Source of the DNA: an uncultured Clostridia bacterium
GTDB lineage: Bacteria; Bacillota; Clostridia; Christensenellales; UBA3700
DNA length: 64,000 bases
Assembly (NCBI GenBank): GCA_947646415.1
Contig: CANSGN010000001.1
Coordinates: 3,945 to 67,944 of the forward strand
Direction: 5' to 3'
Within the stretch, counting starts at the first letter, position 1. The number at the start of each line of letters is the position of its first letter. The translations under genes and the position numbers were made by a program. The notes below the pieces were generated by a model. That model was given only the letters and a program-made list of their open reading frames with translations, made no database searches and was not told the origin of the DNA. This document shows positions 1 through 64,000 of the stretch, in pieces.

Positions 1-516
1 ACTTTCGGAAAGATTGTATATTTCCTTTCCAAGCAATCTTGCCATAGAACATTCTGTATAATTGTCGGTAAAAATATTAAAGTCTAGGTTAATGCCTTTT
101 AAAAGGGTAGCAGTTGCTTTGCCGACTCTGCCGTATCCTAAAATGGCAATTTTTTGTTTGAATATTGATGTGTTTGTTCCGCGAATTATAAGCATCAAAG
201 CACCCTCTGCAGTTAAAAGCGCATTGTCCATAGCAAAAATTTCGTCTTTAAGCAAGTTGTGGTGGACGATATTTTTAGCATCTAAAATCTTCTTTTGCAT
301 ATCGTTTAAATTTCCGCAAAAAAGGTCGCTTTTTTCGGGGATATTCATAAGTTCGTCATTGGTAAATCGTTTTTGCGGTCCGTAGCAATAATAAGCACCG
401 CCACTTTCCGTGTTGTTTGCGATAGAGCAGACTTTGTATTTTTTATTTTGAAGATATCGCATTGTATAAAACATTCTTGTATCACTAGTATCAATTACAA
501 AGGTTGGCGTTTTCAT
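1..516 (-). CDS. dpaA: dipicolinate synthase subunit A, N-terminal part (3' end runs off the window)
   Basis: The reverse-strand frame is open to position 1. ATG at 516-514 is preceded by AGGAG. The translation MKTPTFVIDTSDTRMFYTMRYL...LLTAEGALMLIIRGT..KIAILGYGRVGKATATLL follows the SpoVFA/DpaA layout, with a GxGxxG loop after the N-terminal domain. It is missing from the ORF track because it has no in-window stop. Confidence 0.65.
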   Translation of the reverse strand, partial: MKTPTFVIDTSDTRMFYTMRYLQNKKYKVCSIANNTESGGAYYCYGPQKRFTNDELMNIPEKSDLFCGNLNDMQKKILDAKNIVHHNLLKDEIFAMDNALLTAEGALMLIIRGTNTSIFKQKIAILGYGRVGKATATLLKGINLDFNIFTDNYTECSMARLLGKEIYNLSES

Positions 517-603
517 ATAATTCTCCTATTGCTTGTTTCTACATACTATGAATAATGTACAATTCGTGTGTCAAATTCATATAGTGTAGTGGAGGATGAA
601 AAT

Positions 604-1623
604 ATGGAAAGATTACTAGTTGCCGGCAATACGGCAGATGGTTTTGTTAATTTATTCGGTGATTTTATAAAAGGCAGTCGGACTACATATTTGAAAGGCG
701 GTAGCGGTGTCGGTAAAAGCACCTTTATAAGAGAATTTGCAAAAAGAGCGGAAGACTTGGGGTATGAAACAATAAAAGTACCTTGCAGTAGCGATATAAA
801 TAGTTTGGATGCAGTAAAAGTTTTGGGGCTTAATTTGGTTATGTTGGATGCAACAAGCCCTCATGTTTTCGAGCCTGAGTTGTATGGCATTAGCGGGGAT
901 ATTTTTGATATTGGCAAATATTTAAACCCCGAAGTTTTAGCACCTAAAACAGGCATTTTAAAAGAGCTTTTGGAAACAAAAAAGCAGACATATAAATGTA
1001 TGTACAACGAGTTGAAGTGTGTTAAAAATCAATATCGTAATATAGATAATTTATACTATGCGTACTTTGACGAGGATGCTTTTAACAGTTTGGCAAAACA
1101 AATATTTGAAAGCTTGGACTTGACTTGTAGCGACAGCAAAATCAAAGCTTTTGCCGATTATATTGCAGGGGACGGTTATCATAATATTGTAAAAGAATAT
1201 GTGGGAGACCGCAAAGTTGTTTATATAAGCGGAAGATGTAGTTTGGCAAAATACTCCATTTTTGACTATATATGTTCGAGATTGGATAAGAAAAAAGTGA
1301 GATATGAGTGCTATTATACTATTTTAGACCCTACAAAAGTGTTTGCAATAGGCCTTAAAAATCTATTTTTGGTTTGTAGCGATAACGGAGAGGGATTTGA
1401 TACAGATAGCTGCTTTAATATGAGCAGAGTCCAAAATGATATACCTTTATTGCTTGAACACAGGCATTGCATAAACTACAATTTAAAAAGGGCGGGAGAC
1501 TATTACAAGCGTTCGAGAGTTGCTCATACCGAAATTGAAAAGGCATATTTACCTGCAATGGATTTTGCCGCTTTAGAGGTGGAAAAACAAAAATACTTGG
1601 ATAGTTTGTTTAGCAAATATTAA
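604..1623 (+). CDS. uncharacterized P-loop NTPase
   Basis: Walker A motif GGSGVGKST. ATG at 604 lies 7 nt after GGAGGA (591-596), so it is preferred over the GTG at 568. No further family assignment is possible by eye. Confidence 0.6.
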   Translation: MERLLVAGNTADGFVNLFGDFIKGSRTTYLKGGSGVGKSTFIREFAKRAEDLGYETIKVPCSSDINSLDAVKVLGLNLVMLDATSPHVFEPELYGISGDIFDIGKYLNPEVLAPKTGILKELLETKKQTYKCMYNELKCVKNQYRNIDNLYYAYFDEDAFNSLAKQIFESLDLTCSDSKIKAFADYIAGDGYHNIVKEYVGDRKVVYISGRCSLAKYSIFDYICSRLDKKKVRYECYYTILDPTKVFAIGLKNLFLVCSDNGEGFDTDSCFNMSRVQNDIPLLLEHRHCINYNLKRAGDYYKRSRVAHTEIEKAYLPAMDFAALEVEKQKYLDSLFSKY

Positions 1624-1676
1624 AACAATTTGTAATAAAGCACGGATACAATATGTTTAATTTTAAAATCAAGTTG

Positions 1677-1711
1677 CAGTTGCGGTATCAATCGCAACTG
1701 TGATTTGTTTT
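1677..1711 (+). terminator. intrinsic terminator after the P-loop NTPase gene
   Basis: Stem cagttgcg (1677-1684) pairs with cgcaactg (1693-1700), followed by a T-rich tract. Confidence 0.55.
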
Positions 1712-1904
1712 GTCGATTGTATGTGGTTTTGTAATGTATAAATTTACGATAGGTATTAAAATACAACGGAAAATAAGTTGTGTTAGGCAATAAAAAAAAT
1801 TGTTGTTAAAGTTAAAAAATCAATCGAAAATCGTGACTATTTTTAATTATTTGATGATTAGAATGTACATATTTAATAAAAAATTTTGTTGCTTGCGGAG
1901 AATA

Positions 1905-1934
1905 TTGACAAACCCAAGATATTTGGGGTATAAT
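1905..1934 (+). promoter_or_regulatory. sigma-A type promoter
   Basis: TTGACA (1905-1910), 18-nt spacer, TATAAT (1929-1934), about 40 nt upstream of the ATG at 1972. Confidence 0.55.
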
Positions 1935-1971
1935 ACAATAAATGATTTAGTATCATTAACAGGGGTAGTGT

Positions 1972-3078
1972 ATGATAAGTAGTAATATTATTACAGGTAA
2001 AGACTGTATAAACAGCAATTTGCAAAATTATTTGAATGACTATAAAAATATTTTGGTTATAAGTGATTTGAACGGGGATGTTTGCGGTGCCAAAAGTAAA
2101 GTCAAAAAAGTATTTGGCAAAAATGATAAGGTAACTTATTTTAAGCTAAAAGCTTGCGATTGTGCTCAAGTACAAACTATTGACAAAGTTGTTAAAATTG
2201 CAAAAGAAAGACAAACTGATTTGATTGTGAGCATAGGTACACACTCCGCTCATAATTTGGCAAAAACCGTAAAATATGTAATAATGAGAAATCGGGATAA
2301 TTTTGTAGATAGCGTTTTTTGTGAACAAGATGAAAACAATGTTCCCGATATTAAATTGATTTGTATTGCTGTATCTGCATGTAACCATCAAAATCTGTTG
2401 TCAGGATATTTTGAAGTTGAAGATAGTGCGACAAAAAGTATTTACCGCTTGAATAAAGATTTTGTAAAACCTATAACAGTTATGCTGGATGATAAGGTTT
2501 TGGATAAAGTAAGTAATATAGCAAAATTGGGTATGGAACTATCGGCAGCGATAACTGCACTTGCAGTAATTTCTTTTAGTGGAAATGAAGAGGATAAATT
2601 GTCTGCGATTTCGGCAGTTGATATTACAACAAAAAACAACGCAACTCTAAGCGATTTGTTTTTGGCACAAATGTATGCGGGAGCAAGTTTTTTAACTCTG
2701 CAAAACAATCTGCTTAACGAGTTTGTTATGAGTGTATGTTACTATACAGGACAAATCTATTCTTTAGTAATGTTACTTACAGTTAAAAATTGTGTACGAC
2801 ATTTTGTCGATAGACTAGACGTTAATGATATTAAAAAGTTGGGTTTGCCTTATGGGATAGAGTTGTCCGAAGATGAAATTTTGTGGAAAGATAGTTTTTA
2901 TAAAGTGATAGAGAGTAAGTTGAATAATTATTTTGCGGATAAAGATATTCCAAAAAAATTGAATGAAATAGGATTGAACTCTGATTTAATCGAAAAGATT
3001 TTTGAGGAACTAACGGTTAGTTTTGGGGAAAGTGAAGAACTTTCGAGATTGAAAGATAACGTTTATATGAATTATTGA
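1972..3078 (+). CDS. divergent iron-containing alcohol dehydrogenase / DHQ-synthase-fold family protein
   Basis: The 368-aa length and layout resemble Fe-ADH-like proteins (N-terminal Rossmann-like part, ...DLIVSIGTHSAHNLAK... where GGGSxxDxAK would be). The canonical glycine motif is degenerate, so the activity is unclear. Confidence 0.4.
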   Translation: MISSNIITGKDCINSNLQNYLNDYKNILVISDLNGDVCGAKSKVKKVFGKNDKVTYFKLKACDCAQVQTIDKVVKIAKERQTDLIVSIGTHSAHNLAKTVKYVIMRNRDNFVDSVFCEQDENNVPDIKLICIAVSACNHQNLLSGYFEVEDSATKSIYRLNKDFVKPITVMLDDKVLDKVSNIAKLGMELSAAITALAVISFSGNEEDKLSAISAVDITTKNNATLSDLFLAQMYAGASFLTLQNNLLNEFVMSVCYYTGQIYSLVMLLTVKNCVRHFVDRLDVNDIKKLGLPYGIELSEDEILWKDSFYKVIESKLNNYFADKDIPKKLNEIGLNSDLIEKIFEELTVSFGESEELSRLKDNVYMNY

Positions 3079-3098
3079 TAAATTTTATAGGTGATATT

Positions 3099-3506
3099 AT
3101 GGATATGGAAAAACTAAAAAACTTTTTTAAGGATGACACACTTGCTGTAACTATGGGTATACAAATAGTTTCTGCAAGTTTTGAAAAGACTGTTTGTGCT
3201 ATGATGGTAAGCGATGATTTTTTGAATGCAAAAGGCGGAGTGCACGGGGGAACTATTTATTCTTTAGCGGATTTCACTTTTGCGGTTGCTAGTAATTTGG
3301 GTGGCAAATTATCGGTTACGCTTGATGCGTCGGTAACTTATTTTAGACCTGCAAAAGATAGAAAGCTTGTTGCTACTGCAAAATTGGTAAGTTATACAAA
3401 ACACACTTGCAATTACAATATCGAGGTTGTTGACGGGGAAAATCGTTTGATAGCCGTAGTAAGTATGAACGGCTACAGGAACGATATTGATATAAATTTC
3501 GATTAA
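3099..3506 (+). CDS. PaaI-family hotdog-fold thioesterase
   Basis: Motif GGVHGGTIYSLADFTFAVA, about 135 aa. ATG at 3099 follows AGGTGA, so the TTG at 3075 in the track is less likely. Confidence 0.75.
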   Translation: MDMEKLKNFFKDDTLAVTMGIQIVSASFEKTVCAMMVSDDFLNAKGGVHGGTIYSLADFTFAVASNLGGKLSVTLDASVTYFRPAKDRKLVATAKLVSYTKHTCNYNIEVVDGENRLIAVVSMNGYRNDIDINFD

Positions 3507-3520
3507 TTTAGATAATTTGC

Positions 3521-3619
3521 TTTACAAAAAAATTTTATTTTGTTATAATACATTTGTTTGAGCTTGTGCTCAATCCTTACTCTCGTTTAAGAGAGTCAAA
3601 GACCATAAGGAGGTGCTAT
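3521..3619 (+). promoter_or_regulatory. rpsF-ssb-rpsR promoter and structured 5' leader
   Basis: TTTACA (3521-3526), 17-nt spacer, TATAAT (3544-3549). The leader contains the hairpin ctctc-gtttaa-gagag just before the RBS. This fits the S6:S18 autoregulatory leaders known in Firmicutes, but that link is inference. Confidence 0.45.
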
Positions 3620-3904
3620 ATGTCTAAATACGAAATTCTTTACATTATCAATGCAAACGCAAGCGACGATGCAAAACAAGCTGTTATTGATAAATTGGAG
3701 AGCATTGTTACAGGCAATGGTGGCACAGTTGAAAATATTGACAAATGGGGTATTAAGAAATTTGCTTATACTCTAAGCGATTATTCAACTGAGGGTTACT
3801 ATGTGCTTATGAACTTTGAGGCAGACGAGAATGTTCCCGCTTTGCTAAACAGACAAGTTCAAATCATGGACGATGCAAAAAGATGTATGATTATTAAAAA
3901 GTAA
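3620..3904 (+). CDS. rpsF: 30S ribosomal protein S6
   Basis: MSKYEILYIINAN...KWGIKKFAY.. is typical S6. AAGGAGG RBS before the ATG at 3620; the track ORF starts upstream at 3554. Confidence 0.95.
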   Translation: MSKYEILYIINANASDDAKQAVIDKLESIVTGNGGTVENIDKWGIKKFAYTLSDYSTEGYYVLMNFEADENVPALLNRQVQIMDDAKRCMIIKK

Positions 3905-3925
3905 GCCTATTTAAAGGAGTAAATT

Positions 3926-4318
3926 ATGAACAAAATTCAAATTATTGGCAGATTAACTGCAGACCCGGAACTTAGAAGTACCGGTAGCGGTGTGCAAGTT
4001 TGTTCTTTTACTGTAGCAGTAAATCGCAGATTTAACAGAGAGGAAACAGATTTTTTCCCTGTTACTGTATGGAGGGAGGCTGCTGTAAATTGCAACAAAT
4101 TTTTAGCAAAAGGAAGCCAAGTAGGAGTATGTGGGTCACTTCAAATAAGAAGATATGACGATAAAGACGGTATTAAACGTACTGCAATAGATTTGCAAGC
4201 TGACGAAGTTGAGTTTTTATCTGCAAGAAATGAAAGTGCACCGGCTTCTCCAAACAATAAACCTGAAGTCAAAGTTTCAGAGCTTGACGAAGTTGAAGAT
4301 GACGATATGCCATTTTAA
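3926..4318 (+). CDS. ssb: single-stranded DNA-binding protein
   Basis: OB-fold N-terminus [17 protein letters not shown] and an acidic C-terminal tip DDDMPF. Sits between rpsF and rpsR as in other Firmicutes. Confidence 0.95.
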
Positions 4319-4353
4319 TAAGGTTTATTAATATTTTTATAAGGAGATTGACC

Positions 4354-4599
4354 ATGGAAGATAAGAATGTAAAACGCCCTGTAAAGAAAATGCCAAGGAA
4401 AAAGGTTTGTGTTTTCTGTGTTGAAAAAATTGACGAGTTAGACTATAAGGATGTAGCTAAACTTAAGAAATTTATCACAGAAAAAGGAAAAATCCTTCCA
4501 AGAAGAATGAGCGGTGTATGTGCTAAACATCAAAGAATGGTAGCTACTGCTGTTAAAAGAGCAAGAGTTATGGCACTAATTCCATACAGAGCTGACTAA
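4354..4599 (+). CDS. rpsR: 30S ribosomal protein S18
   Basis: ...KVCVFC...[32 protein letters not shown] at 4354 lies 7 nt after AAGGAG. Confidence 0.95.
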
Positions 4600-4616
4600 T
4601 AAATAAAAAATCAAAG

Positions 4617-4640
4617 TCCCACTTTATAGTGGGATTTTTT
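4617..4640 (+). terminator. intrinsic terminator of the rpsF operon
   Basis: tcccac (4617-4622) pairs with gtggga (4629-4634), followed by TTTTTT. Confidence 0.8.
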
Positions 4641-4800
4641 ATGTTCGTTTTAATTTTTTATAATACTTATTTGGATTGGACTTTTAGTGATATTTTAACA
4701 AATAGTGATTTGTGAGTATTTACTTATACTAAACAGTAATTATTTAAGCCAAAATATTTCTAATAATTGTATAATAAATAACTGACTTAAAAAATAAAAT

Positions 4801-4840
4801 ACACCCCGAAACATTGTGTTTTGGGGTGTTGCTTTTTGTG
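4801..4840. terminator. bidirectional intrinsic terminator at the cassette edge (copy 1)
   Basis: 12-bp stem acaccccgaaac / gttttggggtgt (4801-4829). T-runs flank it on both strands: tgcTTTTTgtg on +, aTTTTaTTTTTT on -. Confidence 0.75.
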
Positions 4841-4939
4841 TAAAGTTTAAAGTAGGCAAAAAGTGGTGTTCACTGCAATAATCCTGTCAAAAATCGGGAC
4901 TATTTGGGGTAAAAATTTGCCTTAAATGTAAAGTTTAGG

Positions 4940-5114
4940 TACATGGAATAAGTATATCTATGTACATATTATATATTTATTATAGGGTCATAAGTAAACT
5001 TTTGTCAACATTTAATTAAACATTTTGTAATATCTTTACAAAAAAGCTACAAAAACTTTAAAAAACTTTTCAAAAAAACTCCCATTTTGTACATAGATAT
5101 ACTTATTCTATGTA
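4940..5114. promoter_or_regulatory. candidate invertible promoter segment (copy 1)
   Basis: Left IR at 4940-4966 (tacatggaataagtatatctatgtaca) and right IR at 5088-5114 (tgtacatagatatacttattctatgta) match 26/27 as reverse complements and enclose 121 bp. On the minus strand, TTGACA (5008-5003), an 18-nt spacer and TATAAT (4984-4979) point away from the ATG at 5137. Confidence 0.6.
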
Positions 5115-5136
5115 AGCTATAAACGGAGGTTTTATT

Positions 5137-8097
5137 ATGGCAAAGATAATAAAAAGAGCGGGAATGATATTTTTTGTGTCAGTAATATCTTGTCTAATAG
5201 CTTTGGGTTGTATACTTACAATGCAAGTTGCTGAAAGCAACAATAATGGTATTGTAAATGCAGACACACAAAATAACATTTATACTAGCCAAAATAACGA
5301 GGATTATAAGACGAATTTTGATAGTACAACTTATGAAATCCCTGATGCGGAAAATGAGTTTGTCTTGGACTGTGATTGCCCGGATGGCGAGCCGTGTATG
5401 TGCGGTAATATGGAAAGTATTTGGATAAATGCAATTACAAAATCCCAAGAAACGGGTAAAAACGTCATGGTTGTTTTAGAAAGGGATTGGATTGCAAAAC
5501 TTGTAAATAATAACATGGTGTTTGGCTTAGGAGAAATTTGGAATGAAGGTCGTATTGCAATAGAGGATGGCGTCAATATAACTTTAGATTTAAACGGACA
5601 TACTATTGATAGAAAAATGACTGCTGATTTTTCAGCAGGTGTTTTAGATAGAGGTTGTGTAATTATTGTTTACGGAATTTTAAATTTAATTGACAGCAAA
5701 TACGATTCCGTAAAAATAAATAATGATTTCAATGCAATTAGAGCGTCAAAAAGCTTATTGACCGAATATTTGGAAAATTTAGAAATAGGTAGAATTACAG
5801 GTGGTTATAAAGAGACGGGTAACGGCGGAGGTGCTATTTATTGTAATGGTACACTAAATATTTATGGCGGTATGTTTACAGGTAACTATGGAACAAATGC
5901 CGGGGCAATTTACGGGGATAGCAATAGTCAGATAAATATTTATGATGGCATAGTAGCGAATAATAACGGTTATTATGTTGGTGGCGTTTATTCAAATTGC
6001 ATTTTAAACATTTATGGCGGAATTTATTTTAATAATGTCCAACTAGAGACATCGATACTTGCAACAAATCAAGGTGGGGCGGTATGTTATATGAATAAAA
6101 ATCGTGATTTTAATTTGTATGGCGGTAGATTTTTGTATAATGTCGGAAAAAATGGAGGAGGTATAAACATTGGTGCAGCGAAAAATGCAAATATATATAA
6201 TGCTACAATCGAATTTAACCAATCTGAAGTTAGTGGCGGCGGTTTAGCTATTCATCAAGTAAGTCAAACAAATATATATAATATAAAAATGGAAAATAAT
6301 ATAGCTTTGAACAGCGGCGGCGCAATTTACAGCGGTATATCAAGCATGGCATTAAATATTTACGATTGTGAAATAGACAATAATGGTGCAAGCGTGGAAG
6401 CTGGTGGTATATATACCGAGCATTCGATTAACTTATACGGTGGAAAAATTTACTCTAACAATTCAACAGGCTATGCGGGCGGAATATATAATGCTTCCTC
6501 CAATGTAGATGATTTGATACAAAAAGGATTTAATATCTATGGCGGTGTGCAAATATTTAACAATGTTACCGTACATGGTACATCCAATTTATATTTAAAG
6601 AATGACCAAAAAATATTTGTAAAAGGTGGATTGCATAATTCTGATGGCATTGCACATATAGGTGTAACACTGGCAGCAGATTACGGGGATGTGGAATTTA
6701 CATACTCAAAACTAAATAATAATTCACTAATGACTAAAGATGCGGATATGTATTTTTATTCGGATGTTAGTGGTTATTATGTAGAAACAACTACAGATAA
6801 GGAAGCCATAATGAAAGCAGGAACTCCTACATTGACCGAAATAACTTGGAGTTGGGGAGAATCCGAAGATTGCTCAACTACATCAAATTATGCAATTTTA
6901 AATTACAGTGGCAATGAGTTTACAATAACAACTTCTTTTGGGAAATTTTATAATGGTTCAGATTGGGGAATGAGTAGTTGCAATATTAAAAAAGCAGGAG
7001 AATATGTTTTTTATGTTAATGGAACTAATATAAAAAATCCTACTTTTACTTTAAAAATTGTCCCTGCTTATGTCGAGGTAGAATGGCAAAATGAGGATTT
7101 AGTTTATTCAGGATATAGTCAATCGATTCAAGCTAATTTAAAAGGTGTTTTGGGGAATGACGATTGTAGTGCTGTTGTTTCCGGCTCAGGTAAAGATGTC
7201 GGTAAATATATGAGCACTGTATCAGGATTGAGCGGAGTAGATAGTGGCAATTATCGTTTATTAAATAGTGTTTCCCAAACTTTTAACATTGTAAAAGCCA
7301 AATTGGAAAAACCAAAGGGTAGCGGCACATTTGAGTATGACGGAAGCGAAAAAGAATATATCCCAAACGGCTATAATAATGTGACAATGAATATAACAGG
7401 TAATAAAGCTACAGCAGTGGGTAATTACAATGCAACAGTATCACTAAAAGATAAGTATAACTATGTGTGGAATGACGGAGGAGTGGAAGATATAGTACTA
7501 CCATACTCAGTAACATTGACCCCACCTGTAGACGATGATGATAGTGAGTATAAGTTTATCTATATAGATAATGATGACGGAAAGCAAGTAAGAAAGACAT
7601 ACAAGCAAGGCGGCTTGGTACACGGTATAAACGATGGCGGAGTTAATGGCGGAAAATTGGTACTAGGCAATGTAAAGCCGAACACAAGTGTAAAAAGCTT
7701 TATACAAACCTTAGGATTTGAACAAAGCAAAATAACAATAAAGGATAGCAAGGGAAAGGATATATTTAAGGACGGAACCCCTGTTGATGCAAGTAAGTTT
7801 GATAACGGCAAAGAGCTAGCAGTAGGAACAGGCTGGAGTGTAGAGTACCAAAACAACGGGAATACGGAGACAATCTATATATCGGTATTAGGCGATGTGA
7901 ACGGAGATGGCAGGATAAGTGCAAGCGATGTATCCTACTTAAGACAAATAGCAAGTGACAACGCGTTATACGAAAGCTTAAGCGTGGAAAAGAAGTTAGC
8001 AAGTATGGTAATAAACAAAGGCAACGTGACAAGCGCGGATGCGGAAATAGTAAAAAATGTAATAAACAAAATGTTTGGAATAGATATTTTCTTTTAA
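5137..8097 (+). CDS. secreted repeat protein: N-terminal signal/anchor, GGxIY beta-helix repeats (Pmp-like), YDG/Ig-like modules, one C-terminal dockerin-like module
   Basis: GGAGG RBS at 5125-5129. Hydrophobic N-terminus MAKIIKRAGMIFFVSVISCLIALGC. Many GGGAIY/GGVYS...N repeats. C-terminus is LGDVNGDGRISASDVSYLRQIA...NKGNVTSADAEIV, an EF-hand-like dockerin pair. Paralog of 39596, 43252 and 57177. Confidence 0.8.
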   Translation: MAKIIKRAGMIFFVSVISCLIALGCILTMQVAESNNNGIVNADTQNNIYTSQNNEDYKTNFDSTTYEIPDAENEFVLDCDCPDGEPCMCGNMESIWINAITKSQETGKNVMVVLERDWIAKLVNNNMVFGLGEIWNEGRIAIEDGVNITLDLNGHTIDRKMTADFSAGVLDRGCVIIVYGILNLIDSKYDSVKINNDFNAIRASKSLLTEYLENLEIGRITGGYKETGNGGGAIYCNGTLNIYGGMFTGNYGTNAGAIYGDSNSQINIYDGIVANNNGYYVGGVYSNCILNIYGGIYFNNVQLETSILATNQGGAVCYMNKNRDFNLYGGRFLYNVGKNGGGINIGAAKNANIYNATIEFNQSEVSGGGLAIHQVSQTNIYNIKMENNIALNSGGAIYSGISSMALNIYDCEIDNNGASVEAGGIYTEHSINLYGGKIYSNNSTGYAGGIYNASSNVDDLIQKGFNIYGGVQIFNNVTVHGTSNLYLKNDQKIFVKGGLHNSDGIAHIGVTLAADYGDVEFTYSKLNNNSLMTKDADMYFYSDVSGYYVETTTDKEAIMKAGTPTLTEITWSWGESEDCSTTSNYAILNYSGNEFTITTSFGKFYNGSDWGMSSCNIKKAGEYVFYVNGTNIKNPTFTLKIVPAYVEVEWQNEDLVYSGYSQSIQANLKGVLGNDDCSAVVSGSGKDVGKYMSTVSGLSGVDSGNYRLLNSVSQTFNIVKAKLEKPKGSGTFEYDGSEKEYIPNGYNNVTMNITGNKATAVGNYNATVSLKDKYNYVWNDGGVEDIVLPYSVTLTPPVDDDDSEYKFIYIDNDDGKQVRKTYKQGGLVHGINDGGVNGGKLVLGNVKPNTSVKSFIQTLGFEQSKITIKDSKGKDIFKDGTPVDASKFDNGKELAVGTGWSVEYQNNGNTETIYISVLGDVNGDGRISASDVSYLRQIASDNALYESLSVEKKLASMVINKGNVTSADAEIVKNVINKMFGIDIFF

Positions 8098-8110
8098 GAA
8101 AACTGCAAAC

Positions 8111-8145
8111 AAAACAAGGTCAAATATTTGACCTTGTTTTATTAT
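8111..8145 (+). terminator. intrinsic terminator
   Basis: aaaacaaggtca (8111-8122) pairs with tgaccttgtttt (8129-8140), followed by a T-rich tail. Confidence 0.8.
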
Positions 8146-8388
8146 TTTTCAACAAATAACCTTGCGAAAATCGAGGGTAAATTATATTATTTAGTATATG
8201 ATTATATTTATAGATATTTGCAAAATATATAAAAATCAAACTTTCATTAATAAATAAAACGATATATTTTCATTTGATAGTTAAGCATTTGTCTGATTAT
8301 TAAAATACTACGTCCTAAATATATTTTAAGTATATTTAGGAAATAAAAAAATTATTAGAAAAATAGGTAAAAATTTGCTTAAAAAATA

Positions 8389-8417
8389 TTGAATTTTTAC
8401 ACGAAATGTGGTATACT
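8389..8417 (+). promoter_or_regulatory. sigma-A type promoter of the TetR gene
   Basis: TTGAAT (8389-8394), 17-nt spacer, TATACT (8412-8417). Confidence 0.45.
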
Positions 8418-8454
8418 TAATAAAATACTAACGAACTAATAAATGGAGTAACTT

Positions 8455-9039
8455 ATGAGAACGGACAGCAGACCTTTAAAGACTAAAAAAAGTATTAAAC
8501 AAGCTCTTTTGATTTTGTTAAAAGAAAAAGATATTTCCTGCATTACCATAAGCGAATTGGCAATAGCCGCAGGTGTAAGCAGAAAGACTTTTTATTTGCA
8601 TTACAGGGATATTTCGGAGATTTTGGACGAAATAAAAAATGATTTATTGGATTTGTTTAACGAAAGCGTGATGAAAGAAAGACGCGTAGGTTTTCGTGTA
8701 CGTATGCTAAACTTTATCAATAATATTGTAAAAAGAGTAAATGCGGACGAAAGATATTATGCTTTAATGGCAAGTTCCAACTATGCCAAAATCATTTTTG
8801 ACCCGCTAGAGGATAAATTAAAAGAGGAATTGATATTTGCTTTGGATACTGAAACCAAGCTAGAGCAGGAAAAGAAAGAATGTCTTGTAGATTTTATGAT
8901 TGGCGGAATTATTAATAGTGTTTTAAAATGGGCAAAAAAACCTGATGGAATATCTACCGAGGCTCAATCGAATATTTTGTTTGAAATTATCAACAACAAT
9001 GTTGCATGCTATTTAAACAATGACATTAACGGATATTGA
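8455..9039 (+). CDS. TetR/AcrR family transcriptional regulator
   Basis: The N-terminal HTH ...ITISELAIAAGVSRKTFYLHYRDI... is typical of TetR_N; 194 aa. Confidence 0.85.
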   Translation: MRTDSRPLKTKKSIKQALLILLKEKDISCITISELAIAAGVSRKTFYLHYRDISEILDEIKNDLLDLFNESVMKERRVGFRVRMLNFINNIVKRVNADERYYALMASSNYAKIIFDPLEDKLKEELIFALDTETKLEQEKKECLVDFMIGGIINSVLKWAKKPDGISTEAQSNILFEIINNNVACYLNNDINGY

Positions 9040-9123
9040 TATTTATAGTTGGTAATAAATATTACGGTTTTAATTGTATATATAAAGGAATACAATTTAA
9101 TAAGTATTATTTTGGAGGATTAT

Positions 9124-9720
9124 ATGAAAGTATTAATGTTAAATGGTAGCCCTCATAAAAACGGCTCAACTTTTACGGCACTTACGATTGTTGGAGAAGA
9201 ACTTAAAAAGTATGGTGTAGATTACGAGATAATGTGGGTAGGAAACAAGCCTATAAGCGGGTGTATTGCGTGTAGTAGTTGCAAACAAACAGGCAAATGT
9301 TTTATCGACGATAAGGTAAACGAGTTTATGGAAAAAGGCAAAGAAAGCGATGGGTTTGTGTTTGGCTCGCCTGTTTACTATGCAAGCGCTACAGGGCAAA
9401 TAACTTCATTTATGGATAGACTATTTATGGTTGGTAGACAGTCTTTGAAATATAAACCTGCTTTTGCCGTATCATGTCAAAGACGTAGCGGTGCAACAAA
9501 TACATACGACATGTTGAACAAGTATATCGGAATAAGCAACATGATTCAAGTTCCGTCAAAGTATTGGAATATGATGATAGGAAGAACTCCTGATGAAGTT
9601 TTAAAGGACGAGGAGGGAGTACAAATTATGCAAAATCTTGCTAAAAATATGGCTTGGCTTATAAAAGTTTTAAAAGTTGCGGAAAATAACGGTCTTGGAA
9701 CTCCGGATGACTTAAACTAA
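9124..9720 (+). CDS. flavodoxin-fold NAD(P)H-dependent FMN reductase / iron-sulfur flavoprotein-like
   Basis: MKVLMLNGSPHKNGST..., a Cys cluster GCIACSSCKQTGKC, and ...FGSPVYYASATGQ. ATG at 9124 follows GGAGGA; the track ORF starts upstream at 9049. Confidence 0.8.
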   Translation: MKVLMLNGSPHKNGSTFTALTIVGEELKKYGVDYEIMWVGNKPISGCIACSSCKQTGKCFIDDKVNEFMEKGKESDGFVFGSPVYYASATGQITSFMDRLFMVGRQSLKYKPAFAVSCQRRSGATNTYDMLNKYIGISNMIQVPSKYWNMMIGRTPDEVLKDEEGVQIMQNLAKNMAWLIKVLKVAENNGLGTPDDLN

Positions 9721-9848
9721 AACACTTGTGATAAAAATAATGCCTAATTTAAGTTAAAACGCTAATAATAAAGTAGTGTTATATGTTTTGTTGACTTATA
9801 ATAAAGGCTATGATAAAATAGTAACAATAAATTTATGGAGATAAACCG

Positions 9849-10754
9849 ATGGATAAAATTTTTGAAAGAGTAAAGGAGCTGAAAGCACAAAAAAATGCCG
9901 TTATTCTTGCGCATTTCTATGTGGACGGCGATGTGCAGAAGATAGCGGATTATATTGGCGATTCCTATTATTTAAGCAAAATAGCGACAACTCTTTCCGA
10001 AAACGTGATAATATTTGCGGGTGTAAATTTTATGGCAGACAGTGCTAAGGTGCTTAACCCTAACAAAAAAGTCATTTTACCTGACAGCACTGCCGATTGC
10101 CCTATGGCACACATGGTAACGACCGCACAAATCAAAAAGGTAAGGGAAATGTACGACGATGTAGCAGTGGTTTGTTATATAAATTCTACCTTGGAATTAA
10201 AGGCAGAAAGCGATGTTTGCGTGACAAGCGCAAATGCCGTTAAGGTTGTAAAAGCTCTTCCTAATAAAAATATATTTTTTATTCCCGATAAAAATTTAGC
10301 ACATTTCGTGGCGGAGCAAATCCCCGAAAAACATTTTATTTATAACGAGGGTTTTTGCCCTGTGCACAACTTTATGGAAGTAAAATATGTTACGGATATA
10401 AAAAAGCAATATCCTAATATAAAAGTGCTTGCACACCCTGAATGTCCTAGACTTGTGCTTGAGTATGCGGACTATATAGGTAGCACATCGGGTATAATCG
10501 ACTATGCAAAAACTAGCAATGACAAAGAGTTTTTGATTTGTACGGAAAACGGTGTTTGTCATAAATTGGTGCAGGACAACCCTGACAAGATGTTTATTTT
10601 TAACGATTTAAGCATTTGTCCGGATATGAAAAAAATAACTTTGGAAAGTGTTGTAGCATCGCTTGAAAGTTTGACTCCGGAGGTTGTTATCGATAAGGAA
10701 CTTAGCGAAAAAGCACTTAAACCTTTGGAAAAAATGTTGGAACTTTCCAAATAA
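9849..10754 (+). CDS. nadA: quinolinate synthase
   Basis: ...ILAHFYVDGDVQKIADYIGDS..., conserved Cys residues, 301 aa, adjacent to nadB and nadC. Confidence 0.9.
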   Translation: MDKIFERVKELKAQKNAVILAHFYVDGDVQKIADYIGDSYYLSKIATTLSENVIIFAGVNFMADSAKVLNPNKKVILPDSTADCPMAHMVTTAQIKKVREMYDDVAVVCYINSTLELKAESDVCVTSANAVKVVKALPNKNIFFIPDKNLAHFVAEQIPEKHFIYNEGFCPVHNFMEVKYVTDIKKQYPNIKVLAHPECPRLVLEYADYIGSTSGIIDYAKTSNDKEFLICTENGVCHKLVQDNPDKMFIFNDLSICPDMKKITLESVVASLESLTPEVVIDKELSEKALKPLEKMLELSK

Positions 10755-10905
10755 ATTGTTGCAAAAATTGGATTGTAAACGGCTGAATATAAGTAAGAAT
10801 TAGCACGCAAATTAATAGTTGTGTAATTGATTTTTATAAAAAACCGTTCAAAAATCGTGATTAAATGTGTGAATGACTAACGACGAACTATTGTTTGAGG
10901 GATAT

Positions 10906-12219
10906 ATGGATAATTTTTACGATGTCATAGTAGTAGGTACGGGTGTTGCGGGATTGTATACTTGCTTAAATTTGAGCAAAGATAAAAAAGTGTTATTATT
11001 GACAAAAGATGAAGTGCTTAACTGCGATTCCTATCTTGCACAAGGCGGTATTTGTACTTTGTTAGATATGCAAGATTACAAACCATATTTTGAGGACACT
11101 ATCAAAGCAGGACGATATGAAAATGACTTGATAGCAGTACACGATATGATTGTGCAATCAAAGGAAATAATAAGCGATTTGATAGCAAAAGGTGTTGATT
11201 TTGATAAAAACTGCGATGGTAGTTTAAATTATACTCGTGAGGGCGGACACTCGACATTCCGCATATTACATCACAAGGATGTTACAGGTAAGGAAATCAC
11301 AAGCAAACTTTACGAACAGGTGAAAAGATGTAGCAATGTTACCATTAAAGAGTTTGCTTTGGTTATGGATATAATAAAAGATAACAACTGTTGTAAGGGA
11401 GTTGTTGTAAAGGAACAAGATTGTATGCCTGTCCCCGTTTATTGTAGAGACGTGGTTTTTGCAACAGGTGGATTGGGCGGACTTTTTGTTAACTCTACAA
11501 ATTTCAGCCATATTACAGGAGATTCGTTTGCAATAGCTATAAGAAATGGTGTGGAACTTAAAAATATCAATTATATTCAAATTCATCCGACAGTTTTATT
11601 TTCTAAATCAAAGGGGAGAAGATTTTTAATTTCCGAATCTGTTAGAGGAGAGGGAGCGAAACTTTTAAACAAGGCAAAACAGAGGTTTGTAAATGAGTTG
11701 TTGCCTCGCGATGTCGTTGCGGGTGCTATAATCGAGCAAATGAAAAAGGATAATACCGAACATGTATGGCTTGATTTTAAAGATATTTCCAATGATGAAA
11801 TTTTGCATCATTTTCCTAATATCTACAACAAATGTTTGGAGGAAGGTTATGATGTAACAAAAGAGCCTATCCCTGTTGTGCCTGCTCAGCACTATTTGAT
11901 GGGCGGTATCCGTGCAGATATTTGCGGTGTTACATCACTTAAACATTTGTATGCAGTGGGGGAAACGGCCAATAACGGAGTGCATGGTGCAAACAGGCTT
12001 GCAAGCAACTCTTTACTTGAAAGCTTGACTTTTTCCAAAAACTGCGCAAGGGTAATCAATTTTGATAAGTCGGAATTTGAAAAAAGTAATATTTCCGTAG
12101 ATATACAAAAATATGCGGACAGCGAAAAATGGCAACAAGAAAATAAGCGTTTGGTGCTTGAAGAAATAAGAAAAAATGACGAGGTATTTTATGATAAATG
12201 GTGTAACTCTAAAGACTAA
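10906..12219 (+). CDS. nadB: L-aspartate oxidase
   Basis: FAD motif DVIVVGTGVAGL near the N-terminus, and ...GETANNGVHGANRLASNSLLE. ATG at 10906 follows GAGG; the ATG at 10873 has no RBS. Confidence 0.9.
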   Translation: MDNFYDVIVVGTGVAGLYTCLNLSKDKKVLLLTKDEVLNCDSYLAQGGICTLLDMQDYKPYFEDTIKAGRYENDLIAVHDMIVQSKEIISDLIAKGVDFDKNCDGSLNYTREGGHSTFRILHHKDVTGKEITSKLYEQVKRCSNVTIKEFALVMDIIKDNNCCKGVVVKEQDCMPVPVYCRDVVFATGGLGGLFVNSTNFSHITGDSFAIAIRNGVELKNINYIQIHPTVLFSKSKGRRFLISESVRGEGAKLLNKAKQRFVNELLPRDVVAGAIIEQMKKDNTEHVWLDFKDISNDEILHHFPNIYNKCLEEGYDVTKEPIPVVPAQHYLMGGIRADICGVTSLKHLYAVGETANNGVHGANRLASNSLLESLTFSKNCARVINFDKSEFEKSNISVDIQKYADSEKWQQENKRLVLEEIRKNDEVFYDKWCNSKD

Positions 12220-13045
12220 TGTCGATAAATACATTTTAATGGCTTTGCAGGAAGATATAACACAAGAGGATGTGACAACAAATGCGGTTATGCCTTTTGA
12301 TACTATGGGCGAAGTACAGCTTATTGCTAAACAAGACGGTATTTTGTGCGGTATAGATGTTTTTAAAAGGTGTTTTACTATCGTTGACGAAAGTGTTAAG
12401 TTCGATTTGAAAAAACAGGACGGAGAGCGTATTGAAAAAGGCGAATTGCTTGGTACAATTACGGGTAATATCACTGTATTGCTTTCTTCTGAAAGGATAG
12501 CGCTTAACTATTTGCAAAGAATGAGCGGTATTGCGACTTTTACAAATGCTTGTGTAAAACAACTTGACGGTTACAAAACCAAACTTCTTGATACAAGAAA
12601 GACCACTCCTAACATGAGATTTTTTGAAAAATACGCTGTTAAGGTTGGCGGGGCTTACAATCACAGATACAATTTGTCAGACGGAGTACTTATAAAGGAT
12701 AATCATATCGGTGCGGCAGGTAGTGTTTCAAAAGCTATTGCCATGGCAAAAGAATATGCACCATTTGTCAGAAAAATCGAAGTGGAAACGGAAAGTTTGG
12801 ATATGGTGTGTGAGGCTGTAGAGGCAGGGGCAGATATAATTATGCTTGACAATATGGATAATGCAACTATGAAAAAAGCGGTTGAAATTATCGCCGGCAG
12901 GGCAGAGACAGAGTGTTCGGGTAATGTTACAAAAGAAAGATTAAAGGAAATTGCGGAGATTGGCGTGGATTATGTTTCAAGCGGAGCGTTGACTTATGGT
13001 GCACCATTACTTGACCTTTCACTTAAAAATCTTCATACAATTTGA
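12191..13045 (+). CDS. nadC: nicotinate-nucleotide pyrophosphorylase (carboxylating)
   Basis: ...LQEDITQEDVTT..., LLDTRKTTPNMR, IKDNHI and IMLDNM motifs. ATG at 12191 follows GAGG. Confidence 0.9.
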   Translation: MINGVTLKTNVDKYILMALQEDITQEDVTTNAVMPFDTMGEVQLIAKQDGILCGIDVFKRCFTIVDESVKFDLKKQDGERIEKGELLGTITGNITVLLSSERIALNYLQRMSGIATFTNACVKQLDGYKTKLLDTRKTTPNMRFFEKYAVKVGGAYNHRYNLSDGVLIKDNHIGAAGSVSKAIAMAKEYAPFVRKIEVETESLDMVCEAVEAGADIIMLDNMDNATMKKAVEIIAGRAETECSGNVTKERLKEIAEIGVDYVSSGALTYGAPLLDLSLKNLHTI

Positions 13046-13102
13046 GGATTATTTGTATAAATTTCAATTTGCGAAAATCAATTAAATAATTATTATTAAA
13101 TA

Positions 13103-13132
13103 AAAAGCAAGTCTTATGTAAGACTTGCTTTT
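13103..13132. terminator. bidirectional terminator between convergent nadC and methyltransferase genes
   Basis: aaaagcaagtctta (13103-13116) pairs with taagacttgctttt (13119-13132); A/T runs on both sides. Confidence 0.75.
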
Positions 13133-13176
13133 GTCATTTATAAGGTATAAATAAAAAATATTAAAAAACGAATACA

Positions 13177-13905
13177 TTAGTCATGCTTTATGTTCTTTAC
13201 TGCAAGGCCGTGTTTTGCACCAAGCTTGCTTACAACTATAAACGTATCTACATTGTCGCTATCGTTTGTAGTTATTGTGTAAATTTGTTTGGGGATAAGG
13301 TTGTATTTAGTTAAAGTGCAAATAACTTCAGCCATTCTTTCGGCTTTGTGCACCATATAAAACATACCGCCGAATTTTAAAATTTTACTTGTGTTTTGAA
13401 CAAGGTCTTCAAGTGAAAGTGCAATTTCGTGGCGGCTTATTGCGATATTTTGATTTTCTCTTATCTCCCCACTATTTACTTTGTAGTAGGGCGGGTTACA
13501 AACGACAATATCTGCATAACCGTTTGGGATAATGTCGCAAATATTTTTTACATCGTAATTTAAAATTTTAACTTTTTCCTCAAGCCCGTTCATTTGGACA
13601 GAGCGGGTTGCCATATCCGCCATATCGCTTTGCAGTTCCACACCTATAACTTGGCTGCAATTTTTTTTAAGCCCGATTAAAATACTTATTATCCCGCCAC
13701 CCGAGCATAGGTCGACAATCTTGCTTTTGCTGTTTGTCATTACGGTATTTGCAAGCATAACCGAGTCGGATGTAAAGCAGTATTTATCTTTATGACTGAT
13801 TATAAATGCTCCGTCAAGTTGCAAATCGTCAAGTCTTTCGCCCTCTTTCAAAAAAGTTTCAAAGTTTGAAAAATTATTCTGCATCATTTCCGTCATCTTC
13901 GTCAT
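13177..13905 (-). CDS. SAM-dependent methyltransferase (YabB / tRNA m6A37 TrmN6-like)
   Basis: VDLCSGGG SAM loop and the NPPY motif (CNPPYYK). Sits where B. subtilis yabB sits, after yaaT. Start is uncertain: Met codons at 13905, 13887 and 13884. Confidence 0.7.
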   Translation of the reverse strand: MTKMTEMMQNNFSNFETFLKEGERLDDLQLDGAFIISHKDKYCFTSDSVMLANTVMTNSKSKIVDLCSGGGIISILIGLKKNCSQVIGVELQSDMADMATRSVQMNGLEEKVKILNYDVKNICDIIPNGYADIVVCNPPYYKVNSGEIRENQNIAISRHEIALSLEDLVQNTSKILKFGGMFYMVHKAERMAEVICTLTKYNLIPKQIYTITTNDSDNVDTFIVVSKLGAKHGLAVKNIKHD

Positions 13906-14734
13906 CTGAAATATCGTTATATTGCGTTGCGGATTTTATATCTGCTAATTTATATTCGTTTATGCTTATGCCGCCATCTTCATTTTGAATTTTGGCTTTT
14001 ATTTTTTTGTTTAGCAAATCTACGCTGTCTACAACTCCTTCTCCGTCATTAGTAAAAACTGTAGCACCTACTTTAGGCATTTCTTTTAAAGTTTCTACAT
14101 AGTAATCATTTTCGTACTTTAGGCAGCACATTAGTTTGCCGCAAACGCCGCTTATTTTTTGAGGGTTTAAGGATAAACCTTGGTTTTTCGCCATTTTGAT
14201 AGTAACTTTCTCAAAATCGGCAAGATGAGCGTGACAACAGCAAACTCTACCGCAAGGCGCCAAAGCACCGCGAATTTTTATGTCGTCTCGTTCGTAAATT
14301 TGTCTTAGTTCTATCCTTGATTTTATGACGGTTGCCAAATCTTTAACCAACTCTCTAAAGTCCACCCTGCCTTCGGCAGTAAAGGAAAATATAGCCTTGC
14401 TCCTATCGAAAGTGTAGTCGGCATCAACCAATTTCATAGGAAGTCCGCGTTTTTGAATTTTTTCTAAACATACGGAATACGCCCATTTTTTCTTTTCCAT
14501 ATTTTCGGCATTTTGCTTTATGTCTTTTTCGGTTGCTTTACGTATAACTTCTTTTAAAGGTTTTACAATATTTTCCTCATCAACAAAGTGATTGCCCGTA
14601 GCAACCATGCCGAACTCTAACCCGCGGGAAGTCTCTACAATTACACTATCTCCTTCGTTAAAGGTTATATCCTTTGGGTCAAAGTAGTATATTTTTGTAT
14701 TTGAATGGAATTTTACTCCTATAACTTGTTGCAT
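13874..14734 (-). CDS. ricT: PSP1-domain protein RicT/YaaT (stage 0 sporulation protein)
   Basis: Cys-rich core ...CGRVCCCHAHL...CGKLMCCLKYE..., and its position after holB. Confidence 0.85.
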   Translation of the reverse strand: MQQVIGVKFHSNTKIYYFDPKDITFNEGDSVIVETSRGLEFGMVATGNHFVDEENIVKPLKEVIRKATEKDIKQNAENMEKKKWAYSVCLEKIQKRGLPMKLVDADYTFDRSKAIFSFTAEGRVDFRELVKDLATVIKSRIELRQIYERDDIKIRGALAPCGRVCCCHAHLADFEKVTIKMAKNQGLSLNPQKISGVCGKLMCCLKYENDYYVETLKEMPKVGATVFTNDGEGVVDSVDLLNKKIKAKIQNEDGGISINEYKLADIKSATQYNDISDDEDDGNDAE

Positions 14735-14763
14735 ATAATTCTCCTTTTATGCTCAACAAAACT

Positions 14764-15714
14764 TTAGTTGTTTAATGTCAAATATTTTATTTCTGCGATT
14801 TTTAACAAAAAGTTGGTCGCGACCGCTTGAGCGTTACAGTTGCTGTTAAGCCTTTTTGCAGTATCAACTGTCAAATCGGTAATATTTGCAAGAGTAGCTA
14901 AGCTGTAAACAGATGCAAGCGGATTTGGTATATTGTTAATAATATCCTCGATTGTACTTGAAATTATACCCTCTATTATTGAAAGGGAGTATAAAATTTG
15001 TTCCTTATCTTCCCCAAGATATTTGATATATTTGCCGATAAGGGCAGTGGAGGTGTAACCCGTAAGTAAATTAATAATATTACCATATTGCTTTTGAAAT
15101 TTTTCGTCGGTAAGCAACCTTTTTGCTTCGCTGAAATTGCCTTTGCTGAATTTGACTGCAAGCTCTATATTTTCGCAATTAGTACCGATTTTCGCAAGTT
15201 CATTTGCAATATTTTGATTGTTCCAAACATTAATATATATCTTTTTTGTACGTGATTTTATTGTTTGCAACATATTGCTTTCGTGACTTACGGCTAGTAT
15301 GATTATAACGTTTTTAGGCGGCTCTTCTATAGTTTTTAAAAGCTTGTTTTGGCTAGCTTCGTTCATATTTTCGCTATTGTAAATAATGTATGTCTTAAAG
15401 CCGTCTTGCACACTGCTTACAGTAGTATCTGCAATTAAATCCTTAATATCTTCAACTTTTATAGCTCCGTCTTTTTTTAGTTTGTAAACATTGGGATTGT
15501 TGTTATGCTCCAACTTAACACATTCTGGGCAAACTCCGCAAGCATTGTGGGTATGGCAATATAGCGTTTGAAGCACGCAGTCTATAAAACCGCCCAAAGT
15601 CTCCTTATCTTCGGAAATAAACATATAGCTGTGTGCCACCCTGTTTTGAGAGACATCCTGACTTATTATTTTATAGGCTTTTGACTGTTTTATAATGTCA
15701 ATGTGTTGTATCAC
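14764..15714 (-). CDS. holB: DNA polymerase III delta' subunit
   Basis: ...RVAHSYMF..., a zinc module CHTHNACGVCPEC, and ...KTIEEPP... Overlaps the tmk stop. Confidence 0.8.
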   Translation of the reverse strand: MIQHIDIIKQSKAYKIISQDVSQNRVAHSYMFISEDKETLGGFIDCVLQTLYCHTHNACGVCPECVKLEHNNNPNVYKLKKDGAIKVEDIKDLIADTTVSSVQDGFKTYIIYNSENMNEASQNKLLKTIEEPPKNVIIILAVSHESNMLQTIKSRTKKIYINVWNNQNIANELAKIGTNCENIELAVKFSKGNFSEAKRLLTDEKFQKQYGNIINLLTGYTSTALIGKYIKYLGEDKEQILYSLSIIEGIISSTIEDIINNIPNPLASVYSLATLANITDLTVDTAKRLNSNCNAQAVATNFLLKIAEIKYLTLNN

Positions 15715-16340
15715 TCTATTATTCCCCTTGCCTGTAAATTGCGTATAATTGCAGTGTTTGTTTCAAACTTATTGCCCCTTGGAGATATTAAAATAATCCT
15801 ATCAGGGTACATATCCGCAGCTTTTTTATAGCCCTCGTATACTTTTTTATGGAAATCAAGCGATTGCAGTTCCATTCGGTCATTACTATCTCGACCGCCT
15901 TTCCTTTTAAATGCTTCATCAGGCGGCAAGTCTAAAAATATTGTCACATCCGGCATATAATCCCCGCAAACAGTTTCGTTAAGGGAGGAAATGGTTTTTA
16001 CCCCCAAATCTCTTGCAAAACCTTGGTATGCCATAGTGCTATCAATAAACCTATCGCAAACAATAAGTTTCCCGCTATCAAGTGCAGGTATGATAACTTG
16101 TCCCATAAGCTGTGCACGTGCAGCGGAGTATAGCATTGCTTCGCAAAGCGGTGTCATCTCGCTATTATCTGGGTCTAAAATGATTTTACGTATTTTTTCA
16201 CTCAAAGTGTTGCCGCCGGGCTCACGCAAAAACATAGCTTGCTGACCTGTCTTTTTCAAGTAATCTTTAAGCATATTAACTTGTGTGGATTTGCCTACGC
16301 CCTCACAACCCTCAAATGTAATAAATTTACCTTTTCGCAT
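15711..16340 (-). CDS. tmk: thymidylate kinase
   Basis: FITFEGCEGVGKST P-loop and DRF...S..AYQG. ATG at 16340 follows GAGGAG; the track ORF starts 12 nt upstream. Confidence 0.9.
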   Translation of the reverse strand: MRKGKFITFEGCEGVGKSTQVNMLKDYLKKTGQQAMFLREPGGNTLSEKIRKIILDPDNSEMTPLCEAMLYSAARAQLMGQVIIPALDSGKLIVCDRFIDSTMAYQGFARDLGVKTISSLNETVCGDYMPDVTIFLDLPPDEAFKRKGGRDSNDRMELQSLDFHKKVYEGYKKAADMYPDRIILISPRGNKFETNTAIIRNLQARGIIE

Positions 16341-16371
16341 ATTTCTCCTCAAAGTACTTATTGTATTGTAA

Positions 16372-17616
16372 TTAGTCTTTACAAACGGGTATTTTGCCGT
16401 CTATAAGCCCAAAGACCGTATATTTTTTGTCCGTTAAAAATTGTATTGTTTGCTTTGTAATCAAGTCGCCTACAGTAAGCATAGGTATACCCGGAGGATA
16501 GATTCCTACTGTTGCGGCACATACTTTATTTACGGCATTTTTTATTTGTAAAAATTCTATTTTTTTGTTGTTAGTATCGATTTTCGTTGCTTTTTTAATC
16601 TCAAAACTTTCTATATTATCCTGTATCTCTATCGAGTTTAAAGCGTTTGCTAGTGGCTGTAAATATTTGTAATTATAAGGTGTCACTATGGCTACCAAAC
16701 AATCAAAGTATACTGTTTCAAGATATATATTTTTTCTCTCTAACAATTTTGCGATTTTATAACCATCTTTCCCTTTTGCTGAAATGCAAAGCCTGGTTTT
16801 ATCGTCATTGTCTACAACAAAATATCTGTCGCAAAGCTGTTTTTTAAAATTATCAATCTCGCTAAAAACTTGATTGTAAAGTGTTTCCCCGTTTAAAGCC
16901 ATTTCGCATATTGCGTTGTCAATACTTGCCATTATAAGGTAGCTTGGACTTGATGTGTGCAGTATACTTCTTGAATAAACGAGCATTTGATAAAGTTTTT
17001 CGTCATTTGTCAAAATACCTGCACCGCCTGTAAGAACGGGTAATGTCTTATGAAAGGACAGCACTGTAATGTCAGCAATGTCAGTTTGCAGGTCGGGCAG
17101 TTTGCTGCAAAATGCAAAGTGAGCCCCGTGACTACTGTCCGCAATGACCAAAGCAGTAGTGTTTTTAAGTTTTTGTATATCTTGCACTTTTCCGAAATAG
17201 TTTGGGGAAGTAAATATAATCGCATCGTAATCATTTGGGTTTATATTGTCCAAATTTTCCGAGTAACTTATATCAAAAACTAAGACATTTGCAAAGTTAT
17301 GTACGCTTTTGTGCAAGTCGCCAAGCATTAGCAGTTTGTTACCTTTGTTTTTGGCAGTGTGCAAAGCGGTCGCAATCGCAGTTGTTGCACCACTTGTAAT
17401 CATTATCCCATATTTTATGCCATAAGCGTTTGCAATGTTGTTTTCACAATTTTTTATAATTCCGTCACTTTCAATCAAATTGTCCGAAAAAGATAGTTCG
17501 GTAATGTCCATGGATGTATCTATCCCAAGGTCAATCCCGTTATGTGAGGGCATGTGAAAGCGTATAGGGTTGTTTTGTGCATATTTTTTTAATGCCGTAT
17601 ACAAATGATTTTGCAT
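16372..17616 (-). CDS. Orn/Lys/Arg decarboxylase family (PLP-dependent, YaaO-like)
   Basis: ...FHMPSHNG..., SFHKTLP (PLP lysine). Sits upstream of tmk as in B. subtilis yaaO. ATG at 17616 follows AGGGAGG. Confidence 0.8.
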   Translation of the reverse strand: MQNHLYTALKKYAQNNPIRFHMPSHNGIDLGIDTSMDITELSFSDNLIESDGIIKNCENNIANAYGIKYGIMITSGATTAIATALHTAKNKGNKLLMLGDLHKSVHNFANVLVFDISYSENLDNINPNDYDAIIFTSPNYFGKVQDIQKLKNTTALVIADSSHGAHFAFCSKLPDLQTDIADITVLSFHKTLPVLTGGAGILTNDEKLYQMLVYSRSILHTSSPSYLIMASIDNAICEMALNGETLYNQVFSEIDNFKKQLCDRYFVVDNDDKTRLCISAKGKDGYKIAKLLERKNIYLETVYFDCLVAIVTPYNYKYLQPLANALNSIEIQDNIESFEIKKATKIDTNNKKIEFLQIKNAVNKVCAATVGIYPPGIPMLTVGDLITKQTIQFLTDKKYTVFGLIDGKIPVCKD

Positions 17617-17744
17617 ATTTGCCTCCCTTATGTTCACATACTAATTTATTATACTATAAAAAATTTATAATTGCAACAGCATTTCAAACAATTTGACCAT
17701 TTTCTTTTTATTTTAAAAATATATGTGTAATATATAATCTATTA

Positions 17745-17773
17745 TTGACAACAATAAATTAAAATGCTAAAAT
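17745..17773 (+). promoter_or_regulatory. sigma-A type promoter of rnj
   Basis: TTGACA (17745-17750), 17-nt spacer, TAAAAT (17768-17773). The ~100-nt leader contains the hairpin cgataa-gaat-ttatcg. Confidence 0.55.
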
Positions 17774-17876
17774 AGAATAGGAAACTTTTAACAATTATTT
17801 AGTAAAAACTAAAATTTCAGATAAATATTAAGAGTACTTGCGATAAGAATTTATCGATTATATATTGGAGAGTGTA

Positions 17877-19520
17877 ATGGCAAAACAATTAAAAATTGCT
17901 TTTTTGGGAGGAGTTGGCGAAATCGGCAAAAATATGACCGCTGTTGAGTATGGCGATAATATTTTTATAATAGACTGCGGCTCGATGTTCCCTACAAACG
18001 AAACCCCGGGAATCGACCTTGTTATTCCCGATTTTAATTATATAGTAAAAAACAAGGATAAAGTAAGGGCTATACTTCTTACTCACGGTCACGAGGACCA
18101 TATAGGCGGAATGCCTTATTTGTTAAAAGAATTGCCTGACGTTAAGGTGTATGGCTCCAAACTTACGCTTGCACTTTTGCAGCACAAGCTTAACGAGGCA
18201 AAAATCACAATGCCTAAATGTATTTGTGTAGATGGCGGTAGTGTGGAAAAAATAGGTGTTTTTTCCGTTGAGTTCATTAAACAAAGTCACTCGATTTCGG
18301 GTGCGTTTGCACTTGCTATATCCACACCAATCGGTGTAATCTTTCATACAGGGGATTTCAAAATCGACTATACGCCTATTGATAGCGAGAGGGCGGATTT
18401 GTCTAGGTTTGCAAAACTAGGTGACGAAGGCGTGCTTTTGATGCTTGGGGAAAGTACAAATATTGAAAAAAACGGCTATTCTATGAGTGAAAGTGCTGTC
18501 GGGGCGACTATAGACAAGTTGTTTGCAAATAATTTGGATTCCAGAATAATTATTGCAACCTTTGCAAGCAATGTGCATAGATTGCAACAAATAATCAACA
18601 TTTGCGAAAAGTTCGGTAGGAAAGTTGTGTTTAACGGACGCAGTATGCTAAAAGTAAGCGAACTTGCAAAACAAATTGGGGAACTTACTTACAAAACAGG
18701 TACTGTTATCGAAACTGAGGAAATGAACAAATATCCGAACAAAAAAATATGTATTATTTCCACAGGCTCTCAAGGCGAGCCGATGAGTGCTTTGACACGT
18801 ATGGCAAACGGCGAAGATAAGATAATCGTAGGGAAAAATGATGTGATTATATTGTCTTCTTCTCCAATCCCTGGTAATGAAAAGTATGTTTATACTACAA
18901 TAAACAACTTGTACCAAAGGGGCGCAAAAGTTATTTACGGTTCACTTGACGAGTTGCACGTATCGGGACACGCTTGTAAAGAGGAACTTAAACTCATGTT
19001 GTCATTGATAAGACCTAAATTTTTTATCCCTGTTCACGGCGAATATAGGCATTTGAAACAGCATGAGGAGCTTGCAATGGCTTTGGGTGTTCCTCAAAAG
19101 AATATAAGTATATGCGAAATTGGCAGTCAAATAGAAATAAGAAAGACAAAACTTGCGCCATGTGAAAATATCCCTGCGGGAAGTGTGTATGTTGACGGAC
19201 TTATGGATGTGGACGACATAGTATTGAGGGATAGAACGCAATTATCCAAGGACGGCTTTGTGGTTTGCCTGCTCGGAGTAAGTATGGAGTCCAATAGTTT
19301 GGCATCAACCCCGGACATTATTGCAAGAGGGCTACAGTTTACCGATGATATATTGGACGAAATAAAAGATGCAATTTGCACAATGTTTGAAAACTTTTCT
19401 TATCACGGCAGTAGCGACAGAGGCAGTTTAAAGGCATCAGTAAGGCGAATTATTAACAATATCATAAAAGCAAGACTAAAACAAAGACCTATGATTTTGC
19501 CTATTATAATGGAAATTTAA
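17877..19520 (+). CDS. rnj: ribonuclease J
   Basis: Metallo-beta-lactamase motif HGHEDHIGG, beta-CASP region, about 547 aa. ATG at 17877 follows GGAGAG. Confidence 0.9.
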   Translation: MAKQLKIAFLGGVGEIGKNMTAVEYGDNIFIIDCGSMFPTNETPGIDLVIPDFNYIVKNKDKVRAILLTHGHEDHIGGMPYLLKELPDVKVYGSKLTLALLQHKLNEAKITMPKCICVDGGSVEKIGVFSVEFIKQSHSISGAFALAISTPIGVIFHTGDFKIDYTPIDSERADLSRFAKLGDEGVLLMLGESTNIEKNGYSMSESAVGATIDKLFANNLDSRIIIATFASNVHRLQQIINICEKFGRKVVFNGRSMLKVSELAKQIGELTYKTGTVIETEEMNKYPNKKICIISTGSQGEPMSALTRMANGEDKIIVGKNDVIILSSSPIPGNEKYVYTTINNLYQRGAKVIYGSLDELHVSGHACKEELKLMLSLIRPKFFIPVHGEYRHLKQHEELAMALGVPQKNISICEIGSQIEIRKTKLAPCENIPAGSVYVDGLMDVDDIVLRDRTQLSKDGFVVCLLGVSMESNSLASTPDIIARGLQFTDDILDEIKDAICTMFENFSYHGSSDRGSLKASVRRIINNIIKARLKQRPMILPIIMEI

Positions 19521-19561
19521 TTTGGCAAACAGCATAAAAAACAAATGATACGGAGTTTGAA

Positions 19562-20161
19562 ATGGATTATTCTAATATGTTTGACGAGATAGAAAATTCC
19601 GCTCGGGAAAGACACGTCCCTGTCATTTTGGACGATTCTAAGGATGAGCTTTTGGCGCTTGTCGCAAAGATTAAACCCAAAAGAATTTTGGAAATCGGGA
19701 CGGCAATAGGCTACAGCGGCTCACTTATGTTAGACATTGCAAATGACTGCGTACTTGATACAGTCGAACTTTTGGAAGATAGGCGAGAGGAAGCTTTGTC
19801 GAATTTTAAAAAGTTTGGGGTGATTGACCGAGTAAACAGTTATTTAGGCGATGCACGAGAATTGTTGCCGCAAATTATAAAAGGCAACATTTACGATTTG
19901 GTGTTTATCGACGGACCTAAAAGCAAGTATACGGAATACCTTAATATGGTGTTAGGCAATATCAAAAAAGGTGGATATATTTTTTGCGACAATGTATTGT
20001 TTAGAGGTATGGTTGCAAGCGAAAATAAACCACCGCACAAATATAGGACAATAGTTGTAAACCTTAGAAATTTTTTGAAATATATTGCAAATAATAGCGA
20101 TTTTCATACGGAAATTAAAGATAAAGGAGATGGCATTGCCATTATAGAAGTAATAAAATGA
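19562..20161 (+). CDS. class I SAM-dependent O-methyltransferase (YrrM/TrmR-like)
   Basis: ILEIGTAIGYS SAM loop and FIDGPK. Followed by a U32 peptidase gene, as in the yrrM-yrrO arrangement. Confidence 0.75.
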   Translation: MDYSNMFDEIENSARERHVPVILDDSKDELLALVAKIKPKRILEIGTAIGYSGSLMLDIANDCVLDTVELLEDRREEALSNFKKFGVIDRVNSYLGDARELLPQIIKGNIYDLVFIDGPKSKYTEYLNMVLGNIKKGGYIFCDNVLFRGMVASENKPPHKYRTIVVNLRNFLKYIANNSDFHTEIKDKGDGIAIIEVIK

Positions 20162-21372
20162 TAGAATTGTTGGCACCTGCGGGAGATTTTAATAAACTTA
20201 AAACGGCTATACACTTTGGCGCGAATGCGGTGTATGTGGGCGGTAGCAATTATGGGCTTAGAAAGGGTGCGAAGAATTTTAATAATGACGGATTGTCTCA
20301 GGCAGTGGAGTATTGCCATTCCAAAGGCGTAAAACTTTATGTAACTTGTAATATAGTTGCACATAACAATGATTTTGACGGTCTTGCCGAATATCTTGAG
20401 TTTTTGGAAAGTATAGGTGTTGATGCGGTTATTGTATCCGATGCGGGTATCATTGGTTTTTGCAAAGCTATTTTAAAAAATACCGAAATACATTTGTCCA
20501 CCCAAGCTAACACCACAAATAAATATGCCGTAAAATTTTGGGCGGATTTGGGTGTAAAAAGGGTTGTGCTTGCAAGAGAGTTGAGTGTAGTCGAAATTAA
20601 GGAAATTAAGGATTTCGTCCCAAGCGTAGAGCTTGAAGCATTTGTACATGGTGCAATGTGTGTCTCTCATAGCGGAAGATGCTTGCTTAGCAATTTTTTG
20701 ACAAAAAGAGATGGCAACCACGGCGATTGCGTACAAGCGTGCAGATGGGAGTATACCATTCACGAAGTTAAAAATGACAATAAAAAGCTAATTTTGTCTG
20801 AGGATGAAAGAGGCTCATACATACTAAACAGCAAAGATTTGAATATGCTTGCAAATTTAAAAGATTTGTTGGATGCGGGTGTATGTTCGTTTAAGATTGA
20901 GGGAAGGATGAAATCGCAATACTATGTCGGAACGGTAGTAAACGCATACAGGAAGGGTATAGATAGCATTTTAAATGGCGAAAATGTGCCGCAATATTTG
21001 CTTGCGGAACTTACCAAAACCGCACATAGGGATTATACAACGGGCTTTTATTATGGGGAAAGCGACAGCATAAGCTACGATAATAACCAAACTGCAGGCG
21101 AATATGAATTTATGGCGGAAGTCATAGAATATGATAGTACAAAAGGCGGAATTTGGGTTGAACAACGTAACAGATTTGGTACGGGTGACACCTTGGAAAT
21201 TTTGTCTAATGACGAGAGATTTTTGAATAAAAATATAAAAATAGATGTTATGGAAAATACGGACGGAGAGGTTTTTGAGGACGCCAAGCTTGTACAGCAA
21301 AAGTTGTTTATAAAAACGGAATATCCCCTTTCAAAACATGACATTTTAAGAAAAAAGGTGGTAAAATGTTAG
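20158..21372 (+). CDS. peptidase U32 family protein (YrrO/TrhP-like)
   Basis: The N-terminus ELLAPAGDFNKLKTAIHFGANAVYVGG is typical of U32; 404 aa. Confidence 0.8.
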   Translation: MIELLAPAGDFNKLKTAIHFGANAVYVGGSNYGLRKGAKNFNNDGLSQAVEYCHSKGVKLYVTCNIVAHNNDFDGLAEYLEFLESIGVDAVIVSDAGIIGFCKAILKNTEIHLSTQANTTNKYAVKFWADLGVKRVVLARELSVVEIKEIKDFVPSVELEAFVHGAMCVSHSGRCLLSNFLTKRDGNHGDCVQACRWEYTIHEVKNDNKKLILSEDERGSYILNSKDLNMLANLKDLLDAGVCSFKIEGRMKSQYYVGTVVNAYRKGIDSILNGENVPQYLLAELTKTAHRDYTTGFYYGESDSISYDNNQTAGEYEFMAEVIEYDSTKGGIWVEQRNRFGTGDTLEILSNDERFLNKNIKIDVMENTDGEVFEDAKLVQQKLFIKTEYPLSKHDILRKKVVKC

Positions 21373-22664
21373 AGAAAAAGTGCATTTTATTGTTATACGG
21401 CGAAGGGCGATACGACTCTAGCGTAATGGCTGTTAAAGACTATATAGAGTCTTGCGGAGATTCGTACGTAGTAGCTGTCAGTGATAAGGAATTGTACCCA
21501 TTCCATTGGTACAAATGGGCTTTTTATGCTTATAGATTTTTCAGCAGAGGTTGTGCTTGGATAAATAATTTGCATTTAAGCATTAATACTATTTGGAATA
21601 GGATTAATGTAAATAAAAGCAAAAAGGAGTGCAAGGAACTTATCGAGCCGACAGGCGGATTAAAAGGCTTTGCATATAATTGGACGGAACAATACAGAAG
21701 AATAAGAAATATGCTGTTAAGATACAATCCCGAGGTTGTTGTTTGCAGCACCCCTAAACTTTTACGCGATACTGTACGAGCTTGCGATAAAGCAAAGCTA
21801 AAAAATATAGATATATGCGGGCTTGTAACCGACTATTGCTTAGATGCAAGGTTTGTGAACTATAAAGCTAGCAAATATTTTGTTCAAAACAGCGATGTTA
21901 AAGAACGTTTGGTGTCATTAGGTATTGAGGACGAAAAAATAGATGTTGTCGGCACACCTCTTTTAAAGGATAGTAAGGAAGTTTATGATAAATCGCAGGT
22001 TTTGGCAGAGCTTGGCATAACAAACGACAAGATGAATATTGTCATTGTCGGTGGCAGATATGGACAATCGGCAGTCAGAAATGTGTTTACAAGTCTTGCA
22101 GAGCTAGAAAACGATATAAACATTATTGTGCTTAGCGGCGGCAATAACGGGCTTGTCAAATATGCGGAGCTTATCACTAAAAACCGCGGGATAGAGGAAA
22201 AAGTGTTTTTGGTGGAGGAGATTGATAAGTTTGCAAAACTTTACAGCGTTGCGGATATTTTGATAATCTCTCCTACAGCGGCTATCACTTACGAGGCAAT
22301 GTACCACAACAGCAATATCATTTTGTGCAACGGCGGAGATGCTTTGGAAAACAGAAATTCACACTACCTTGCGACAAATCAACTTGCTTTGCTTGGCAGG
22401 AATAATGAGGAATTGATAGCAAGCATATCCAAATTTATGTCGGACAGCGAGTTTTCCGACGATATGCGATACGCTCAAAATGAATTTGTAATACCTGATA
22501 GCGATAAGGTTTTGGGCGATTTGATAATTGCAATCGCAAATAAAAATCGTGATGATAAAATAAGTGAACAAGAACAAATAAAAACCGCAAGTTTGAACGA
22601 AATTGAAAATTTAAACAAATTGGATATGGCAGAAAACAGCGACAAGGAGAACGACAATGATTAA
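21366..22664 (+). CDS. glycosyltransferase, MGDG-synthase/UgtP-like (GT28-type)
   Basis: The layout resembles diacylglycerol glycosyltransferases (...VVCSTP...TDY...VVGTPL...IVGG..G...). The assignment by eye is weak. Confidence 0.5.
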   Translation: MLEKKCILLLYGEGRYDSSVMAVKDYIESCGDSYVVAVSDKELYPFHWYKWAFYAYRFFSRGCAWINNLHLSINTIWNRINVNKSKKECKELIEPTGGLKGFAYNWTEQYRRIRNMLLRYNPEVVVCSTPKLLRDTVRACDKAKLKNIDICGLVTDYCLDARFVNYKASKYFVQNSDVKERLVSLGIEDEKIDVVGTPLLKDSKEVYDKSQVLAELGITNDKMNIVIVGGRYGQSAVRNVFTSLAELENDINIIVLSGGNNGLVKYAELITKNRGIEEKVFLVEEIDKFAKLYSVADILIISPTAAITYEAMYHNSNIILCNGGDALENRNSHYLATNQLALLGRNNEELIASISKFMSDSEFSDDMRYAQNEFVIPDSDKVLGDLIIAIANKNRDDKISEQEQIKTASLNEIENLNKLDMAENSDKENDND

Positions 22665-22944
22665 GCATATAGTAATGTACAAACTAAAAAATCCTACCGC
22701 CGAAAATTGCAAAGCAATGGTGGATAAATTTATGTCCATGCAAGGCAAAATCGAAGTGCTAAAAAGCGTGCAAGCAGGCTCGGATATATTAAAAAGTGCA
22801 AGAAGTTTTGACGTTTGTTTGGAGTGTGTATTTGAAAAAGCGGAAGATATGCAAACATATCAATCGCACCCCGTACATATCCCTATAAAGGAGTTTGTAG
22901 GAAGTTTGGTGGAAAAAGCTCATTCGGTAGACTACGAATTTTAA
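22657..22944 (+). CDS. Dabb (stress-responsive alpha/beta barrel) family protein
   Basis: MIKHIVMYKLK... start, ...YQSHPVH..., about 95 aa. Confidence 0.7.
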   Translation: MIKHIVMYKLKNPTAENCKAMVDKFMSMQGKIEVLKSVQAGSDILKSARSFDVCLECVFEKAEDMQTYQSHPVHIPIKEFVGSLVEKAHSVDYEF

Positions 22945-23054
22945 GCAACAAAACGCTACATTTAAAAAATATAATAATTAGCCGTGTAATTGCAAACAAG
23001 TACAAGTAATTTTTACGGCAACAAAATAACATAAATAAAAGGATAATTTGAATT

Positions 23055-23558
23055 ATGATTAGAGCAACAATTAATTTGGAAGACGGAAGAAAGATAAATT
23101 TGAATTTGGATGCGGATTGCGCACCGATTTCAACAGCAAACTTTGTAAAATTGGCAAAAGCAAATCACTATAACGGTTTGATTTTTCATAGAATAATACC
23201 TAATTTTATGTGCCAAGGCGGCGGAATGACTGCGGATATGCAACAAAAAGACGAGTTGACACCAATAAAAGGCGAGTTTTTATCCAACGGCGTCAAAAAT
23301 ATGAGACAGCACAAAGCAGGTACAATAAGTATGGCGAGGACAATGTTTAAAGACAGTGCGACTTCTCAATTTTTCATTTGCTCGGTTGATACTCCGTTTT
23401 TGGATGGCGAATATGCTGCTTTCGGAGAGGTATCGGATAGCGAAAGTATGCAAGTAATTTTGGATATGAGCAAGGTAAGAACTCATTCGGTAGGTTATTT
23501 TGACGATGTACCCGTTGTGCCTATCGTAATTAAAAATGTGGAAATAGTGGAGGATTGA
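23055..23558 (+). CDS. ppiB: peptidyl-prolyl cis-trans isomerase, cyclophilin type
   Basis: ...FHRIIPNFMCQGG..., ...GTISMAR....SATSQFFI... Confidence 0.9.
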   Translation: MIRATINLEDGRKINLNLDADCAPISTANFVKLAKANHYNGLIFHRIIPNFMCQGGGMTADMQQKDELTPIKGEFLSNGVKNMRQHKAGTISMARTMFKDSATSQFFICSVDTPFLDGEYAAFGEVSDSESMQVILDMSKVRTHSVGYFDDVPVVPIVIKNVEIVED

Positions 23559-23561
23559 TAT

Positions 23562-24953
23562 ATGGCAAGAATGACTTTAAAGGATTTGGGCGACAAGTAT
23601 AGTGAGCTCGGCGGACAAAAAGTACAAATAAGCGGTTGGGTAAGAACTATCCGTGACAGCAAAAACTTTGCTTTTGTAGAGTTAAATGATGGTAGCAGAT
23701 TTAAAACAACTCAAGTGATTGCGGATAGCGATATTAAAAATTACAAAACATTGGTTAGCCTAAATGTAGGGGCTGCAATCAGCGTAACGGGAACGGTTGT
23801 TTTGACCCCCGAAAATAAGCAACCGTTTGAGATAAAGGCAGAGAGTTTTGAGGTGGAGGCAACAAGTACCCCAACTTATCCTTTGCAAAAGAAAAGACAT
23901 TCAATCGAGTTTTTGCGTGAGATTGGACATTTGCGTCCAAGAACAAATTTGATGCTTGCAACATTCAAAATTCGTTCGGTTGCGGCACAAGCTATACATA
24001 GCTTTTTTGCAAAGCAAGGTTTTGTGTATGTAAACACTCCTTTAATCACAGGTAGCGACTGCGAGGGCGCAGGCGAAATGTTCAAAGTAACAACTCTTGA
24101 TTTGGACAATCTTCCAAAAACAGCGGATGGCAAAATCGATTATTCTAAAGACTTTTTTGGTAAACCCGTAAGTTTGACTGTAAGCGGACAGTTGAATGCA
24201 GAGTGCTATGCTTTGGCATTTGGCAGCGTATATACTTTTGGACCTACTTTCCGTGCGGAAAAAAGTTATACTGCAAGACACGCTGCGGAGTTTTGGATGA
24301 TAGAGCCGGAGATTGCATTTGCAGACTTGCACGACGATATGGCAGTTGCCGAGGGTATGATAAAATATGTTATAAGCGACGTGCTTGAAAAATGTCCGGA
24401 AGAAATGGAATTTTTAAATTCCTTTGTGGATAAAGGTTTGATTGAAAGATTGACAAAGCTTGTAAACAGCGAGTTTAAGGAAGTCACTTATACAGAAGCA
24501 GTTGAGATTTTGAAAAAGCATAACTCAGAGTTCCAATATCAAGTGGAGTGGGGTGTTGATTTGCAAACTGAGCATGAAAGGTTTTTGACCGAACAAATCT
24601 TTAACGGTCCTATATTTGTAACAAACTATCCTAAGGATATTAAAGCGTTTTATATGCGTATGAATGACGACAACAAAACTGTTGCAGCTGTGGATATGTT
24701 AGTACCGGGTGTTGGCGAAATTATCGGCGGCTCTCAAAGGGAGGAAAGGTTTGACCTGCTTGTAAAACGTATCAACGAGTTAGGACTTAGGGAAGAGGAT
24801 TATTCTTGGTACCTAGATTTAAGAAAATACGGCGGTGTTAAGCACTCCGGTTTTGGCTTGGGCTTTGAGAGATTGATAATGTATTTAACAGGAGTAAGCA
24901 ATATTCGTGACGTAATTCCTTTCCCAAGAACTACAGGAACTTGCGAATTTTAA
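23562..24953 (+). CDS. asnS: asparagine--tRNA ligase
   Basis: 463 aa. OB-fold N-terminus ...[23 protein letters not shown], class II motifs FRAE...[11 protein letters not shown] and GFGLGFERL. Confidence 0.95.
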
Positions 24954-25002
24954 TTTAGCAGCTTAAAATACATTTGAATTACAAAAAAATAAATAAAAGG
25001 AG

Positions 25003-25043
25003 CGGTAGCAATAAAAATACATATATTTTGCTACCGTTTTTTT
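25003..25043 (+). terminator. intrinsic terminator after asnS
   Basis: cggtagcaa (25003-25011) pairs with ttgctaccg (25028-25036), followed by TTTTTTT. Confidence 0.75.
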
Positions 25044-25053
25044 AGGGGGAAAT

Positions 25054-26166
25054 ATGAGTAATTTACATAGTCATTTGCTTGTCAAAATTTCCGATAGCAA
25101 AACGGATAACTGCGTTGTACTTGGCAATATCCGTATATGCGTAATAACAGACAAACTGATTCGTGTGGAAATTGCCAAGGATAGCAACTTTTGCGATTTG
25201 CCTACACAAAAAGTTTGGCACAGGGCATTTGCAAATGCAACATTCGATTGTAAAGATAACGGCAAATTTATAACTGTAAAAACGCAAAGCACGCAGTTTG
25301 ATATTGACAAAAGCGGAAATATCGTTTGTGTAATTTTGGCTGACGGCAGGAGAGTAAAAGATTGTCGAAAAGGCAATTTGAAAGGCACTTGTAGGACGCT
25401 TGACGGAACTATCGGTGCAGTACCTTTAGGTAACGGAGTTGTATCCGAAAACGGGGTGGCAATACTTGATGACAGTAACTCGCTTTTGTACAATTTAGAT
25501 GGCGAATTGTGCGAAAATTCCTACAAAAATCGGGACTATTATGTTTTTGCATACGGCTATGAGTACCGTCAAGCGGTTGCGGATTTTTATAAACTAAGCG
25601 GTGTTACTCCACTTATGCCAAAGTATGTTTTGGGTAATTGGTGGAGCAGATATAGGGCATATACGCAGCAAGAATATCTTGACGTAATGGATAATTTTAT
25701 AAAACGAAATATCCCGCTTACTATAGCAACTGTGGATATGGATTGGCATTTAGTTAACGGCATAGACAACAAGTACAGGACAGGCAATCCTTATCCATGG
25801 GAGTCTACGGGTTGGACGGGTTATACTTGGAATGAGGAGCTGTTCCCCGACTACAAACAGTTTTTAAAAGATTTGCATGCCAAAAATTTAAAAGTTACGC
25901 TAAACCTTCATCCTGCCCGAGGTGTAAGAGGGTATGAGGCTATGTACAAGGATATGGCAGATGCTATGTGGGTAGATAGCAAAACGGAAAAACCAATCGA
26001 TTTCGATTTTATTAAATATCAATACAAAAATGCTGCAAAAACTATGGTATACAACAAATTTAAAAATGTAAATACAAAAGAAGATTTGCAAAAAGCACTT
26101 AACGGTTTGGCAGGACATAAACGCCTTAAATCCCAGCTTAAAGAATTGTTGTATATGGCTTTTTGA
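25054..26166 (+). pseudogene. truncated glycoside hydrolase family 31 gene (N-terminal ~320 aa only, unrelated tail)
   Basis: GH31-like ...LMPKYVLGNWWSRYRAYTQQEYLDVMDNF..IPL..ATVDMDWH...LNLHPA.GVR... The region that should hold the catalytic Asp (WIDW/xDMxE type) is absent. After about aa 323 the sequence becomes Lys-rich and unrelated, then stops at 370 aa. Full-length GH31 enzymes are much longer. Confidence 0.55.
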
Positions 26167-26402
26167 CATTGCCAAGATATTACTTAAAGTATATAGTAGT
26201 ATTCTTATTTTAAATTACAGATTTATAAAATAATATTCAAAAATATTCAATAATATTAAAAGTGACTTGCGGAATAGTAGGTCATTTTTTCTCTAAAAAT
26301 ATTTAATAGTTCAATTATTGGAGATATAATTATTTATTTAGAAAAAAATTGACTGATAATTAAACAAAAATAAAAATAATTATATATTATACAAAATGTG
26401 TA

Positions 26403-26431
26403 TTGCAAATTGGTAAAATTTACCTTATAAT
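26403..26431 (+). promoter_or_regulatory. sigma-A type promoter of the lipoprotein / giant-protein operon
   Basis: TTGCAA (26403-26408), 17-nt spacer, TATAAT (26426-26431), in a 300-bp AT-rich spacer. Confidence 0.5.
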
Positions 26432-26469
26432 ATAATTAGATATAATTAATGTAAAAGGGGGGTAGGATT

Positions 26470-26973
26470 GTGAAAAAGATATTTTTAAAATCAATGGTTA
26501 TATCAATGTTGATGGTTTTAATGTTGGGTATGAGTATGCTCTTTGTCGGATGTGAAGATTATGAAAATAAAGTATATGAAATTACTTTGCACCCAATACA
26601 TCCTATAACAGGCGAAGAAAGAAGTGAAGCATATATGACAATAGACAGTGAGACTTTATACGGAGATAGAGAGTTTATAGAAATAAAGTTTAAAGAAAAA
26701 GGCAAAAAAAAGTTTTTGCCAAACAAATATATATCTTTAAACGAACTAAATCATTTGGTTGATATTTATGTGTCTACATTGGACAGTGACTACAAGGAAA
26801 CAATCATGTTGCACGGGTCAATAAAATATCCAGAAAATATCCCAAAAGAAAAAGGGACATATAGAATTCAAGTTGAATTCAACAACTATACTTATGATGG
26901 ATATGGAAATATGTTGAGGCTATCGACTAAATTTGAATCCACATATATTAATTTTGGATTAAAAATAATATAA
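26470..26973 (+). CDS. small putative lipoprotein, paralog 1 of 3
   Basis: GTG start after GGGGGG/AGGA. Signal peptide ends in LFVGC (lipobox-like). 167 aa. The leader DNA is nearly identical to that at 27627. Confidence 0.7.
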   Translation: MKKIFLKSMVISMLMVLMLGMSMLFVGCEDYENKVYEITLHPIHPITGEERSEAYMTIDSETLYGDREFIEIKFKEKGKKKFLPNKYISLNELNHLVDIYVSTLDSDYKETIMLHGSIKYPENIPKEKGTYRIQVEFNNYTYDGYGNMLRLSTKFESTYINFGLKII

Positions 26974-27001
26974 TTACATTTAATTATAAGAGGAGTGACA
27001 A

Positions 27002-27088
27002 ATGTTAAAAAAGAAAAATTTAAAATACTTAAGCATGGTACTTGTTTTGGTTATGTTAATTACAATGGTTGTAATAACAGCATTATAA
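27002..27088 (+). CDS. 28-aa hydrophobic micro-ORF (possible signal-peptide remnant or small membrane peptide)
   Basis: AGGAG sits 6 nt before the ATG at 27002. Translation MLKKKNLKYLSMVLVLVMLITMVVITAL. Below the ORF-track length cut-off. Confidence 0.3.
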   Translation: MLKKKNLKYLSMVLVLVMLITMVVITAL

Positions 27089-27108
27089 AATAAAAAGGAG
27101 GATATAAT

Positions 27109-27612
27109 GTGAAGAAAATATTTTTAAAAACAATAGTTATATTAATGGTAACAGTTTTAATGTTAGGTATTAGTATGCTATTTGTGGGATGTGTAGAAGA
27201 GGAGGAAAAAGAGCCTGTATTTGAAATCAAGTTGTATGACGATAAATGGCAAGAACTAAAAAGACAAGGAGATAAAAGTTATACAAAGTATGAAGATTAT
27301 GTAGTAAAATATGACGGGACACGGAAGTTGTGTAATGCCATTGTATACAGAGACGGAAAAGAGTTTTATAGATTAGATTATAAGACAAATCCAAACTATT
27401 ATTATGATAGATGTTTAGAAGTATGTGAATATCGAAATGATTTTCATGAAGTCATTAAAGATAAAATGCCATATAAAGTAGGGGAGTATGAATTGATTTA
27501 TCAATATAGCTCCTATGGATATAGTAAAAACATAAATTATTTTGCAGGTAATCCATTGCCAATAAAGTATTATCATGATACGGAAAAAATTAAGCTAGTA
27601 ATACAAGAATAA
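27109..27612 (+). CDS. small putative lipoprotein, paralog 2 of 3
   Basis: GTG start after AGGAGG. LFVGC lipobox-like motif. Mature part VFEIKLYDDKWQELKRQG...YVVKYDGT is highly similar to the next gene. Confidence 0.75.
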   Translation: MKKIFLKTIVILMVTVLMLGISMLFVGCVEEEEKEPVFEIKLYDDKWQELKRQGDKSYTKYEDYVVKYDGTRKLCNAIVYRDGKEFYRLDYKTNPNYYYDRCLEVCEYRNDFHEVIKDKMPYKVGEYELIYQYSSYGYSKNINYFAGNPLPIKYYHDTEKIKLVIQE

Positions 27613-27626
27613 GGAGGGATAGGATT

Positions 27627-28142
27627 GTGAAAAAGATATTTTTAAAATCAATGGTTATAGTAATGTTGACAGTGTTAATGTTAGGTATTAGTATGCTATT
27701 TGTGGGATGTGTAAAAGAGGAGGAAAAAGAGCCTGTATTTGAAATCAAATTGTATGACGATAATTGGCAGGAACTAAAAAGACAAGGCAATGAAAAGTCT
27801 GCAATTTATGAAGATTATGTAGTCAAATATGATGGGACATACAAATTATGTAATGTGAAAGTTTTTAAAGATGAAAAGGAGTTTTATAGAATAGATTATA
27901 AAACAAATGGTACTTTTTATTATGAATATTTTTTGCAAATTAGAATAAGAAAAAAAGAAGATGATAGTGGGGTTTATGTGACAGGGTTTAATGATATGCC
28001 AACTGCAATAGGGGAATATGTTTTGATATGCGAATATAATTCCTATGGATATAGACATAGTCTTAATTATTTTTCGGACAATACATTCCCAGCAAAATAC
28101 TATTTGAAGAGCGAGACAGTTAACTTAATTATACAAGAATAA
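27627..28142 (+). CDS. small putative lipoprotein, paralog 3 of 3
   Basis: GTG start after AGGAGGGA. LFVGC. Tandem duplicate of 27109-27612. Confidence 0.75.
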   Translation: MKKIFLKSMVIVMLTVLMLGISMLFVGCVKEEEKEPVFEIKLYDDNWQELKRQGNEKSAIYEDYVVKYDGTYKLCNVKVFKDEKEFYRIDYKTNGTFYYEYFLQIRIRKKEDDSGVYVTGFNDMPTAIGEYVLICEYNSYGYRHSLNYFSDNTFPAKYYLKSETVNLIIQE

Positions 28143-28152
28143 GGAGAAAATT

Positions 28153-31100
28153 ATGTTAAAATACAAACAAAAAATATTAATTACGCTATTAGCGATTATT
28201 ATGTTGCTAATATGTGGCGTGATGATTTTGATTAATGCAAATATTGCGAAAGCAGAGGAAAACAGCTTTAATATAGAAGATTATACTAATAGTAATGAAT
28301 TTTACTATAATAATAGTACACGTAATATTGTAAATTATTTAGGTAATTTGTATGAGCCATATAATTTAACATACAGTGAATTACCAGATTTATACGGAAG
28401 TACAATAAAAAATTCAATAAACGGAATAATGGTTAGCGGAGATGACCCAATAGTGGGGATTGTTCCCAAAGAATTGTTAAAAAAGCCCAATCAACATTAT
28501 ACATATATGGGTAAAGAATATGGGCTTTTTGTAAAAACAGAAACGTTAGGTAATAATGTGTTATCAAATGTTATAGTTTATGATATTATTAATGATGACG
28601 ATTATGTCAAAAATAAAAGTCACATGAAATTTAGTATAAAAGTTTTGTTTCAAAGGGAATATTTGTATGTAGCAAATGCAGGGGACTATATGATAAAAAC
28701 AAGACGTTTTTTGCCTATAGTCCCGGGGGATAAAGTAATATATAAATTGAGTGAAAATATTGATACAACCTTTGTTTTACATGCACAACAGTCTGACTTG
28801 GTAATGCCAATGCCGTATTTTTTGGATAGTAATACAATGGTTTTATGTGACAGCCAACGGTATATAGTGCAAGACATTGTAAGTACAGTTGCATTATTTA
28901 ACGAGCAACACTTGAACGACGGAGACGAGGGATATAGCCCAAGGCTTGATATGGGTAAATTTATAACTCAAATAGATGGTGGTTATAAAGCAACGGTTTA
29001 TGATGTCAACGAAAAAAGCTTTTTTGAGGAACTGTTTAAAACAACTTTAATTGTAAAAGTGTGCGATGGGTTGGAATATGGCTTTGAAAAATTAGGATAT
29101 GGTGCATTGTGGGGATTGGGAGAGTTTGCTGCCGATGCTTATGATGCGTACATGGAAACAGCAGATAGATTACAACAGCTTACAAGAAATTTTACATATA
29201 TTTGCAAGGGTACAACAAGTCAAGAACAATTAGAACTTACAGGACAGTTGGCAAAATTCGGATTGTCTACACTTCAGTTTTTTAACGATGGTCAGTTTGG
29301 ACAAGGAAGCTATATGTTTTATGACGAGGGCGATTTTTACGAGGCAGATTATCAAATAGGATATACACCCGTATTGGATGAGTACAATCGATATAAGACG
29401 CCTTGGGAAGCAAGATTGGTAAGAGGATTTTCGTTAAAATTTGTTGACAGCAATGATAAATCTAATATAACAACATCTAGTGGAGTATACGATTTTTATT
29501 TAGCTGACAAAGAACATAAAGAATACTTAGGCTATCCTATTGCTAATAATACTGAGCACGTATCGATTTTGCCGGGTGGAAAAAATTTGTTGGCGTTTAT
29601 GCCTATTTTGCATTCCGGCAAATATAAATTAACTACTGTTGGTGCCAATGCACCGGTTAAATTATCTGTTAACATGGGAGGTATTGGCAGCACACAAGTA
29701 TATAACCAACATTTTGAAAATATAAATGAAAATGATATAGTTTTTGAGTTTGAAATTAAACAAGGGTCTATTTATGTTTTTGAGGTGCAATTTTTGGATA
29801 AACTACAGCAAGGTAATTTTGATGTTACATTGGAGTTTGTTCCTCAGGAATTGACTTGGGGAAATAATGAGGTATATGTTGATAATTTGCATGAAAGTTA
29901 TAGGATATACAGCGAAAAAACTTCTTATTTGGAATCAACTGTTTCAAAACCAAATTGGGGATGTGTTTTATATGATAAAAATTTAAAACAAATTTCTGAT
30001 TATAGATCGCTTAACAAAGATGAGTATCATTATATTCGTGTCGGAAGAGATTTTAATGTGGATTCTGCAGTGACTATTAATTTAAGACAGTATATAAACA
30101 TAAAATTAGAAAATATTGATAATATAGATAAATATTTATATCCATATTCAACGTATTATTTTGATTCGGATTTAGTACTTCCTACACCTACCAAAAACGG
30201 GTATGAATTTGAAGGATGGTGGACAAGCGTATATGATTTTGGAGAGTTGGTAACAAGTGAAAATATCGAAGATTTTGATGTAAGAGATATTACCTTATAT
30301 GCAAAATGGAAATCCATAACCTACAATGTACGGTATGTAACTAATGGTGGTAGCGGGATAGAAATGGATACCTACATATCTAACAATAGTTATCAGTTGC
30401 GTACCGATACATATAAGGATGGATATGTTTTGTACGGTTGGTACGATAACCCTGAATTTACAGGCGATAGAATAGAAGTAATTGAAAAGGGAAGTGTAGG
30501 AGATAAAGTTTTTTATGCAAGGTGGATAAAAAATGAATTTATAGTAACTCTTGACATTAACAAAAGTGCGACCGAGAATGTTGAAGCGCAGTTAGACACT
30601 AAGACGATTTTTGTAAATTATAATAACTATTTTACTCTTCCTGTGCCACGCATTGATGAATACGATTTTGATGGTTGGTATTATGGGGATATACAAATAA
30701 CCAATAAAAACGGAGAAAGTTATAGCAAGTTTACTTTTGAGCAAGATATTGAGTTGACTGCAGGTTGGACAAGAAATACATTCTTTATTTGTATGAATGA
30801 CGACGGCAACATACTATGGCTTGCAAAAGAAAACGGCGAGTACTATTTTACGGATAAAATTGCCGGCTTGAAAAAAGAAGATGAAATGTGCCCGAGTTGT
30901 TACATAAAATCACAATTACAGAACAATTCGGGCAGTGAATATACAAAAAATATAAAGGGACAACTGTTTAAGTCAGGACATATTTATAGGACAATGGCTT
31001 TAGAGCCTAAAAAAATAATTAGGGGCGAAGAGTTTGACGAGAACTTATGTTGTTGGAAACTTATTAACTTTATCCAAAACAATAAAAATAAGATAATTAA

Positions 31101-33117
31101 TATTTATCCTGTTTATGAGTTAGAAAGTTATACCGTAATGTTTGATATGAATGACAATTCGCAAGATATCGTAACAAAAACAGTTTATTATGGCGATAGT
31201 ATGACTCAATTTGAAATACCAACTAAGTTAGGTTATACTTTTGAAAATTGGGTAGTAAAAAACTTTGCAAATTATTATACAGAATATGGGTATGTTGCAA
31301 AAAATTTCCCTGCAGGGTTTATATTCCCTCAGGAAATGCCAGATTTAACAGCAGGAATTGAAAATTTTGTTCAACCTAGCATTATGTTAGCACCAAAATA
31401 TTTATCCAATGAGTATACGGTTAGATTTGCAGGAGAAAATATCTATTTTGATGCTAAAAAAGTACTTTTTGGCAAGAGCTATAGTAATAATGATAGAAAT
31501 GCTTTTCCGATTCCAATGAAAACCGGTTATTATTTTGATGGTTGGTACAGTGGAACAAACGGAACAGGTAAAAAAGTCGTGAACGAGTATGGTGCTATTG
31601 ACAGTTGGAATATTGCTAACGATTGTACTTTGTATGCATACTTTACGCCGATTCACTATCAAATGAGATTTGATTTTTGCGGTGGTAACGGAGATGTAAG
31701 TGCATTGGAAGTAATTTTTGACCAACCTTTACCTAATACTATTGCACCGACTAGGACAGGGTATACATTTGCAGGTTATTTTGATAGAACTGATGGTAAC
31801 GGAACTCTATACTATAATCAAAATATGGTTGGAATGATGACTTGGACAAATACGGAAAGTAAAACGCTTTATGCACATTGGACGGCAAATACTTATACAG
31901 TTAATTTAAACAATCAAGGTGGTAACGGCGGGGATGTACAGTTTACAGTAACCTACGGACAACCATTGCCGGATAATTTAGAAGCACCGTCAAAAATGGG
32001 AAATTATTTTAGAGGTTATTATTCCGATTATGATGGTCGCGGTACGTATTATTTGGATAGTACAATGAAATCAATGAATAATTGGGCTATAGCTCACGAC
32101 ACTACATTATATGCTAAATGGGAAGTTCGTTATTTAAACATAACAGTAAGATATGAGTATGTGGAAGACGATGTATTTAAAACATTAGCAACAAGAGATA
32201 TTGTACTTGCAGGAGATGAAACACTTTACTTTGATGCTCCTGTATATGAGGGATTTACGTTTGAAAAGTGGAGGGCACATGGCAGTGACAGCAAAGATTT
32301 ATCACAAGTTCCACGAAAAGTATTAGCACAAGCAGAAACTTCTAATGCTATATCAATAAATTTTGATTATTACAAAAAACTTATGAATTATAGGTACCTA
32401 TTCTTATGTGCTCACTATCAAAAAAATAACTGCATAGCAGAGGGCTCAATGATAACTCTTGCCGATGGTAGTCAAAAGGCTGTTGAAGATTTGACAGGAA
32501 ACGAACAATTATTGGTTTGGAACTTGATGACAGGAAAATTTGATACTGCACCTATTTTGTTTATTGATAGTGACTCCGAAAGTAAATATCAAGTTGTCAA
32601 CTTGCATTTTTCGGACGGAACTATCGTTAAAGTAATTTCCGAACATGCTTTTTGGGATTTTGATTTGAACAAATATGTTTTTTTAAGGAGTGACGCAGAT
32701 AAATATATCGGGCATTGGTTTAACAAACAAATAACCAATAGTAATGGCGATATGGCTTGGACAAAGGTGCAGTTGACAAATGTGCAAATTACAAGTGAAA
32801 AAACGAGGGCTTTTAGTCCTGTTACATACAGCCATTTGTGTTATTATGTCAATGGAATGCTTTCAATACCCGGTGCTACCGAGGGGTTGATTAACATTTT
32901 TGAAGTTGACAGTCAAACAATGCAGATAGATATCGAAAAATTTAATGCTGATATTGAAAGATATGGTTTATACAGTTATGAGGAGTTTTCTCAAATCGTA
33001 CCTGTCACTGAAGAAGTATTTAATGCTTTTAACGGACAATATTTGAAAGTTGCTATTGGAAAAGGCTTAACAACAATAGAAAAACTTCAAAATTTAGTCG
33101 CAGTTTATTTTAATTAA
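28153..33117 (+). CDS. 1654-aa secreted/anchored protein: unknown N-terminal region, about 8 Listeria/Bacteroides-type (Flg_new-like) repeats, C-terminal Hint (intein-like) domain plus 68-aa tail
   Basis: N-terminal TM/signal segment ILITLLAIIMLLICGVMILI. Repeats of the GY.F.GWY...G type (GYEFEGWW, GYVLYGWYDNPEFTG, GYYFDGWYSGTNGTG, GYTFAGYFDRTDGNG and others) span about 30170-32290. The Hint-like block starts at Cys1427 (32431): CIAEGSMITLADGSQKAVEDL...VISEHAFW... Confidence 0.8.
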   Translation: MLKYKQKILITLLAIIMLLICGVMILINANIAKAEENSFNIEDYTNSNEFYYNNSTRNIVNYLGNLYEPYNLTYSELPDLYGSTIKNSINGIMVSGDDPIVGIVPKELLKKPNQHYTYMGKEYGLFVKTETLGNNVLSNVIVYDIINDDDYVKNKSHMKFSIKVLFQREYLYVANAGDYMIKTRRFLPIVPGDKVIYKLSENIDTTFVLHAQQSDLVMPMPYFLDSNTMVLCDSQRYIVQDIVSTVALFNEQHLNDGDEGYSPRLDMGKFITQIDGGYKATVYDVNEKSFFEELFKTTLIVKVCDGLEYGFEKLGYGALWGLGEFAADAYDAYMETADRLQQLTRNFTYICKGTTSQEQLELTGQLAKFGLSTLQFFNDGQFGQGSYMFYDEGDFYEADYQIGYTPVLDEYNRYKTPWEARLVRGFSLKFVDSNDKSNITTSSGVYDFYLADKEHKEYLGYPIANNTEHVSILPGGKNLLAFMPILHSGKYKLTTVGANAPVKLSVNMGGIGSTQVYNQHFENINENDIVFEFEIKQGSIYVFEVQFLDKLQQGNFDVTLEFVPQELTWGNNEVYVDNLHESYRIYSEKTSYLESTVSKPNWGCVLYDKNLKQISDYRSLNKDEYHYIRVGRDFNVDSAVTINLRQYINIKLENIDNIDKYLYPYSTYYFDSDLVLPTPTKNGYEFEGWWTSVYDFGELVTSENIEDFDVRDITLYAKWKSITYNVRYVTNGGSGIEMDTYISNNSYQLRTDTYKDGYVLYGWYDNPEFTGDRIEVIEKGSVGDKVFYARWIKNEFIVTLDINKSATENVEAQLDTKTIFVNYNNYFTLPVPRIDEYDFDGWYYGDIQITNKNGESYSKFTFEQDIELTAGWTRNTFFICMNDDGNILWLAKENGEYYFTDKIAGLKKEDEMCPSCYIKSQLQNNSGSEYTKNIKGQLFKSGHIYRTMALEPKKIIRGEEFDENLCCWKLINFIQNNKNKIINIYPVYELESYTVMFDMNDNSQDIVTKTVYYGDSMTQFEIPTKLGYTFENWVVKNFANYYTEYGYVAKNFPAGFIFPQEMPDLTAGIENFVQPSIMLAPKYLSNEYTVRFAGENIYFDAKKVLFGKSYSNNDRNAFPIPMKTGYYFDGWYSGTNGTGKKVVNEYGAIDSWNIANDCTLYAYFTPIHYQMRFDFCGGNGDVSALEVIFDQPLPNTIAPTRTGYTFAGYFDRTDGNGTLYYNQNMVGMMTWTNTESKTLYAHWTANTYTVNLNNQGGNGGDVQFTVTYGQPLPDNLEAPSKMGNYFRGYYSDYDGRGTYYLDSTMKSMNNWAIAHDTTLYAKWEVRYLNITVRYEYVEDDVFKTLATRDIVLAGDETLYFDAPVYEGFTFEKWRAHGSDSKDLSQVPRKVLAQAETSNAISINFDYYKKLMNYRYLFLCAHYQKNNCIAEGSMITLADGSQKAVEDLTGNEQLLVWNLMTGKFDTAPILFIDSDSESKYQVVNLHFSDGTIVKVISEHAFWDFDLNKYVFLRSDADKYIGHWFNKQITNSNGDMAWTKVQLTNVQITSEKTRAFSPVTYSHLCYYVNGMLSIPGATEGLINIFEVDSQTMQIDIEKFNADIERYGLYSYEEFSQIVPVTEEVFNAFNGQYLKVAIGKGLTTIEKLQNLVAVYFN

Positions 33118-33122
33118 ACCAC

Positions 33123-33158
33123 AAACTCACAGGAAAGATTTTACCTGTGAGTTTTTTT
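33123..33158 (+). terminator. intrinsic terminator after the giant gene
   Basis: aaactcacagg (33123-33133) pairs with cctgtgagttt (33144-33154), followed by a T-run. Confidence 0.85.
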
Positions 33159-33455
33159 ATTTTATTGCATTATTTCAATTATATTAAATGCATATGTTTT
33201 ATGCCAAACCATAATTGACAGTTTTGCCAATATATGGTAAAATATTATCAATAAGTTTGAAATTGTAGGAATTAAACTTAGGAAATTAAGACATTTTTTG
33301 GCAGCTAACTAAAAAAAGCATACAAAACTGCCAAAAAGAAAAATATCAAATTATCACAAAATGTGCGGAAATATTTTTAGAAAAATTAAAAGCAGAATTG
33401 AAAAATTAATGTTAGATGTTTTTAAATTGTGTATTTAAAATATAAATTAAATTGT

Positions 33456-33716
33456 TTAATTGTTTAGGGCATTGGCAAATTTTTTGCCAATGTCTATCCC
33501 ACATTCAAAATGGAAATTGTTTGTTTCTGTTATATATTTTGTGTACGTTTCTAAAATATTTTTTAACTCGTTTGATTGCTCGTCAGAGAGTGTTTTTTGA
33601 AATTTTGCTAATAAATTATCAAGTTCTTCCTGCGTATCTATTATATTTTTAGGCTGGTTTTCCAATATTTGGAGTAATTTGCCACTTATTATTTCGTAAA
33701 TTTGTTCACTTATCAT
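33456..33716 (-). CDS. 86-aa hypothetical helical protein
   Basis: Clean ORF divergent from the XRE gene. No recognisable motif. Confidence 0.45.
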   Translation of the reverse strand: MISEQIYEIISGKLLQILENQPKNIIDTQEELDNLLAKFQKTLSDEQSNELKNILETYTKYITETNNFHFECGIDIGKKFANALNN

Positions 33717-33861
33717 TATTTTCTCCGAATGTATTTCTTTTTATATTGTAACTCATTTGAAATACTAAGTCAAGATGTTAGTCTTATATAACTAAAGTTG
33801 TTTATATAAAAGTTTATTATAGTATATAATATAAACATTAATATCTGGGAGCTGGAAAAAT

Positions 33862-34221
33862 ATGGAAATTAAAGAGAAAATTAGAGATATTATGATTGAA
33901 AGAGGTTATACTATTTATTCTTTATCTAAGGCAACTGAATTATCTCAAACTAGTATTGCAAATTGGTTTAATAAAGTTAACAACGAGCCTAGTATTTCCG
34001 CATTGGAAAAAGTTTGTAAGGCGTTTGATATTACTATGGCAGAGTTGTTCGCAAAAGATAGCGACACTTTATTGCCGTGCAAGGAGGAATTTAGAGATAT
34101 TTACAACAAACTATTAAGGTTGACACCTAAACAAAGGCATGCAGTGCTGGTACATATTGATAGTTATTTATATGCAAATAACCGAAAAACATCTAAAGAT
34201 GTAAATTGCTCGGATGTTTGA
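33862..34221 (+). CDS. XRE-family helix-turn-helix transcriptional regulator
   Basis: ...YTIYSLSKATELSQTSIANWFNK...SISALEKVCKAFDITMAELF is a classic HTH_3 pattern. Confidence 0.8.
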   Translation: MEIKEKIRDIMIERGYTIYSLSKATELSQTSIANWFNKVNNEPSISALEKVCKAFDITMAELFAKDSDTLLPCKEEFRDIYNKLLRLTPKQRHAVLVHIDSYLYANNRKTSKDVNCSDV

Positions 34222-34268
34222 TATTTACTTTATTTAGCAAACATTAATTTTACAAGAGGGTTAACAGA

Positions 34269-34988
34269 ATGATTAACATAGCGATTTGCGATGACGATAA
34301 AACAATTATAGATACAATTTATAATGAGATACATACTATTGACCTTGATGGTGTTAAATTGAATGTCAGTACTTTTTTAGACGGCAATGATTTATTAAAA
34401 GCTTACAAAACTTCGGGGCAATTTAATATTGTTTTTATGGATATCGAGATTGGTGGCAGCAACGGCATTGAAATTATAGAGGAAATTCGCCGTTTTGATT
34501 CGGAGGTAATTGTCATTTTTGTGACAAGCTATCCTTATTATGTAGTAAAAGCGTTGCGTGTAGGAGCTTTTCAGTATTTAACAAAACCAATAGTACTAAG
34601 TGATTTGAAAAAAGATTTTATAAGAGCGGTCAATGTTTATAATAGTAAATACAGCGATTATAGATTTCAATCGAATGGCAATATCATAGTAAAACGCATT
34701 ATTGACATTTATGCAATAGAAGTTAAAAATAAAAAGATGTATGTTTATTTAGGCGATAAGATTTACGAGGAAGATGTTAGGTCGTCGCTAAAAGAAAAAG
34801 AGGATAAGTTTATCACACATCATTTTGTAAAATGCCATAAAAGTTATATGGTTAATATGTGGAAGATAAGTGAAATAAAAAAGGATGATATAATTTTGAA
34901 AAACGGTTACAGCATACCATTAAGTAGAAATTTTAGAAACTTTGTACTAGAAAAATTTAATGTTTTTATATCGAGGCAAAAAATATGA
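34269..34988 (+). CDS. LytTR-family response regulator (AgrA-like)
   Basis: Receiver domain MINIAICDDD...FMDIEI..., C-terminal LytTR-like part ...FVKCHKSYMVN...SIPLSR. 239 aa. Confidence 0.85.
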   Translation: MINIAICDDDKTIIDTIYNEIHTIDLDGVKLNVSTFLDGNDLLKAYKTSGQFNIVFMDIEIGGSNGIEIIEEIRRFDSEVIVIFVTSYPYYVVKALRVGAFQYLTKPIVLSDLKKDFIRAVNVYNSKYSDYRFQSNGNIIVKRIIDIYAIEVKNKKMYVYLGDKIYEEDVRSSLKEKEDKFITHHFVKCHKSYMVNMWKISEIKKDDIILKNGYSIPLSRNFRNFVLEKFNVFISRQKI

Positions 34989-36289
34989 ATGTAGTTTTTG
35001 TTATAGTAAAGATATTAAGTGTTATAATGGAGCTTTTTATTGTTGATTTTGTTTTTCGGTCACTTAGGGAAAACAGGCTGGATAAAATAAAAAGATTTTT
35101 GATATACGGCACTTTTATTATTGTTCGCTCTGTGGCGATTTGTTTTATAAATTTTACAATTATCAATTTACTGATTTCTTTTACTAATTGCTTTTTAATA
35201 TCCCTGTTTTACAAAATAAAATGGTTTAAAAGAGTTCTTGTTACTATTGCAATGACCTTAGGTTTTGTGTTGACTGAAATGTTGGTGGGTTTGATTGTAA
35301 GTAGCTTGACAAGTGCCTCTATTGTGGAAATTCAGTCAAATGTTGTGTTTTTTATAGAAAGTGTATTATGCTCCAAATTGGTAATGATGATTTTTGCGCA
35401 AGCAGTGCGATTGATTATCCGCAAAGATAGTTCTAAATTGTCCGTTGGTATGTATGCGGCACTATTTATTATGCCTGTTGCTACCTGCTTTATTGTGTTT
35501 GCAGCTTCCGAAGTTATTTATAAAAACAACGATTTGTATTTAACGATTATAATGATAGTAGGTGTGATAAGCATTTTAATCGCGAACTATATTTTGATGT
35601 ATGTTGCGGAGAAAAACGTCAAGCAAATCGTGGATGAGGCTACAAATGAGTTTTTAAAGCAAGAGCTTGTCCAACAACACAAATATTATGAAGATTTAAT
35701 ATCAAAATATAAATTCAATAATAAAAAAATACATGATATCGACAAACAACTGTTGGTATTAAACAGTATGATAAATGCTAACGGGTTTGAAAATGCAGGA
35801 CAAGAATTGTTAAAAGTCAATCAAATAGTCGAGGGCGCAAAAAGTATTGGATATACGGGTATAGCATCCATAGATGCTTTGCTTAATAACATAGAGGATA
35901 AAAGTAAGCAATATAATATACAATTTAAAAAGCATATTTTTATTGATGAAATTGTAAAAACAAACGAAATGGATTTTTGTTTGCTACTAGGTAATTTGCT
36001 TGATAATGCCATTGAAGAGTGTTTAAGATTAATTGAGGAAAATAAAACAGATTTATTTATGATATGCGACATCAAAAAGGTAGATAACTACCTAAATATA
36101 GTAGTAGAAAATTCGTGTAGGGAAAAGGAGACCTTAACTACTTCCAAATCAAATAAATATAAACACGGATACGGGTTGCATATTATTGACGAGATTGTGC
36201 AAAAATTTGACGGCAGCATAAAAAGAGAAAGAATTGACGGCGTGTTTACTACAATGATAATATTAAACACACATGTTAGGGCAGTATAA
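34985..36289 (+). CDS. AgrC-like membrane sensor histidine kinase (GHKL, HPK10 type)
   Basis: About 6 N-terminal TM helices, H-box KKIHDIDKQL, N-box GNLLDNAIEE, G-box HGYGLHIIDEIV. Start overlaps the regulator's stop. Confidence 0.85.
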   Translation: MNVVFVIVKILSVIMELFIVDFVFRSLRENRLDKIKRFLIYGTFIIVRSVAICFINFTIINLLISFTNCFLISLFYKIKWFKRVLVTIAMTLGFVLTEMLVGLIVSSLTSASIVEIQSNVVFFIESVLCSKLVMMIFAQAVRLIIRKDSSKLSVGMYAALFIMPVATCFIVFAASEVIYKNNDLYLTIIMIVGVISILIANYILMYVAEKNVKQIVDEATNEFLKQELVQQHKYYEDLISKYKFNNKKIHDIDKQLLVLNSMINANGFENAGQELLKVNQIVEGAKSIGYTGIASIDALLNNIEDKSKQYNIQFKKHIFIDEIVKTNEMDFCLLLGNLLDNAIEECLRLIEENKTDLFMICDIKKVDNYLNIVVENSCREKETLTTSKSNKYKHGYGLHIIDEIVQKFDGSIKRERIDGVFTTMIILNTHVRAV

Positions 36290-36357
36290 ATACGCGTTAG
36301 GACAAAAGTATTTGAAAACTTAATAAAACATGTTATTGTATACTAAAGGAGGCTTTA

Positions 36358-36948
36358 ATGCTTAAATTTCTATCGCATAAGATGACATGCTTTTTTATTA
36401 GAAAAAATGTAATTGAGCAATCTGAAGAAGAAACCTATGATTACTGTTTTGAAATATTACTTTCAACTTTAATGAATTTATTTTCAATTATTATAATTGC
36501 CGTTTGCACCCAAACATATCTATCAAGTTTTTTATTTATCGTTATTTTTATGATTATGCGTTCTTTGTCAGGTGGTTATCACGCTGACACCCATTTCAGA
36601 TGTTTTTTAATATTGTTGTTTGTTTATTCCGGTTTGATATTGTCTATTAAATTTTTACCAAATGTTTTTTTTATAAGCCTTATTTTTAATGTTTTTTCTT
36701 TAATTCTGTATCCAATATTAGCACCGGTAGAGCATTATAATAATCCTATGGATAAAATCAAAAAAAGAAAGTTGAAAGTCAAAAGCATATTAGCCTCTCT
36801 TATAATTATATGCGCAAGCAGTGTAATGGTATTTTTTACTCCGACCGAAATTATAGGTTTCACTATGGCATATACCAATTTTGTCGTAGTCATATCATGT
36901 CTTTTTTCGGTATTTAAAAACAAATTATTACATAATAAGGCAGGATAA
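36358..36948 (+). CDS. agrB: AgrB-like accessory gene regulator B (autoinducing-peptide maturation protease)
   Basis: Polytopic, 196 aa, with the conserved motif RSLSGGYHADTHFRC (catalytic His/Cys spacing as in AgrB). AAGGAGG RBS. Confidence 0.8.
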   Translation: MLKFLSHKMTCFFIRKNVIEQSEEETYDYCFEILLSTLMNLFSIIIIAVCTQTYLSSFLFIVIFMIMRSLSGGYHADTHFRCFLILLFVYSGLILSIKFLPNVFFISLIFNVFSLILYPILAPVEHYNNPMDKIKKRKLKVKSILASLIIICASSVMVFFTPTEIIGFTMAYTNFVVVISCLFSVFKNKLLHNKAG

Positions 36949-37027
36949 GTACCTGTCAGGACATAGTTATGGACTTTATTCGACAAAAGTGCTTTAATAA
37001 AGTAAATCAGCAAAGGAGGACATAAAT

Positions 37028-37177
37028 ATGAATGAGAAAAAAAATAACAAGTTTTTTTCTAAATGCGTAACAAAAGCAGCTTTAACTTTGGGCGAAAAAT
37101 CGGTAAGTTCCGCATGCTCATGGTGGTTCTGCCAACCTAAAGTGCCTGCTAGTATGCAAAAAACAGAGAAAAAATAA
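37028..37177 (+). CDS. agrD: AgrD-like autoinducing peptide precursor (49 aa)
   Basis: AGGAGG sits 7 nt before the ATG. Translation MNEKKNNKFFSKCVTKAALTLGEKSVSSACSWWFCQPKVPASMQKTEKK: amphipathic leader, Cys+4 core (CSWWF), then a QP..P charged tail, as in clostridial AgrD peptides (SACLWFTHQPEEP type). Lies directly after agrB. Too short for the ORF track. Confidence 0.7.
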   Translation: MNEKKNNKFFSKCVTKAALTLGEKSVSSACSWWFCQPKVPASMQKTEKK

Positions 37178-37214
37178 TTTATTTAATACTTTGAATTTAA
37201 AAGTAAATGTACGC

Positions 37215-37250
37215 AATAAACCGAGTGTTTTACTCGGTTTATTAAATATT
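37215..37250 (+). terminator. intrinsic terminator after agrD
   Basis: aataaaccgagt (37215-37226) pairs with actcggtttatt (37232-37243). Confidence 0.75.
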
Positions 37251-37300
37251 GTAAGCTATATTACAATATTTTAACTTAGTAAAAAATAAAGGAGAAAAAA

Positions 37301-45961: not shown

Positions 45962-46873
45962 ATGCGTAAAGATTTGTTAGGGCTTGAAGGATTAAGTCGT
46001 ACGGAAATCGAAGAAATTCTTGACACGGCAGACACAATGCGTGAGCATTTGGACAAGGGAGAAATCAACCTTGACTATGCAAAAGGTATTTCGGTTGTAA
46101 ATTTGTTTTATGAAAATAGTACAAGAACAAGAACATCTTTTGAAAATGCAACTAAGTTTTTGGGAGCAAATCAAGTAAACATTGCAGTGGGAAGCAGTAG
46201 CGTTGCAAAAGGCGAGAGTATGTACGACACTGTAAAAACACTTGAGAGCATTAAAAACAGCATTGTCGTAATTAGACACAGCATGGCAGGCACACCGCAT
46301 TTTATTGCAAAAAAAGTGGATGCACATATAGTAAATGCGGGCGACGGACAGCATGAACATCCTACACAAGCATTGCTTGATATGCTTACAATGCGCAGAC
46401 ATTTTGGCAGATTGGAGGGCTTGACCGTTGCTATTATCGGAGATGTTAAATACAGCAGAGTAGCACGCTCAAACATTTTCGGACTTTTAACAATGGGTGC
46501 AAAAGTAAAACTTTTTGCTATCAAAACTCTTATGCCTAAGGGTATTGAGGAAATGGGTGCAACAATTTGCAACAGCATAGAAGAGGCAATTTCCGGCAGT
46601 GACGTAATAATGGGACTAAGGATTCAGCTTGAAAGACAAACAAGCGGTCAGTTCCCTACAATAAAAGAATATTTTAACGAGTACGGAATTACTATGGACA
46701 GGATGAAACTTGCAAATGAAAACGCAATCATAATGCACCCGGCACCTGTAAACAGAGGTGTGGAAATCTCAGGGGAGGCAGTGGATAGCGATTGTTCGAG
46801 AATTTTTGAGCAAGTAACAAATGGTTTGGCTGTCAGAATGGCAATAATCAAATTAATGGCGGAGGGTAAATAA
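45962..46873 (+). CDS. pyrB: aspartate carbamoyltransferase catalytic subunit
   Basis: ...FYENSTRTRTSFE..., HPTQALLD. ATG at 45962 follows GGAGGA. The track start at 45932 lies inside the attenuator terminator. Confidence 0.95.
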   Translation: MRKDLLGLEGLSRTEIEEILDTADTMREHLDKGEINLDYAKGISVVNLFYENSTRTRTSFENATKFLGANQVNIAVGSSSVAKGESMYDTVKTLESIKNSIVVIRHSMAGTPHFIAKKVDAHIVNAGDGQHEHPTQALLDMLTMRRHFGRLEGLTVAIIGDVKYSRVARSNIFGLLTMGAKVKLFAIKTLMPKGIEEMGATICNSIEEAISGSDVIMGLRIQLERQTSGQFPTIKEYFNEYGITMDRMKLANENAIIMHPAPVNRGVEISGEAVDSDCSRIFEQVTNGLAVRMAIIKLMAEGK

Positions 46874-48144
46874 TGTTATTAATTAAAAATGTAAAATTAA
46901 ACGGCGAGTTGACAAACATCCTTTTAACAGGCAATAAAATTACAAGCATTGTCAAAGACTTGGGGGATTTTATGGATATTCCAAGCATTGACGGCAAAGG
47001 AAACACTATTTTACCTGCGTTTGTTGATATACACACTCATTTAAGAGAGCCAGGTTTTGAGAGCAAAGAAGATATAACAAGCGGACTTAAGGCTGCAGTA
47101 GCAGGCGGATTCAGTGCGGTATGCCCTATGCCAAACACAAACCCTGTGACAGATAATAAATATATTGTTTCGTATATAAAAATGCGTGCAAGGGAAAGCG
47201 GACTTGCAAGGGTGTTCCCAATAGGTGCAATCTCCAAAGGTTTAAAAGGGGATGAACTTGCAGAAATGGCAAGTATGCAAAGAGCAGGTATAGTTGCCGT
47301 AAGTGATGACGGAATGCCTGTAACAAACAGCAATCTTATGAGAAAAGCTATGGAATACGCTGACGGATTGGGTATGATTACAATAAGCCATTCGGAGGAT
47401 AAAAGTTTGGCGGAAGGTCATGCAAACGAGGGCGCAAACGCTACAAGAGCGGGTATAGAAGGTATAAGCCGTGTTGCCGAGGAAGCAATGGTTGCAAGAG
47501 AAATACTTTTGGCAGATAGTTTGAATGTAGCTGTGCATATCGCTCATGTTTCCACAACAAACAGCGTGGATTTGATTAGATGGGCTAAAGCAAAAGGTAT
47601 AAAAGTAACCTGTGAGACTTGCCCTCACTACATTGTAGGAACGGATGAATTGATTTTGAATTACGATTGCAACGCAAAAGTAAATCCTCCGCTTAGGGAA
47701 GAACGTGATAGACAAGCTATTATCGCAGGACTTTTGGATGGTACAATCGATGCGATTGCAACAGACCATGCACCGCATACAAAATCGGAAAAGGACAGGG
47801 AATTTGCCTTGGCACCTAACGGAATAAGCGGTTTGGAATCAGCTTTCGGATTGTGTTATACCGCATTGGTAGACAGCGGTCTTATGAGTTTGGATAGACT
47901 ATCCGAGCTTATGAGCAAAAATCCAAGCGATATTTTAAATTTGCCTTGCGGAGAATTAATAGAGGGCGGTTTAGCGGATTTTGTTATCGTAGATACTGAC
48001 AAGGAATATGAAATAGATAGCAGCAAATGGTACAGCAAAGGCAAAAATACACCATTTAACGGCAGAAAGGTAAAAGGACAAATAATGACCACAATAGTGG
48101 ACGGTAATATAGTATTTAACAGGGAAACGGAGGAGAGAATATGA
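46873..48144 (+). CDS. pyrC: dihydroorotase
   Basis: DIHTHLREPG..., ...ATDHAPH...; 423 aa. Confidence 0.9.
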   Translation: MLLIKNVKLNGELTNILLTGNKITSIVKDLGDFMDIPSIDGKGNTILPAFVDIHTHLREPGFESKEDITSGLKAAVAGGFSAVCPMPNTNPVTDNKYIVSYIKMRARESGLARVFPIGAISKGLKGDELAEMASMQRAGIVAVSDDGMPVTNSNLMRKAMEYADGLGMITISHSEDKSLAEGHANEGANATRAGIEGISRVAEEAMVAREILLADSLNVAVHIAHVSTTNSVDLIRWAKAKGIKVTCETCPHYIVGTDELILNYDCNAKVNPPLREERDRQAIIAGLLDGTIDAIATDHAPHTKSEKDREFALAPNGISGLESAFGLCYTALVDSGLMSLDRLSELMSKNPSDILNLPCGELIEGGLADFVIVDTDKEYEIDSSKWYSKGKNTPFNGRKVKGQIMTTIVDGNIVFNRETEERI

Positions 48145-49046
48145 TAATCGATAAATTGATTGACGCAATTAAAAGGACTGACAATCCGTCAGTAGTTGGC
48201 TTGGACACTTGCCTTGACTATTTGCCGCAAGATATGCTTGCAAAAGTTAAAAGTTTGGATGATGCAGCTGAGCAAATTTTTGAATTTAACAAAAATATAA
48301 TCGATAATATATTTGATATCGTACCTGCTGTTAAAGTTCAGGTAGCTTACTATGAAATGTACGGATACCAAGGTATGAAAGCTTTTAAGCAAACTGTTGA
48401 TTATGCTAAATCAAAGGGTATGATAGTAATAGCAGACGTAAAACGTAACGATATCGGCTCGACTGCAGGATGTTACAGCAAAGCGTACTTGAGCGGTGTG
48501 GAAGTTGCAGGTAAAAAAATTACCGCATTTGACAGTGACTATATTACGGTAAACGGTTATTTGGGTAGCGACGGAATTTTGCCGTTTGTAAAAGATTGCA
48601 AAGAAAATGACAAAGGCTTATTTATTTTGGTAAAAACTTCCAACCCAACAAGCGGAGAGTTGCAAGACAAAAAGTTTGAAAACGGAAATACTCTATATGA
48701 AGAAATGGGAGATTTGGTTGAAAAATGGGGCTCTGAGCTTATCGGTAAATATGGTTACAGCAGCATTGGCGCCGTTGTAGGTGCAACCCATAGGGAGCAA
48801 GCTGAAATAATAAGAAAGCGTAATCCTCATACTTTCTTTTTGATACCGGGCTATGGTGCTCAAGGCGGAAAGGCAGAAGATTTGGCAGTATGCTTTGTAA
48901 ACGGAATAGGCGGTATTGTAAATAGTTCTCGTGGAATACTTTGTGCTTATAAAAAGGATAAGTACCAAGGTATGGACTATGCAAAGGCTGCAAGACAAGC
49001 AAGCATAGATATGAGGGAAGATTTGAATAGTGCAATCAAAAAGTAA
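48141..49046 (+). CDS. pyrF: orotidine 5'-phosphate decarboxylase (long, type 2 form)
   Basis: ...VVGLD..., ADVKRNDIGSTA, 301 aa, in pyr operon context. Confidence 0.85.
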   Translation: MIIDKLIDAIKRTDNPSVVGLDTCLDYLPQDMLAKVKSLDDAAEQIFEFNKNIIDNIFDIVPAVKVQVAYYEMYGYQGMKAFKQTVDYAKSKGMIVIADVKRNDIGSTAGCYSKAYLSGVEVAGKKITAFDSDYITVNGYLGSDGILPFVKDCKENDKGLFILVKTSNPTSGELQDKKFENGNTLYEEMGDLVEKWGSELIGKYGYSSIGAVVGATHREQAEIIRKRNPHTFFLIPGYGAQGGKAEDLAVCFVNGIGGIVNSSRGILCAYKKDKYQGMDYAKAARQASIDMREDLNSAIKK

Positions 49047-49141
49047 TAAATTAATAAAGAAAAAATAAAAAACCTTACAAAAATCGGGTTTAAAATAAAA
49101 AACAAGCATAAAAATGCAAATAAACTTAAGGAGAATTAATT

Positions 49142-52100
49142 ATGCCAAAGGATAAAGACATAAAAAAAGTATTGGTAATTGGTAGCGGACCAATCGTAAT
49201 AGGTCAAGCAGCGGAATTTGACTATGCAGGCACTCAAGCATGCCGTGCATTAAAAGAAAACGGCATAAGCGTTGTATTGGTAAACAGCAACCCTGCAACA
49301 ATTATGACAGACAAAGAGATGGCTGATAAAGTTTATCTTGAGCCACTTAAGGAAGAAGTTTTAAAAAATATAATTAAAATTGAAAAGCCTGACAGCATTT
49401 TGCCTACTCTAGGCGGTCAGACAGGTCTTAACTTGGCAGTTGCTTTGAGCGAAAGCGGATTTTTAAAAGAGCATAATGTAAGACTTCTTGGTACAAATGT
49501 GGAGACTATTAAAAAAGCCGAAGACAGAGAGATGTTTAAGGACACAATGTTGGAGATTGGCGAGCCTGTTATCGACAGCGTTATTGTTAGCAAAGTTGAA
49601 GATGCTGTTGAGTTTGCCGAAAAGAATGGTTTGCCTATCATCATAAGACCTGCTTATACATTAGGCGGTACAGGTGGCGGTATTGCGGAGACAATGGCTG
49701 AACTTAAGGAAATTGCCGCAAGTGGTATCAAAGCTTCACGCGTAGGTCAAATTTTGGTGGAAAAAAGCGTAGCTGGATACAAAGAAATCGAATTTGAGGT
49801 AATGCGTGACAAATCCGGCAAAGCCATTATCGTTTGCGATATGGAAAATATCGACCCTGTCGGCATACATACAGGCGACAGCGTAGTTGTTGCACCTTGC
49901 CAAACTTTAGAGCCAAGACAACTAAAAATGTTAAAAGACGCATCTTTAAAAATTATCAATGCTTTGGGCATTGAGGGTGGCTGTAACATTCAATACGCAT
50001 TGTCCGTTAACAGCGATAAATATTATTTGATAGAAGTAAACCCACGTGTAAGCCGTTCTTCCGCTTTGGCATCTAAGGCAACAGGTTATCCTATTGCAAG
50101 GGTAAGTGCTTTGGTTGCAATCGGCTATAATTTGGACGAAATCGTAAGCAGTAAAACAGGTATGACTTTTGCACACAAGTCTCCTAATGTAGATTATGTT
50201 GTTTGCAAGTTCCCTCGTTGGCCGTTTGATAAGTTTACTCAAGCAAACAAATTGCTTGGAACAAGGATGAAAGCAACAGGCGAAGTTATGTCGATAAGCA
50301 ATAACTTTACAGGCTCATTCTTAAAAGCAATACGTTCGTTGGAGCTAAATATAAACGGAACTACTCTTGATAAATACAGCGATTTGACTTTGGACGAAGT
50401 GCTTGAAAAAGTTGCAATCAAAAATGACGAAAGAATGTTTATGATTATGCAAGCTTTAAAAATGGGCGCCAGTGTAGAACAAATCAATAAGATTACTGCA
50501 ATCACCCCTTGGTTTTTAAATGAAATGCAAAAAATAGCTTTTGCAGAAAATAACATTTCGAAAATCGGTATTAAAGGACTTACAAAAGAAGTTTTGAGTG
50601 AGTATAAAGTACTTGGTTTGTCAGATAAACATATCGCAAAACTTGCAGGCGTTGCAGAGTTGGAAATAAAAGAACTTCGCACAAAATACGGCATTTTGCC
50701 TAGTTATGGATTGATTGACGTAGTTAGTGGCGGTGCAGAAGGTGGTAGCCCTTATTACTACAGCAAGTACGAAGATAAGGTAATCACTCCAGAACACAAT
50801 GACAAAACTGTTGTTGTTTTGGGTAGCGGTCCTATTCGTATTGGACAAGGTGTAGAGTTTGACTATTGCAGCGTGCATTGTACTTGGGCTTTAAGAAAAG
50901 CAGGATACAGGACTGTTATTATCAACAATAATCCTGAGACTGTATCTACTGACTTTGATACTGCGGACAGATTGTATTTTGAGCCATTGACAGTGGAAGA
51001 AACCTTAAATATTTTGGCTATCGAAAAACCTGTAGGCGTTGTAGTTCAATTTGGCGGACAAACAGCAATCAAGCTTACAAAAGCAGTAAGCGATGCAGGA
51101 TATAATATTATCGGTACTCAACCAAAAGATATCGATGCAGCAGAGGACAGGGAAGTATTTGACAATGTTTTGACAAGTTTGGATTTGACAAGACCTAAGG
51201 GCGAGACTGTGTTTACTGCAGTGGAAGCAATCGCAGTAGGCGAAAAACTTGGTTACCCTGTACTTGTAAGACCTAGCTATGTGCTTGGCGGTCAAGGTAT
51301 GGAAATTGCTTATAACGAAACTGACCTTGTTGAATATATGAATATTGTAAACAGTGTTGAGCAAGAACATCCTATTTTGATAGATAAATATGTGACAGGT
51401 ATGGAAGTGGAAGTCGATGCAATAAGCGATGGTAAAGATATTTTAATTCCGGGTATTATGGAACATATCGAAAGAGCGGGTGTTCATAGTGGAGATAGCA
51501 TTAGCGTTTATCCTCCTATGCACATATCGGAGGATATGACAAAACGCATTATCGACGTTACAAAAAGACTTGCTGTAGCACTTAATACAAAAGGTTTGAT
51601 TAACATTCAATATATCATTGCAAACAACGAGCTTTATATAATTGAAGTAAATCCTCGTTCTTCAAGAACAGTACCTTATATAAGCAAAGTTACAAACTTA
51701 CCAATGGTACAACTTGCATTGAGATGTGCTTTGGGAGAAAGTGTAAAAAGCCTTGGCTATGGCACCGGCTTGTATAAAAAAGCGGATGTAGTAGCTGTAA
51801 AAGTTCCTGTATTCTCAAGTGAAAAATTGCCTGATTTGGAAATTTCTGCAAGTCCGGAGATGAAATCGACAGGCGAAGTATTGGGTATTGGCGAAAGCTA
51901 TCCGGAGGCATTGCTAAAGGGTATGATAGCAAGCGGAATCAATTTGCACCATGACAGCGGCGTTGTAATAAGTGTGTCGGATAACTTCAAAAAGGAAATT
52001 TTACCTGTTGCGCAAGCACTTAACGATTTGGGCTTTAAGATTTTTGCAACAGTAGGTACTGCCAAATTCTTGGCAGAGCACGATATCTATGCAATGGCTG

Positions 52101-52354
52101 TTAATAAATTGGTTGAAAAAAGAAACGGAGACATTGTATATTTAGCTAAAAAGGGTATAATAGAATTGATTATCAACACACCAACCAAGGGACGTCAATC
52201 GTCAAGAGACGGATTTAAGATTAGAAGAACTGCCGTTGATTTAGGTATTTCTTGCCTAACAAGTGTGGATACTGCAATGGCTTTGTGTCAAGCACTAAAA
52301 CTTAACAAGACGGAAAAGGATTTAAAACCTTTTGCTCTTCAGGAGTTAAAATAA
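49142..52354 (+). CDS. carB: carbamoyl-phosphate synthase large subunit
   Basis: 1070 aa. Duplicated ATP-grasp halves (VLVIGSGPIVIGQAAEFDYAGTQA... and VVVLGSGPIRIGQGVEFDYC...) and a C-terminal MGS-like domain. Confidence 0.95.
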   Translation: MPKDKDIKKVLVIGSGPIVIGQAAEFDYAGTQACRALKENGISVVLVNSNPATIMTDKEMADKVYLEPLKEEVLKNIIKIEKPDSILPTLGGQTGLNLAVALSESGFLKEHNVRLLGTNVETIKKAEDREMFKDTMLEIGEPVIDSVIVSKVEDAVEFAEKNGLPIIIRPAYTLGGTGGGIAETMAELKEIAASGIKASRVGQILVEKSVAGYKEIEFEVMRDKSGKAIIVCDMENIDPVGIHTGDSVVVAPCQTLEPRQLKMLKDASLKIINALGIEGGCNIQYALSVNSDKYYLIEVNPRVSRSSALASKATGYPIARVSALVAIGYNLDEIVSSKTGMTFAHKSPNVDYVVCKFPRWPFDKFTQANKLLGTRMKATGEVMSISNNFTGSFLKAIRSLELNINGTTLDKYSDLTLDEVLEKVAIKNDERMFMIMQALKMGASVEQINKITAITPWFLNEMQKIAFAENNISKIGIKGLTKEVLSEYKVLGLSDKHIAKLAGVAELEIKELRTKYGILPSYGLIDVVSGGAEGGSPYYYSKYEDKVITPEHNDKTVVVLGSGPIRIGQGVEFDYCSVHCTWALRKAGYRTVIINNNPETVSTDFDTADRLYFEPLTVEETLNILAIEKPVGVVVQFGGQTAIKLTKAVSDAGYNIIGTQPKDIDAAEDREVFDNVLTSLDLTRPKGETVFTAVEAIAVGEKLGYPVLVRPSYVLGGQGMEIAYNETDLVEYMNIVNSVEQEHPILIDKYVTGMEVEVDAISDGKDILIPGIMEHIERAGVHSGDSISVYPPMHISEDMTKRIIDVTKRLAVALNTKGLINIQYIIANNELYIIEVNPRSSRTVPYISKVTNLPMVQLALRCALGESVKSLGYGTGLYKKADVVAVKVPVFSSEKLPDLEISASPEMKSTGEVLGIGESYPEALLKGMIASGINLHHDSGVVISVSDNFKKEILPVAQALNDLGFKIFATVGTAKFLAEHDIYAMAVNKLVEKRNGDIVYLAKKGIIELIINTPTKGRQSSRDGFKIRRTAVDLGISCLTSVDTAMALCQALKLNKTEKDLKPFALQELK

Positions 52355-52440
52355 TTGGCTTGGGGTGAGCTAAATTAAAAAATAGAATTAAAATTGATTA
52401 AAAATAACAATTTAAACAAATAAAATATTGCGGGGTTAAA

Positions 52441-53214
52441 ATGAAAAAAGACAGAATAGTTACTATAATAAGTAATAAAGAAGTTGCCAAAGATATTTAT
52501 GAAATGAAATTACAAGTAGCAGATTTTCCAGACGATATCCGCGGCGGACAATTTATTCACATAGCACTTCCAAACGAAGTACATTTGTTGCGAAGACCGT
52601 TTTGCATAGCAGATTTTGATGAAAAAGAAAAAACAATAGACGTTTTTTATGCAGTGGTAGGCGAGGGTACGGCTCTTTTAAGTACTCTTGAGGAAGGTCA
52701 AGCGCTAAAAGCATTGTTTCCACTTGGCAACGGATTTTATTTTGACAGCAATGTCAAAAAAGTTGCTATGGTAGGCGGCGGAATGGGTGTGGCTGTTTTA
52801 CCTGCAATCCCTACAGCCGACCCTAATTTGGAATATGTATCTTTCCTTGGTTTTGCAAACAAAAATAAGGTAATTTTGGTTGATGAACTTAAAAAGAAAG
52901 GCGAAGTTTACATTGCGACCGATGACGGAAGCGTGGGAGTAAAAGGTTTTGTAACATCTCTTTTAAAGCAATGTCTTGACTATGTCAAACCGGACGTTAT
53001 CGTTTGTTGCGGACCGGAGATTATGTACAAATCGTTAAAAAAGGAAATGGAAGGCATAGATATTCCTATTTATGTGTCTTTGGAAAGACGTATGGGTTGC
53101 GGAATTGGTGCATGTCTTGTATGTAACTGCAAAGTTAAAACCGCAAATGGCGAAAAGTATTTGCGTGCTTGTGCAGACGGACCTATATTCAATTTGGAGG
53201 ATATTGTGCTATGA
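52441..53214 (+). CDS. pyrK: dihydroorotate dehydrogenase electron-transfer subunit
   Basis: FAD/NAD-binding layout (RRPFCIA) and a C-terminal 2Fe-2S motif CGIGACLVCNC...CADGP. Confidence 0.9.
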   Translation: MKKDRIVTIISNKEVAKDIYEMKLQVADFPDDIRGGQFIHIALPNEVHLLRRPFCIADFDEKEKTIDVFYAVVGEGTALLSTLEEGQALKALFPLGNGFYFDSNVKKVAMVGGGMGVAVLPAIPTADPNLEYVSFLGFANKNKVILVDELKKKGEVYIATDDGSVGVKGFVTSLLKQCLDYVKPDVIVCCGPEIMYKSLKKEMEGIDIPIYVSLERRMGCGIGACLVCNCKVKTANGEKYLRACADGPIFNLEDIVL

Positions 53215-54146
53215 GTAATTTAAAAGTAAATATTGCGGGAGTGGAATTTAAAAACCCTATCATTACAGCATCGGGAACTTTCGGCTTTGGTAGAGAGTAT
53301 AGCCAATATTACGATTTATCGGTATTGGGCGGTATTTCTACAAAAGGTATGACTTTGGCAGAAAAGGCGGGCAATCCGTCTCCTCGTATTACCGAAATTA
53401 AAAGTGGTATGATAAACTGCGTTGGTTTGCAAAACCCTGGTGTAGATTACTTTTTGAAAGAGCATTTGCCTTGGCTTAAAACAGTCGACACAAAAGTTAT
53501 TGCAAATGTTGCAGGCAGCACTATCGAAGACTATATAAAAATGTGCGAAAAAGTTTCGGTAGACGGCGTTGATATGGTAGAGTTGAATATTTCTTGTCCA
53601 AATGTACATGCTGGTGGAGCATCGCTTGGCGTTGACCCTCAAAATGTGGAAAAAGTCACTCGTGCCGTTCGTGACGTTTGCAAAAAACCATTAATGGTAA
53701 AACTAACACCGAATGTCGCAAGAATTACCGACAATGCAAAAGCAGCCGAAGCAGGCGGTGCAGATAGTGTTTCATTAATCAATACCCTAAGCGGTATGGT
53801 TGTAAACTATAAAACAAGACGTCCTATTTTGTCCAATAACCATGGCGGAATATCCGGACCTGTTTGCAAACCCGTAGCTTTAAAAATGGTTTGGGATTGC
53901 TATAACGCAGTAAAAATTCCTGTAGTAGGTATGGGCGGAATTATGACTTACACCGATGTTTTGGAGTTTATGATTTGCGGTGCAAGCGCAGTGCAAATCG
54001 GTGCGGCAAATGTGTTCAATCCTATGGCAAGCTACGAAATAGTAAAAGATTTGGAAAGATATGTAAAGGAACAGGATATGGATATCAATGATTTGGTTGG
54101 AAGTTTGATTGCAAACAACAGTTCCTGCACAACCTCTTGCCATTAA
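53211..54146 (+). CDS. pyrD: dihydroorotate dehydrogenase catalytic subunit (class 1B)
   Basis: MSNLKVNIAGVEFKNPIITASGTFGFG..., ELNISCPN. The ATG at 53211 overlaps the pyrK stop (ATGA); the track ORF starts upstream at 53169. Confidence 0.9.
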   Translation: MSNLKVNIAGVEFKNPIITASGTFGFGREYSQYYDLSVLGGISTKGMTLAEKAGNPSPRITEIKSGMINCVGLQNPGVDYFLKEHLPWLKTVDTKVIANVAGSTIEDYIKMCEKVSVDGVDMVELNISCPNVHAGGASLGVDPQNVEKVTRAVRDVCKKPLMVKLTPNVARITDNAKAAEAGGADSVSLINTLSGMVVNYKTRRPILSNNHGGISGPVCKPVALKMVWDCYNAVKIPVVGMGGIMTYTDVLEFMICGASAVQIGAANVFNPMASYEIVKDLERYVKEQDMDINDLVGSLIANNSSCTTSCH

Positions 54147-54250
54147 AAGAAAAAATAAATTTAATAATTTATTTTATTAATTAAGCATTAAATTTTAATT
54201 TTATGCTGCAAAAATCGGTACTAAAATGTTTTTTTGATTTAATTAACACA

Positions 54251-54292
54251 ATAATACCCCAAAATCGCAAAGGATGGGGTATTATTTTTTTT
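54251..54292 (+). terminator. intrinsic terminator of the pyr operon
   Basis: ataatacccc (54251-54260) pairs with ggggtattat (54277-54286), followed by TTTTTTTT. Confidence 0.8.
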
Positions 54293-54660
54293 GCTAAATG
54301 GTTGACTTTATGCTTTAAAGAATATACAATGATATTGTATAATATTTATATAAAAAATATTTACATAACAGAGTTGTGCTTGGTAACCAACTCTTAAAAT
54401 AATAAAACAAGGAGTAACAAATGAATAGGTATTCACATTCTGTGGGAACAAAAAACAAAAGGGAGATTGTCCTTTTGAAAGGTCTCTATTGAGTATGTGA
54501 AGTATCGCAATTTGCCATTAAGCAGTAAAGTGCAAAACCCAAAAAACAGAAAACATTAAAAATTTAGGGAACAGTTTAAAAACAAAAAATAGTCAATCAT
54601 TTGATATTTTATTTTAAATTGTGCAATATAAGGGAATAATAACAAAAAGGTACGTTAACG

Positions 54661-56649
54661 ATGAAAAATCTAAAAGAAATTTTAAAACAAAGAATATTTA
54701 GAACACTTACGCTTGTCTTTATAGATATAGTTACGGTGTTTTTATGCTTTTTTACTTCATTTTTCTTGACGCTTCGAATATTTTTCAAAAACAATTATTG
54801 GGGTGATTTTTCACATTTCTTGCTTGCAAGTTTATCCATAGTGATAATTACAATGGTATTCCTATTTGCTTTTCGAATGTACAAAGTCGTTTGGCATTAT
54901 GCAAAACCGGGACATTATTTAAAGCTTGTATTGGCACTAACTTGTTCGATTTTGTTGTTTGGTATACTTGACTCTACTTGGTGGAAGTTGTTATCAAAAG
55001 CTTTTGCTGATTTCACACAAAATGCAACTCCTTATATAGCTACTTTCCCTGTTTATGCCTTGTTTATGTTTTTGATGACCTTTGTGTTTGTGTTTGTACG
55101 TATAGCATACCAATCATTCGCAACACTAAAGTACGATAAAACAATAATCGAAAGAAAAAAAGGCAAGTTAAGAACAATGATTATCGGTGCCGGCTTTACA
55201 GGCAATCATGTGCTTGACGAATTGAACATAATAAACTCGCAATATAGCCCTATTTGTTTTTTGGACGATAATGTTTCATTGGTAAGTGGCGCTATAAACA
55301 ATATAGTGGTTGCAGGTAAGGTAGAAAATATAAAATTTTATTGCGATAAGTACGATATAGATTTGATTATTTTTGCCATTCCGTCACTTGTAGGGGATAG
55401 ACGCTCGGAGATATTAAAGGAATGTTCGGAAACAGGTAGAAAGGTAAAAGTAATACCAGCACTTTCCGAGATTATCGAAAAAGACTCTTTCGTTCAGCAA
55501 ATGCGTGATATCAATGTCGCAGACTTGCTTGGTAGAGAACAAATAAAGTTTGAAAAACAAGGTATAAAAGATTATATCGCAGGAAAAACAATTATGGTAA
55601 CGGGCGGTGGTGGCTCAATAGGTAGTGAACTTTGCCGTCAAATTTCCTCTTTTAACCCTAAACGTATCGTTATTGTCGAGGTGTATGAAAACTGTGCATA
55701 CGCTATTCAGCAAGAAATGAAAAGGCGTGATGTTAAGTTTGACTTTGAGGTAGAAATTTTATCGGTTACCGATTACGATAAAGTGGAAGAGATTTTTAAA
55801 CAATATCATCCTGAAATCGTATTCCACGCCGCGGCTCACAAACATGTTCCTTTGATGGAAACCAATCCGGAAGAGGCAGTGAAAAACAATGTATTCGGTA
55901 CTTTTAATGTTATTAAACTTGCAGATAAATATAATGTAGAAAAATTTATTTTAATAAGCACGGACAAAGCTGTCAACCCAACCAATGTTATGGGGGCAAC
56001 AAAAAGATGCTGCGAAATGATTTTGCAAACAATGTCCAAAAAATCTAAAAATACCAAGTTTGCTGCTGTACGTTTTGGTAATGTGCTTGGCTCAAACGGC
56101 TCGGTTATTCCGCTATTTAAACAACAAATAGAAAACGGCGGTCCTGTAACCGTAACACATAAGGATATTATAAGATACTTTATGACAATACCGGAGGCTG
56201 TAAGTTTGGTTTTGCAAGCAGGTGCTTATGCGGAATCAGGCGAAACCTTTGTACTTGATATGGGCGAACAAGTAAAAATCGTTACCCTTGCCGAAAACTT
56301 GATAAGGGTAATGGGCTACAAACCTTATGAGGAAATCGATATCAAGTTTACAGGCTTAAGACCGGGCGAAAAGTTGTATGAAGAGCTGCTTATGGGCGAA
56401 GAGGGATTGCGTAAAACCGCGAACGATAAAATATTTATCGGTAAGCAAATAGATATTGATTCAAACGCTTTCTATCAATCTTTAAACGAAATGGAACAAG
56501 TTTGCAAGACCAATGATAAGGAGTTGGTTGTAAATAAATTGAAAGAACTTGTGCCGACATTTAAACACGATACTGCACAATTTAATAAAATGCAAGAACA
56601 TACAAAACAAATTATGTTGGAATTTACAATGAAAAACAAAGCCAATTAA
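54661..56649 (+). CDS. membrane-anchored polysaccharide biosynthesis protein CapD/PglF-like (NDP-sugar 4,6-dehydratase/epimerase)
   Basis: 4-5 N-terminal TM helices, two Rossmann motifs (IIGAGFTGN, VTGGGGSIGSEL), ...STDKAV.P.NVMGATKR... Confidence 0.85.
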   Translation: MKNLKEILKQRIFRTLTLVFIDIVTVFLCFFTSFFLTLRIFFKNNYWGDFSHFLLASLSIVIITMVFLFAFRMYKVVWHYAKPGHYLKLVLALTCSILLFGILDSTWWKLLSKAFADFTQNATPYIATFPVYALFMFLMTFVFVFVRIAYQSFATLKYDKTIIERKKGKLRTMIIGAGFTGNHVLDELNIINSQYSPICFLDDNVSLVSGAINNIVVAGKVENIKFYCDKYDIDLIIFAIPSLVGDRRSEILKECSETGRKVKVIPALSEIIEKDSFVQQMRDINVADLLGREQIKFEKQGIKDYIAGKTIMVTGGGGSIGSELCRQISSFNPKRIVIVEVYENCAYAIQQEMKRRDVKFDFEVEILSVTDYDKVEEIFKQYHPEIVFHAAAHKHVPLMETNPEEAVKNNVFGTFNVIKLADKYNVEKFILISTDKAVNPTNVMGATKRCCEMILQTMSKKSKNTKFAAVRFGNVLGSNGSVIPLFKQQIENGGPVTVTHKDIIRYFMTIPEAVSLVLQAGAYAESGETFVLDMGEQVKIVTLAENLIRVMGYKPYEEIDIKFTGLRPGEKLYEELLMGEEGLRKTANDKIFIGKQIDIDSNAFYQSLNEMEQVCKTNDKELVVNKLKELVPTFKHDTAQFNKMQEHTKQIMLEFTMKNKAN

Positions 56650-56653
56650 AACA

Positions 56654-56676
56654 AAACTCGGGTAACCGAGTTTTTT
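56654..56676 (+). terminator. intrinsic terminator
   Basis: aaaactcgg-gtaa-ccgagtttt plus a T-run. Confidence 0.8.
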
Positions 56677-56840
56677 GGTTGTTATGGTAAATTTGTGTAA
56701 TGCTTAAAAGGTATTATAAATGCTTGATTAGTATAGATTAAAAAGCTCTGGTATAGATTAGTGAAATAAATTTAACCTGCAATTTCAGCCAAATATTTTC
56801 TTGTTTTAATTAGTAAAATGCAATATCAAAAAACAAAAAT

Positions 56841-56880
56841 GCACCTCAAAACAATTTGTTTTGGGGTGTTACTTTTTGTG
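56841..56880. terminator. bidirectional terminator hairpin of cassette 4
   Basis: gcacctcaaaac / gttttggggtgt (56841-56869) with T-runs on both strands. Confidence 0.65.
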
Positions 56881-56979
56881 TAAAGTTTAAAGTAAGTAAA
56901 AAGTGGTGTTCACTGCAATAATCCTGCCAAAAATCGGGACTATTGGGGTTGAAATTTTGTCATTAATGTAAAGTTTGGG

Positions 56980-57154
56980 TACATGGAATAAGTATATCTA
57001 TGTACATATTATATGTATATTTTAAACTAAAATGTAAGATAATGTCAACGTTATAGCAAAGGTTTTGTAAACTCTTTACTTTAAGCATACAAAAATTATA
57101 TATTCAAACTCAAAAAATCCGTGATTTTGTACATAGATATACTTATTCTATGTA
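56980..57154. promoter_or_regulatory. candidate invertible promoter segment (copy 4)
   Basis: Left IR at 56980-57006 and right IR at 57128-57154 enclose 121 bp. On the minus strand, TTGACA (57048-57043), 18-nt spacer, TAAAAT (57024-57019). Confidence 0.6.
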
Positions 57155-57176
57155 AGGAAAAAACGGAGGTTTTATT

Positions 57177-60100
57177 ATGACAAAACATGCACGAAAGGCA
57201 GGGAAAATAATTTTTGTATTAGTAATTTCCTTTCTGTTAATAATGGGATGTTTATTTGCATCCGACGTGATAAAGGATAAAACTGATAACACAAATTTGG
57301 ATAATATGGCAAAGGATGTGCAAACAACTGCGGATGTGACATACACTCTGCCAGGCAGTTATTCGGAAAATGTTCGTATATGGAATGAGGCGATAGATTA
57401 CGCACTTGCAAATACCTCTTCAAATGTTTTGGTAAAATTAAATGGGAATTGGACCGCAACAACTCATGCTACTTTTGGTACAACATTTGGTGGTGGTAGT
57501 GGTTTTAGCAATGGAAGAATTTATATCCCTAAAAAAGCAAATGTAATTTTAGATATAAATGGAAAAACAATAAATAGAAATTTAACTTCGTCCAATGCTA
57601 ATGGGTCAGTTATTTATGTGCATGGAACTTTAAGAATTATTGACAGTGGGTTTGTTTCTAATACAATTTATGATTTAGACGATGCAATGGCTCTTAATAT
57701 TAAAAGTGGACAAATAACAGGCGGTTATACTACTTATGGTGGCGGAATTTATATTGACGGCGGTAAATTTTATATGTATCAAAGTGCTATTTTTGCAAAT
57801 AAGGCAACAGATGCCGCAGGTGTGTTTGTTACAAATAGCGGAGAAGTTAATGTCTACGATGGTATAATACTAAAAAATATCGCTTCTCGTACCGGTGGCG
57901 GTATATGTAGTTTAAATAGTTCTAAGATTAATGTGTATGGAGGACATATATTCCAAAATACGGCGACACATAGCGGTGGCGGTATTTATGGATATGAGGA
58001 ATGTATAAGAATTTACGGTGGTAAAATTTCTTATAACAAAGCAGGGGTTGCAGGTGGAGGAGTTGGATTAGCTAATTCTGCAAATAGCAGCAAAAAGGCA
58101 ATAATTAATAATTGCATATTTAGTCATAACAAAGCATATTCTGGTACAACGGTTGAAACTATTGGTGGTGCAATCAATGCAAATGCTGCGACAGTTGATT
58201 TGGACGGAGTGGAAATAAAAAATAATGAGGCAGATTCAGGCTCCGCAATAGGTGATGTTAGTAATAAAATTACTCTAAAAAACTGCATAATAACTAACAA
58301 TAAAGCAACTACTTCTGATGGATATGCCGTACAATTACATGATTATGCAGAAAATGGCGTGTACTTATCTTGCGGCAATAATGTTATAATCAACAATAAT
58401 GTTAATTCTGAAAACGATTCTTATAATATACATAACGAAAAAAATGTTTGGATAGAAATTTATAAACACGATATAGAATTATTTGAATATGCACCTAGTA
58501 GTCGTATTAGTATTTCTACAGAACCTTATTCAACTAGTAGCCCCGTTGAATTTATATCATATTACAATATTAGTGATTCAAAAAACGATTTCAAAACTAT
58601 ATCATCGATTTTTCATAATGATGCAGATGGTGTAAAGAATGGAAGTACCATTCAGGCGTATGGTCCAGGACAGTCATATAGATTTTCAGAAATGCCTACA
58701 ACTAATAGTGATATATATGGCGGAGGTGTATATTGGAGAGTAAATGGCGAAAATAACGATGAAATTCATGATAATACAATAAATTACAAGGAAGTACCTT
58801 ATACAGGTGAGGATTATACAGTAGAATTTTGCAGTTATCACAATTTCAGCAATTTAAATTACAACATATATTCTCCATCTAGTGGTGGTATTGATGGAAT
58901 GTGTGGTGTTACAGCTAGAGTTAGAAATGCTGGTATATATGTTTTTACTGCCGATAGAATACTTGACGGGTATTTTGTAAAGAATAGAGGCTCTTTCATT
59001 TTGAGAATTGTTCCAAAACAAGTAACATCAATGGCATGGGGAACTGACACAGCTGTTTATGACACATCGGCGCATAAAGTATCTTTGACATTGTATGATT
59101 CAGGCGTGTATTTTAATACAGATGTTCAAACTCTATTGGGCGGAAAAAATGTAGGGACAGGAATTAATTTTGCTACTAATGAAATTTCAAATAAAAATTT
59201 CAAACTGCCATTGTGGAATAGGGTAAAAACATTTACTATAACTCCAAGATATTTGGATAGACCAACGATAAAAAGTGGTACGGGAAGTACATTTACCTAT
59301 GACGGTACACAACATCAACTGCAGTTAAATAATTATAATACAACTTACCTAACCGGTTTACAATCATATACCGATGCGGGATGGCATGAAACTAAAATAT
59401 CAATAAAATCTCCTGGGAATTGCTATTGGAAAACTACAACAGGTAGTTCAAGTGGAACGGATACGGCAGATATAACCTTTATGATGGAAATATTACGAAA
59501 ACCAATAGAAAAACCAATATTAGGAGATAATGAGTTTATATATACAGGTCAAGAAATAACATTTCTTCCTGACGGTTTTGACGCATCGCAAATGGAAATA
59601 ACGGGTAATAAAAATACCAATGTAGGAGAGTATACGGCAAAAGTTAAGGCTAACTCCAACCACTATTGGAGTGATATTAGTTCAACTCAAGAAATATCAT
59701 TTGAATATAGAATAATCCCACCAGGTATTGCAGTAAAAAGTGGAGTGGATTATGACTATCAGTATATAGACAGCAATAATATTCGAACAAATTATTTAAA
59801 AAATTATATGCACAAATGGGATGATGGAACTTTGAATTTAGTAAATGGTCAACCAAGGCATGTATTGGGCAATATTCCTTTAAATACTAGTGTAGAAACT
59901 TTTTTACAAAATTTGTATAATGATAGAAATTTGATAAAGATATATGCAAATGAAAGTAATCTAAACATAATATATGACGGTTTACTAGGTGTAAGGGATA
60001 ATTTAAGCCAAACTTTAGCCACAGGCAATAAAGTAGAATTGTATAATAATAATGGCGAAAAAACAGACACAATTTATTTATCTATACTAGGAGACATAAA

Positions 60101-60764
60101 CGGAGACGGTAGAATAAATGCGAGTGACGTATCCTACTTAAGACAAGTGGCAAATGACAGCACATTGCTAGAAAATATGCCAATAGAAAAGAAACTAGCA
60201 GGTATGATAAACAATCATGGAGGAATAACCGAGGCTGACAGTGAGATATTGAGGGACATATTAAGTAAAAAGTTGAATATCGAAGATTTTATCAGTACCG
60301 TTATTGGCGATAGAAATGAAGAATATACGTATATAAGAATTGTGAACAATAAAAGAGAAGATGGCCCATCAAGCATTATCGGAAACATAATGTTAAATAC
60401 AACTGTAAGAGAATTTTTAGATAAGTATAAAACTTCAAATCCAATAGTGGCTATTCGTAATAGACAAGGCGAGCAAGTAACCGATGAAAACGCAATAGTA
60501 GGAACAGGTTGGAGCATCGATATATCTTATCAAGGAGAAATTTATACTTATTGGCTATCAATATTAGGCGACTTAACAGGAGACGGTAGAATAACCGCGG
60601 CAGACGTAACATATTTAAGAGCTATCGTTGCAGGGGAAGAAGCACCGGAACATGTAAAATTGGCAGGAATGATACTAAACAAAGGGGGAATAACTGCCGC
60701 AGATGGAGAAGTGCTAAAACAAGTAATCAAGGGAACTGTAGAAATTAAAAAATACTTTTTATAA
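57177..60764 (+). CDS. secreted GGxIY beta-helix repeat protein with YDG/Ig-like modules and two C-terminal dockerin-like modules
   Basis: MTKHARKAGKIIFVLVISFLLIMGC signal/anchor, GGGIY repeats, FTYDGTQHQL / YTGQEITF modules, then LGDINGDGRINASDVSYLRQVA... and LGDLTGDGRITAADVTYLRAIV... Confidence 0.8.
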   Translation: MTKHARKAGKIIFVLVISFLLIMGCLFASDVIKDKTDNTNLDNMAKDVQTTADVTYTLPGSYSENVRIWNEAIDYALANTSSNVLVKLNGNWTATTHATFGTTFGGGSGFSNGRIYIPKKANVILDINGKTINRNLTSSNANGSVIYVHGTLRIIDSGFVSNTIYDLDDAMALNIKSGQITGGYTTYGGGIYIDGGKFYMYQSAIFANKATDAAGVFVTNSGEVNVYDGIILKNIASRTGGGICSLNSSKINVYGGHIFQNTATHSGGGIYGYEECIRIYGGKISYNKAGVAGGGVGLANSANSSKKAIINNCIFSHNKAYSGTTVETIGGAINANAATVDLDGVEIKNNEADSGSAIGDVSNKITLKNCIITNNKATTSDGYAVQLHDYAENGVYLSCGNNVIINNNVNSENDSYNIHNEKNVWIEIYKHDIELFEYAPSSRISISTEPYSTSSPVEFISYYNISDSKNDFKTISSIFHNDADGVKNGSTIQAYGPGQSYRFSEMPTTNSDIYGGGVYWRVNGENNDEIHDNTINYKEVPYTGEDYTVEFCSYHNFSNLNYNIYSPSSGGIDGMCGVTARVRNAGIYVFTADRILDGYFVKNRGSFILRIVPKQVTSMAWGTDTAVYDTSAHKVSLTLYDSGVYFNTDVQTLLGGKNVGTGINFATNEISNKNFKLPLWNRVKTFTITPRYLDRPTIKSGTGSTFTYDGTQHQLQLNNYNTTYLTGLQSYTDAGWHETKISIKSPGNCYWKTTTGSSSGTDTADITFMMEILRKPIEKPILGDNEFIYTGQEITFLPDGFDASQMEITGNKNTNVGEYTAKVKANSNHYWSDISSTQEISFEYRIIPPGIAVKSGVDYDYQYIDSNNIRTNYLKNYMHKWDDGTLNLVNGQPRHVLGNIPLNTSVETFLQNLYNDRNLIKIYANESNLNIIYDGLLGVRDNLSQTLATGNKVELYNNNGEKTDTIYLSILGDINGDGRINASDVSYLRQVANDSTLLENMPIEKKLAGMINNHGGITEADSEILRDILSKKLNIEDFISTVIGDRNEEYTYIRIVNNKREDGPSSIIGNIMLNTTVREFLDKYKTSNPIVAIRNRQGEQVTDENAIVGTGWSIDISYQGEIYTYWLSILGDLTGDGRITAADVTYLRAIVAGEEAPEHVKLAGMILNKGGITAADGEVLKQVIKGTVEIKKYFL

Positions 60765-60821
60765 AATTTTATACCGAAAATTTTATATGATAAAACTAAT
60801 TGTACAAACTTTTAACAAAAA

Positions 60822-60848
60822 AACGTGTCGAAAATCGGCACGTTTTTT
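60822..60848. terminator. terminator between convergent genes
   Basis: cgtgtcg (60824-60830) pairs with cggcacg (60836-60842), followed by TTTTTT. An A-run upstream allows it to work on both strands. Confidence 0.7.
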
Positions 60849-60934
60849 GTAATTATTTTAAAAATAATATATTTTTGTAATAAATATTTTGTATTTATAA
60901 ATTAATTTGCAACACAATTTTACTTTTTATAAAA

Positions 60935-62461
60935 TTAATCTTTAACCTTTGTAAGATAAACAAGTTCGTCTATAGGTGCTGGGATTATTGCTACTTCATT
61001 GCTATATATTTTGTCTTTATATTGCCATTTACCGTCAGGGATATAAACCATTTTTGTGGTATGACCTTTTGATAAAACAGGCGCAACCAAAATATCGTCG
61101 CCTAACATAAATTGGCTTGTTATTTTGCCATAGCTTTTGTTAGGAAAACAGTATTCCATATATCTTACAATAGGCTCGCCTGTAATGCTTGCATGTTTGA
61201 CAAGTTGTATAATGTAATCGGAATATGTTTGGTGCAAGTCAATACATTTTAAACAAACGTTTTTAATTTGTTCGCTAATATTCCAAATATCCAAACTGAA
61301 TTGCATCATTGGCATTAGGCAAGAGGCTTGTGCATATCTGATAAAAAGTTCGTGGTCAAGATTGTTTTTGTCTTTACCTAAAAAGTCGCCCATTTGACCG
61401 CCACCAATCATATCGGGGCAAGAAAATGCGTAACCTGTTATACCTTGTGTAAGAGTGTTTGGTAACAAAGCACCAAGTCCCAATATGCCCCATTTATGCG
61501 ATTTGTCGGCAAGTCTTTGTGCAACACCGCGGCAACCGAACTGAAAACAAGCCCTAAGTTCGTTGTAATCAAAGTCGATTGCGGATTGCGCCCACAAATT
61601 ACTTTGAGTATTGGCATCCACCGAGCCGAAAGTTATGTCAGTATCTTGGTAATACATTGCATCTCCCGCATCTTGCTTAAAACCGTCTACGCCAAATTCG
61701 GTCATTAATTTTTTAGTATAATCGGTAAACCAAGTCATAGCTTTTGGGTTGGAAAGGTCTAAAAGCGCATCTTCGCCATTCCACCATTTTCTTAAAGCGA
61801 TATTGCCTGTACTATCTTTTACAAGCAAGTCATTTTGTGATAAATACTCATAATGTACCGATTTTTGACTGATAAAAGGACAAATCCATAATATTACTTT
61901 AAAACCTAATTCGTGAAGTTGGTCACACATATCTTTTGGATTGGTAAATTTATTAGGGTCAAAATCCCACTGTCCGAAATTTGTTTGCCAGCCGTCATCG
62001 ATAATAAGTTCGCCCGCAGGCATTCCGTTATCTAAAATGGATTTTGCATAAGACATAATATTTTCCTGCGTTTGATTATGTTCAAACTGAATCCATGTGC
62101 AGTATTGCGGAATTTTAAACATAATAGGATTAGGGTGTTTGCCATCCGGTTGCATAAAGTTGCTAACTGCATATAAATAAGCAGCTTTTAGGGTTTTATC
62201 CTCTGCCTCATATAGTTTAATTTCCGCTTTGTTACTAATGCAAGTTATATGCCCGAAAATAAATTTTGTCAAAAAGCCTTTGTCGCTCCATATCACTCTG
62301 CCTTTATTGCTTAGCCATAAAGTGTTTGATTGCCCGTAACTGCGAACAATGGTATTGTTTGCAATATAAACGGATTTTCGGCTTAGCGGTGTAAAAAAAC
62401 CTATATTGGTATCGCCGCCGTACCAATATTCATCTTTCAACATTTTTACTTTTAGTTTCAT
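60935..62461 (-). CDS. glycoside hydrolase family 31 protein (alpha-glucosidase/xylosidase-like)
   Basis: ...IIDDGWQTNFGQWDFDPNKF..P..M...LH..GFKVILWICPF..., ...VDGFKQDAGD...; 508 aa. Confidence 0.8.
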   Translation of the reverse strand: MKLKVKMLKDEYWYGGDTNIGFFTPLSRKSVYIANNTIVRSYGQSNTLWLSNKGRVIWSDKGFLTKFIFGHITCISNKAEIKLYEAEDKTLKAAYLYAVSNFMQPDGKHPNPIMFKIPQYCTWIQFEHNQTQENIMSYAKSILDNGMPAGELIIDDGWQTNFGQWDFDPNKFTNPKDMCDQLHELGFKVILWICPFISQKSVHYEYLSQNDLLVKDSTGNIALRKWWNGEDALLDLSNPKAMTWFTDYTKKLMTEFGVDGFKQDAGDAMYYQDTDITFGSVDANTQSNLWAQSAIDFDYNELRACFQFGCRGVAQRLADKSHKWGILGLGALLPNTLTQGITGYAFSCPDMIGGGQMGDFLGKDKNNLDHELFIRYAQASCLMPMMQFSLDIWNISEQIKNVCLKCIDLHQTYSDYIIQLVKHASITGEPIVRYMEYCFPNKSYGKITSQFMLGDDILVAPVLSKGHTTKMVYIPDGKWQYKDKIYSNEVAIIPAPIDELVYLTKVKD

Positions 62462-62728
62462 AATTTCCTCCGAAAACTGTTTTGCGTTAATTATTTACGT
62501 AGGTGTTTTTATATGTAATAATTTTTGCATTTTATACTCATAATTTTAGTATACAATGCAAGTAAAAGTTCGATTGCAACTGTAATCAATATAATTTTAG
62601 CACAAAACTTGCTATTTGACAAGGGGAAAACAAAATATGTAGAGTATTTAATAATTAAATATATAAAAAGTGTGCAGTGTTATTTTGAAATTATTTTTGC
62701 AAAAAACAAAAAATTTTTATAAAAACTA

Positions 62729-62795
62729 TTGACATTATCAATTTTTTAGCATATACTAACAATGTAAACATACCCCCCCCACAGGGGTAGGGGAT
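62729..62795 (+). promoter_or_regulatory. csoR promoter with CsoR-type operator
   Basis: TTGACA (62729-62734), 17-nt spacer, TATACT (62752-62757). Just downstream is the G/C-tract pseudo-palindrome TACCCCccccacaGGGGTAgggg (62771-62794), the form known for CsoR operators. Confidence 0.65.
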
Positions 62796-62808
62796 AAAGG
62801 AGATAAGT

Positions 62809-63069
62809 ATGGAAGGAAATTTTGCAAAAAATATCGATATAAGGCTTGCAACTATCGAGGGACATATTCGCGGTGTAAGACAAATGGTATCGGACGGCAA
62901 AGATTGTTCGGATGTTCTGTTGCAATTATCTGCGATTGAATCGTCTGTTCAAAAGCTTAGCAAGACTATTTTGAAAAACCATATTGAGCATTGTGTTAAA
63001 GATAGTGTGACAAATGGGGATTTAACTGCTTTGGATAAGCTTAATCAAGTATTGGATAAATATAAGTAG
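62809..63069 (+). CDS. csoR: CsoR/RcnR-family metal-sensing transcriptional repressor
   Basis: ...RLATIEGHIRGVRQMV..GKDCSDVLLQLSAI..., H..HC ligand pattern, 86 aa. Confidence 0.85.
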   Translation: MEGNFAKNIDIRLATIEGHIRGVRQMVSDGKDCSDVLLQLSAIESSVQKLSKTILKNHIEHCVKDSVTNGDLTALDKLNQVLDKYK

Positions 63070-63079
63070 GAGGTATTAA

Positions 63080-64000
63080 TATGGAAAAGGAAAAGTGCTG
63101 TTGTCATAGCAAACAGGAAGAAAAAGAGCCTTGTTGTTGTGACGAGCAAAATAAAGAGAAAGAGCTTGAAGTAAAACAAGAAAAATGTTGTTGTGACGAT
63201 AATGACAATGTTATAGTCGAAAAAACTTGTTGCTCCGAGCATAATCATAGCGAAAGTTGTTGCCATAGCGAAAAGACTGAAGGGAAAAACGATTGCTGTT
63301 GCAATGAAAAGGAAGAACACACAGAGTGTTTCCACCACAATAAGGAGGATAAGTCTTGCTGCAACGAAAATGCTGAGGTCGAAGAAAAATCTTGTTGCTG
63401 TAGCGGAGATAAAAAGGCAGAAGATGAAAAAGCTTGTTGTCATGCAAAAAGCGAAGAAAAGCATAGTTGTTGTGAGACAAAAAATGTGCAAAAACAAGAG
63501 AGTTGCTGCTGTCACTCGCATAAAGAGGAAGAACACTCCTGTTGCAGCGGACATCATGAGCAAAGTCATTTAAATTGTTGCGGTATAGATAAAAAATCTC
63601 ACGCATCTTGTTGCGGAACGGAAAAACACTCGAGCGGAAATGCAAAAAGGGATAACATTATAAATATAGTTAAGCTTGTGGTTTCTTTAGCGTTTTTGAT
63701 TGCAGGATATTTTAATTGGCATCATATCGCGGCGGATGCACCTTGGACAATCGCTTTTTATTATGTAAATCCTGCTTGGGTTGCGCTTATAATTTGCGGA
63801 ATACCTATTTTGGTAGGAGCTGTCAAATCGCTTGCAAGAAAAAAAATAACCGCATCCGTGCTTATAAGCGTTGCAATGTTATCGGCGGTTATACTTGAAA
63901 TTGTAGGTTTCTTTTATCAAATAGATAGTAGCGGACATTCGCATAGTTATGTCTTTGTAGCGGCTGAAGTTGCATTTTTGATGGCAATCGGCGGTGCTAT
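63080..64000 (+). CDS. heavy-metal P1B-type ATPase, N-terminal part with a ~190-aa Cys/His-rich extension (3' end off window)
   Basis: ATG at 63080 follows AGGAGG, and the frame stays open to 64000. Starts MEKEKCCCHSKQEEKEPCCCDEQ... with 14 CC/CCC motifs. TM helices follow (IVKLVVSLAFLIAGYF, WVALIICGIPILVGA, VLISVAMLSAVILE), arranged as in CadA/CopA-type pumps. The catalytic DKTGT region is not in the window. Confidence 0.65.

Follow-up and report, generated by a model that had tools for sequence, protein, structure and literature searches.

Promoter inversion is a well-studied route to phase variation in Bacteroides, Escherichia coli and Clostridioides difficile. In uncultured, AT-rich Clostridia (labelled Christensenellaceae) it has, to our knowledge, hardly been studied, and Clostridia carrying this label are common in rodent guts. 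The fimS switch of E. coli is a single locus at which inverted repeats (IRs) of 9 bp bound a 314-bp segment, with the genes of FimB and FimE adjacent. In Bacteroides fragilis, the trans-acting ‘master’ invertase Mpi acts on many dispersed promoters that share one IR consensus, those of capsular polysaccharide loci among them, as a form of surface variation in a gut commensal (PMC5903667). In C. difficile, the tyrosine recombinase RecV works in trans at several sites, among them cwpV, flgB, cmrRST and others, with at least one cell-wall protein as a target (PMC5903667).

Here we describe a system of this kind in a stretch of 64,000 nucleotides from an uncultured Clostridia bacterium, the whole of which is called the window. 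We consider it very likely, with a probability of roughly 0.8, that each of four loci in the window is an invertible-promoter switch (inverton) for phase variation, the promoter being flipped by a recombinase encoded in trans. In function the system is a fimS-type invertible promoter, deployed on the scale of the Mpi or RecV regulons, and it differs from each of these precedents in the class of the enzyme, the site, the number of copies or the cargo. Its notable points are the copy number and the cargo of dockerin proteins.

As in fimS, a short IR-flanked segment carries the promoter of a gene for a surface structure, and inversion by a tyrosine recombinase would set the ON or OFF state. However, the present switches combine 27-bp IRs with a 121-bp segment and number more than 20 per genome, and their recombinase would act in trans, the candidate not being of the FimB/E type. 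The sharing of one IR by many loci recalls Mpi, and the system would work in an Mpi-like manner; Mpi is a serine recombinase, whereas the enzyme linked to the switches is a tyrosine recombinase, and a Hin query found no resolvase-like open reading frame (ORF) near them. In further contrast to Mpi, the genes controlled encode paralogous dockerin proteins and are not polysaccharide operons, the host is a Firmicute of the class Clostridia, and each switch has an extra fixed block of 110 nt and a hairpin of its own. With RecV the system shares a Clostridia host and, in its candidate enzyme, a tyrosine recombinase that would act in trans on several sites, but the seven sites of C. difficile have mostly unrelated IRs, whereas the more than 20 sites here have near-identical ones. 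The cwpV gene is, moreover, regulated downstream of a fixed promoter, unlike the present switches, whose promoter lies inside the segment. We found no description of this system or of its IR in the literature on Christensenellaceae invertons, dockerin invertible promoters and PhaseFinder/DeepInverton.

In the mechanism that we propose, the trans-encoded recombinase, for which the best candidate is a tyrosine recombinase of about 309 aa and of the Tn1549-Int-like type, would bind both 27-bp IRs and exchange strands within them, so that the 121-bp segment flips. In the OFF state the consensus sigma-A promoter would fire away from the gene, and its transcript, some 175 nt long, would cross IR-L and the 110-nt block and end at the hairpin. 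In the ON state it would instead produce a leader of about 55 nt, leading through GGAGG to the ATG of a secreted, dockerin-bearing repeat protein. Most switches would be OFF at any time, and the choice of surface-complex proteins would be made cell by cell. With at least 22-26 switches per genome bounded by the same IR, a single recombinase could therefore vary which members of the family are made.

The first copy follows the genes rpsF-ssb-rpsR, rpsR (Pfam S18) lying at 4348-4599. Its two repeats, IR-L at 4940-4966 (plus strand, TACATGGAATAAGTATATCTATGTACA) and IR-R at 5088-5114 (minus strand), are 27 nt each, stand 121 nt apart and are reverse complements at 26 of 27 positions, which confirms to the base the pair put forward in the original prediction. 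The hexamers GTACAT (4939-4944) and ATGTAC (4960-4965), said there to surround a 15-nt core, can be read directly in the sequence of IR-L, whose half-sites TACATGGA and TCTATGTA flank an asymmetric centre and make it the putative core site of recombination. The interior (4967-5087, 121 nt, variant A) carries on its minus strand the promoter that had been claimed, TTGACA at 5008-5003, an 18-nt spacer and TATAAT at 4984-4979, with all 12 consensus positions matched. A consensus scan returned this as the sole perfect promoter of the copy 1 region; it lies inside the segment, in the OFF orientation. Downstream, GGAGG (5125-5129) stands 8 nt upstream of the ATG at 5137, itself 22 nt from IR-R, and opens a plus-strand gene (5125-8097 including GGAGG) for a protein of 986 aa with an N-terminal signal/anchor and a C-terminal type I dockerin.

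The same arrangement, an IR pair bounding a short intergenic segment directly upstream of a gene, with a promoter sequence inside the segment, is found in four copies. With up to two mismatches allowed, the window contains eight matches to the IR 27-mer, which form four convergent pairs starting at 4940/5088, 39399/39547, 43055/43203 and 56980/57128; in 100 dinucleotide shuffles of the window it gave no match. The second switch occupies 39260-39573 (hairpin 39260-39288, block 39289-39398, IR-L 39399-39425, IR-R 39547-39573). Its variant A interior at 39426-39546 has the minus-strand -35 at 39467-39462 and TATAAT at 39443-39438, again a 12/12 match to consensus, and it precedes the plus-strand gene of a 1086-aa dockerin protein (39584-42856 including the ribosome-binding site, RBS; ATG 39596). 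Copies 3 and 4 contain a diverged interior, variant B, with TAAAAT as the -10. The third switch (42916-43229) comprises a hairpin at 42916-42944, the block at 42945-43054, IR-L at 43055-43081, the interior at 43082-43202 and IR-R at 43203-43229, with the minus-strand -35 at 43123-43118 and -10 at 43099-43094; its plus-strand gene (43240-45465 including the RBS; ATG 43252) encodes a dockerin protein of 737 aa. In the fourth (56841-57154), the hairpin lies at 56841-56869, the block at 56870-56979, IR-L at 56980-57006, the interior at 57007-57127 and IR-R at 57128-57154; the -35 is at 57048-57043 and the -10 at 57024-57019, both on the minus strand, and the plus-strand gene (57165-60764 including the RBS; ATG 57177) encodes a dockerin protein of 1195 aa. 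The four copies align without gaps from the hairpin, 139 nt upstream of IR-L, through the start codon and into the signal-peptide codons, and the offsets of 139, 39, 63 and 197 nt (hairpin to IR, IR to -10, IR to -35 and IR to ATG) are the same in 4/4 copies, so that the claim of one architecture in four copies holds in every particular.

The left boundary of the conserved unit is the hairpin, which in copy 1 lies at 4801-4829 with no strand assigned; it is G+C-rich, is preceded by an A-run and followed by a T-run, and was scored as a terminator (13 pairs, 6 of them G-C, with a T-run). The view that it insulates the switch from rpsR needs one amendment: rpsR has its own terminator at 4613-4638, and the hairpin is for this reason taken as part of the repeated unit and not simply as the terminator of rpsR. 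Its stem covaries among 60 distinct copies, and in copy 1 a T-run is also present on the minus strand. It is probably a two-way terminator and, because T- and A-runs stand on both sides, it probably also stops the OFF-state transcript. Both this termination and the activity of the promoter are predictions from sequence.

To place the window in its lineage, a genome scan was carried out with the IR core (exact match, one genome per species). It returned 52 loci, nearly all in mouse-gut metagenome-assembled genomes (MAGs) labelled Christensenellaceae or Christensenella; MAGs with IR loci are MGBC162486, MGBC121002, MGBC100798 and MGBC120187. A scan of metagenome contigs with the IR gave 60 further loci, including 33 complete switches. 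In total there are 81 complete switches, all with an interior of 121 nt except L002, L058 and L070 (122 nt). Further copies of the IR, for which the original prediction had proposed a search, thus amount to at least 22 switches in MGBC162486 and about 26 in MGBC121002, whose genomes appear small. The density of switches in the lineage is one per 15-65 kb, with 4 in the window. At orthologous loci the window and MGBC162486 are 91-97% identical, and therefore belong to the same or to sibling species.

Among 66 distinct interiors, 53 read TTGACA-18-TATAAT, 11 read TTGACA-18-TAAAAT and one reads TTGACT-18-TATAAT; at the level of sequence the promoter is conserved across all 66, and outside it the interior differs from variant to variant and from one species to another. 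In 65/66 interiors, 11 or 12 nt separate the end of the -10 from the IR, the remaining one being that of L050, a switch in MGBC121002 to which we return below. After a flip, the -10 is predicted to stand 12 nt from IR-R, with transcription starting about 5 nt before IR-R and giving a leader of about 54-55 nt. This geometry had been foreseen (a -10 about 12 nt from the right IR and a leader of about 55 nt), and it fits both the copy sequence and L050.

The IR itself has the layout of a binding site for a recombinase dimer, as the original prediction had suggested: 8-bp half-sites, TACATRGA and TCTATGTA, form a dyad around 11 asymmetric bases, and in distant relatives the half-sites are kept while the centre varies. 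Throughout the 81 switches, which come from several species, IR positions 10-26 are invariant save position 13, and the flanks diverge. Position 13 lies in the centre, where the two arms of a switch nearly always agree (G/G in 63, A/A in 14, mixed in 4), and within MGBC121002 alone there are 11 G/G, 9 A/A and 0 mixed pairs. This matching is what would be seen if recombination required identical crossover regions or was accompanied by conversion; it could also be produced by descent from as few as one converted ancestor, and we treat it as supportive only. A further trace of exchange is seen at L030, the orthologue of copy 1 in MGBC162486, whose flanks are about 95% identical to those in the window and whose interior is variant B, as against variant A in the window. 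Because the change is bounded exactly by the IRs, promoter cassettes appear to have been exchanged between loci.

The enzyme had been predicted to be encoded elsewhere, and no recombinase was found in the window, either by Pfam on about 45 ORFs or by phmmer with Hin, XerD and FimB queries. A phmmer search over all fetched loci supplied a candidate in a related MAG: one tyrosine recombinase of 309 aa, encoded at L005:6476-7405 in MGBC162486, with an orthologue in L011 (MGBC121002). Its Pfam domains are PF00589 (Phage_integrase, E=1e-26) and PF14659 (N-terminal SAM-like DNA-binding, E=5e-13), and the motifs GIRLGE, HSLRHTF, LGHAN and NRYAH can be read in the translation, which bears the R...HxxR...H/W...Y signature. 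The nearest solved structure is that of Tn1549 Int (6en0, E=3e-19). The FimB/E-type NCBIfam model gives only E=2e-4, which places the candidate outside the FimB/E subfamily. In two species (L005 and L011) the gene lies 1.9 kb upstream of a switch, and in both MAGs the gene order is recombinase, metallophosphoesterase gene, switch, rarA; the junction of switch and rarA is found again in L012, L072 and L080.

Homologues of this recombinase number more than 7000 at E<=1e-20. Among the matches listed, they are typically about 303 aa long and 53-60% identical beyond the closest relatives, and the named ones come from Clostridia MAGs. We examined four independent contexts (P0023/L116-118, P0027/L119, P0074/L120-121 and P0048/L122), with homologues 55-59% identical, and in 4/4 the order is recombinase stop codon, terminator hairpin, IR pair, RBS and the ATG of a gene for a secreted or surface protein. 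The IRs of these cis modules are 23-39 nt long and spaced 87-115 nt apart, and they have the half-sites of the window, TACATAGA/TCTATGTA, as in L122 (ACATAGAATAAACTAATCTATGT); their centre differs from that of the window and is identical between the arms of each pair. In the three interiors examined (L116, L120 and L122), an outward-facing promoter-like sequence stands beside IR-L. The cis modules thus resemble the window's system in having a homologous recombinase, the same half-sites and a secreted or surface gene that follows; they differ in that each recombinase gene immediately precedes its one switch, the IR has another centre, and the fixed 110-nt block is absent from L116-L122. Synteny links the recombinase family to the IR family in six contexts. 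Because the IR pairs of its homologues share the half-sites of the window, tying the enzyme family to the site family, the 309-aa tyrosine recombinase is likely the invertase; we infer this assignment from association, the gene lying outside the window. The system thereby yields a testable candidate invertase with a defined 27-bp site (half-sites conserved, centre free) and points to a wider family of recombinase-plus-switch modules in Clostridia, apparently undescribed, since the literature named above gave no description of the modules L116-L122.

Between the hairpin and IR-L, the switches carry the fixed block of 110 nt, which in copy 1 lies at 4830-4939 on the plus strand and includes the words TTTTTGTGTAAAGTTT, TGCAATAAT, ATCAAAAATCGGG (4875-4898) and AATGTAAA. 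In a profile of 74 switches, it is conserved as strongly as the IRs. RNAalifold found no structure on either strand of 67 distinct copies, and a role as RNA structure was dropped for this reason. The core word of the block, TCAAAAATCGG, also occurs alone: there are 41 lone copies in about 0.9 Mb, against about 2 expected by a rough estimate from base composition, and the word is about 20-fold enriched in intergenic and UTR regions. Most of the lone copies lie between genes and point the same way as the genes around them; they often follow a co-oriented stop codon at a distance of 6-65 nt, and some stand immediately ahead of a terminator. They share the consensus AAAAAnCTnTCAAAAATCGGTAYTAAA, without a -35, and TCAAAAATCGG was rejected as a sigma-A promoter on the ground that the lone copies have no TTGACA-like -35. 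Another word, TATCAAAAATCGG, was considered as an IHF site and dropped, the TTR portion of the IHF consensus being unmatched. Candidate roles for the block are a binding site for an accessory protein or regulator, or a second promoter; the TCAAAAATCGG motif may bind a regulator or a recombinase accessory protein, or may serve an alternative sigma factor.

The motif of the block may itself be a fixed promoter, additional to that of the segment, in which case genes in the OFF state might still be expressed. In an elaboration of the switch that we regard as unlikely, the OFF state would have an output of its own: about 25 consensus promoters would each give a conserved RNA of about 175 nt that ends at the hairpin, contains TCAAAAATCGG in antisense and feeds a genome-wide circuit, and the cassettes (variants A and B) could be exchanged via the IRs, as observed at the orthologue of copy 1. 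Were this so, the input to the circuit would be the number of OFF switches, sensed as RNA or through titration of a motif-binding protein, and each flip would remove one source of RNA as it turned on one dockerin protein.

The block also bears on the possibility that the loci are leader-type switches like cwpV of C. difficile, in which a fixed promoter within the 110-nt block, at the TCAAAAATCGG motif or at TGCAATAAT as an extended -10, drives the gene, and the assembled orientation blocks read-through by means of the convergent promoter or of a 27-bp stem formed by the IRs. The conservation of the block at the level of the IRs would suit this possibility, as would the recurrence of its motif in intergenic regions, mostly co-oriented with flanking genes. 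A weak plus-strand promoter match with a TG is present at 4853-4882 (9/12), and in read-through RNA IR-L is predicted to pair with IR-R at -48.9 kcal/mol (z -5.7). Nevertheless, the only 12/12 promoter is the one inside the segment, which is kept in all 66 interiors, and the lone motif lacks a TTGACA-like -35. The relatives with a recombinase in cis, L116-L122, do without the block, and L116, L120 and L122 keep an internal promoter-like sequence. Finally, the combination that defines cwpV, a fixed outside promoter and an orientation-specific terminator in the leader, was not found at copy 1, where no terminator-like site lies within 4940-5114. We therefore think it improbable that the switches are of this type.

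We now return to the invertible promoter and to the orientation of the switches, which was assigned from the fixed flanks. As had been stated for the four loci of the window, the promoter is directed away from the gene in 4/4, and this applies to 80 of the 81 complete switches, counts that come from consensus assemblies and give the majority orientation only. The sole switch among the 81 that faces its gene is L050 (MGBC121002), with TTGACA-18-TATAAT directed at the gene. The same locus turns up on an independent contig from the metagenomes, L101, whose sequence is 99.6% identical on the gene side and 98.3% identical upstream; within the 200-nt upstream flank identity is 100%, and downstream there is one coding SNP. 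As assembled (the difference rests on two assemblies, and an assembler at k<=26 could in principle invert the segment), the interiors of L050 and L101, exact reverse complements of each other, show 66 mismatches, and after in-silico inversion a single mismatch, the SNP, is left in the alignment. Identity is restored wherever the breakpoints are placed within the outermost 26 nt of the IRs, whereas inverting the 121 nt alone leaves two extra mismatches, and the exchange therefore took place inside the IRs, with the innermost base pair moving along with the segment. This pattern is the sequence signature of conservative recombination at the IRs, and the inversion is recent, since the flanks are about 99% identical. 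A second ON junction, made up of the gene-side flank, an IR and the promoter end of the interior, is found at the start of contig L088.

The claim of an invertible promoter is thus borne out at a homologous locus of a sister species, which occurs in both states, while the four loci of the window and their orthologues were seen only in the OFF state. In the window's species, no ON state was found among the 4 window copies, about 22 switches of MGBC162486, about 20 metagenome contigs and L123, and a 40-nt ON-specific junction of this species had 0 matches in the metagenome contigs. The metagenome scan with the general IR gave 33/33 complete switches in the OFF state and one ON half-junction. The protein of copy 1 has no exact record in other assemblies; that of copy 3 is encoded on one other contig, which starts inside the interior and has its switch OFF. 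Some contigs (L003, L006, L011, L040 and others) break at the IRs, which might have indicated mixed orientation; this was rejected, since all of them continue into an OFF-type interior, and the breaks are attributed to the IR being a multicopy repeat. Because a consensus reports the majority state, an assembly with every switch OFF is to be expected provided that some 25 switches depend on the same enzyme and only a few are ON in any cell. We infer that the window's own loci switch as well.

The same predominance of one orientation could be taken to mean that the assembled state is the working state, in which the consensus promoter at about 25 loci produces a conserved RNA of about 175 nt, made up of IR-L, the antisense of the block and the hairpin, and inversions are rare evolutionary accidents. 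Besides the 80/81 switches in the assembled orientation, this would account for the T-run of the hairpin on the minus strand and for a transcribed block that is highly conserved and antisense to a genome-wide motif. It is at odds with a locus known in both orientations with flanks about 99% identical, with the second ON junction in L088, with an IR whose recombinase-site architecture is common to the cis-linked recombinase modules, and with an ON geometry that places the -10, the leader and the RBS well; nor is there a conserved RNA structure in the block. We hold it to be very improbable.

It is scarcely credible that the IR pair amounts to no more than an RNA structure or miniature transposable element, playing no part in DNA inversion: the IRs would form a 27-bp stem in read-through RNA and the unit is multicopy, but the DNA inversion between L050 and L101 contradicts a role confined to RNA, Rfam has no match at gathering thresholds (chance-level matches only at E<=10), the block has no consensus structure, no target-site duplications were seen at the IRs, and the unit extends from the hairpin to the signal-peptide codons, including the RBS, at a constant distance from the start codon.

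The genes behind the switches encode secreted repeat proteins of one family, a different member at each switch, and the majority have a dockerin; should these dockerins bind to a cohesin scaffold, the cell could assemble a surface complex in combinatorially varying composition. The units also provide an exact sequence signature with which switches can be found and quantified in metagenomic reads. The four proteins encoded downstream in the window range from 737 to 1195 aa, and all have the N-terminal hydrophobic signal/anchor and the C-terminal type I dockerin noted for copy 1. Across the switches, the genes downstream are paralogues whose products carry signal sequences; Dockerin_1 was detected in 24/41 distinct complete proteins of this family, and the glycine-/asparagine-rich repeats of the family consensus suggest a beta-helix.

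The promoter-bearing interiors of the switches appear to be mobile between loci. The rpsR-dockerin locus of switch copy 1 and its orthologue in MAG MGBC162486 are ~95% identical in their flanks. The invertible interior is nevertheless of variant A in the window (4967-5087) and of variant B in MGBC162486 (L030:1961-2081). Since this A/B change ends exactly at the inverted repeats, between flanks of such high identity, the sequence comparison points to an exchange of promoter cassettes between switches.

Two copies depart from the usual architecture. At L112:1487-1946, a 258-nt insert, richer in G+C, separates the switch from its gene and has direct repeats of the IR-R sequence on both sides, a configuration resembling that left by insertion of a small DNA at the recombination site. 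In the switch at L084:3300-3452 the upstream block, IR-L and interior are normal but IR-R and the ribosome-binding site are missing; this looks like a deleted copy, presumably locked OFF. A short contig, L040 (CBFGCD010000030.1, 1938 nt), terminates at IR-L. Its upstream block is of the type found in the window's species, and it was binned within a Gastranaerophilaceae MAG, a placement that is probably a binning error.

A switch also occurs beside the candidate recombinase. The order of recombinase, metallophosphoesterase membrane protein, switch and rarA/mgsA is conserved between L005:2887-7405 in MGBC162486 and L011 in MAG MGBC121002, and the junction of switch and rarA recurs in L012, L072 and L080. 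This rarA-linked switch is without a dockerin gene and lies 113-228 nt 5′ of rarA.

The fixed block of the switches contains the word (T)CAAAAATCGG, located in the window at 4887-4898, 39346-39357, 43002-43013 and 56927-56938. This word is a genome-wide motif, with lone copies in the window and in many of the other loci examined. Outside the switches, the window has plus-strand copies at 25524, 49078 and 54209, together with a minus-strand copy within an ORF (reverse-strand coordinate 2134, plus-strand 61858). In ~0.9 Mb, 41 lone copies were counted against ~2 expected by our own estimate from base composition. The consensus around the motif is AAAAAnCTnTCAAAAATCGGTAYTAAA. Its placement is mostly intergenic, often 6-65 nt past a co-oriented stop codon, and in some cases a terminator hairpin follows directly.

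For rpsR, the terminator scan identified a two-way, terminator-like hairpin of its own at 4613-4638, 14 nt past the stop codon and distinct from the switch hairpin. Elsewhere in the window, the region 26470-33117 begins with three tandem plus-strand ORFs of 167-171 aa (26470-26973, 27109-27612 and 27627-28142), for which a Pfam search returned no match. They precede a gene without a switch, whose 1654-aa product carries six Listeria-Bacteroides repeats (Flg_new). Just 5′ of the gene for a GLUG-motif protein (37301-39145), and of switch copy 2, is an agr-like quorum-sensing cluster (33862-36948). Its genes encode an HTH regulator, a LytTR response regulator (34269-34988), a GHKL histidine kinase (34985-36289) and AgrB (36358-36948).

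Follow-up and report, generated by a model that had tools for sequence, protein, structure and literature searches.

A fixed gene-distal arm beside a multi-copy invertible promoter may act mainly as DNA, with its OFF-state transcript as a by-product

The segment at 4747-4938 of the window (the whole 64,000-nucleotide stretch of DNA that was analysed) can be read as a fixed 'left arm', on the gene-distal side of an invertible-promoter switch that exists in many copies. With confidence slightly better than even, we favour the interpretation that this segment is an insulating terminator joined to an accessory or architectural DNA arm, which would work mainly as DNA and whose OFF-state RNA would be a by-product. 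A role at the level of DNA is favoured because the arm is made of short sequence blocks at rigid distances from the crossover, because one of these blocks is a word that occurs at ~200 other sites in both orientations, and because conservation runs on past the end of the predicted RNA. Invertible promoters are usually pictured as two repeats and a promoter. The inverton regulon described here has a third, fixed part, consisting of an outward terminator and candidate docking sites at set distances from the crossover, one of which appears to be taken from a DNA word that the clade carries genome-wide.

In the first of the window copies, a 121-bp invertible segment lies between two inverted repeats, and an ATG to the right of the switch (5137) opens the gene for a 986-aa dockerin-tailed surface protein. 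The features of this copy, and the other dyads of the window, are as follows:

5008..4979, minus strand: invertible promoter TTGACA-18-TATAAT, a 12/12 sigma-70 match, which faces left (OFF)
4939-4967, unstranded: left inverted repeat, a full recombination site (GTACATGG - 11 bp - CTATGTAC)
5090-5118, unstranded: right inverted repeat, with an RBS and the ATG (5137) to its right
4790..4838, unstranded: predicted two-way intrinsic terminator, made of an A-tract (4790-4800), a hairpin (4801-4829) and a T-tract (4830-4838)
4839..4849, plus strand: TGTAAAGTTTA repeat 1, which begins at a distance of 98-100 bp from the left inverted repeat, with few exceptions across copies and species
4927..4937, plus strand: TGTAAAGTTTA repeat 2, in which TGTAAA begins 12 bp from the inverted repeat
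4877..4904, plus strand: AATAATCCTGTCAAAAATCGGGACTATT, an instance of the word AAAAACC-nnn-CRAAAATCGG-tAyTAA, with its core AAAATCG 49 bp from the repeat
4747..4761, unstranded: dyad-like motif AGCCAAAATATTTCT, ~40 bp beyond the terminator and outside the predicted RNA
4795..4972, minus strand: predicted OFF-state transcript of ~178 nt, deduced from the promoter and the terminator
~39206-39220, 42862-42876 and 56787-56801: other dyads in the window

The initial annotation had proposed that the switch promoter drives a ~180-nt leftward RNA, that this is the architecture of a small-RNA (sRNA) gene, and that the switch might toggle between an mRNA and an sRNA. Its account of the parts held up: the minus-strand consensus promoter is there, with a predicted transcription start at ~4972, the direct repeat TGTAAAGTTTA occurs at both places, and the hairpin at 4829-4801 is followed on the minus strand by AUUUUAUUUUUU (on the plus strand it is preceded by AAAAATAAAAT, which is the minus-strand U-tract). 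As also claimed, the predicted RNA segment holds no ORF with an RBS, and contains three TTG/GTG frames of 20-39 aa at most. RNA started at this promoter would cross the left repeat and then the conserved stretch 4830-4938 (109 bp) before reaching the hairpin. The OFF-state leftward transcript is a sound prediction from promoter and terminator, and is probably made. A small peptide was considered and rejected: the frames that start at an ATG in the repeat span 9-31 codons, differ between species and have no RBS. At the other end of the switch, the right repeat ends in ATGTAA (5113-5118), a start-stop pair in the leader of the ON mRNA. Copies 3 and 4 have a second type of interior, with a weak rightward promoter-like site (TTTACT-18-TATATT, 43150-43179) that is present even in the OFF orientation and could cause leaky expression.

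Four cassettes lie in the window, starting at 4788, 39247, 42903 and 56828. They were said to share one layout; this was confirmed and extended to ~34 switches in the 1.73-Mb genome (28 family-A and ~6 family-B copies) and to six sister species. The left arm was found in every one of the ~34 switches, at the gene-distal side only, including family B and the copies assembled in the ON orientation. The latter comprise one of the 28 family-A copies (C14:26273) and two of the six family-B copies, all others being OFF, and ON copies were also found in G005 and G002. The inverted repeats bracket a promoter that occurs in both orientations in nature, as in other invertons. Mean pairwise identity among 23 genomic copies was 0.994 for the left repeat, 0.98 for 4870-4903, 0.93 for 4830-4938, 0.85 for the switch interior and 0.36 for the unique flanks; the stretch 4830-4938, which had been called the best-conserved part of the cassettes, is highly conserved and is surpassed only by the left inverted repeat. 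We found no stand-alone copy of the segment away from a switch in the genome.

Family B (G000:C1:195188, C7:104662, C9:71439, C14:1959, C14:37589 and C24:1498) has the repeat GTACATAGAATATATATAATCTATGTAC and a variant repeat spacer; it carries the word at the same 49-bp offset, but lacks the repeat-proximal TGTAAA. A second, unrelated inverton family was also present (G000:C4:14711, C4:48144, C4:88629, C7:100132, C8:76202, C9:217, C15:11435, C19:8698 and C30:827), in which 30-bp palindromes (GTGTCAGAAAAAGTATACTTTTTCTGACAC) stand 136 bp apart without a left arm. Outside the window, at G000:C2:67300-67700, a switch copy whose left arm and promoter are intact has a degenerate right repeat, is followed by neither an RBS nor a family gene, and is possibly a relic.

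A DNA search of 40 relatives recovered the cassette in six further members of the genus (one at ~90% identity and five at ~70%). No cassette was found in two other congeners or among 32 relatives from other genera. With 50 further copies from these relatives, 82 left arms from seven genomes were aligned, of which copies within one genome are not independent. The left-arm layout of consensus promoter, ~180 nt and intrinsic terminator recurs through the genus, with the promoter -35 and -10 kept in all species and a predicted leftward unit of 177-193 nt (76 copies, seven genomes). The order of the parts was the same everywhere: dyad, ~40 variable bases, hairpin, TTTTT(G/T)TGTAAAG, filler, core, filler, TGTAAA and repeat. 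Across species, the core block reads (C/T)C(A/G)AAAATCGG(G/T)..TA, and its AAAATCG lies at 49 bp from the repeat, within 48-50 bp in all but one of the 82 copies. The TGTAAA blocks stand 12 bp and 98-100 bp from the repeat (82 copies, seven genomes), and the dyad 175-193 bp from it (mostly 179-193 bp) in almost all copies of the seven genomes. At ~70% identity, divergence across species falls in the fillers between the blocks, in the hairpin stem and leftward of the hairpin; the fillers are swapped without a change of length and with essentially no indels, and length is variable to the left of the hairpin whereas the 100 bp to its right have almost no indels. Sequence blocks at fixed distances outside the invertible DNA, always on the gene-distal side, are what is expected of accessory sites, and conservation continues past the terminator, where the predicted RNA ends. 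The initial annotation had offered a recombinase accessory or enhancer site as its alternative, and this would fit the rigid spacing, together with the genome-wide DNA word, much better than an sRNA gene.

The dyad beyond the terminator has the consensus AGCC-N7-(T/G)(T/G)CT in the alignment and occurs as AGCC-N7-TTCT in the window, as AGCC-N7-GGCT in sister species and as AGAC-N7-GTCT in some copies; in G006 and G008 it is the perfect palindrome AAGCCAA-N3-TTGGCTT. It is cassette-specific, as ~30 of its 34 strict genome matches lie in cassettes, and compared to the 43 matches in a reversed-genome control it was not over-represented elsewhere in the genome. Contig ends inside cassettes were common in the sister assemblies (G005, G006, G008, G002 loci L048, L049, L054-L057, L062, L064-L066), as expected from switches of mixed orientation or from collapse of repeats during assembly.

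An explanation without function, namely that the 109-bp segment is part of a duplicated unit whose ~30 copies are kept alike by gene conversion, has to be weighed against this spacing. Copies are far more alike within a genome than between species, and species-specific filler (e.g. GTTCACTGCAATAATCC) is homogenised within each genome; much of the identity within a genome is indeed concerted evolution, which is also a point against the accessory-arm reading. However, the same short blocks stand at the same offsets across species in which the rest of the segment has been replaced, 100 bp remain almost free of indels at ~70% identity while the length left of the hairpin varies, and two sequence types are tolerated in the switch interior and not in the arm. 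We consider this explanation unlikely.

The terminator is the one part of the arm in which base-pairing is conserved. Over 76 copies, its stem pairs comprised 1014 Watson-Crick, 38 G-U, 24 A-C and 30 mismatched pairs; the stem sequence varies by species (e.g. ACACCCCGAAAC, GCACCATAAAAC, CAAGGCAAAAT and CACTCTAAAAG) with pairing retained, and compensatory changes were observed in six of the nine consensus stem pairs. T-rich tracts flank the hairpin on both strands in most species (means of 6.5 and 7.2 U of 10 in G000). The minus-strand U-tract is weak in G001 (mean 4.7 of 10, with at least 6 U in 38% of copies), and an upstream A-tract is generic in the genome, with a mean of 6.2 A of 10 over 341 terminator-like hairpins elsewhere. 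Since such tracts are generic here, the minus-strand U-tract does not in itself point to a dedicated leftward terminator, and yet it would work as one. A terminator scanner flagged the hairpin on the plus strand only; on the minus strand the eighth-position G-U becomes an A-C mismatch, and RNAfold still forms the hairpin there. An attempt to assign the strand on which the hairpin is selected from G-U vs A-C pairs (38 vs 24) gave a difference too weak for assignment. In copy 3, the hairpin is the sole terminator of the preceding paralogue. As judged from its pairing and flanking tracts, the hairpin at 4801-4829 is a genuine two-way intrinsic terminator.

The 27-bp word within the arm belongs to a much larger set. 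Its core, C(A/G)AAAATCG(G/A/T), had 253 loose matches in the genome, compared to 28 expected, and 220 non-cassette copies gave the extended consensus AAAAACC-nnn-CRAAAATCGG-tAyTAAw, with A/T-rich tracts recurring every ~10-11 bp on either side. In the window it occurs at 4877-4904, 1824, 8164 and 49077, and G000 has ~200 further sites. A total of 113 of the 253 matches were intergenic, although intergenic DNA makes up ~14% of the genome; in gaps, the word occurred between tandem genes (50 sense and 31 antisense), convergent genes (22) and divergent genes (8). Copies often lie beside terminators and sometimes form one as an inverted pair, and ~9 of 26 family genes carry the word after their own terminator too. 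Among 41 genomes searched, each of the seven with switches had 43-58 copies of the strict word, and the other 34 relatives had none. At an orthologous spacer in the pyr operon, four switch-bearing genomes keep the word in place between flanks that have diverged, and two switch-less congeners lack it.

We found no covariation between the flanks of the word in its 220 genomic copies, which indicates that it is linear rather than a hairpin. A hairpin reading of the 49-bp block was rejected on the same ground, good pairing being confined to G006 and G008. The word was likewise rejected as a promoter (divergent promoter regions have few copies, and both orientations are found) and as a general accessory of all invertons (it adjoins just 2 of 9 second-family switches), and its conserved position in an orthologous spacer makes a mobile mini-element unlikely. 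Similar to uptake sequences, it is strongly over-represented, found in both orientations and in coding as well as non-coding DNA, and specific to a clade. The word may be either a docking site or an uptake-type tag, and its link to inversion is putative.

The arm was also examined as the template of an RNA. A trans-acting sRNA, with a switch that toggles between mRNA and sRNA, would account for the consensus promoter and terminator, the unit length held at 177-193 nt in seven genomes, the minus-strand U-tract in most species and an invariant C-rich block, UACCCCCGAUUUU when read as RNA, which is a possible seed. A short non-coding unit with its own promoter and terminator is what an sRNA gene looks like, and this architecture is kept through the genus, with the promoter in place in one switch orientation only. 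The comparative tests, however, do not support the sRNA-gene interpretation. RNAalifold of 76 sequences on both strands returned the terminator and the repeat palindrome and no other conserved fold, as did alignment folding of 15 representatives. Covariation analysis of homologous cassettes, a check that the initial annotation had suggested, gave compensatory changes in the terminator hairpin alone (76 copies, seven genomes). Among 32 copies from the genome and its closest relative, stems of the body in the minimum-energy fold of either strand showed broken or one-sided changes and none that were compensatory, such changes being confined to the terminator. Folding z-scores of the 104-nt body were ~0 to -1.4 in G000, G001 and G005 and near zero in G007, and strongly negative only in G006 and G008, which carry a local palindrome. 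There was no Rfam match above chance for the window copy or five sister-species loci, and pairing of the body with the family mRNA leader was not better than with shuffles (p ~0.18).

Other properties of the arm also speak against the proposed toggle. The would-be seed is the DNA word, present in both orientations genome-wide, and no copy of the unit exists apart from a switch. Conservation extends beyond the terminator, and the minus-strand U-tract is generic to terminators of this genome and weak in G001. In addition, with ~30 near-identical copies in the OFF orientation, one flip would shift the RNA dose by ~3%, so that a single flip would be uninformative. Full-text searching of the literature found no description of an sRNA made from an OFF-oriented invertible promoter. 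A functional trans-acting sRNA is thus quite unlikely, and these results caution that a promoter and a terminator beside an inverton are insufficient to call an sRNA.

In the favoured reading of an insulating and docking arm, the terminator would block read-through from upstream genes, so that OFF remains off, and would keep the strong left-facing promoter from running antisense into the upstream gene. The TGTAAA blocks (12 and ~99 bp from the repeat) and the 27-bp word (49 bp) most likely dock host proteins, which, by analogy with IHF site 1 of fimS, may shape or bias inversion of the very short 121-bp segment. Every OFF copy very probably yields the ~180-nt leftward RNA, which would be a terminated by-product and not a trans-acting sRNA.

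A docking arm of this kind would be compatible with the candidate recombinase. Among eight tyrosine and three serine recombinase genes in the genome, one fits the distribution of the cassettes, as judged by distribution profile only in five genomes tested. It encodes a tyrosine recombinase of 309 aa, and lies at G000:C2:61313-62242, at 1.7 kb from a cassette. Orthologues have 77-87% identity in the switch-bearing genomes G001, G002 and G006; of the two switch-less genomes, G004 has at most 39% and G003 none. We regard it as a candidate cognate invertase. In relatives, the gene is not adjacent to cassettes. The protein has SAM-like and catalytic domains only and no arm-binding domain, so any extra sites would need other proteins. 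Two of the tyrosine recombinases of the genome, with lengths of 309 and 324 aa, are paralogues. A pair of 295-aa recombinases was disfavoured as the invertase, as it has no orthologue in G001, a genome with ~20 switches.

Several points weigh against an accessory role for the arm. The word is frequent at gene ends in general, and in the arm it could be inherited baggage kept by a genome-wide selection; the second inverton family has no consistent word; and the arm stands at just one of the two recombining sites.

Two further possibilities keep the leftward promoter relevant and give the RNA, or the process of making it, a part in the switch. It is improbable, in our estimate, that the act of leftward transcription matters rather than the RNA, evicting proteins or changing supercoiling so as to bias the next inversion and give the switch a state-dependent memory. 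The promoter does abut the left repeat and would fire through all the conserved blocks in the OFF state only, and at fimS, supercoiling and nucleoid proteins beside IRL influence inversion (PMC9993118); this proposal is, however, purely inferential, and sequence does not separate it from the by-product reading. An equally long shot is that the pooled, abundant ~180-nt RNA of ~30 OFF copies (carrying the complement of the word), or its making across the docking sites, feeds back on the switches and might titrate or evict a word-binding protein, such that the flipping rate is set by how many copies are OFF and few genes are kept ON. Most doubtful of all is a role for the plus strand as a weak fixed promoter (TAGGCA-18-TGcAATAAT, 4853-4882) or operator directing rightward transcription into the switch, which has a 9/12 match with a TG extension in all copies of the genome and a TGCAATAAT part shared with G001, but which is a poor match (A at the first -10 position and a weak -35) no better than shuffles, is not conserved in G005, G006, G008 and G002, and would be separated from the start codon by ~250 bp that include two recombination sites.

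If the insulating and docking arm controls the rate or direction of flipping, this would explain how a 121-bp segment is bent and why most copies rest in the OFF orientation. The 27-bp word would then provide a concrete handle for finding the host protein.

The switch family has counterparts among known systems at several levels. The C. difficile (Clostridioides difficile) cwpV and flgB switches are phase-variation switches in which termination belongs to the ON/OFF logic (PMC2784873, PMC7446863). They resemble the present family as Firmicute switches that use transcription termination, and differ in that a fixed upstream promoter is combined with invertible DNA that makes or removes a leader terminator or Rho site, whereas here the promoter flips and the terminator is fixed outside. 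In the Mycoplasma penetrans mpl (P35) system and the Bacteroides fragilis Mpi regulon, dispersed surface-protein genes have their own invertible promoters, most of which are OFF (PMC2268961). The same arrangement was observed here, with each surface-protein gene under its own invertible promoter and most copies OFF; in the literature examined for mpl (P35) and Mpi, we found no description of a conserved gene-distal arm with a terminator and fixed-offset motifs.

As a genome-wide element, the arm word can be compared with the USS of Pasteurellaceae, the DUS of Neisseriaceae and REP/BIME elements, which are likewise over-represented and clade-specific. Similar to these genome words, it occurs in both orientations, clusters at gene ends, has phased A/T flanks and sometimes forms inverted pairs inside terminators. 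It differs from USS/DUS in density (once per ~7 kb vs once per 1-2 kb) and from REP in that REP is palindromic and the arm word is not. To our knowledge, Firmicutes lack IHF, the protein that occupies the corresponding place in the closest parallel, fimS.

In fimS of E. coli, orientational bias requires IHF-1, a site beside IRL on the outside of the switch, and accessory sites and proteins include IHF-1 near IRL, Lrp, Fis and H-NS as well as an orientation-dependent terminator (PMC9993118). Both fimS and the present switches combine a short invertible promoter with a small tyrosine recombinase without an arm-binding domain (here a candidate), and both have a site just outside one inverted repeat, which is bound by a DNA-bending protein in fimS and is putative here. 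The fimS switch is a single locus with an invertible segment of 314 bp, compared to ~34 dispersed copies with 121 bp here. In both systems the terminator is part of the switch logic (PMC9993118); that of fimS is a Rho-dependent one within the switch, with fimE mRNA as its target, whereas the one described here is predicted to be intrinsic, two-way and outside the invertible DNA.

Follow-up and report, generated by a model that had tools for sequence, protein, structure and literature searches.

The last 228 residues of a 1654-aa secreted protein encoded in the window (the whole 64,000-nucleotide stretch of DNA that was analysed) are, as judged from structure prediction, a Hint domain of the Hedgehog/intein type followed by a conserved helical tail. 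They probably work as a self-contained autoprocessing cassette whose layout resembles that of the C-terminal half in Hedgehog proteins, with the Hint domain first and a family-specific tail after it. Directly supported are the fold, an invariant Cys and an invariant His, the constant C-terminal position on unrelated secreted cargo, and the missing splice residues.

Gene and protein layout

The open reading frame at 28153-33117 (+ strand) encodes 1654 aa, and its segment 32431-33117 (+) runs from Cys1427 to the stop codon; the translation of this segment in the preliminary description matches the open reading frame exactly from Cys1427. The features discussed below are as follows (positions are those of the window).

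26470..26973, + strand: small lipoprotein gene 1 (167 aa, lipobox ...LFVGC), the first of three paralogues before the 1654-aa gene
27109..27612, + strand: small lipoprotein gene 2 (167 aa, lipobox ...LFVGC)
27627..28142, + strand: small lipoprotein gene 3 (171 aa), ending 10 nt ahead of the start of the 1654-aa gene
28153..28254, + strand: Sec signal peptide, residues 1-34 (...NANIAKA, then EE), read from the translation
28255..32430, + strand: cargo, residues 35-1426, with Pfam/NCBIfam repeats, ending ...HYQKNN directly before the predicted scissile bond
32431..32433, + strand: Cys1427 (module residue 1), predicted nucleophile, invariant in homologues and aligned with Cys1 of 1at0
32431..32868, + strand: Hint-fold domain, module residues 1-146 (AlphaFold2 pLDDT 95, and Foldseek)
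32566..32568, + strand: Asp1472 (module D46), aligned with Asp46 of Hedgehog-C
32644..32646, + strand: His1498 (module H72), block-B histidine, aligned with His72 of 1at0 and invariant in both subfamilies
32869..33114, + strand: conserved C-terminal tail, module residues 147-228 (AlphaFold2 models of the whole module and of the tail alone)

The signal peptide was recognized by eye from its basic n-region, hydrophobic core and AxA site, and homologues have an N-terminus of the same kind (signal peptides on the full-length members). The N-terminal ~640 aa of the cargo have no family match in Pfam/NCBIfam scans and are followed by Listeria-Bacteroides (Flg_new) repeats (Pfam PF09479, E = 2e-39, six stretches; NCBIfam TIGR02543). 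The module caps a secreted protein of surface type, as the preliminary description had it.

Evidence for the Hint fold

Sequence searches of the module gave the following. At E <= 0.1, PF01079 was the only Hint-type family in the Pfam scan (PT-HINT was absent), with E = 0.005. Its score, 16.8 bits for the module and 15.5 bits for the entire protein, falls short of the cut-off of 29.7, and the match is restricted to profile positions 13-87 of 213. Matches in a PDB profile search had E-values of 0.3-1.5. Because the Pfam, NCBIfam and PDB sequence/profile matches were all below threshold, structure prediction was needed to show the fold.

The AlphaFold2 model of the 228-aa module has a pLDDT of 95.3 and a pTM of 0.89. 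Searching it against the PDB with Foldseek returned 63 matches at E <= 0.001, 50 of which were listed, and all of the listed ones are Hedgehog-C, intein or BIL structures. The structural match spans ~150 residues, with a TM-score on the target of 0.6-0.8 among the matches listed. The two best are the Hedgehog-C structures 6tyy and 1at0 (E = 6.8e-8, TM on target 0.74), followed by the Ssp DnaB and Mtu RecA mini-inteins, Tetrahymena BIL2 and the Cth BIL 2lwy. HMMER alignments to 1at0 run without a gap through residues 1-72, and in them C1, D46 and H72 each fall opposite the Hedgehog residue that bears the same number. A search by profile or structure for a Hint fold had been proposed in the preliminary description as a check, and AlphaFold2 with Foldseek found that fold. 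Together with the presence of Cys1 in every homologous module (see below), this puts the Hint hallmarks far beyond chance.

Conservation of the putative catalytic residues

All 230 of the 230 homologous modules have Cys1, in agreement with the N-terminal Cys that the preliminary description had placed at the nucleophile position, and so does each of the 27 rows in an alignment with a divergent subfamily added; Cys1 and His72 are invariant even there, at 33-38% identity. The block-B motif (S/T)xxH of the preliminary description held for its histidine (His72, i.e. His1498) and failed at its Thr/Ser position: the motif reads V-I-S-E-H, so block B is not a true (S/T)xxH, since the residue three before His72 is Ile. 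Across members the Thr position is Ile or Val, and the residue before His72 is acidic in nearly all of them (the main subfamily has E71 and the divergent subfamily mostly D). Asp46, which we take to be the equivalent of Drosophila D303, the general base of Hedgehog for the transfer step, is invariant in the main subfamily only; in most of the divergent members its position holds A/S/N/C/Y, with a His at 47, and because of this lack of conservation Asp46 is not a universal catalytic base.

The residue preceding Cys1 is small or polar and variable (Ser/Gly linkers are found there in the divergent subfamily), and such a junction, as read from the alignment, fits an exposed scissile bond. A disulfide role for Cys1 was ruled out, as the divergent subfamily retains Cys1 but not Cys137, its sole possible partner. 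The Hint domain ends in ...NGMLS-(I/M)-P-G in the main subfamily and in ...AEGMLT-(V/M/L)-A-P in the divergent branch, and neither a C-terminal Asn nor a conserved +1 Cys/Ser/Thr was seen at the Hint end in the alignments of both subfamilies. Without these residues the module is not a splicing intein.

A conserved helical tail

Past the last Hint strand, ~82 aa (module residues 147-228) fold in the model into two short strands and five helices; the helices begin at module residue 168 and comprise ~61 residues. The tail had been described as helical, which stands, and as 68 aa long, a figure that varies with the boundary chosen and is corrected here to ~82 aa. Modelled alone, it has a pLDDT of 86 and no fold match in the PDB at E <= 0.001. 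Both subfamilies keep D174, Y178, G179 and K206 without exception, the tail is as conserved as the Hint domain, and its mean column identity is 52% with the divergent subfamily included. Its acidic (pI 4.2), non-hydrophobic composition does not match the expectation for a region that binds lipids or sterols. When a profile of the tail was used to look for stand-alone relatives, the only hits were gene fragments or stumps, which had neither names nor Pfam matches. We also note that a subset of module proteins has a His/Gly/Asn-rich basic extension beyond the tail.

Distribution and genomic neighborhood

The 228-aa module is carried by 1150 proteins, and there are 2951 representatives of 50%-identity clusters. 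The carriers belong mainly to gut Clostridia of the Christensenellales type, the module is always C-terminal in them, and their cargoes are unrelated to one another (Flg_new, LRR_5, LRR_8 and Peptidase_S8 are among the N-terminal parts). Its start interrupts no cargo domain family, and a host enzyme and a homing endonuclease are both absent, in line with the earlier statement that the domain does not interrupt a host enzyme. No family-level match to the module was present in the copies of Pfam and NCBIfam searched, and literature searches yielded no description of the family. The copy in the cultured Pumilibacter intestinalis CLA-AA-M10 is a 397-aa stump that lacks a signal peptide and starts within the repeat region, and is for this reason a poor native system.

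A lipobox is found in the product of the same-strand gene immediately upstream in 29 of 40 loci, as compared to 40 of 366 other (background) ORFs. In the window, lipoprotein gene 3 corresponds to the upstream lipoprotein partner that is found in most loci of the module family; gene 2 clusters with gene 3 and with an orthologous 166-aa gene of another locus (L002), and gene 1 has no family at threshold in Pfam/NCBIfam scans. [quoted passage not shown] Docking of the conserved tail on a conserved lipoprotein was considered and ruled out, given the number of lipoprotein clusters and their tracking of the cargo N-terminal region. Neighbor clustering of 27 module genes in 22 loci revealed no family common to all loci, which speaks for a self-sufficient module, there being no partner gene kept in every neighborhood examined. 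The downstream genes vary between loci, and no immunity-like gene is conserved among them.

Neither the source genome nor 24 further genomes from its family had a detected sortase, nor did 11 of 13 other module-bearing genomes; across the class, sortase was detected in 194 of 400 genomes. Module-bearing genomes thus mostly have no detectable sortase, a tendency that is confounded by genome relatedness.

Comparison with known systems

BIL2 of Tetrahymena BUBL proteins uses its Hint thioester to attach the domain upstream of it to other molecules, and for that reason it is a precedent for transfer over hydrolysis. Its structures (PDB 6y75, 6tmm) have the same fold as the module and are among the top matches (E ~1e-7). 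BIL2 differs in being eukaryotic and intracellular, in its ubiquitin-like cargo and in having no helical tail, and, as the PDB entries carry N143A, it has a C-terminal Asn, unlike the module.

Closest in layout are proteins with a Hog domain, which have a secreted variable N-terminal part, a Cys-Hint domain and an adduct-recognition tail with no C-extein (Burglin 2008, PMC2362128). The module likewise follows a variable secreted N-terminal part, with the Cys and the Hint domain next and, at the very end of the protein, a tail of 60-80 aa that is specific to the family; Hedgehog-C provides its two best structural matches (6tyy/1at0), and the C-terminal splice residues are absent from both. In contrast to Hog, however, the module is bacterial and scores below the PF01079 cut-off, Thr69 of Hedgehog is Ile, D46 is lost in the sister subfamily, and the tail, which is acidic and looks soluble, has no detected relation to the region for sterol recognition. 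Earlier work described secreted bacterial proteins with a non-intein Hint-like domain at their end (the group of Dassa & Pietrokovski / Burglin 2008, PMC2362128), conserved mainly in motifs A and B, and the module resembles these proteins (including B-type BILs) in its place at the end of a secreted protein. That group is from Proteobacteria/Myxobacteria and shares a conserved upstream region, whereas the module is found in gut Clostridia on unrelated cargo and has a conserved helical tail after the Hint domain. HINT domains of polymorphic toxins (Zhang et al. 2012, PMC3482391) likewise belong to large bacterial proteins that are secreted and have adhesin-like repeats, and lie close to the C-terminus; there, a hypervariable toxin domain follows the Hint domain and an immunity gene comes next, whereas the tail of the module is conserved and no conserved immunity-like gene lies downstream.

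The likeness to sortase/LPXTG signals is a functional analogy only: like the module, these signals are conserved and lie at the C-terminus of many surface proteins that Sec exports and that are otherwise unrelated. Sortase removes the C-terminal signal via a thioester at the new C-terminus of the cargo, and the module, as proposed here, would do the same; sortase is a separate enzyme, whereas the enzyme of the module would be part of its own substrate.

Alternative explanations

An unlikely alternative to autoprocessing is that the Hint domain is catalytically dead and forms, with the tail, a structural or binding module (e.g. for surface retention) that cuts no bond. The missing Thr of TxxH, the less than universal Asp46 and a tail of no known fold are consistent with a dead domain, and the basic extension of some members would suit surface retention by the C-terminal end; but invariance of Cys1 and the block-B His across 33-76% identity is hard to explain without catalysis, and loss of Cys137, the only candidate disulfide partner, in a subfamily that keeps Cys1 also argues against it.

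It is very improbable that the protein is of the polymorphic-toxin type, in which the Hint domain would free the 82-aa tail as a small effector and a neighboring gene would encode the immunity protein. The Hint autopeptidases of toxins do directly precede a C-terminal toxin domain (PMC3482391), and a small lipoprotein gene is tightly linked here; but a conserved tail behind a variable N-terminal part is the reverse of a polymorphic toxin, so that the analogy drawn in the preliminary description fits poorly, and the Hint domain has no C-terminal Asn, nor any other residue, that could serve a cut behind it. [quoted passage not shown] Scarcely credible is a true intein or A-type BIL that excises itself and joins the cargo with the tail. 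The module does share its fold with mini-inteins and with the Clostridium thermocellum BIL 2lwy, and block A (C-x-x-x-G/D-T-x-I-T-L-A-D-G) is intein-like; yet NGMLS-(M/I)-P-G or AEGMLT-(V/M/L)-A-P takes the place of the intein His-Asn followed by Cys/Ser/Thr, and the module is always terminal, with no host enzyme and no homing endonuclease.

Proposed mechanism and implications

Among the three outcomes that the preliminary description had suggested, release or re-attachment of the N-terminal part is the best reading, with cleavage predicted; liberation of the small tail as a product is disfavored, because there is no chemistry for a second cut (no C-terminal Asn, no +1 Cys/Ser/Thr). In the autoprocessing scheme, Sec would export the 1654-aa precursor, and Cys1427 would attack the Asn1426-Cys1427 bond, with His1498 (and, in the main subfamily, Asp1472) assisting an N-to-S acyl shift that would yield a thioester. 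A nucleophile would then resolve the thioester, so that the cargo of ~1390 residues (35-1426) would part from the 25.8-kDa Hint-plus-tail fragment; neither a second cut nor splicing is part of the scheme. We infer that self-cleavage before Cys1427 is likely. Resolution by water, i.e. shedding or maturation of the cargo, has somewhat less than an even chance, and it is possible, by analogy with Hedgehog, that the conserved tail positions a specific acceptor, in which case the transfer would tether the cargo. More tentatively still, the cassette may be a built-in sorting device that is independent of sortase, a bacterial counterpart of Hedgehog cholesteroylation, in which the tail would present a specific nucleophile (such as a lipid, wall polymer, peptidoglycan amine or host molecule) and the C-terminally tethered cargo would be held at its N-terminus by the co-encoded lipoprotein. 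To our knowledge, sterol is not expected in these bacteria.

Hint domains are known for protein cutting, splicing or lipidation, and the Hedgehog layout of a Hint domain plus an adduct tail has been regarded as eukaryotic. Here, a module with a Hedgehog-like layout is found at the end of thousands of adhesin-like and protease cargoes in gut Clostridia. Should it do no more than cleave, it would add a new step of maturation or shedding to a large fraction of the surface proteins of these bacteria; if transfer proves true, it would be a new covalent surface-anchoring chemistry and a possible bacterial relative of Hedgehog processing, and may provide a compact self-acting ligation tag for biotechnology.

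Gene and protein

The translation quoted in the preliminary description for 32431-33117 (+) is exact, comprising the final 228 codons and the stop of an ORF that encodes a giant protein of 1654 aa. The features of the window used below are:

25054-26166, GH31-family gene, upstream of the giant gene
26470-28142, three paralogous small lipoprotein genes ahead of the giant gene (lipobox ...LFVGC)
28153-33117 (+), giant gene
~32150-32430, last ~95 cargo residues before Cys1427
32431-33117 (+), Hint-tail module (Cys1427 = module residue 1; Hint domain 1-146, tail 147-228)
34269-37177, agr-type gene set

As read from the translation, the giant protein has a typical Sec signal peptide at its N-terminus (MLKYKQK..., a hydrophobic core, then ...NANIAKA-EE); it contains six Listeria-Bacteroides (Flg_new) repeats (Pfam PF09479, E = 2e-39), and neither an LPXTG motif nor a C-terminal membrane span is found in its 1654 residues. 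Its gene starts 10 nt after the end of the third lipoprotein gene. The GH31-family gene encodes 370 aa, whereas its positional counterpart in the orthologous locus L002 encodes 794 aa; the window copy looks truncated. The closest homologue (P0003) matches the giant protein nearly exactly over most of the cargo and the Hint-tail module, but the last ~95 cargo residues are unrelated in sequence between the two, which suggests mosaic exchange of the domain adjoining the scissile bond.

Hint fold and putative catalytic residues

Sequence profiles alone were not convincing for the Hint assignment. Pfam Hint (PF01079) matched only the first 75 residues (16.8 bits, E = 0.005), below the cut-off of 29.7, so that the module is not a PF01079 member by Pfam's threshold; NCBIfam gave just a faint match, to an intein-bearing DnaB model; and a profile of 29 family members reached E = 0.3-1.5 against PDB sequences, although two of its three best matches are Hint structures (Npu DnaB intein 4o1r and Hedgehog-C 1at0). 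It is the predicted structure that settles the assignment and bears out the earlier proposal of a Hint domain. The AlphaFold2 model of the module on alignment A1 (pLDDT 95.3, pTM 0.89) has 63 Foldseek matches in PDB at E <= 0.001, with alignments spanning ~150 columns, and the best 50 of the 63 are all Hint structures. Hedgehog-C structures 6tyy and 1at0 rank at the top (E = 6.8e-8, TM on target 0.74), but not by a margin that would set them apart from inteins, as the Ssp DnaB and Mtu RecA mini-inteins, Tetrahymena BIL2 (bacterial intein-like) and a Clostridium thermocellum BIL follow with nearly equal scores.

HMMER aligns the module with 1at0 without gaps over residues 1-72, placing Cys1, Asp46 and His72 on the Cys1, Asp46 and His72 of Hedgehog-C; the position of Hedgehog Thr69 is Ile in the window module. 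Cys1 is kept in 230/230 homologous modules. Our genome survey also turned up a sister subfamily (33-38% identity), which forms tandem arrays in one genus (g110; loci L034-L036 and L048-L050, two or three tandem giant genes per locus, about 1070-2850 aa). Residues invariant in both subfamilies include C1, G13, G35, F60, H72, Y92, F97 and L115, and, in the tail, D174, Y178, G179 and K206. Within the main subfamily Asp46 does not vary; the sister subfamily has A/S/N/C/Y at this position, followed by His in most members. Since the sister subfamily has lost Cys137 as well, pairing in a disulfide does not account for the conservation of Cys1.

Tail

Two short strands and five helices make up residues 147-228 in the model. 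A model of the tail by itself is also folded (pLDDT 86) and has no PDB match at E <= 0.001. The tail is an acidic (pI 4.2), non-hydrophobic segment, and therefore not a membrane anchor. Across the subfamilies its conservation equals that of the Hint core, an argument for a role beyond filling space.

The stand-alone tail relatives found by profile search are all short proteins with no Pfam match and no informative name, many of them starting at the internal Met of ...S-M-P-G; we read them as stumps of decayed genes. One tail-only copy, an 87-aa ORF (MPGGISGLFNIFEVD...; L136-L138, position 6001-6264), lies 14 nt past the V-type ATPase subunit D gene of a V-ATPase operon. The arrangement recurs, with differing downstream DNA, on many contigs belonging to a common gut species; probably a module gene was deleted here, at a junction prone to recombination, and the ORF is its stump.

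Distribution and cargo

The C-terminal region matched 1150 proteins in a 90%-clustered collection and 2951 representatives of 50%-identity clusters (1295 at E < 1e-30). Module identity among homologues is 60-76%, and the position is always terminal: 217/230 modules lie within 12 residues of the protein end, and in the other 13 the tail is followed by a further 40-124 residues, mostly a His/Gly/Asn-rich basic extension. These extensions (P0064, P0086, P0144, P0195 and others) mostly consist of an acidic linker followed by His/Gly/Asn-rich runs ending in RRRGR, and resemble a metal- or wall-binding appendage, which the fragment remaining after cleavage would carry. The N-terminal parts are unrelated, including Flg_new, LRR_5, LRR_8 and Peptidase_S8 as well as papain-like and alpha/beta-hydrolase domains. 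Full-length members have signal peptides, and the residue preceding Cys1 is variable (S, E, N, A, G, T, etc.). Together, these properties are what characterizes a unit for C-terminal processing or sorting.

Going by record titles, most carriers are MAGs of uncultured Christensenella/Christensenellaceae and of other gut Clostridia, from mouse, human, chicken and ruminant samples. We identified 174 module loci among GTDB species representatives. The distribution is patchy (10/41 close relatives; 14/399 genomes sampled across the class), and the window's genome has one copy. The only named cultured strain among the matches listed is Pumilibacter intestinalis CLA-AA-M10, whose 397-aa copy (L123, 4503-5696) starts inside the repeat region without a signal peptide and is probably a 5'-truncated remnant.

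Sortase (PF04203) was found neither in the window's genome (96.5% complete) nor in the 24 other genomes searched of the same family (25 in all); it is present in 11/16 other families of the order and in 194/400 genomes of the class sample. Elsewhere in the class, 11/13 module-bearing genomes are without PF04203. Sortase occurs in 2/14 module-bearing genomes versus 192/386 others (Fisher p = 0.012), a scarcity to be read as a tendency and not as demonstrated replacement, since 7 of the 14 belong to one genus.

Proposed mechanism

The chemistry available to the module would be an N-to-S acyl shift at Asn1426-Cys1427, then resolution of the thioester. Self-cleavage before Cys1427 via this thioester is our best reading, and a likely one; it would yield the free ~1390-residue cargo and a 25.8-kDa fragment made up of Hint domain and tail. 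That the domain is catalytically dead and has a structural or retention role is improbable, given that Cys1 and His72 are invariant. The Hint domain ends in ...NGMLS-(I/M)-P-G, with no C-terminal Asn and no +1 nucleophile, so neither splicing nor a second cut is expected: protein splicing is the least credible explanation of all, and release of the tail in the style of polymorphic toxins is very unlikely, as it also has against it the conservation of the tail and the lack of a conserved immunity gene.

Following self-cleavage, the thioester could plausibly be resolved by hydrolysis, for maturation or shedding, which we favor tentatively. Hedgehog-like transfer, with the tail selecting the acceptor, is a more doubtful option. 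In its favor are the conserved tail, the Asp46 of the main subfamily, the adhesin-type cargo of genomes poor in sortase and the precedent of the Tetrahymena BIL; against it are the acidic, non-lipophilic character of the tail and the sister subfamily's loss of Asp46.

C-terminal Hint-like domains on secreted proteins are known from Proteobacteria and Myxobacteria, B-type BILs are likewise known (PMC2362128), and HINT autopeptidases of polymorphic toxins are well described (PMC3482391). Nearest to the module in layout is the Hog domain, which joins Hint to an adduct-recognition region (PMC2362128). Our literature searches found no paper on the Hint-tail family, which differs from these known systems in its conserved helical tail, huge cargo range, gut Clostridia hosts and linked lipoprotein gene.

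Genomic neighborhood

No gene family is common to all neighborhoods of module genes. In the main subfamily, the immediately upstream same-strand gene (within 150 nt) has a lipobox in 29/40 loci by a simple regular expression, which missed about five more loci with lipoprotein-like genes. Among the other ORFs at these loci the background is 40/366 (odds ratio 21, Fisher p = 9e-17), with the caveats that spurious ORFs are counted in it and that the loci are not entirely independent. In the sister subfamily the upstream lipoprotein is missing and the module genes form tandem arrays instead. Clustering by sequence divides the lipoproteins into at least 23 groups, most of them without Pfam matches, and 46/52 locus pairs with similar lipoproteins are also similar in the cargo N-terminal region (odds ratio 163); the lipoprotein therefore goes with this region and not with the Hint module. 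We infer that the lipoprotein and the cargo N-terminal region may be physical partners, although co-inheritance of adjacent genes could yield the same pattern.

At five loci (the window, L037, L040, L041 and L042), an agr-type quorum-sensing set (LytTR regulator, GHKL kinase and AgrB) adjoins the module genes. A related genome (G004) has three module genes, each with its own agr-type set upstream. Surface proteins bearing the module at these loci may be under quorum-sensing control.

Follow-up and report, generated by a model that had tools for sequence, protein, structure and literature searches.

A putative invertible promoter ahead of a dockerin gene in an uncultured gut Clostridia bacterium, and the cassette family to which it belongs

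The switch region and its surroundings

The window, meaning the whole 64,000-nt stretch of contig CANSGN010000001.1 analysed here, comes from an uncultured Clostridia bacterium of the mouse gut and contains four similar cassettes, of which copy 4 (56831–57176) is the subject of this study. Together with the large gene behind it, copy 4 lies between a CapD-like Polysacc_synt_2 gene, the last of a pyrimidine-biosynthesis cluster, and a convergent GH31 gene. Both neighbours had been named in the original prediction, which also placed copy 4 at 11 kb from copy 3; this distance is correct when counted to 56831 from position 45465, where the copy-3 gene ends. The region contains the following features.

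56841–56869 (unstranded): intrinsic terminator hairpin with a 13-bp stem (terminator scan; −21.7 kcal/mol, z = −3.7; covariation)
56870–56979, plus strand: conserved leader of ~110 nt from the terminator to the left repeat (alignments)
56980–57006, plus strand: left inverted repeat (IRL), TACATGGA-ATAAGTATA-TCTATGTA-CA, an 8-9-8 dyad
57007–57127 (unstranded): 121-bp segment, putatively invertible by analogy with an exact flip at a paralogous locus (L134 vs L128); equal to copy 3 at 121/121 positions
57019–57048, minus strand: predicted sigma-70-type promoter, TTGACA (57048–57043), 18-nt spacer, TAAAAT (57024–57019); 11/12 match in the promoter scan, hexamers conserved in 64 distinct cassettes
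57063–57079 (unstranded): conserved dyad, family consensus TTTTGTAA-N5-TTACAAAA (conservation profile)
57128–57154, minus strand: right inverted repeat (IRR; repeat search)
57165–57169, plus strand: ribosome-binding site (RBS) GGAGG, 7 nt before the ATG, kept in 4/4 window copies
57177–60764, plus strand: copy-4 cargo gene, 1195 aa, with two stretches of Pfam Dockerin_1

The repeats and the minus-strand promoter are those originally predicted. The two 27-nt arms are complementary at 26/27 positions (96%) and share the same spacer, the single mismatch being an A for G in the outer half-site of IRR. Outside the repeats the edges read GTTTGGG on the left and AGGAAAA on the right. With matching spacers and consensus arms, nothing in the sequence suggests that copy 4 is disabled. 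As assembled, its promoter aims at the leader and terminator, away from the gene. An A-run precedes the terminator hairpin and a T-run follows it, so that termination is possible on both strands, and the terminator scan found no such site inside the switch. The conserved dyad sits inside the segment, 15–35 nt upstream of the −35 hexamer, with an equivalent in all cassettes; it is a possible site for a regulator or a recombination accessory protein. TGTAAA-type motifs, putative sites for the same kinds of protein, also recur in the leader. On the plus strand, a promoter-like site (TTTACT-18-TATATT, 57075–57104) matches at 9/12 positions; three such matches were found against 4.2 expected, which is no better than chance in AT-rich DNA.

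Four cassettes and their cargo genes

A search for the inverted repeat with up to three mismatches returned eight occurrences in the window, forming four pairs with 121 nt between their arms (4940–5114, 39399–39573, 43055–43229 and 56980–57154), where 100 shuffles gave an expectation of zero. Alignment of the four copies reveals a common architecture of G+C-rich hairpin with T-run, ~110-nt leader, IRL, interior, IRR, GGAGG and ATG. Behind each lies a large ORF on the plus strand whose N-terminal signal region is conserved, and the 3′ ends of the four genes show no conservation beyond the coding sequence. The interior of copy 4 had been described as nearly identical to that of copy 3; the likeness is real and the wording too weak, as the two are the same at every position. 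Copies 1 and 2 constitute a second sequence type, matching the copy-4 interior at 78–82/121.

All four downstream proteins carry Pfam Dockerin_1. The copy-4 protein consists of an N-terminal signal/anchor sequence, a region rich in GGGI-type repeats that makes up its N-terminal two-thirds, and dockerin type I modules at ~971–1025 and ~1128–1190. The Dockerin_1 (PF00404) match reaches 35 bits (cut-off 22.9), and the duplicated Ca-binding segments GDINGDGRINASDVSYL and GDLTGDGRITAADVTYL are visible. Its proposed resemblance to the copy-2 gene is borne out by 44% identity over the C-terminal 469 aa and by two Dockerin_1 stretches in each. The N-terminal region has no Pfam, NCBIfam or PDB sequence match. 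Most likely it forms a right-handed parallel beta-helix, because remote relatives of the protein carry Beta_helix (PF13229), Chlam_PMP (PF02415) and NosD (PF05048) repeats. Close relatives are few and all dockerin-bearing, and the database holds no record of the exact copy-4 and copy-1 proteins. No cohesin partner was detected in the window.

Other parts of the window contain further unusual ORFs. Three tandem ORFs of 167–171 aa at 26470–28142 lie in a GC trough (0.27) and have no Pfam match; between the first two, similarity is confined to a lipoprotein-type signal peptide (MKKIFLK...LFVGC). Just downstream, 28153–33117 encodes a 1654-aa protein with Listeria-Bacteroides (Flg_new) repeats. 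A 370-aa ORF at 25054–26166 aligns with the GH31 TIM-barrel profile over the first third of that profile alone and may be a truncated second GH31 gene.

The cassette family in related genomes

The cassette is widespread among relatives of the window genome. Searched with the IR core, reference genomes yielded 52 stretches, nearly all from mouse-gut MAGs labelled Christensenellaceae or Christensenella, and a metagenome scan with the IR alone returned 60 further stretches. At least 22 complete cassettes occur in MGBC162486, which shares ~94% identity with the window. Another species, MGBC121002, whose leader sequence differs, contains 20 complete ones, along with several others cut by contig ends. 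One 1.9-kb contig (L040, CBFGCD010000030.1) in a 'Candidatus Gastranaerophilaceae' MAG ends in an MGBC162486-type leader and IRL, and was most likely binned there as a contaminant.

The IRs hardly vary among 64 distinct complete cassettes, and between species they are much better preserved than the interior. Inside the segment, the −35 and −10 hexamers rank with the best-preserved positions, and a few other blocks are also kept. Compensatory changes in 7/9 pairs of the terminator stem, seen in 92 aligned cassettes, mark the hairpin as a real structural element. The leader contains the invariant blocks TGTAAAGTTT, GCAATAAT, TCAAAAATCGG and AATGTAAA, which are kept across paralogues and species, with variable stretches between them. 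No conserved RNA structure was found in 92 aligned leaders, nor any Rfam family; a leader hairpin predicted in the window copy was rejected, as it is absent from the sister species. The leader is probably protein-binding DNA.

Each IR arm is an 8-9-8 dyad, TACATRGA-ATAAGTATA-TCTATGTA. This would be the layout of a complete tyrosine-recombinase core site, with the 8/9/8 lengths read from the sequence. The spacers of the two arms covary within a cassette, with 48 G/G, 11 A/A and 2 mixed pairs (Fisher p = 2e-10, a value inflated by paralogue descent). A cassette adjacent to a recombinase gene, described below, has a private spacer, TTAAGCATA, in both arms.

Inversion within the family

DNA inversion is evident for the cassette family at three loci. 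The recombinase-adjacent locus is represented in several samples, and L128, L129, L130 and L133 show one orientation while L134 shows the opposite. The L134 interior is the exact reverse complement of that in L128, the inner half of each repeat included, and on either side the flanks agree over all 600 nt. In MGBC121002, the interior of L050 fits its paralogues only as the reverse complement (81–86/121 vs 49–51/121). A metagenome contig, L088, is also flipped, with its −10-proximal interior end preceding the gene-side IR. In 3/3 flipped copies a promoter of the form TTGACA-18-TATAAT faces the gene. The innermost IR base moves with the interior in all of them, and therefore the crossover lies inside the repeat. 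Misassembly is an unlikely source of the flips, given that assembly k-mers are longer than the 27-nt repeats and reads are longer by far. The original reading of these units as switch cassettes is thus supported by family members in both orientations against identical flanks, and by a promoter that faces the gene once flipped.

Orientation is heavily biased, with ~80 leader-facing cassettes against 3 gene-facing ones. The former comprise ~73 complete cassettes and the great majority of those cut by contig ends. Cassettes also break short-read assemblies. Three Logan contigs from different runs (L131, L132 and L135) end at an identical base within the IRL of the switch beside the recombinase gene, a position unlike a simple k-mer branch at the IR edge; this shared stop could reflect mixed orientations within samples. 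Seven further Logan contigs (L117–L123) stop at one base, 56 nt past the copy-4 stop codon (window-equivalent 60820).

A candidate recombinase

The window itself has no recombinase among all ORFs of at least 150 aa, including by phmmer with Hin, XerD and FimB. A candidate is found in MGBC162486, where a 309-aa tyrosine recombinase (L005:6476-7405) is encoded two genes upstream of a cassette. It has the Phage_integrase (PF00589, 94.2 bits against a cut-off of 27.1) and Phage_int_SAM_3 (PF14659, 49.6 bits) domains, and the catalytic motifs TGIRLGEL, HSLRHTFAT and LGHANPTITLNRYAH are visible. The sister species retains the same order of recombinase, Metallophos gene and cassette, and the enzymes of the two species measure 304–309 aa. 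The nearest solved relative is Tn1549 Int. Assignment to the XerC, XerD or FimB types was rejected, as the protein falls below the cut-offs of those NCBIfam equivalogs.

The tyrosine type is the only recombinase that recurs beside cassettes in 1.12 Mb of cassette-flanking DNA. No Hin-like serine recombinase occurs among the ORFs of that DNA, and a serine-invertase system of the Hin/Gin/Mpi kind was rejected for want of any such match. The ~305-aa tyrosine recombinase is therefore the likely family invertase. This assignment is of moderate strength only, because its family of ~303-aa recombinases is a very large one in Clostridia MAGs, with distant members adjoining relaxases, and because a 77%-identical orthologue keeps the Metallophos neighbour with no cassette of this IR nearby.

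The recombinase-adjacent cassette of MGBC162486 (L005:4343-4517) has no family gene behind it; rarA/mgsA is next, 158 nt off. Its sister-species equivalent precedes a 1013-aa family member (L128).

Exchange of switches and cargo

The original suggestion was of a module, made up of terminator, switch and gene, that spreads or is exchanged as a whole. This is borne out only in part: whole blocks can be present or absent, but travel as an intact unit does not hold, as switch and cargo form a mosaic. At the block level, a ~95%-identical metagenome contig (L109) lacks 9.7 kb (33160–42900) that include copy 2 and its gene, and the left edge of the gap shows no cassette remnant. The same block encodes a LytTR regulator (34269–34988), a GHKL kinase (34985–36289) and AgrB (36358–36948) in an agr-like arrangement, and a GLUG-motif protein (37301–39145).

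The mosaic is seen most directly at the capD locus of MGBC162486. Terminator, leader, interior type and repeats are the same there as in copy 4, and the homology to the window extends no further than the start codon. A different paralogue lies behind this switch, and the orthologue of the copy-4 gene is found behind another flank, on another contig. The breakpoint falls in the conserved IRR-RBS-ATG stretch, so that site-specific and homologous exchange are indistinguishable. Within the window, copies 3 and 4 likewise combine one interior with different genes.

A second comparison concerns copy 3 (43055–43229), whose arms differ in spacer (IRL ATAAATATA, IRR ATAAGTATA); only one other cassette of the 70 is G/A-mixed in this way. 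A separate assembly (L142) covers copy 3 in the same orientation as the window and has an A-type IRR. It differs from the window in the last ~10 interior nt and the IRR spacer, exactly where window copies 3 and 4 are the same. This pattern suggests conversion between cassettes at window copy 3, which would be G/A-mixed because it was partly converted by a copy-4-type cassette. The mixed spacers may impair its inversion.

Whether copy 4 is a simple insert was examined through GH31 orthologues (80–84% protein identity). These lack an adjoining cassette and dockerin gene, and because capD is missing there too, the comparison represents broken synteny and not a clean empty site. Overall, the comparisons give a picture of mosaic exchange, in which the conserved cassette serves as shared sequence, together with ordinary block indels.

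State of copy 4 and proposed mechanism

Copy 4 is found in one orientation only, with the promoter away from the gene. This applies to the window, to an independent assembly of copy 4 that reaches 63 nt into the interior (L115), and to the orthologous switch in MGBC162486 (L019). The contig used to look up the capD locus breaks inside the leader. The flipped junction of the window species (leader end, full IR and AAAT) had no matches in metagenome contigs; the IR-only control found 60 stretches, so relatives are present and are assembled in the leader-facing state. Consensus assemblies show the majority state only. A uniformly silent consensus is expected where at least 20 loci exist and few are expressed per cell, which is an argument and not a measurement. 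Copy 4 as assembled is most likely a silent copy.

The preferred reading, to which a probability of roughly 0.8 is given, is that copy 4 is an invertible promoter (inverton) flipped by a tyrosine recombinase encoded elsewhere, with the gene silent in the window state. A recombinase from elsewhere in the genome, for which the candidate above is proposed, would bind both 27-nt sites, which are mutually inverted 8-9-8 dyads, and strand exchange in the central spacer would flip the 121-bp segment. In the window state the promoter, if active as predicted, would fire towards the leader and its transcript would stop at the two-way terminator at 56841–56869. The same hairpin would block read-through from capD, leaving the 1195-aa dockerin gene silent. 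Inversion in silico places the end of the −10 hexamer 61 nt from the ATG and gives a 5′UTR of ~55 nt, which forms only a weak 8-bp IR-arm hairpin without a U-run and leaves the RBS free. After inversion, the promoter would thus read through IRR and the RBS into the gene. A flipped copy 4 would show the junctions leader + IRL + AAATCACGG and ATATAATA + IRR + AGGAAAAAACGGAGG.

The genome would carry at least 20 switches with like sites, each before a different secreted beta-helix dockerin protein. Most copies would be silent in most cells, resulting in phase-variable, combinatorial surface display.

Alternative explanations

The flips could instead be fixed strain polymorphisms, or rare past events of homologous recombination between the 27-nt repeats, in the absence of any dedicated reversible switch and with copy 4 promoterless, silent or otherwise regulated. 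The evidence from consensus assemblies, the single orientation of copy 4 throughout and the bias of ~80 to 3 would all be accommodated by such an account. It is nonetheless unlikely. Three independent, exact, IR-bounded flips are known, one of them with 600/600-nt identical flanks, and repeats of 27 nt are short for RecA-driven inversion. The 8-9-8 recombinase-site layout, the covariation of arm spacers, the greater conservation of the IRs over the interior and the synteny of a tyrosine recombinase with the cassette in two species also argue for site-specific inversion. Still less probable is an origin as a MITE-like element with an outward promoter that spread by transposition before these genes. 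Many near-identical copies with terminal inverted repeats would be expected of such an element, but the repeated unit outreaches the IRs, with terminator and leader on one side and RBS and signal peptide on the other. Target-site duplications are absent at the IR edges, and no transposase occurs in 1.12 Mb of flanks. The cassette always takes the same position relative to one paralogous gene family and inverts in place, so this explanation can practically be set aside.

A different possibility accepts that the segment flips but assigns the main output to the leader-facing state, as an antisense or leader RNA of ~170–190 nt, or else has a weak second promoter drive the gene, giving two active programmes. 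Leader blocks that are invariant across paralogues and species, terminator runs on both sides, the overwhelming majority of this state, the extra conserved interior blocks and the 9/12 plus-strand site are in keeping with it. Against this, the leader has neither a conserved RNA structure nor an Rfam match and the plus-strand promoter matches stay at chance level. The gene-facing geometry, with a consensus promoter 61 nt from the start codon and an RBS, is moreover the classic ON arrangement. Such an account is therefore quite improbable as a whole. Parts of it may apply alongside the preferred reading of copy 4 as an inverton: the window state may not be fully silent, owing to a putative weak opposite-strand promoter at 57075–57104, and the leader-facing "OFF" state could have a role of its own, given the extreme bias.

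Comparison with known switches

The proposed mechanism is of a known kind. What is new is the lineage, the pair of site and candidate recombinase, the copy number and the dockerin cargo. Full-text searches brought up no paper joining invertons or phase variation with dockerins, one general review apart.

The repeats of the Mycoplasma penetrans mpl switches are ~12 bp long, as against the 27-nt 8-9-8 dyads described here. In mpl (P35), as described in PMC2268961 and PMC10502178, citing Horino et al. 2003, most of 38 lipoprotein genes at several loci have their own invertible promoters, with tyrosine recombinase candidates nearby. The likeness extends to a multigene family of surface proteins, dispersed loci, per-gene ON/OFF promoter switches and candidate recombinases of the tyrosine type. 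The two differ in phylum-level lineage, with no sequence relationship expected, and in cargo, which is of beta-helix and dockerin type here and consists of P35-type lipoproteins in mpl. In addition, every cassette here comes with a conserved leader and a two-way terminator that covaries.

Mpi of Bacteroides fragilis is a serine recombinase, whereas the present cassettes are accompanied by a tyrosine candidate with no serine recombinase near any of them. The Mpi regulon and related Bacteroidales invertons, where many promoters are inverted by one recombinase with global action (Coyne et al. 2003, as cited in PMC2268961 and PMC11602134), resemble the present family in their scattered switches with common repeats, a recombinase encoded elsewhere and combinatorial surface variation in a gut commensal. 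The cargo in Bacteroides consists of capsular polysaccharide operons, in contrast to the single protein genes found here.

A host of the class Clostridia is shared with RecV of C. difficile, a tyrosine "master" recombinase that inverts several IR-flanked segments (cwpV, flgB and others; PMC5903667, PMC2784873, PMC5386303), and in both cases short switches precede genes for surface or regulatory functions. The switches of C. difficile number fewer than 10 and have dissimilar repeats, while at least 20 here have one site sequence and a consensus promoter. The cwpV and flgB switches act post-initiation, through terminator formation or Rho, unlike the present cassettes, which have a promoter inside the segment. 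A cwpV-type switch was ruled out, as the terminator precedes the whole cassette with none inside and a consensus promoter lies in the segment.

The sites themselves recall Cre/loxP and FLP/FRT, with inverted half-sites around an asymmetric spacer, inversion as the outcome of inverted sites and matching spacers in the partners. The private TTAAGCATA spacer in both arms of one locus is similar to lox spacer variants. The recombinase differs from Cre in being closest to Tn1549 Int, and the 8-nt half-sites and 9-nt spacer are lengths taken from the sequence alone.

Implications

Studies of invertible promoters are plentiful for Bacteroides, enterobacteria, C. difficile and mycoplasmas, and far scarcer for the uncultured Clostridia that form a large part of rodent and human gut communities. 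In the present case a small genome uses a single switch design at no fewer than 20 loci, each with a switch and a gene of 2–3.6 kb. Cassette loci account for a few per cent of a MAG with listed contigs of less than 2 Mb, and all control one protein family. The compact pair of site and candidate recombinase is a possible genetic tool.

A more tentative scheme, held as a speculative extension, has 20–25 dockerin beta-helix proteins competing for a cohesin anchor, with one invertase acting on lox-like sites to pick among them in each cell. With one site common to all switches, the invertase, or else recombination inside the conserved cassette, would also swap cargo between loci; spacer variants would insulate certain loci, and accessory sites in the leader would bias switches to the silent state. 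Such swaps would account for the change of gene behind the capD switch in the 94%-identical strain. If this reading were true, it would amount to a phase-variable "plug-in" surface, an undescribed use of cohesin-dockerin pairing.

The bacterium probably varies which dockerin-tagged surface proteins are made. If their display runs via a cohesin partner, phase variation by DNA inversion would be linked to cohesin-dockerin assembly.
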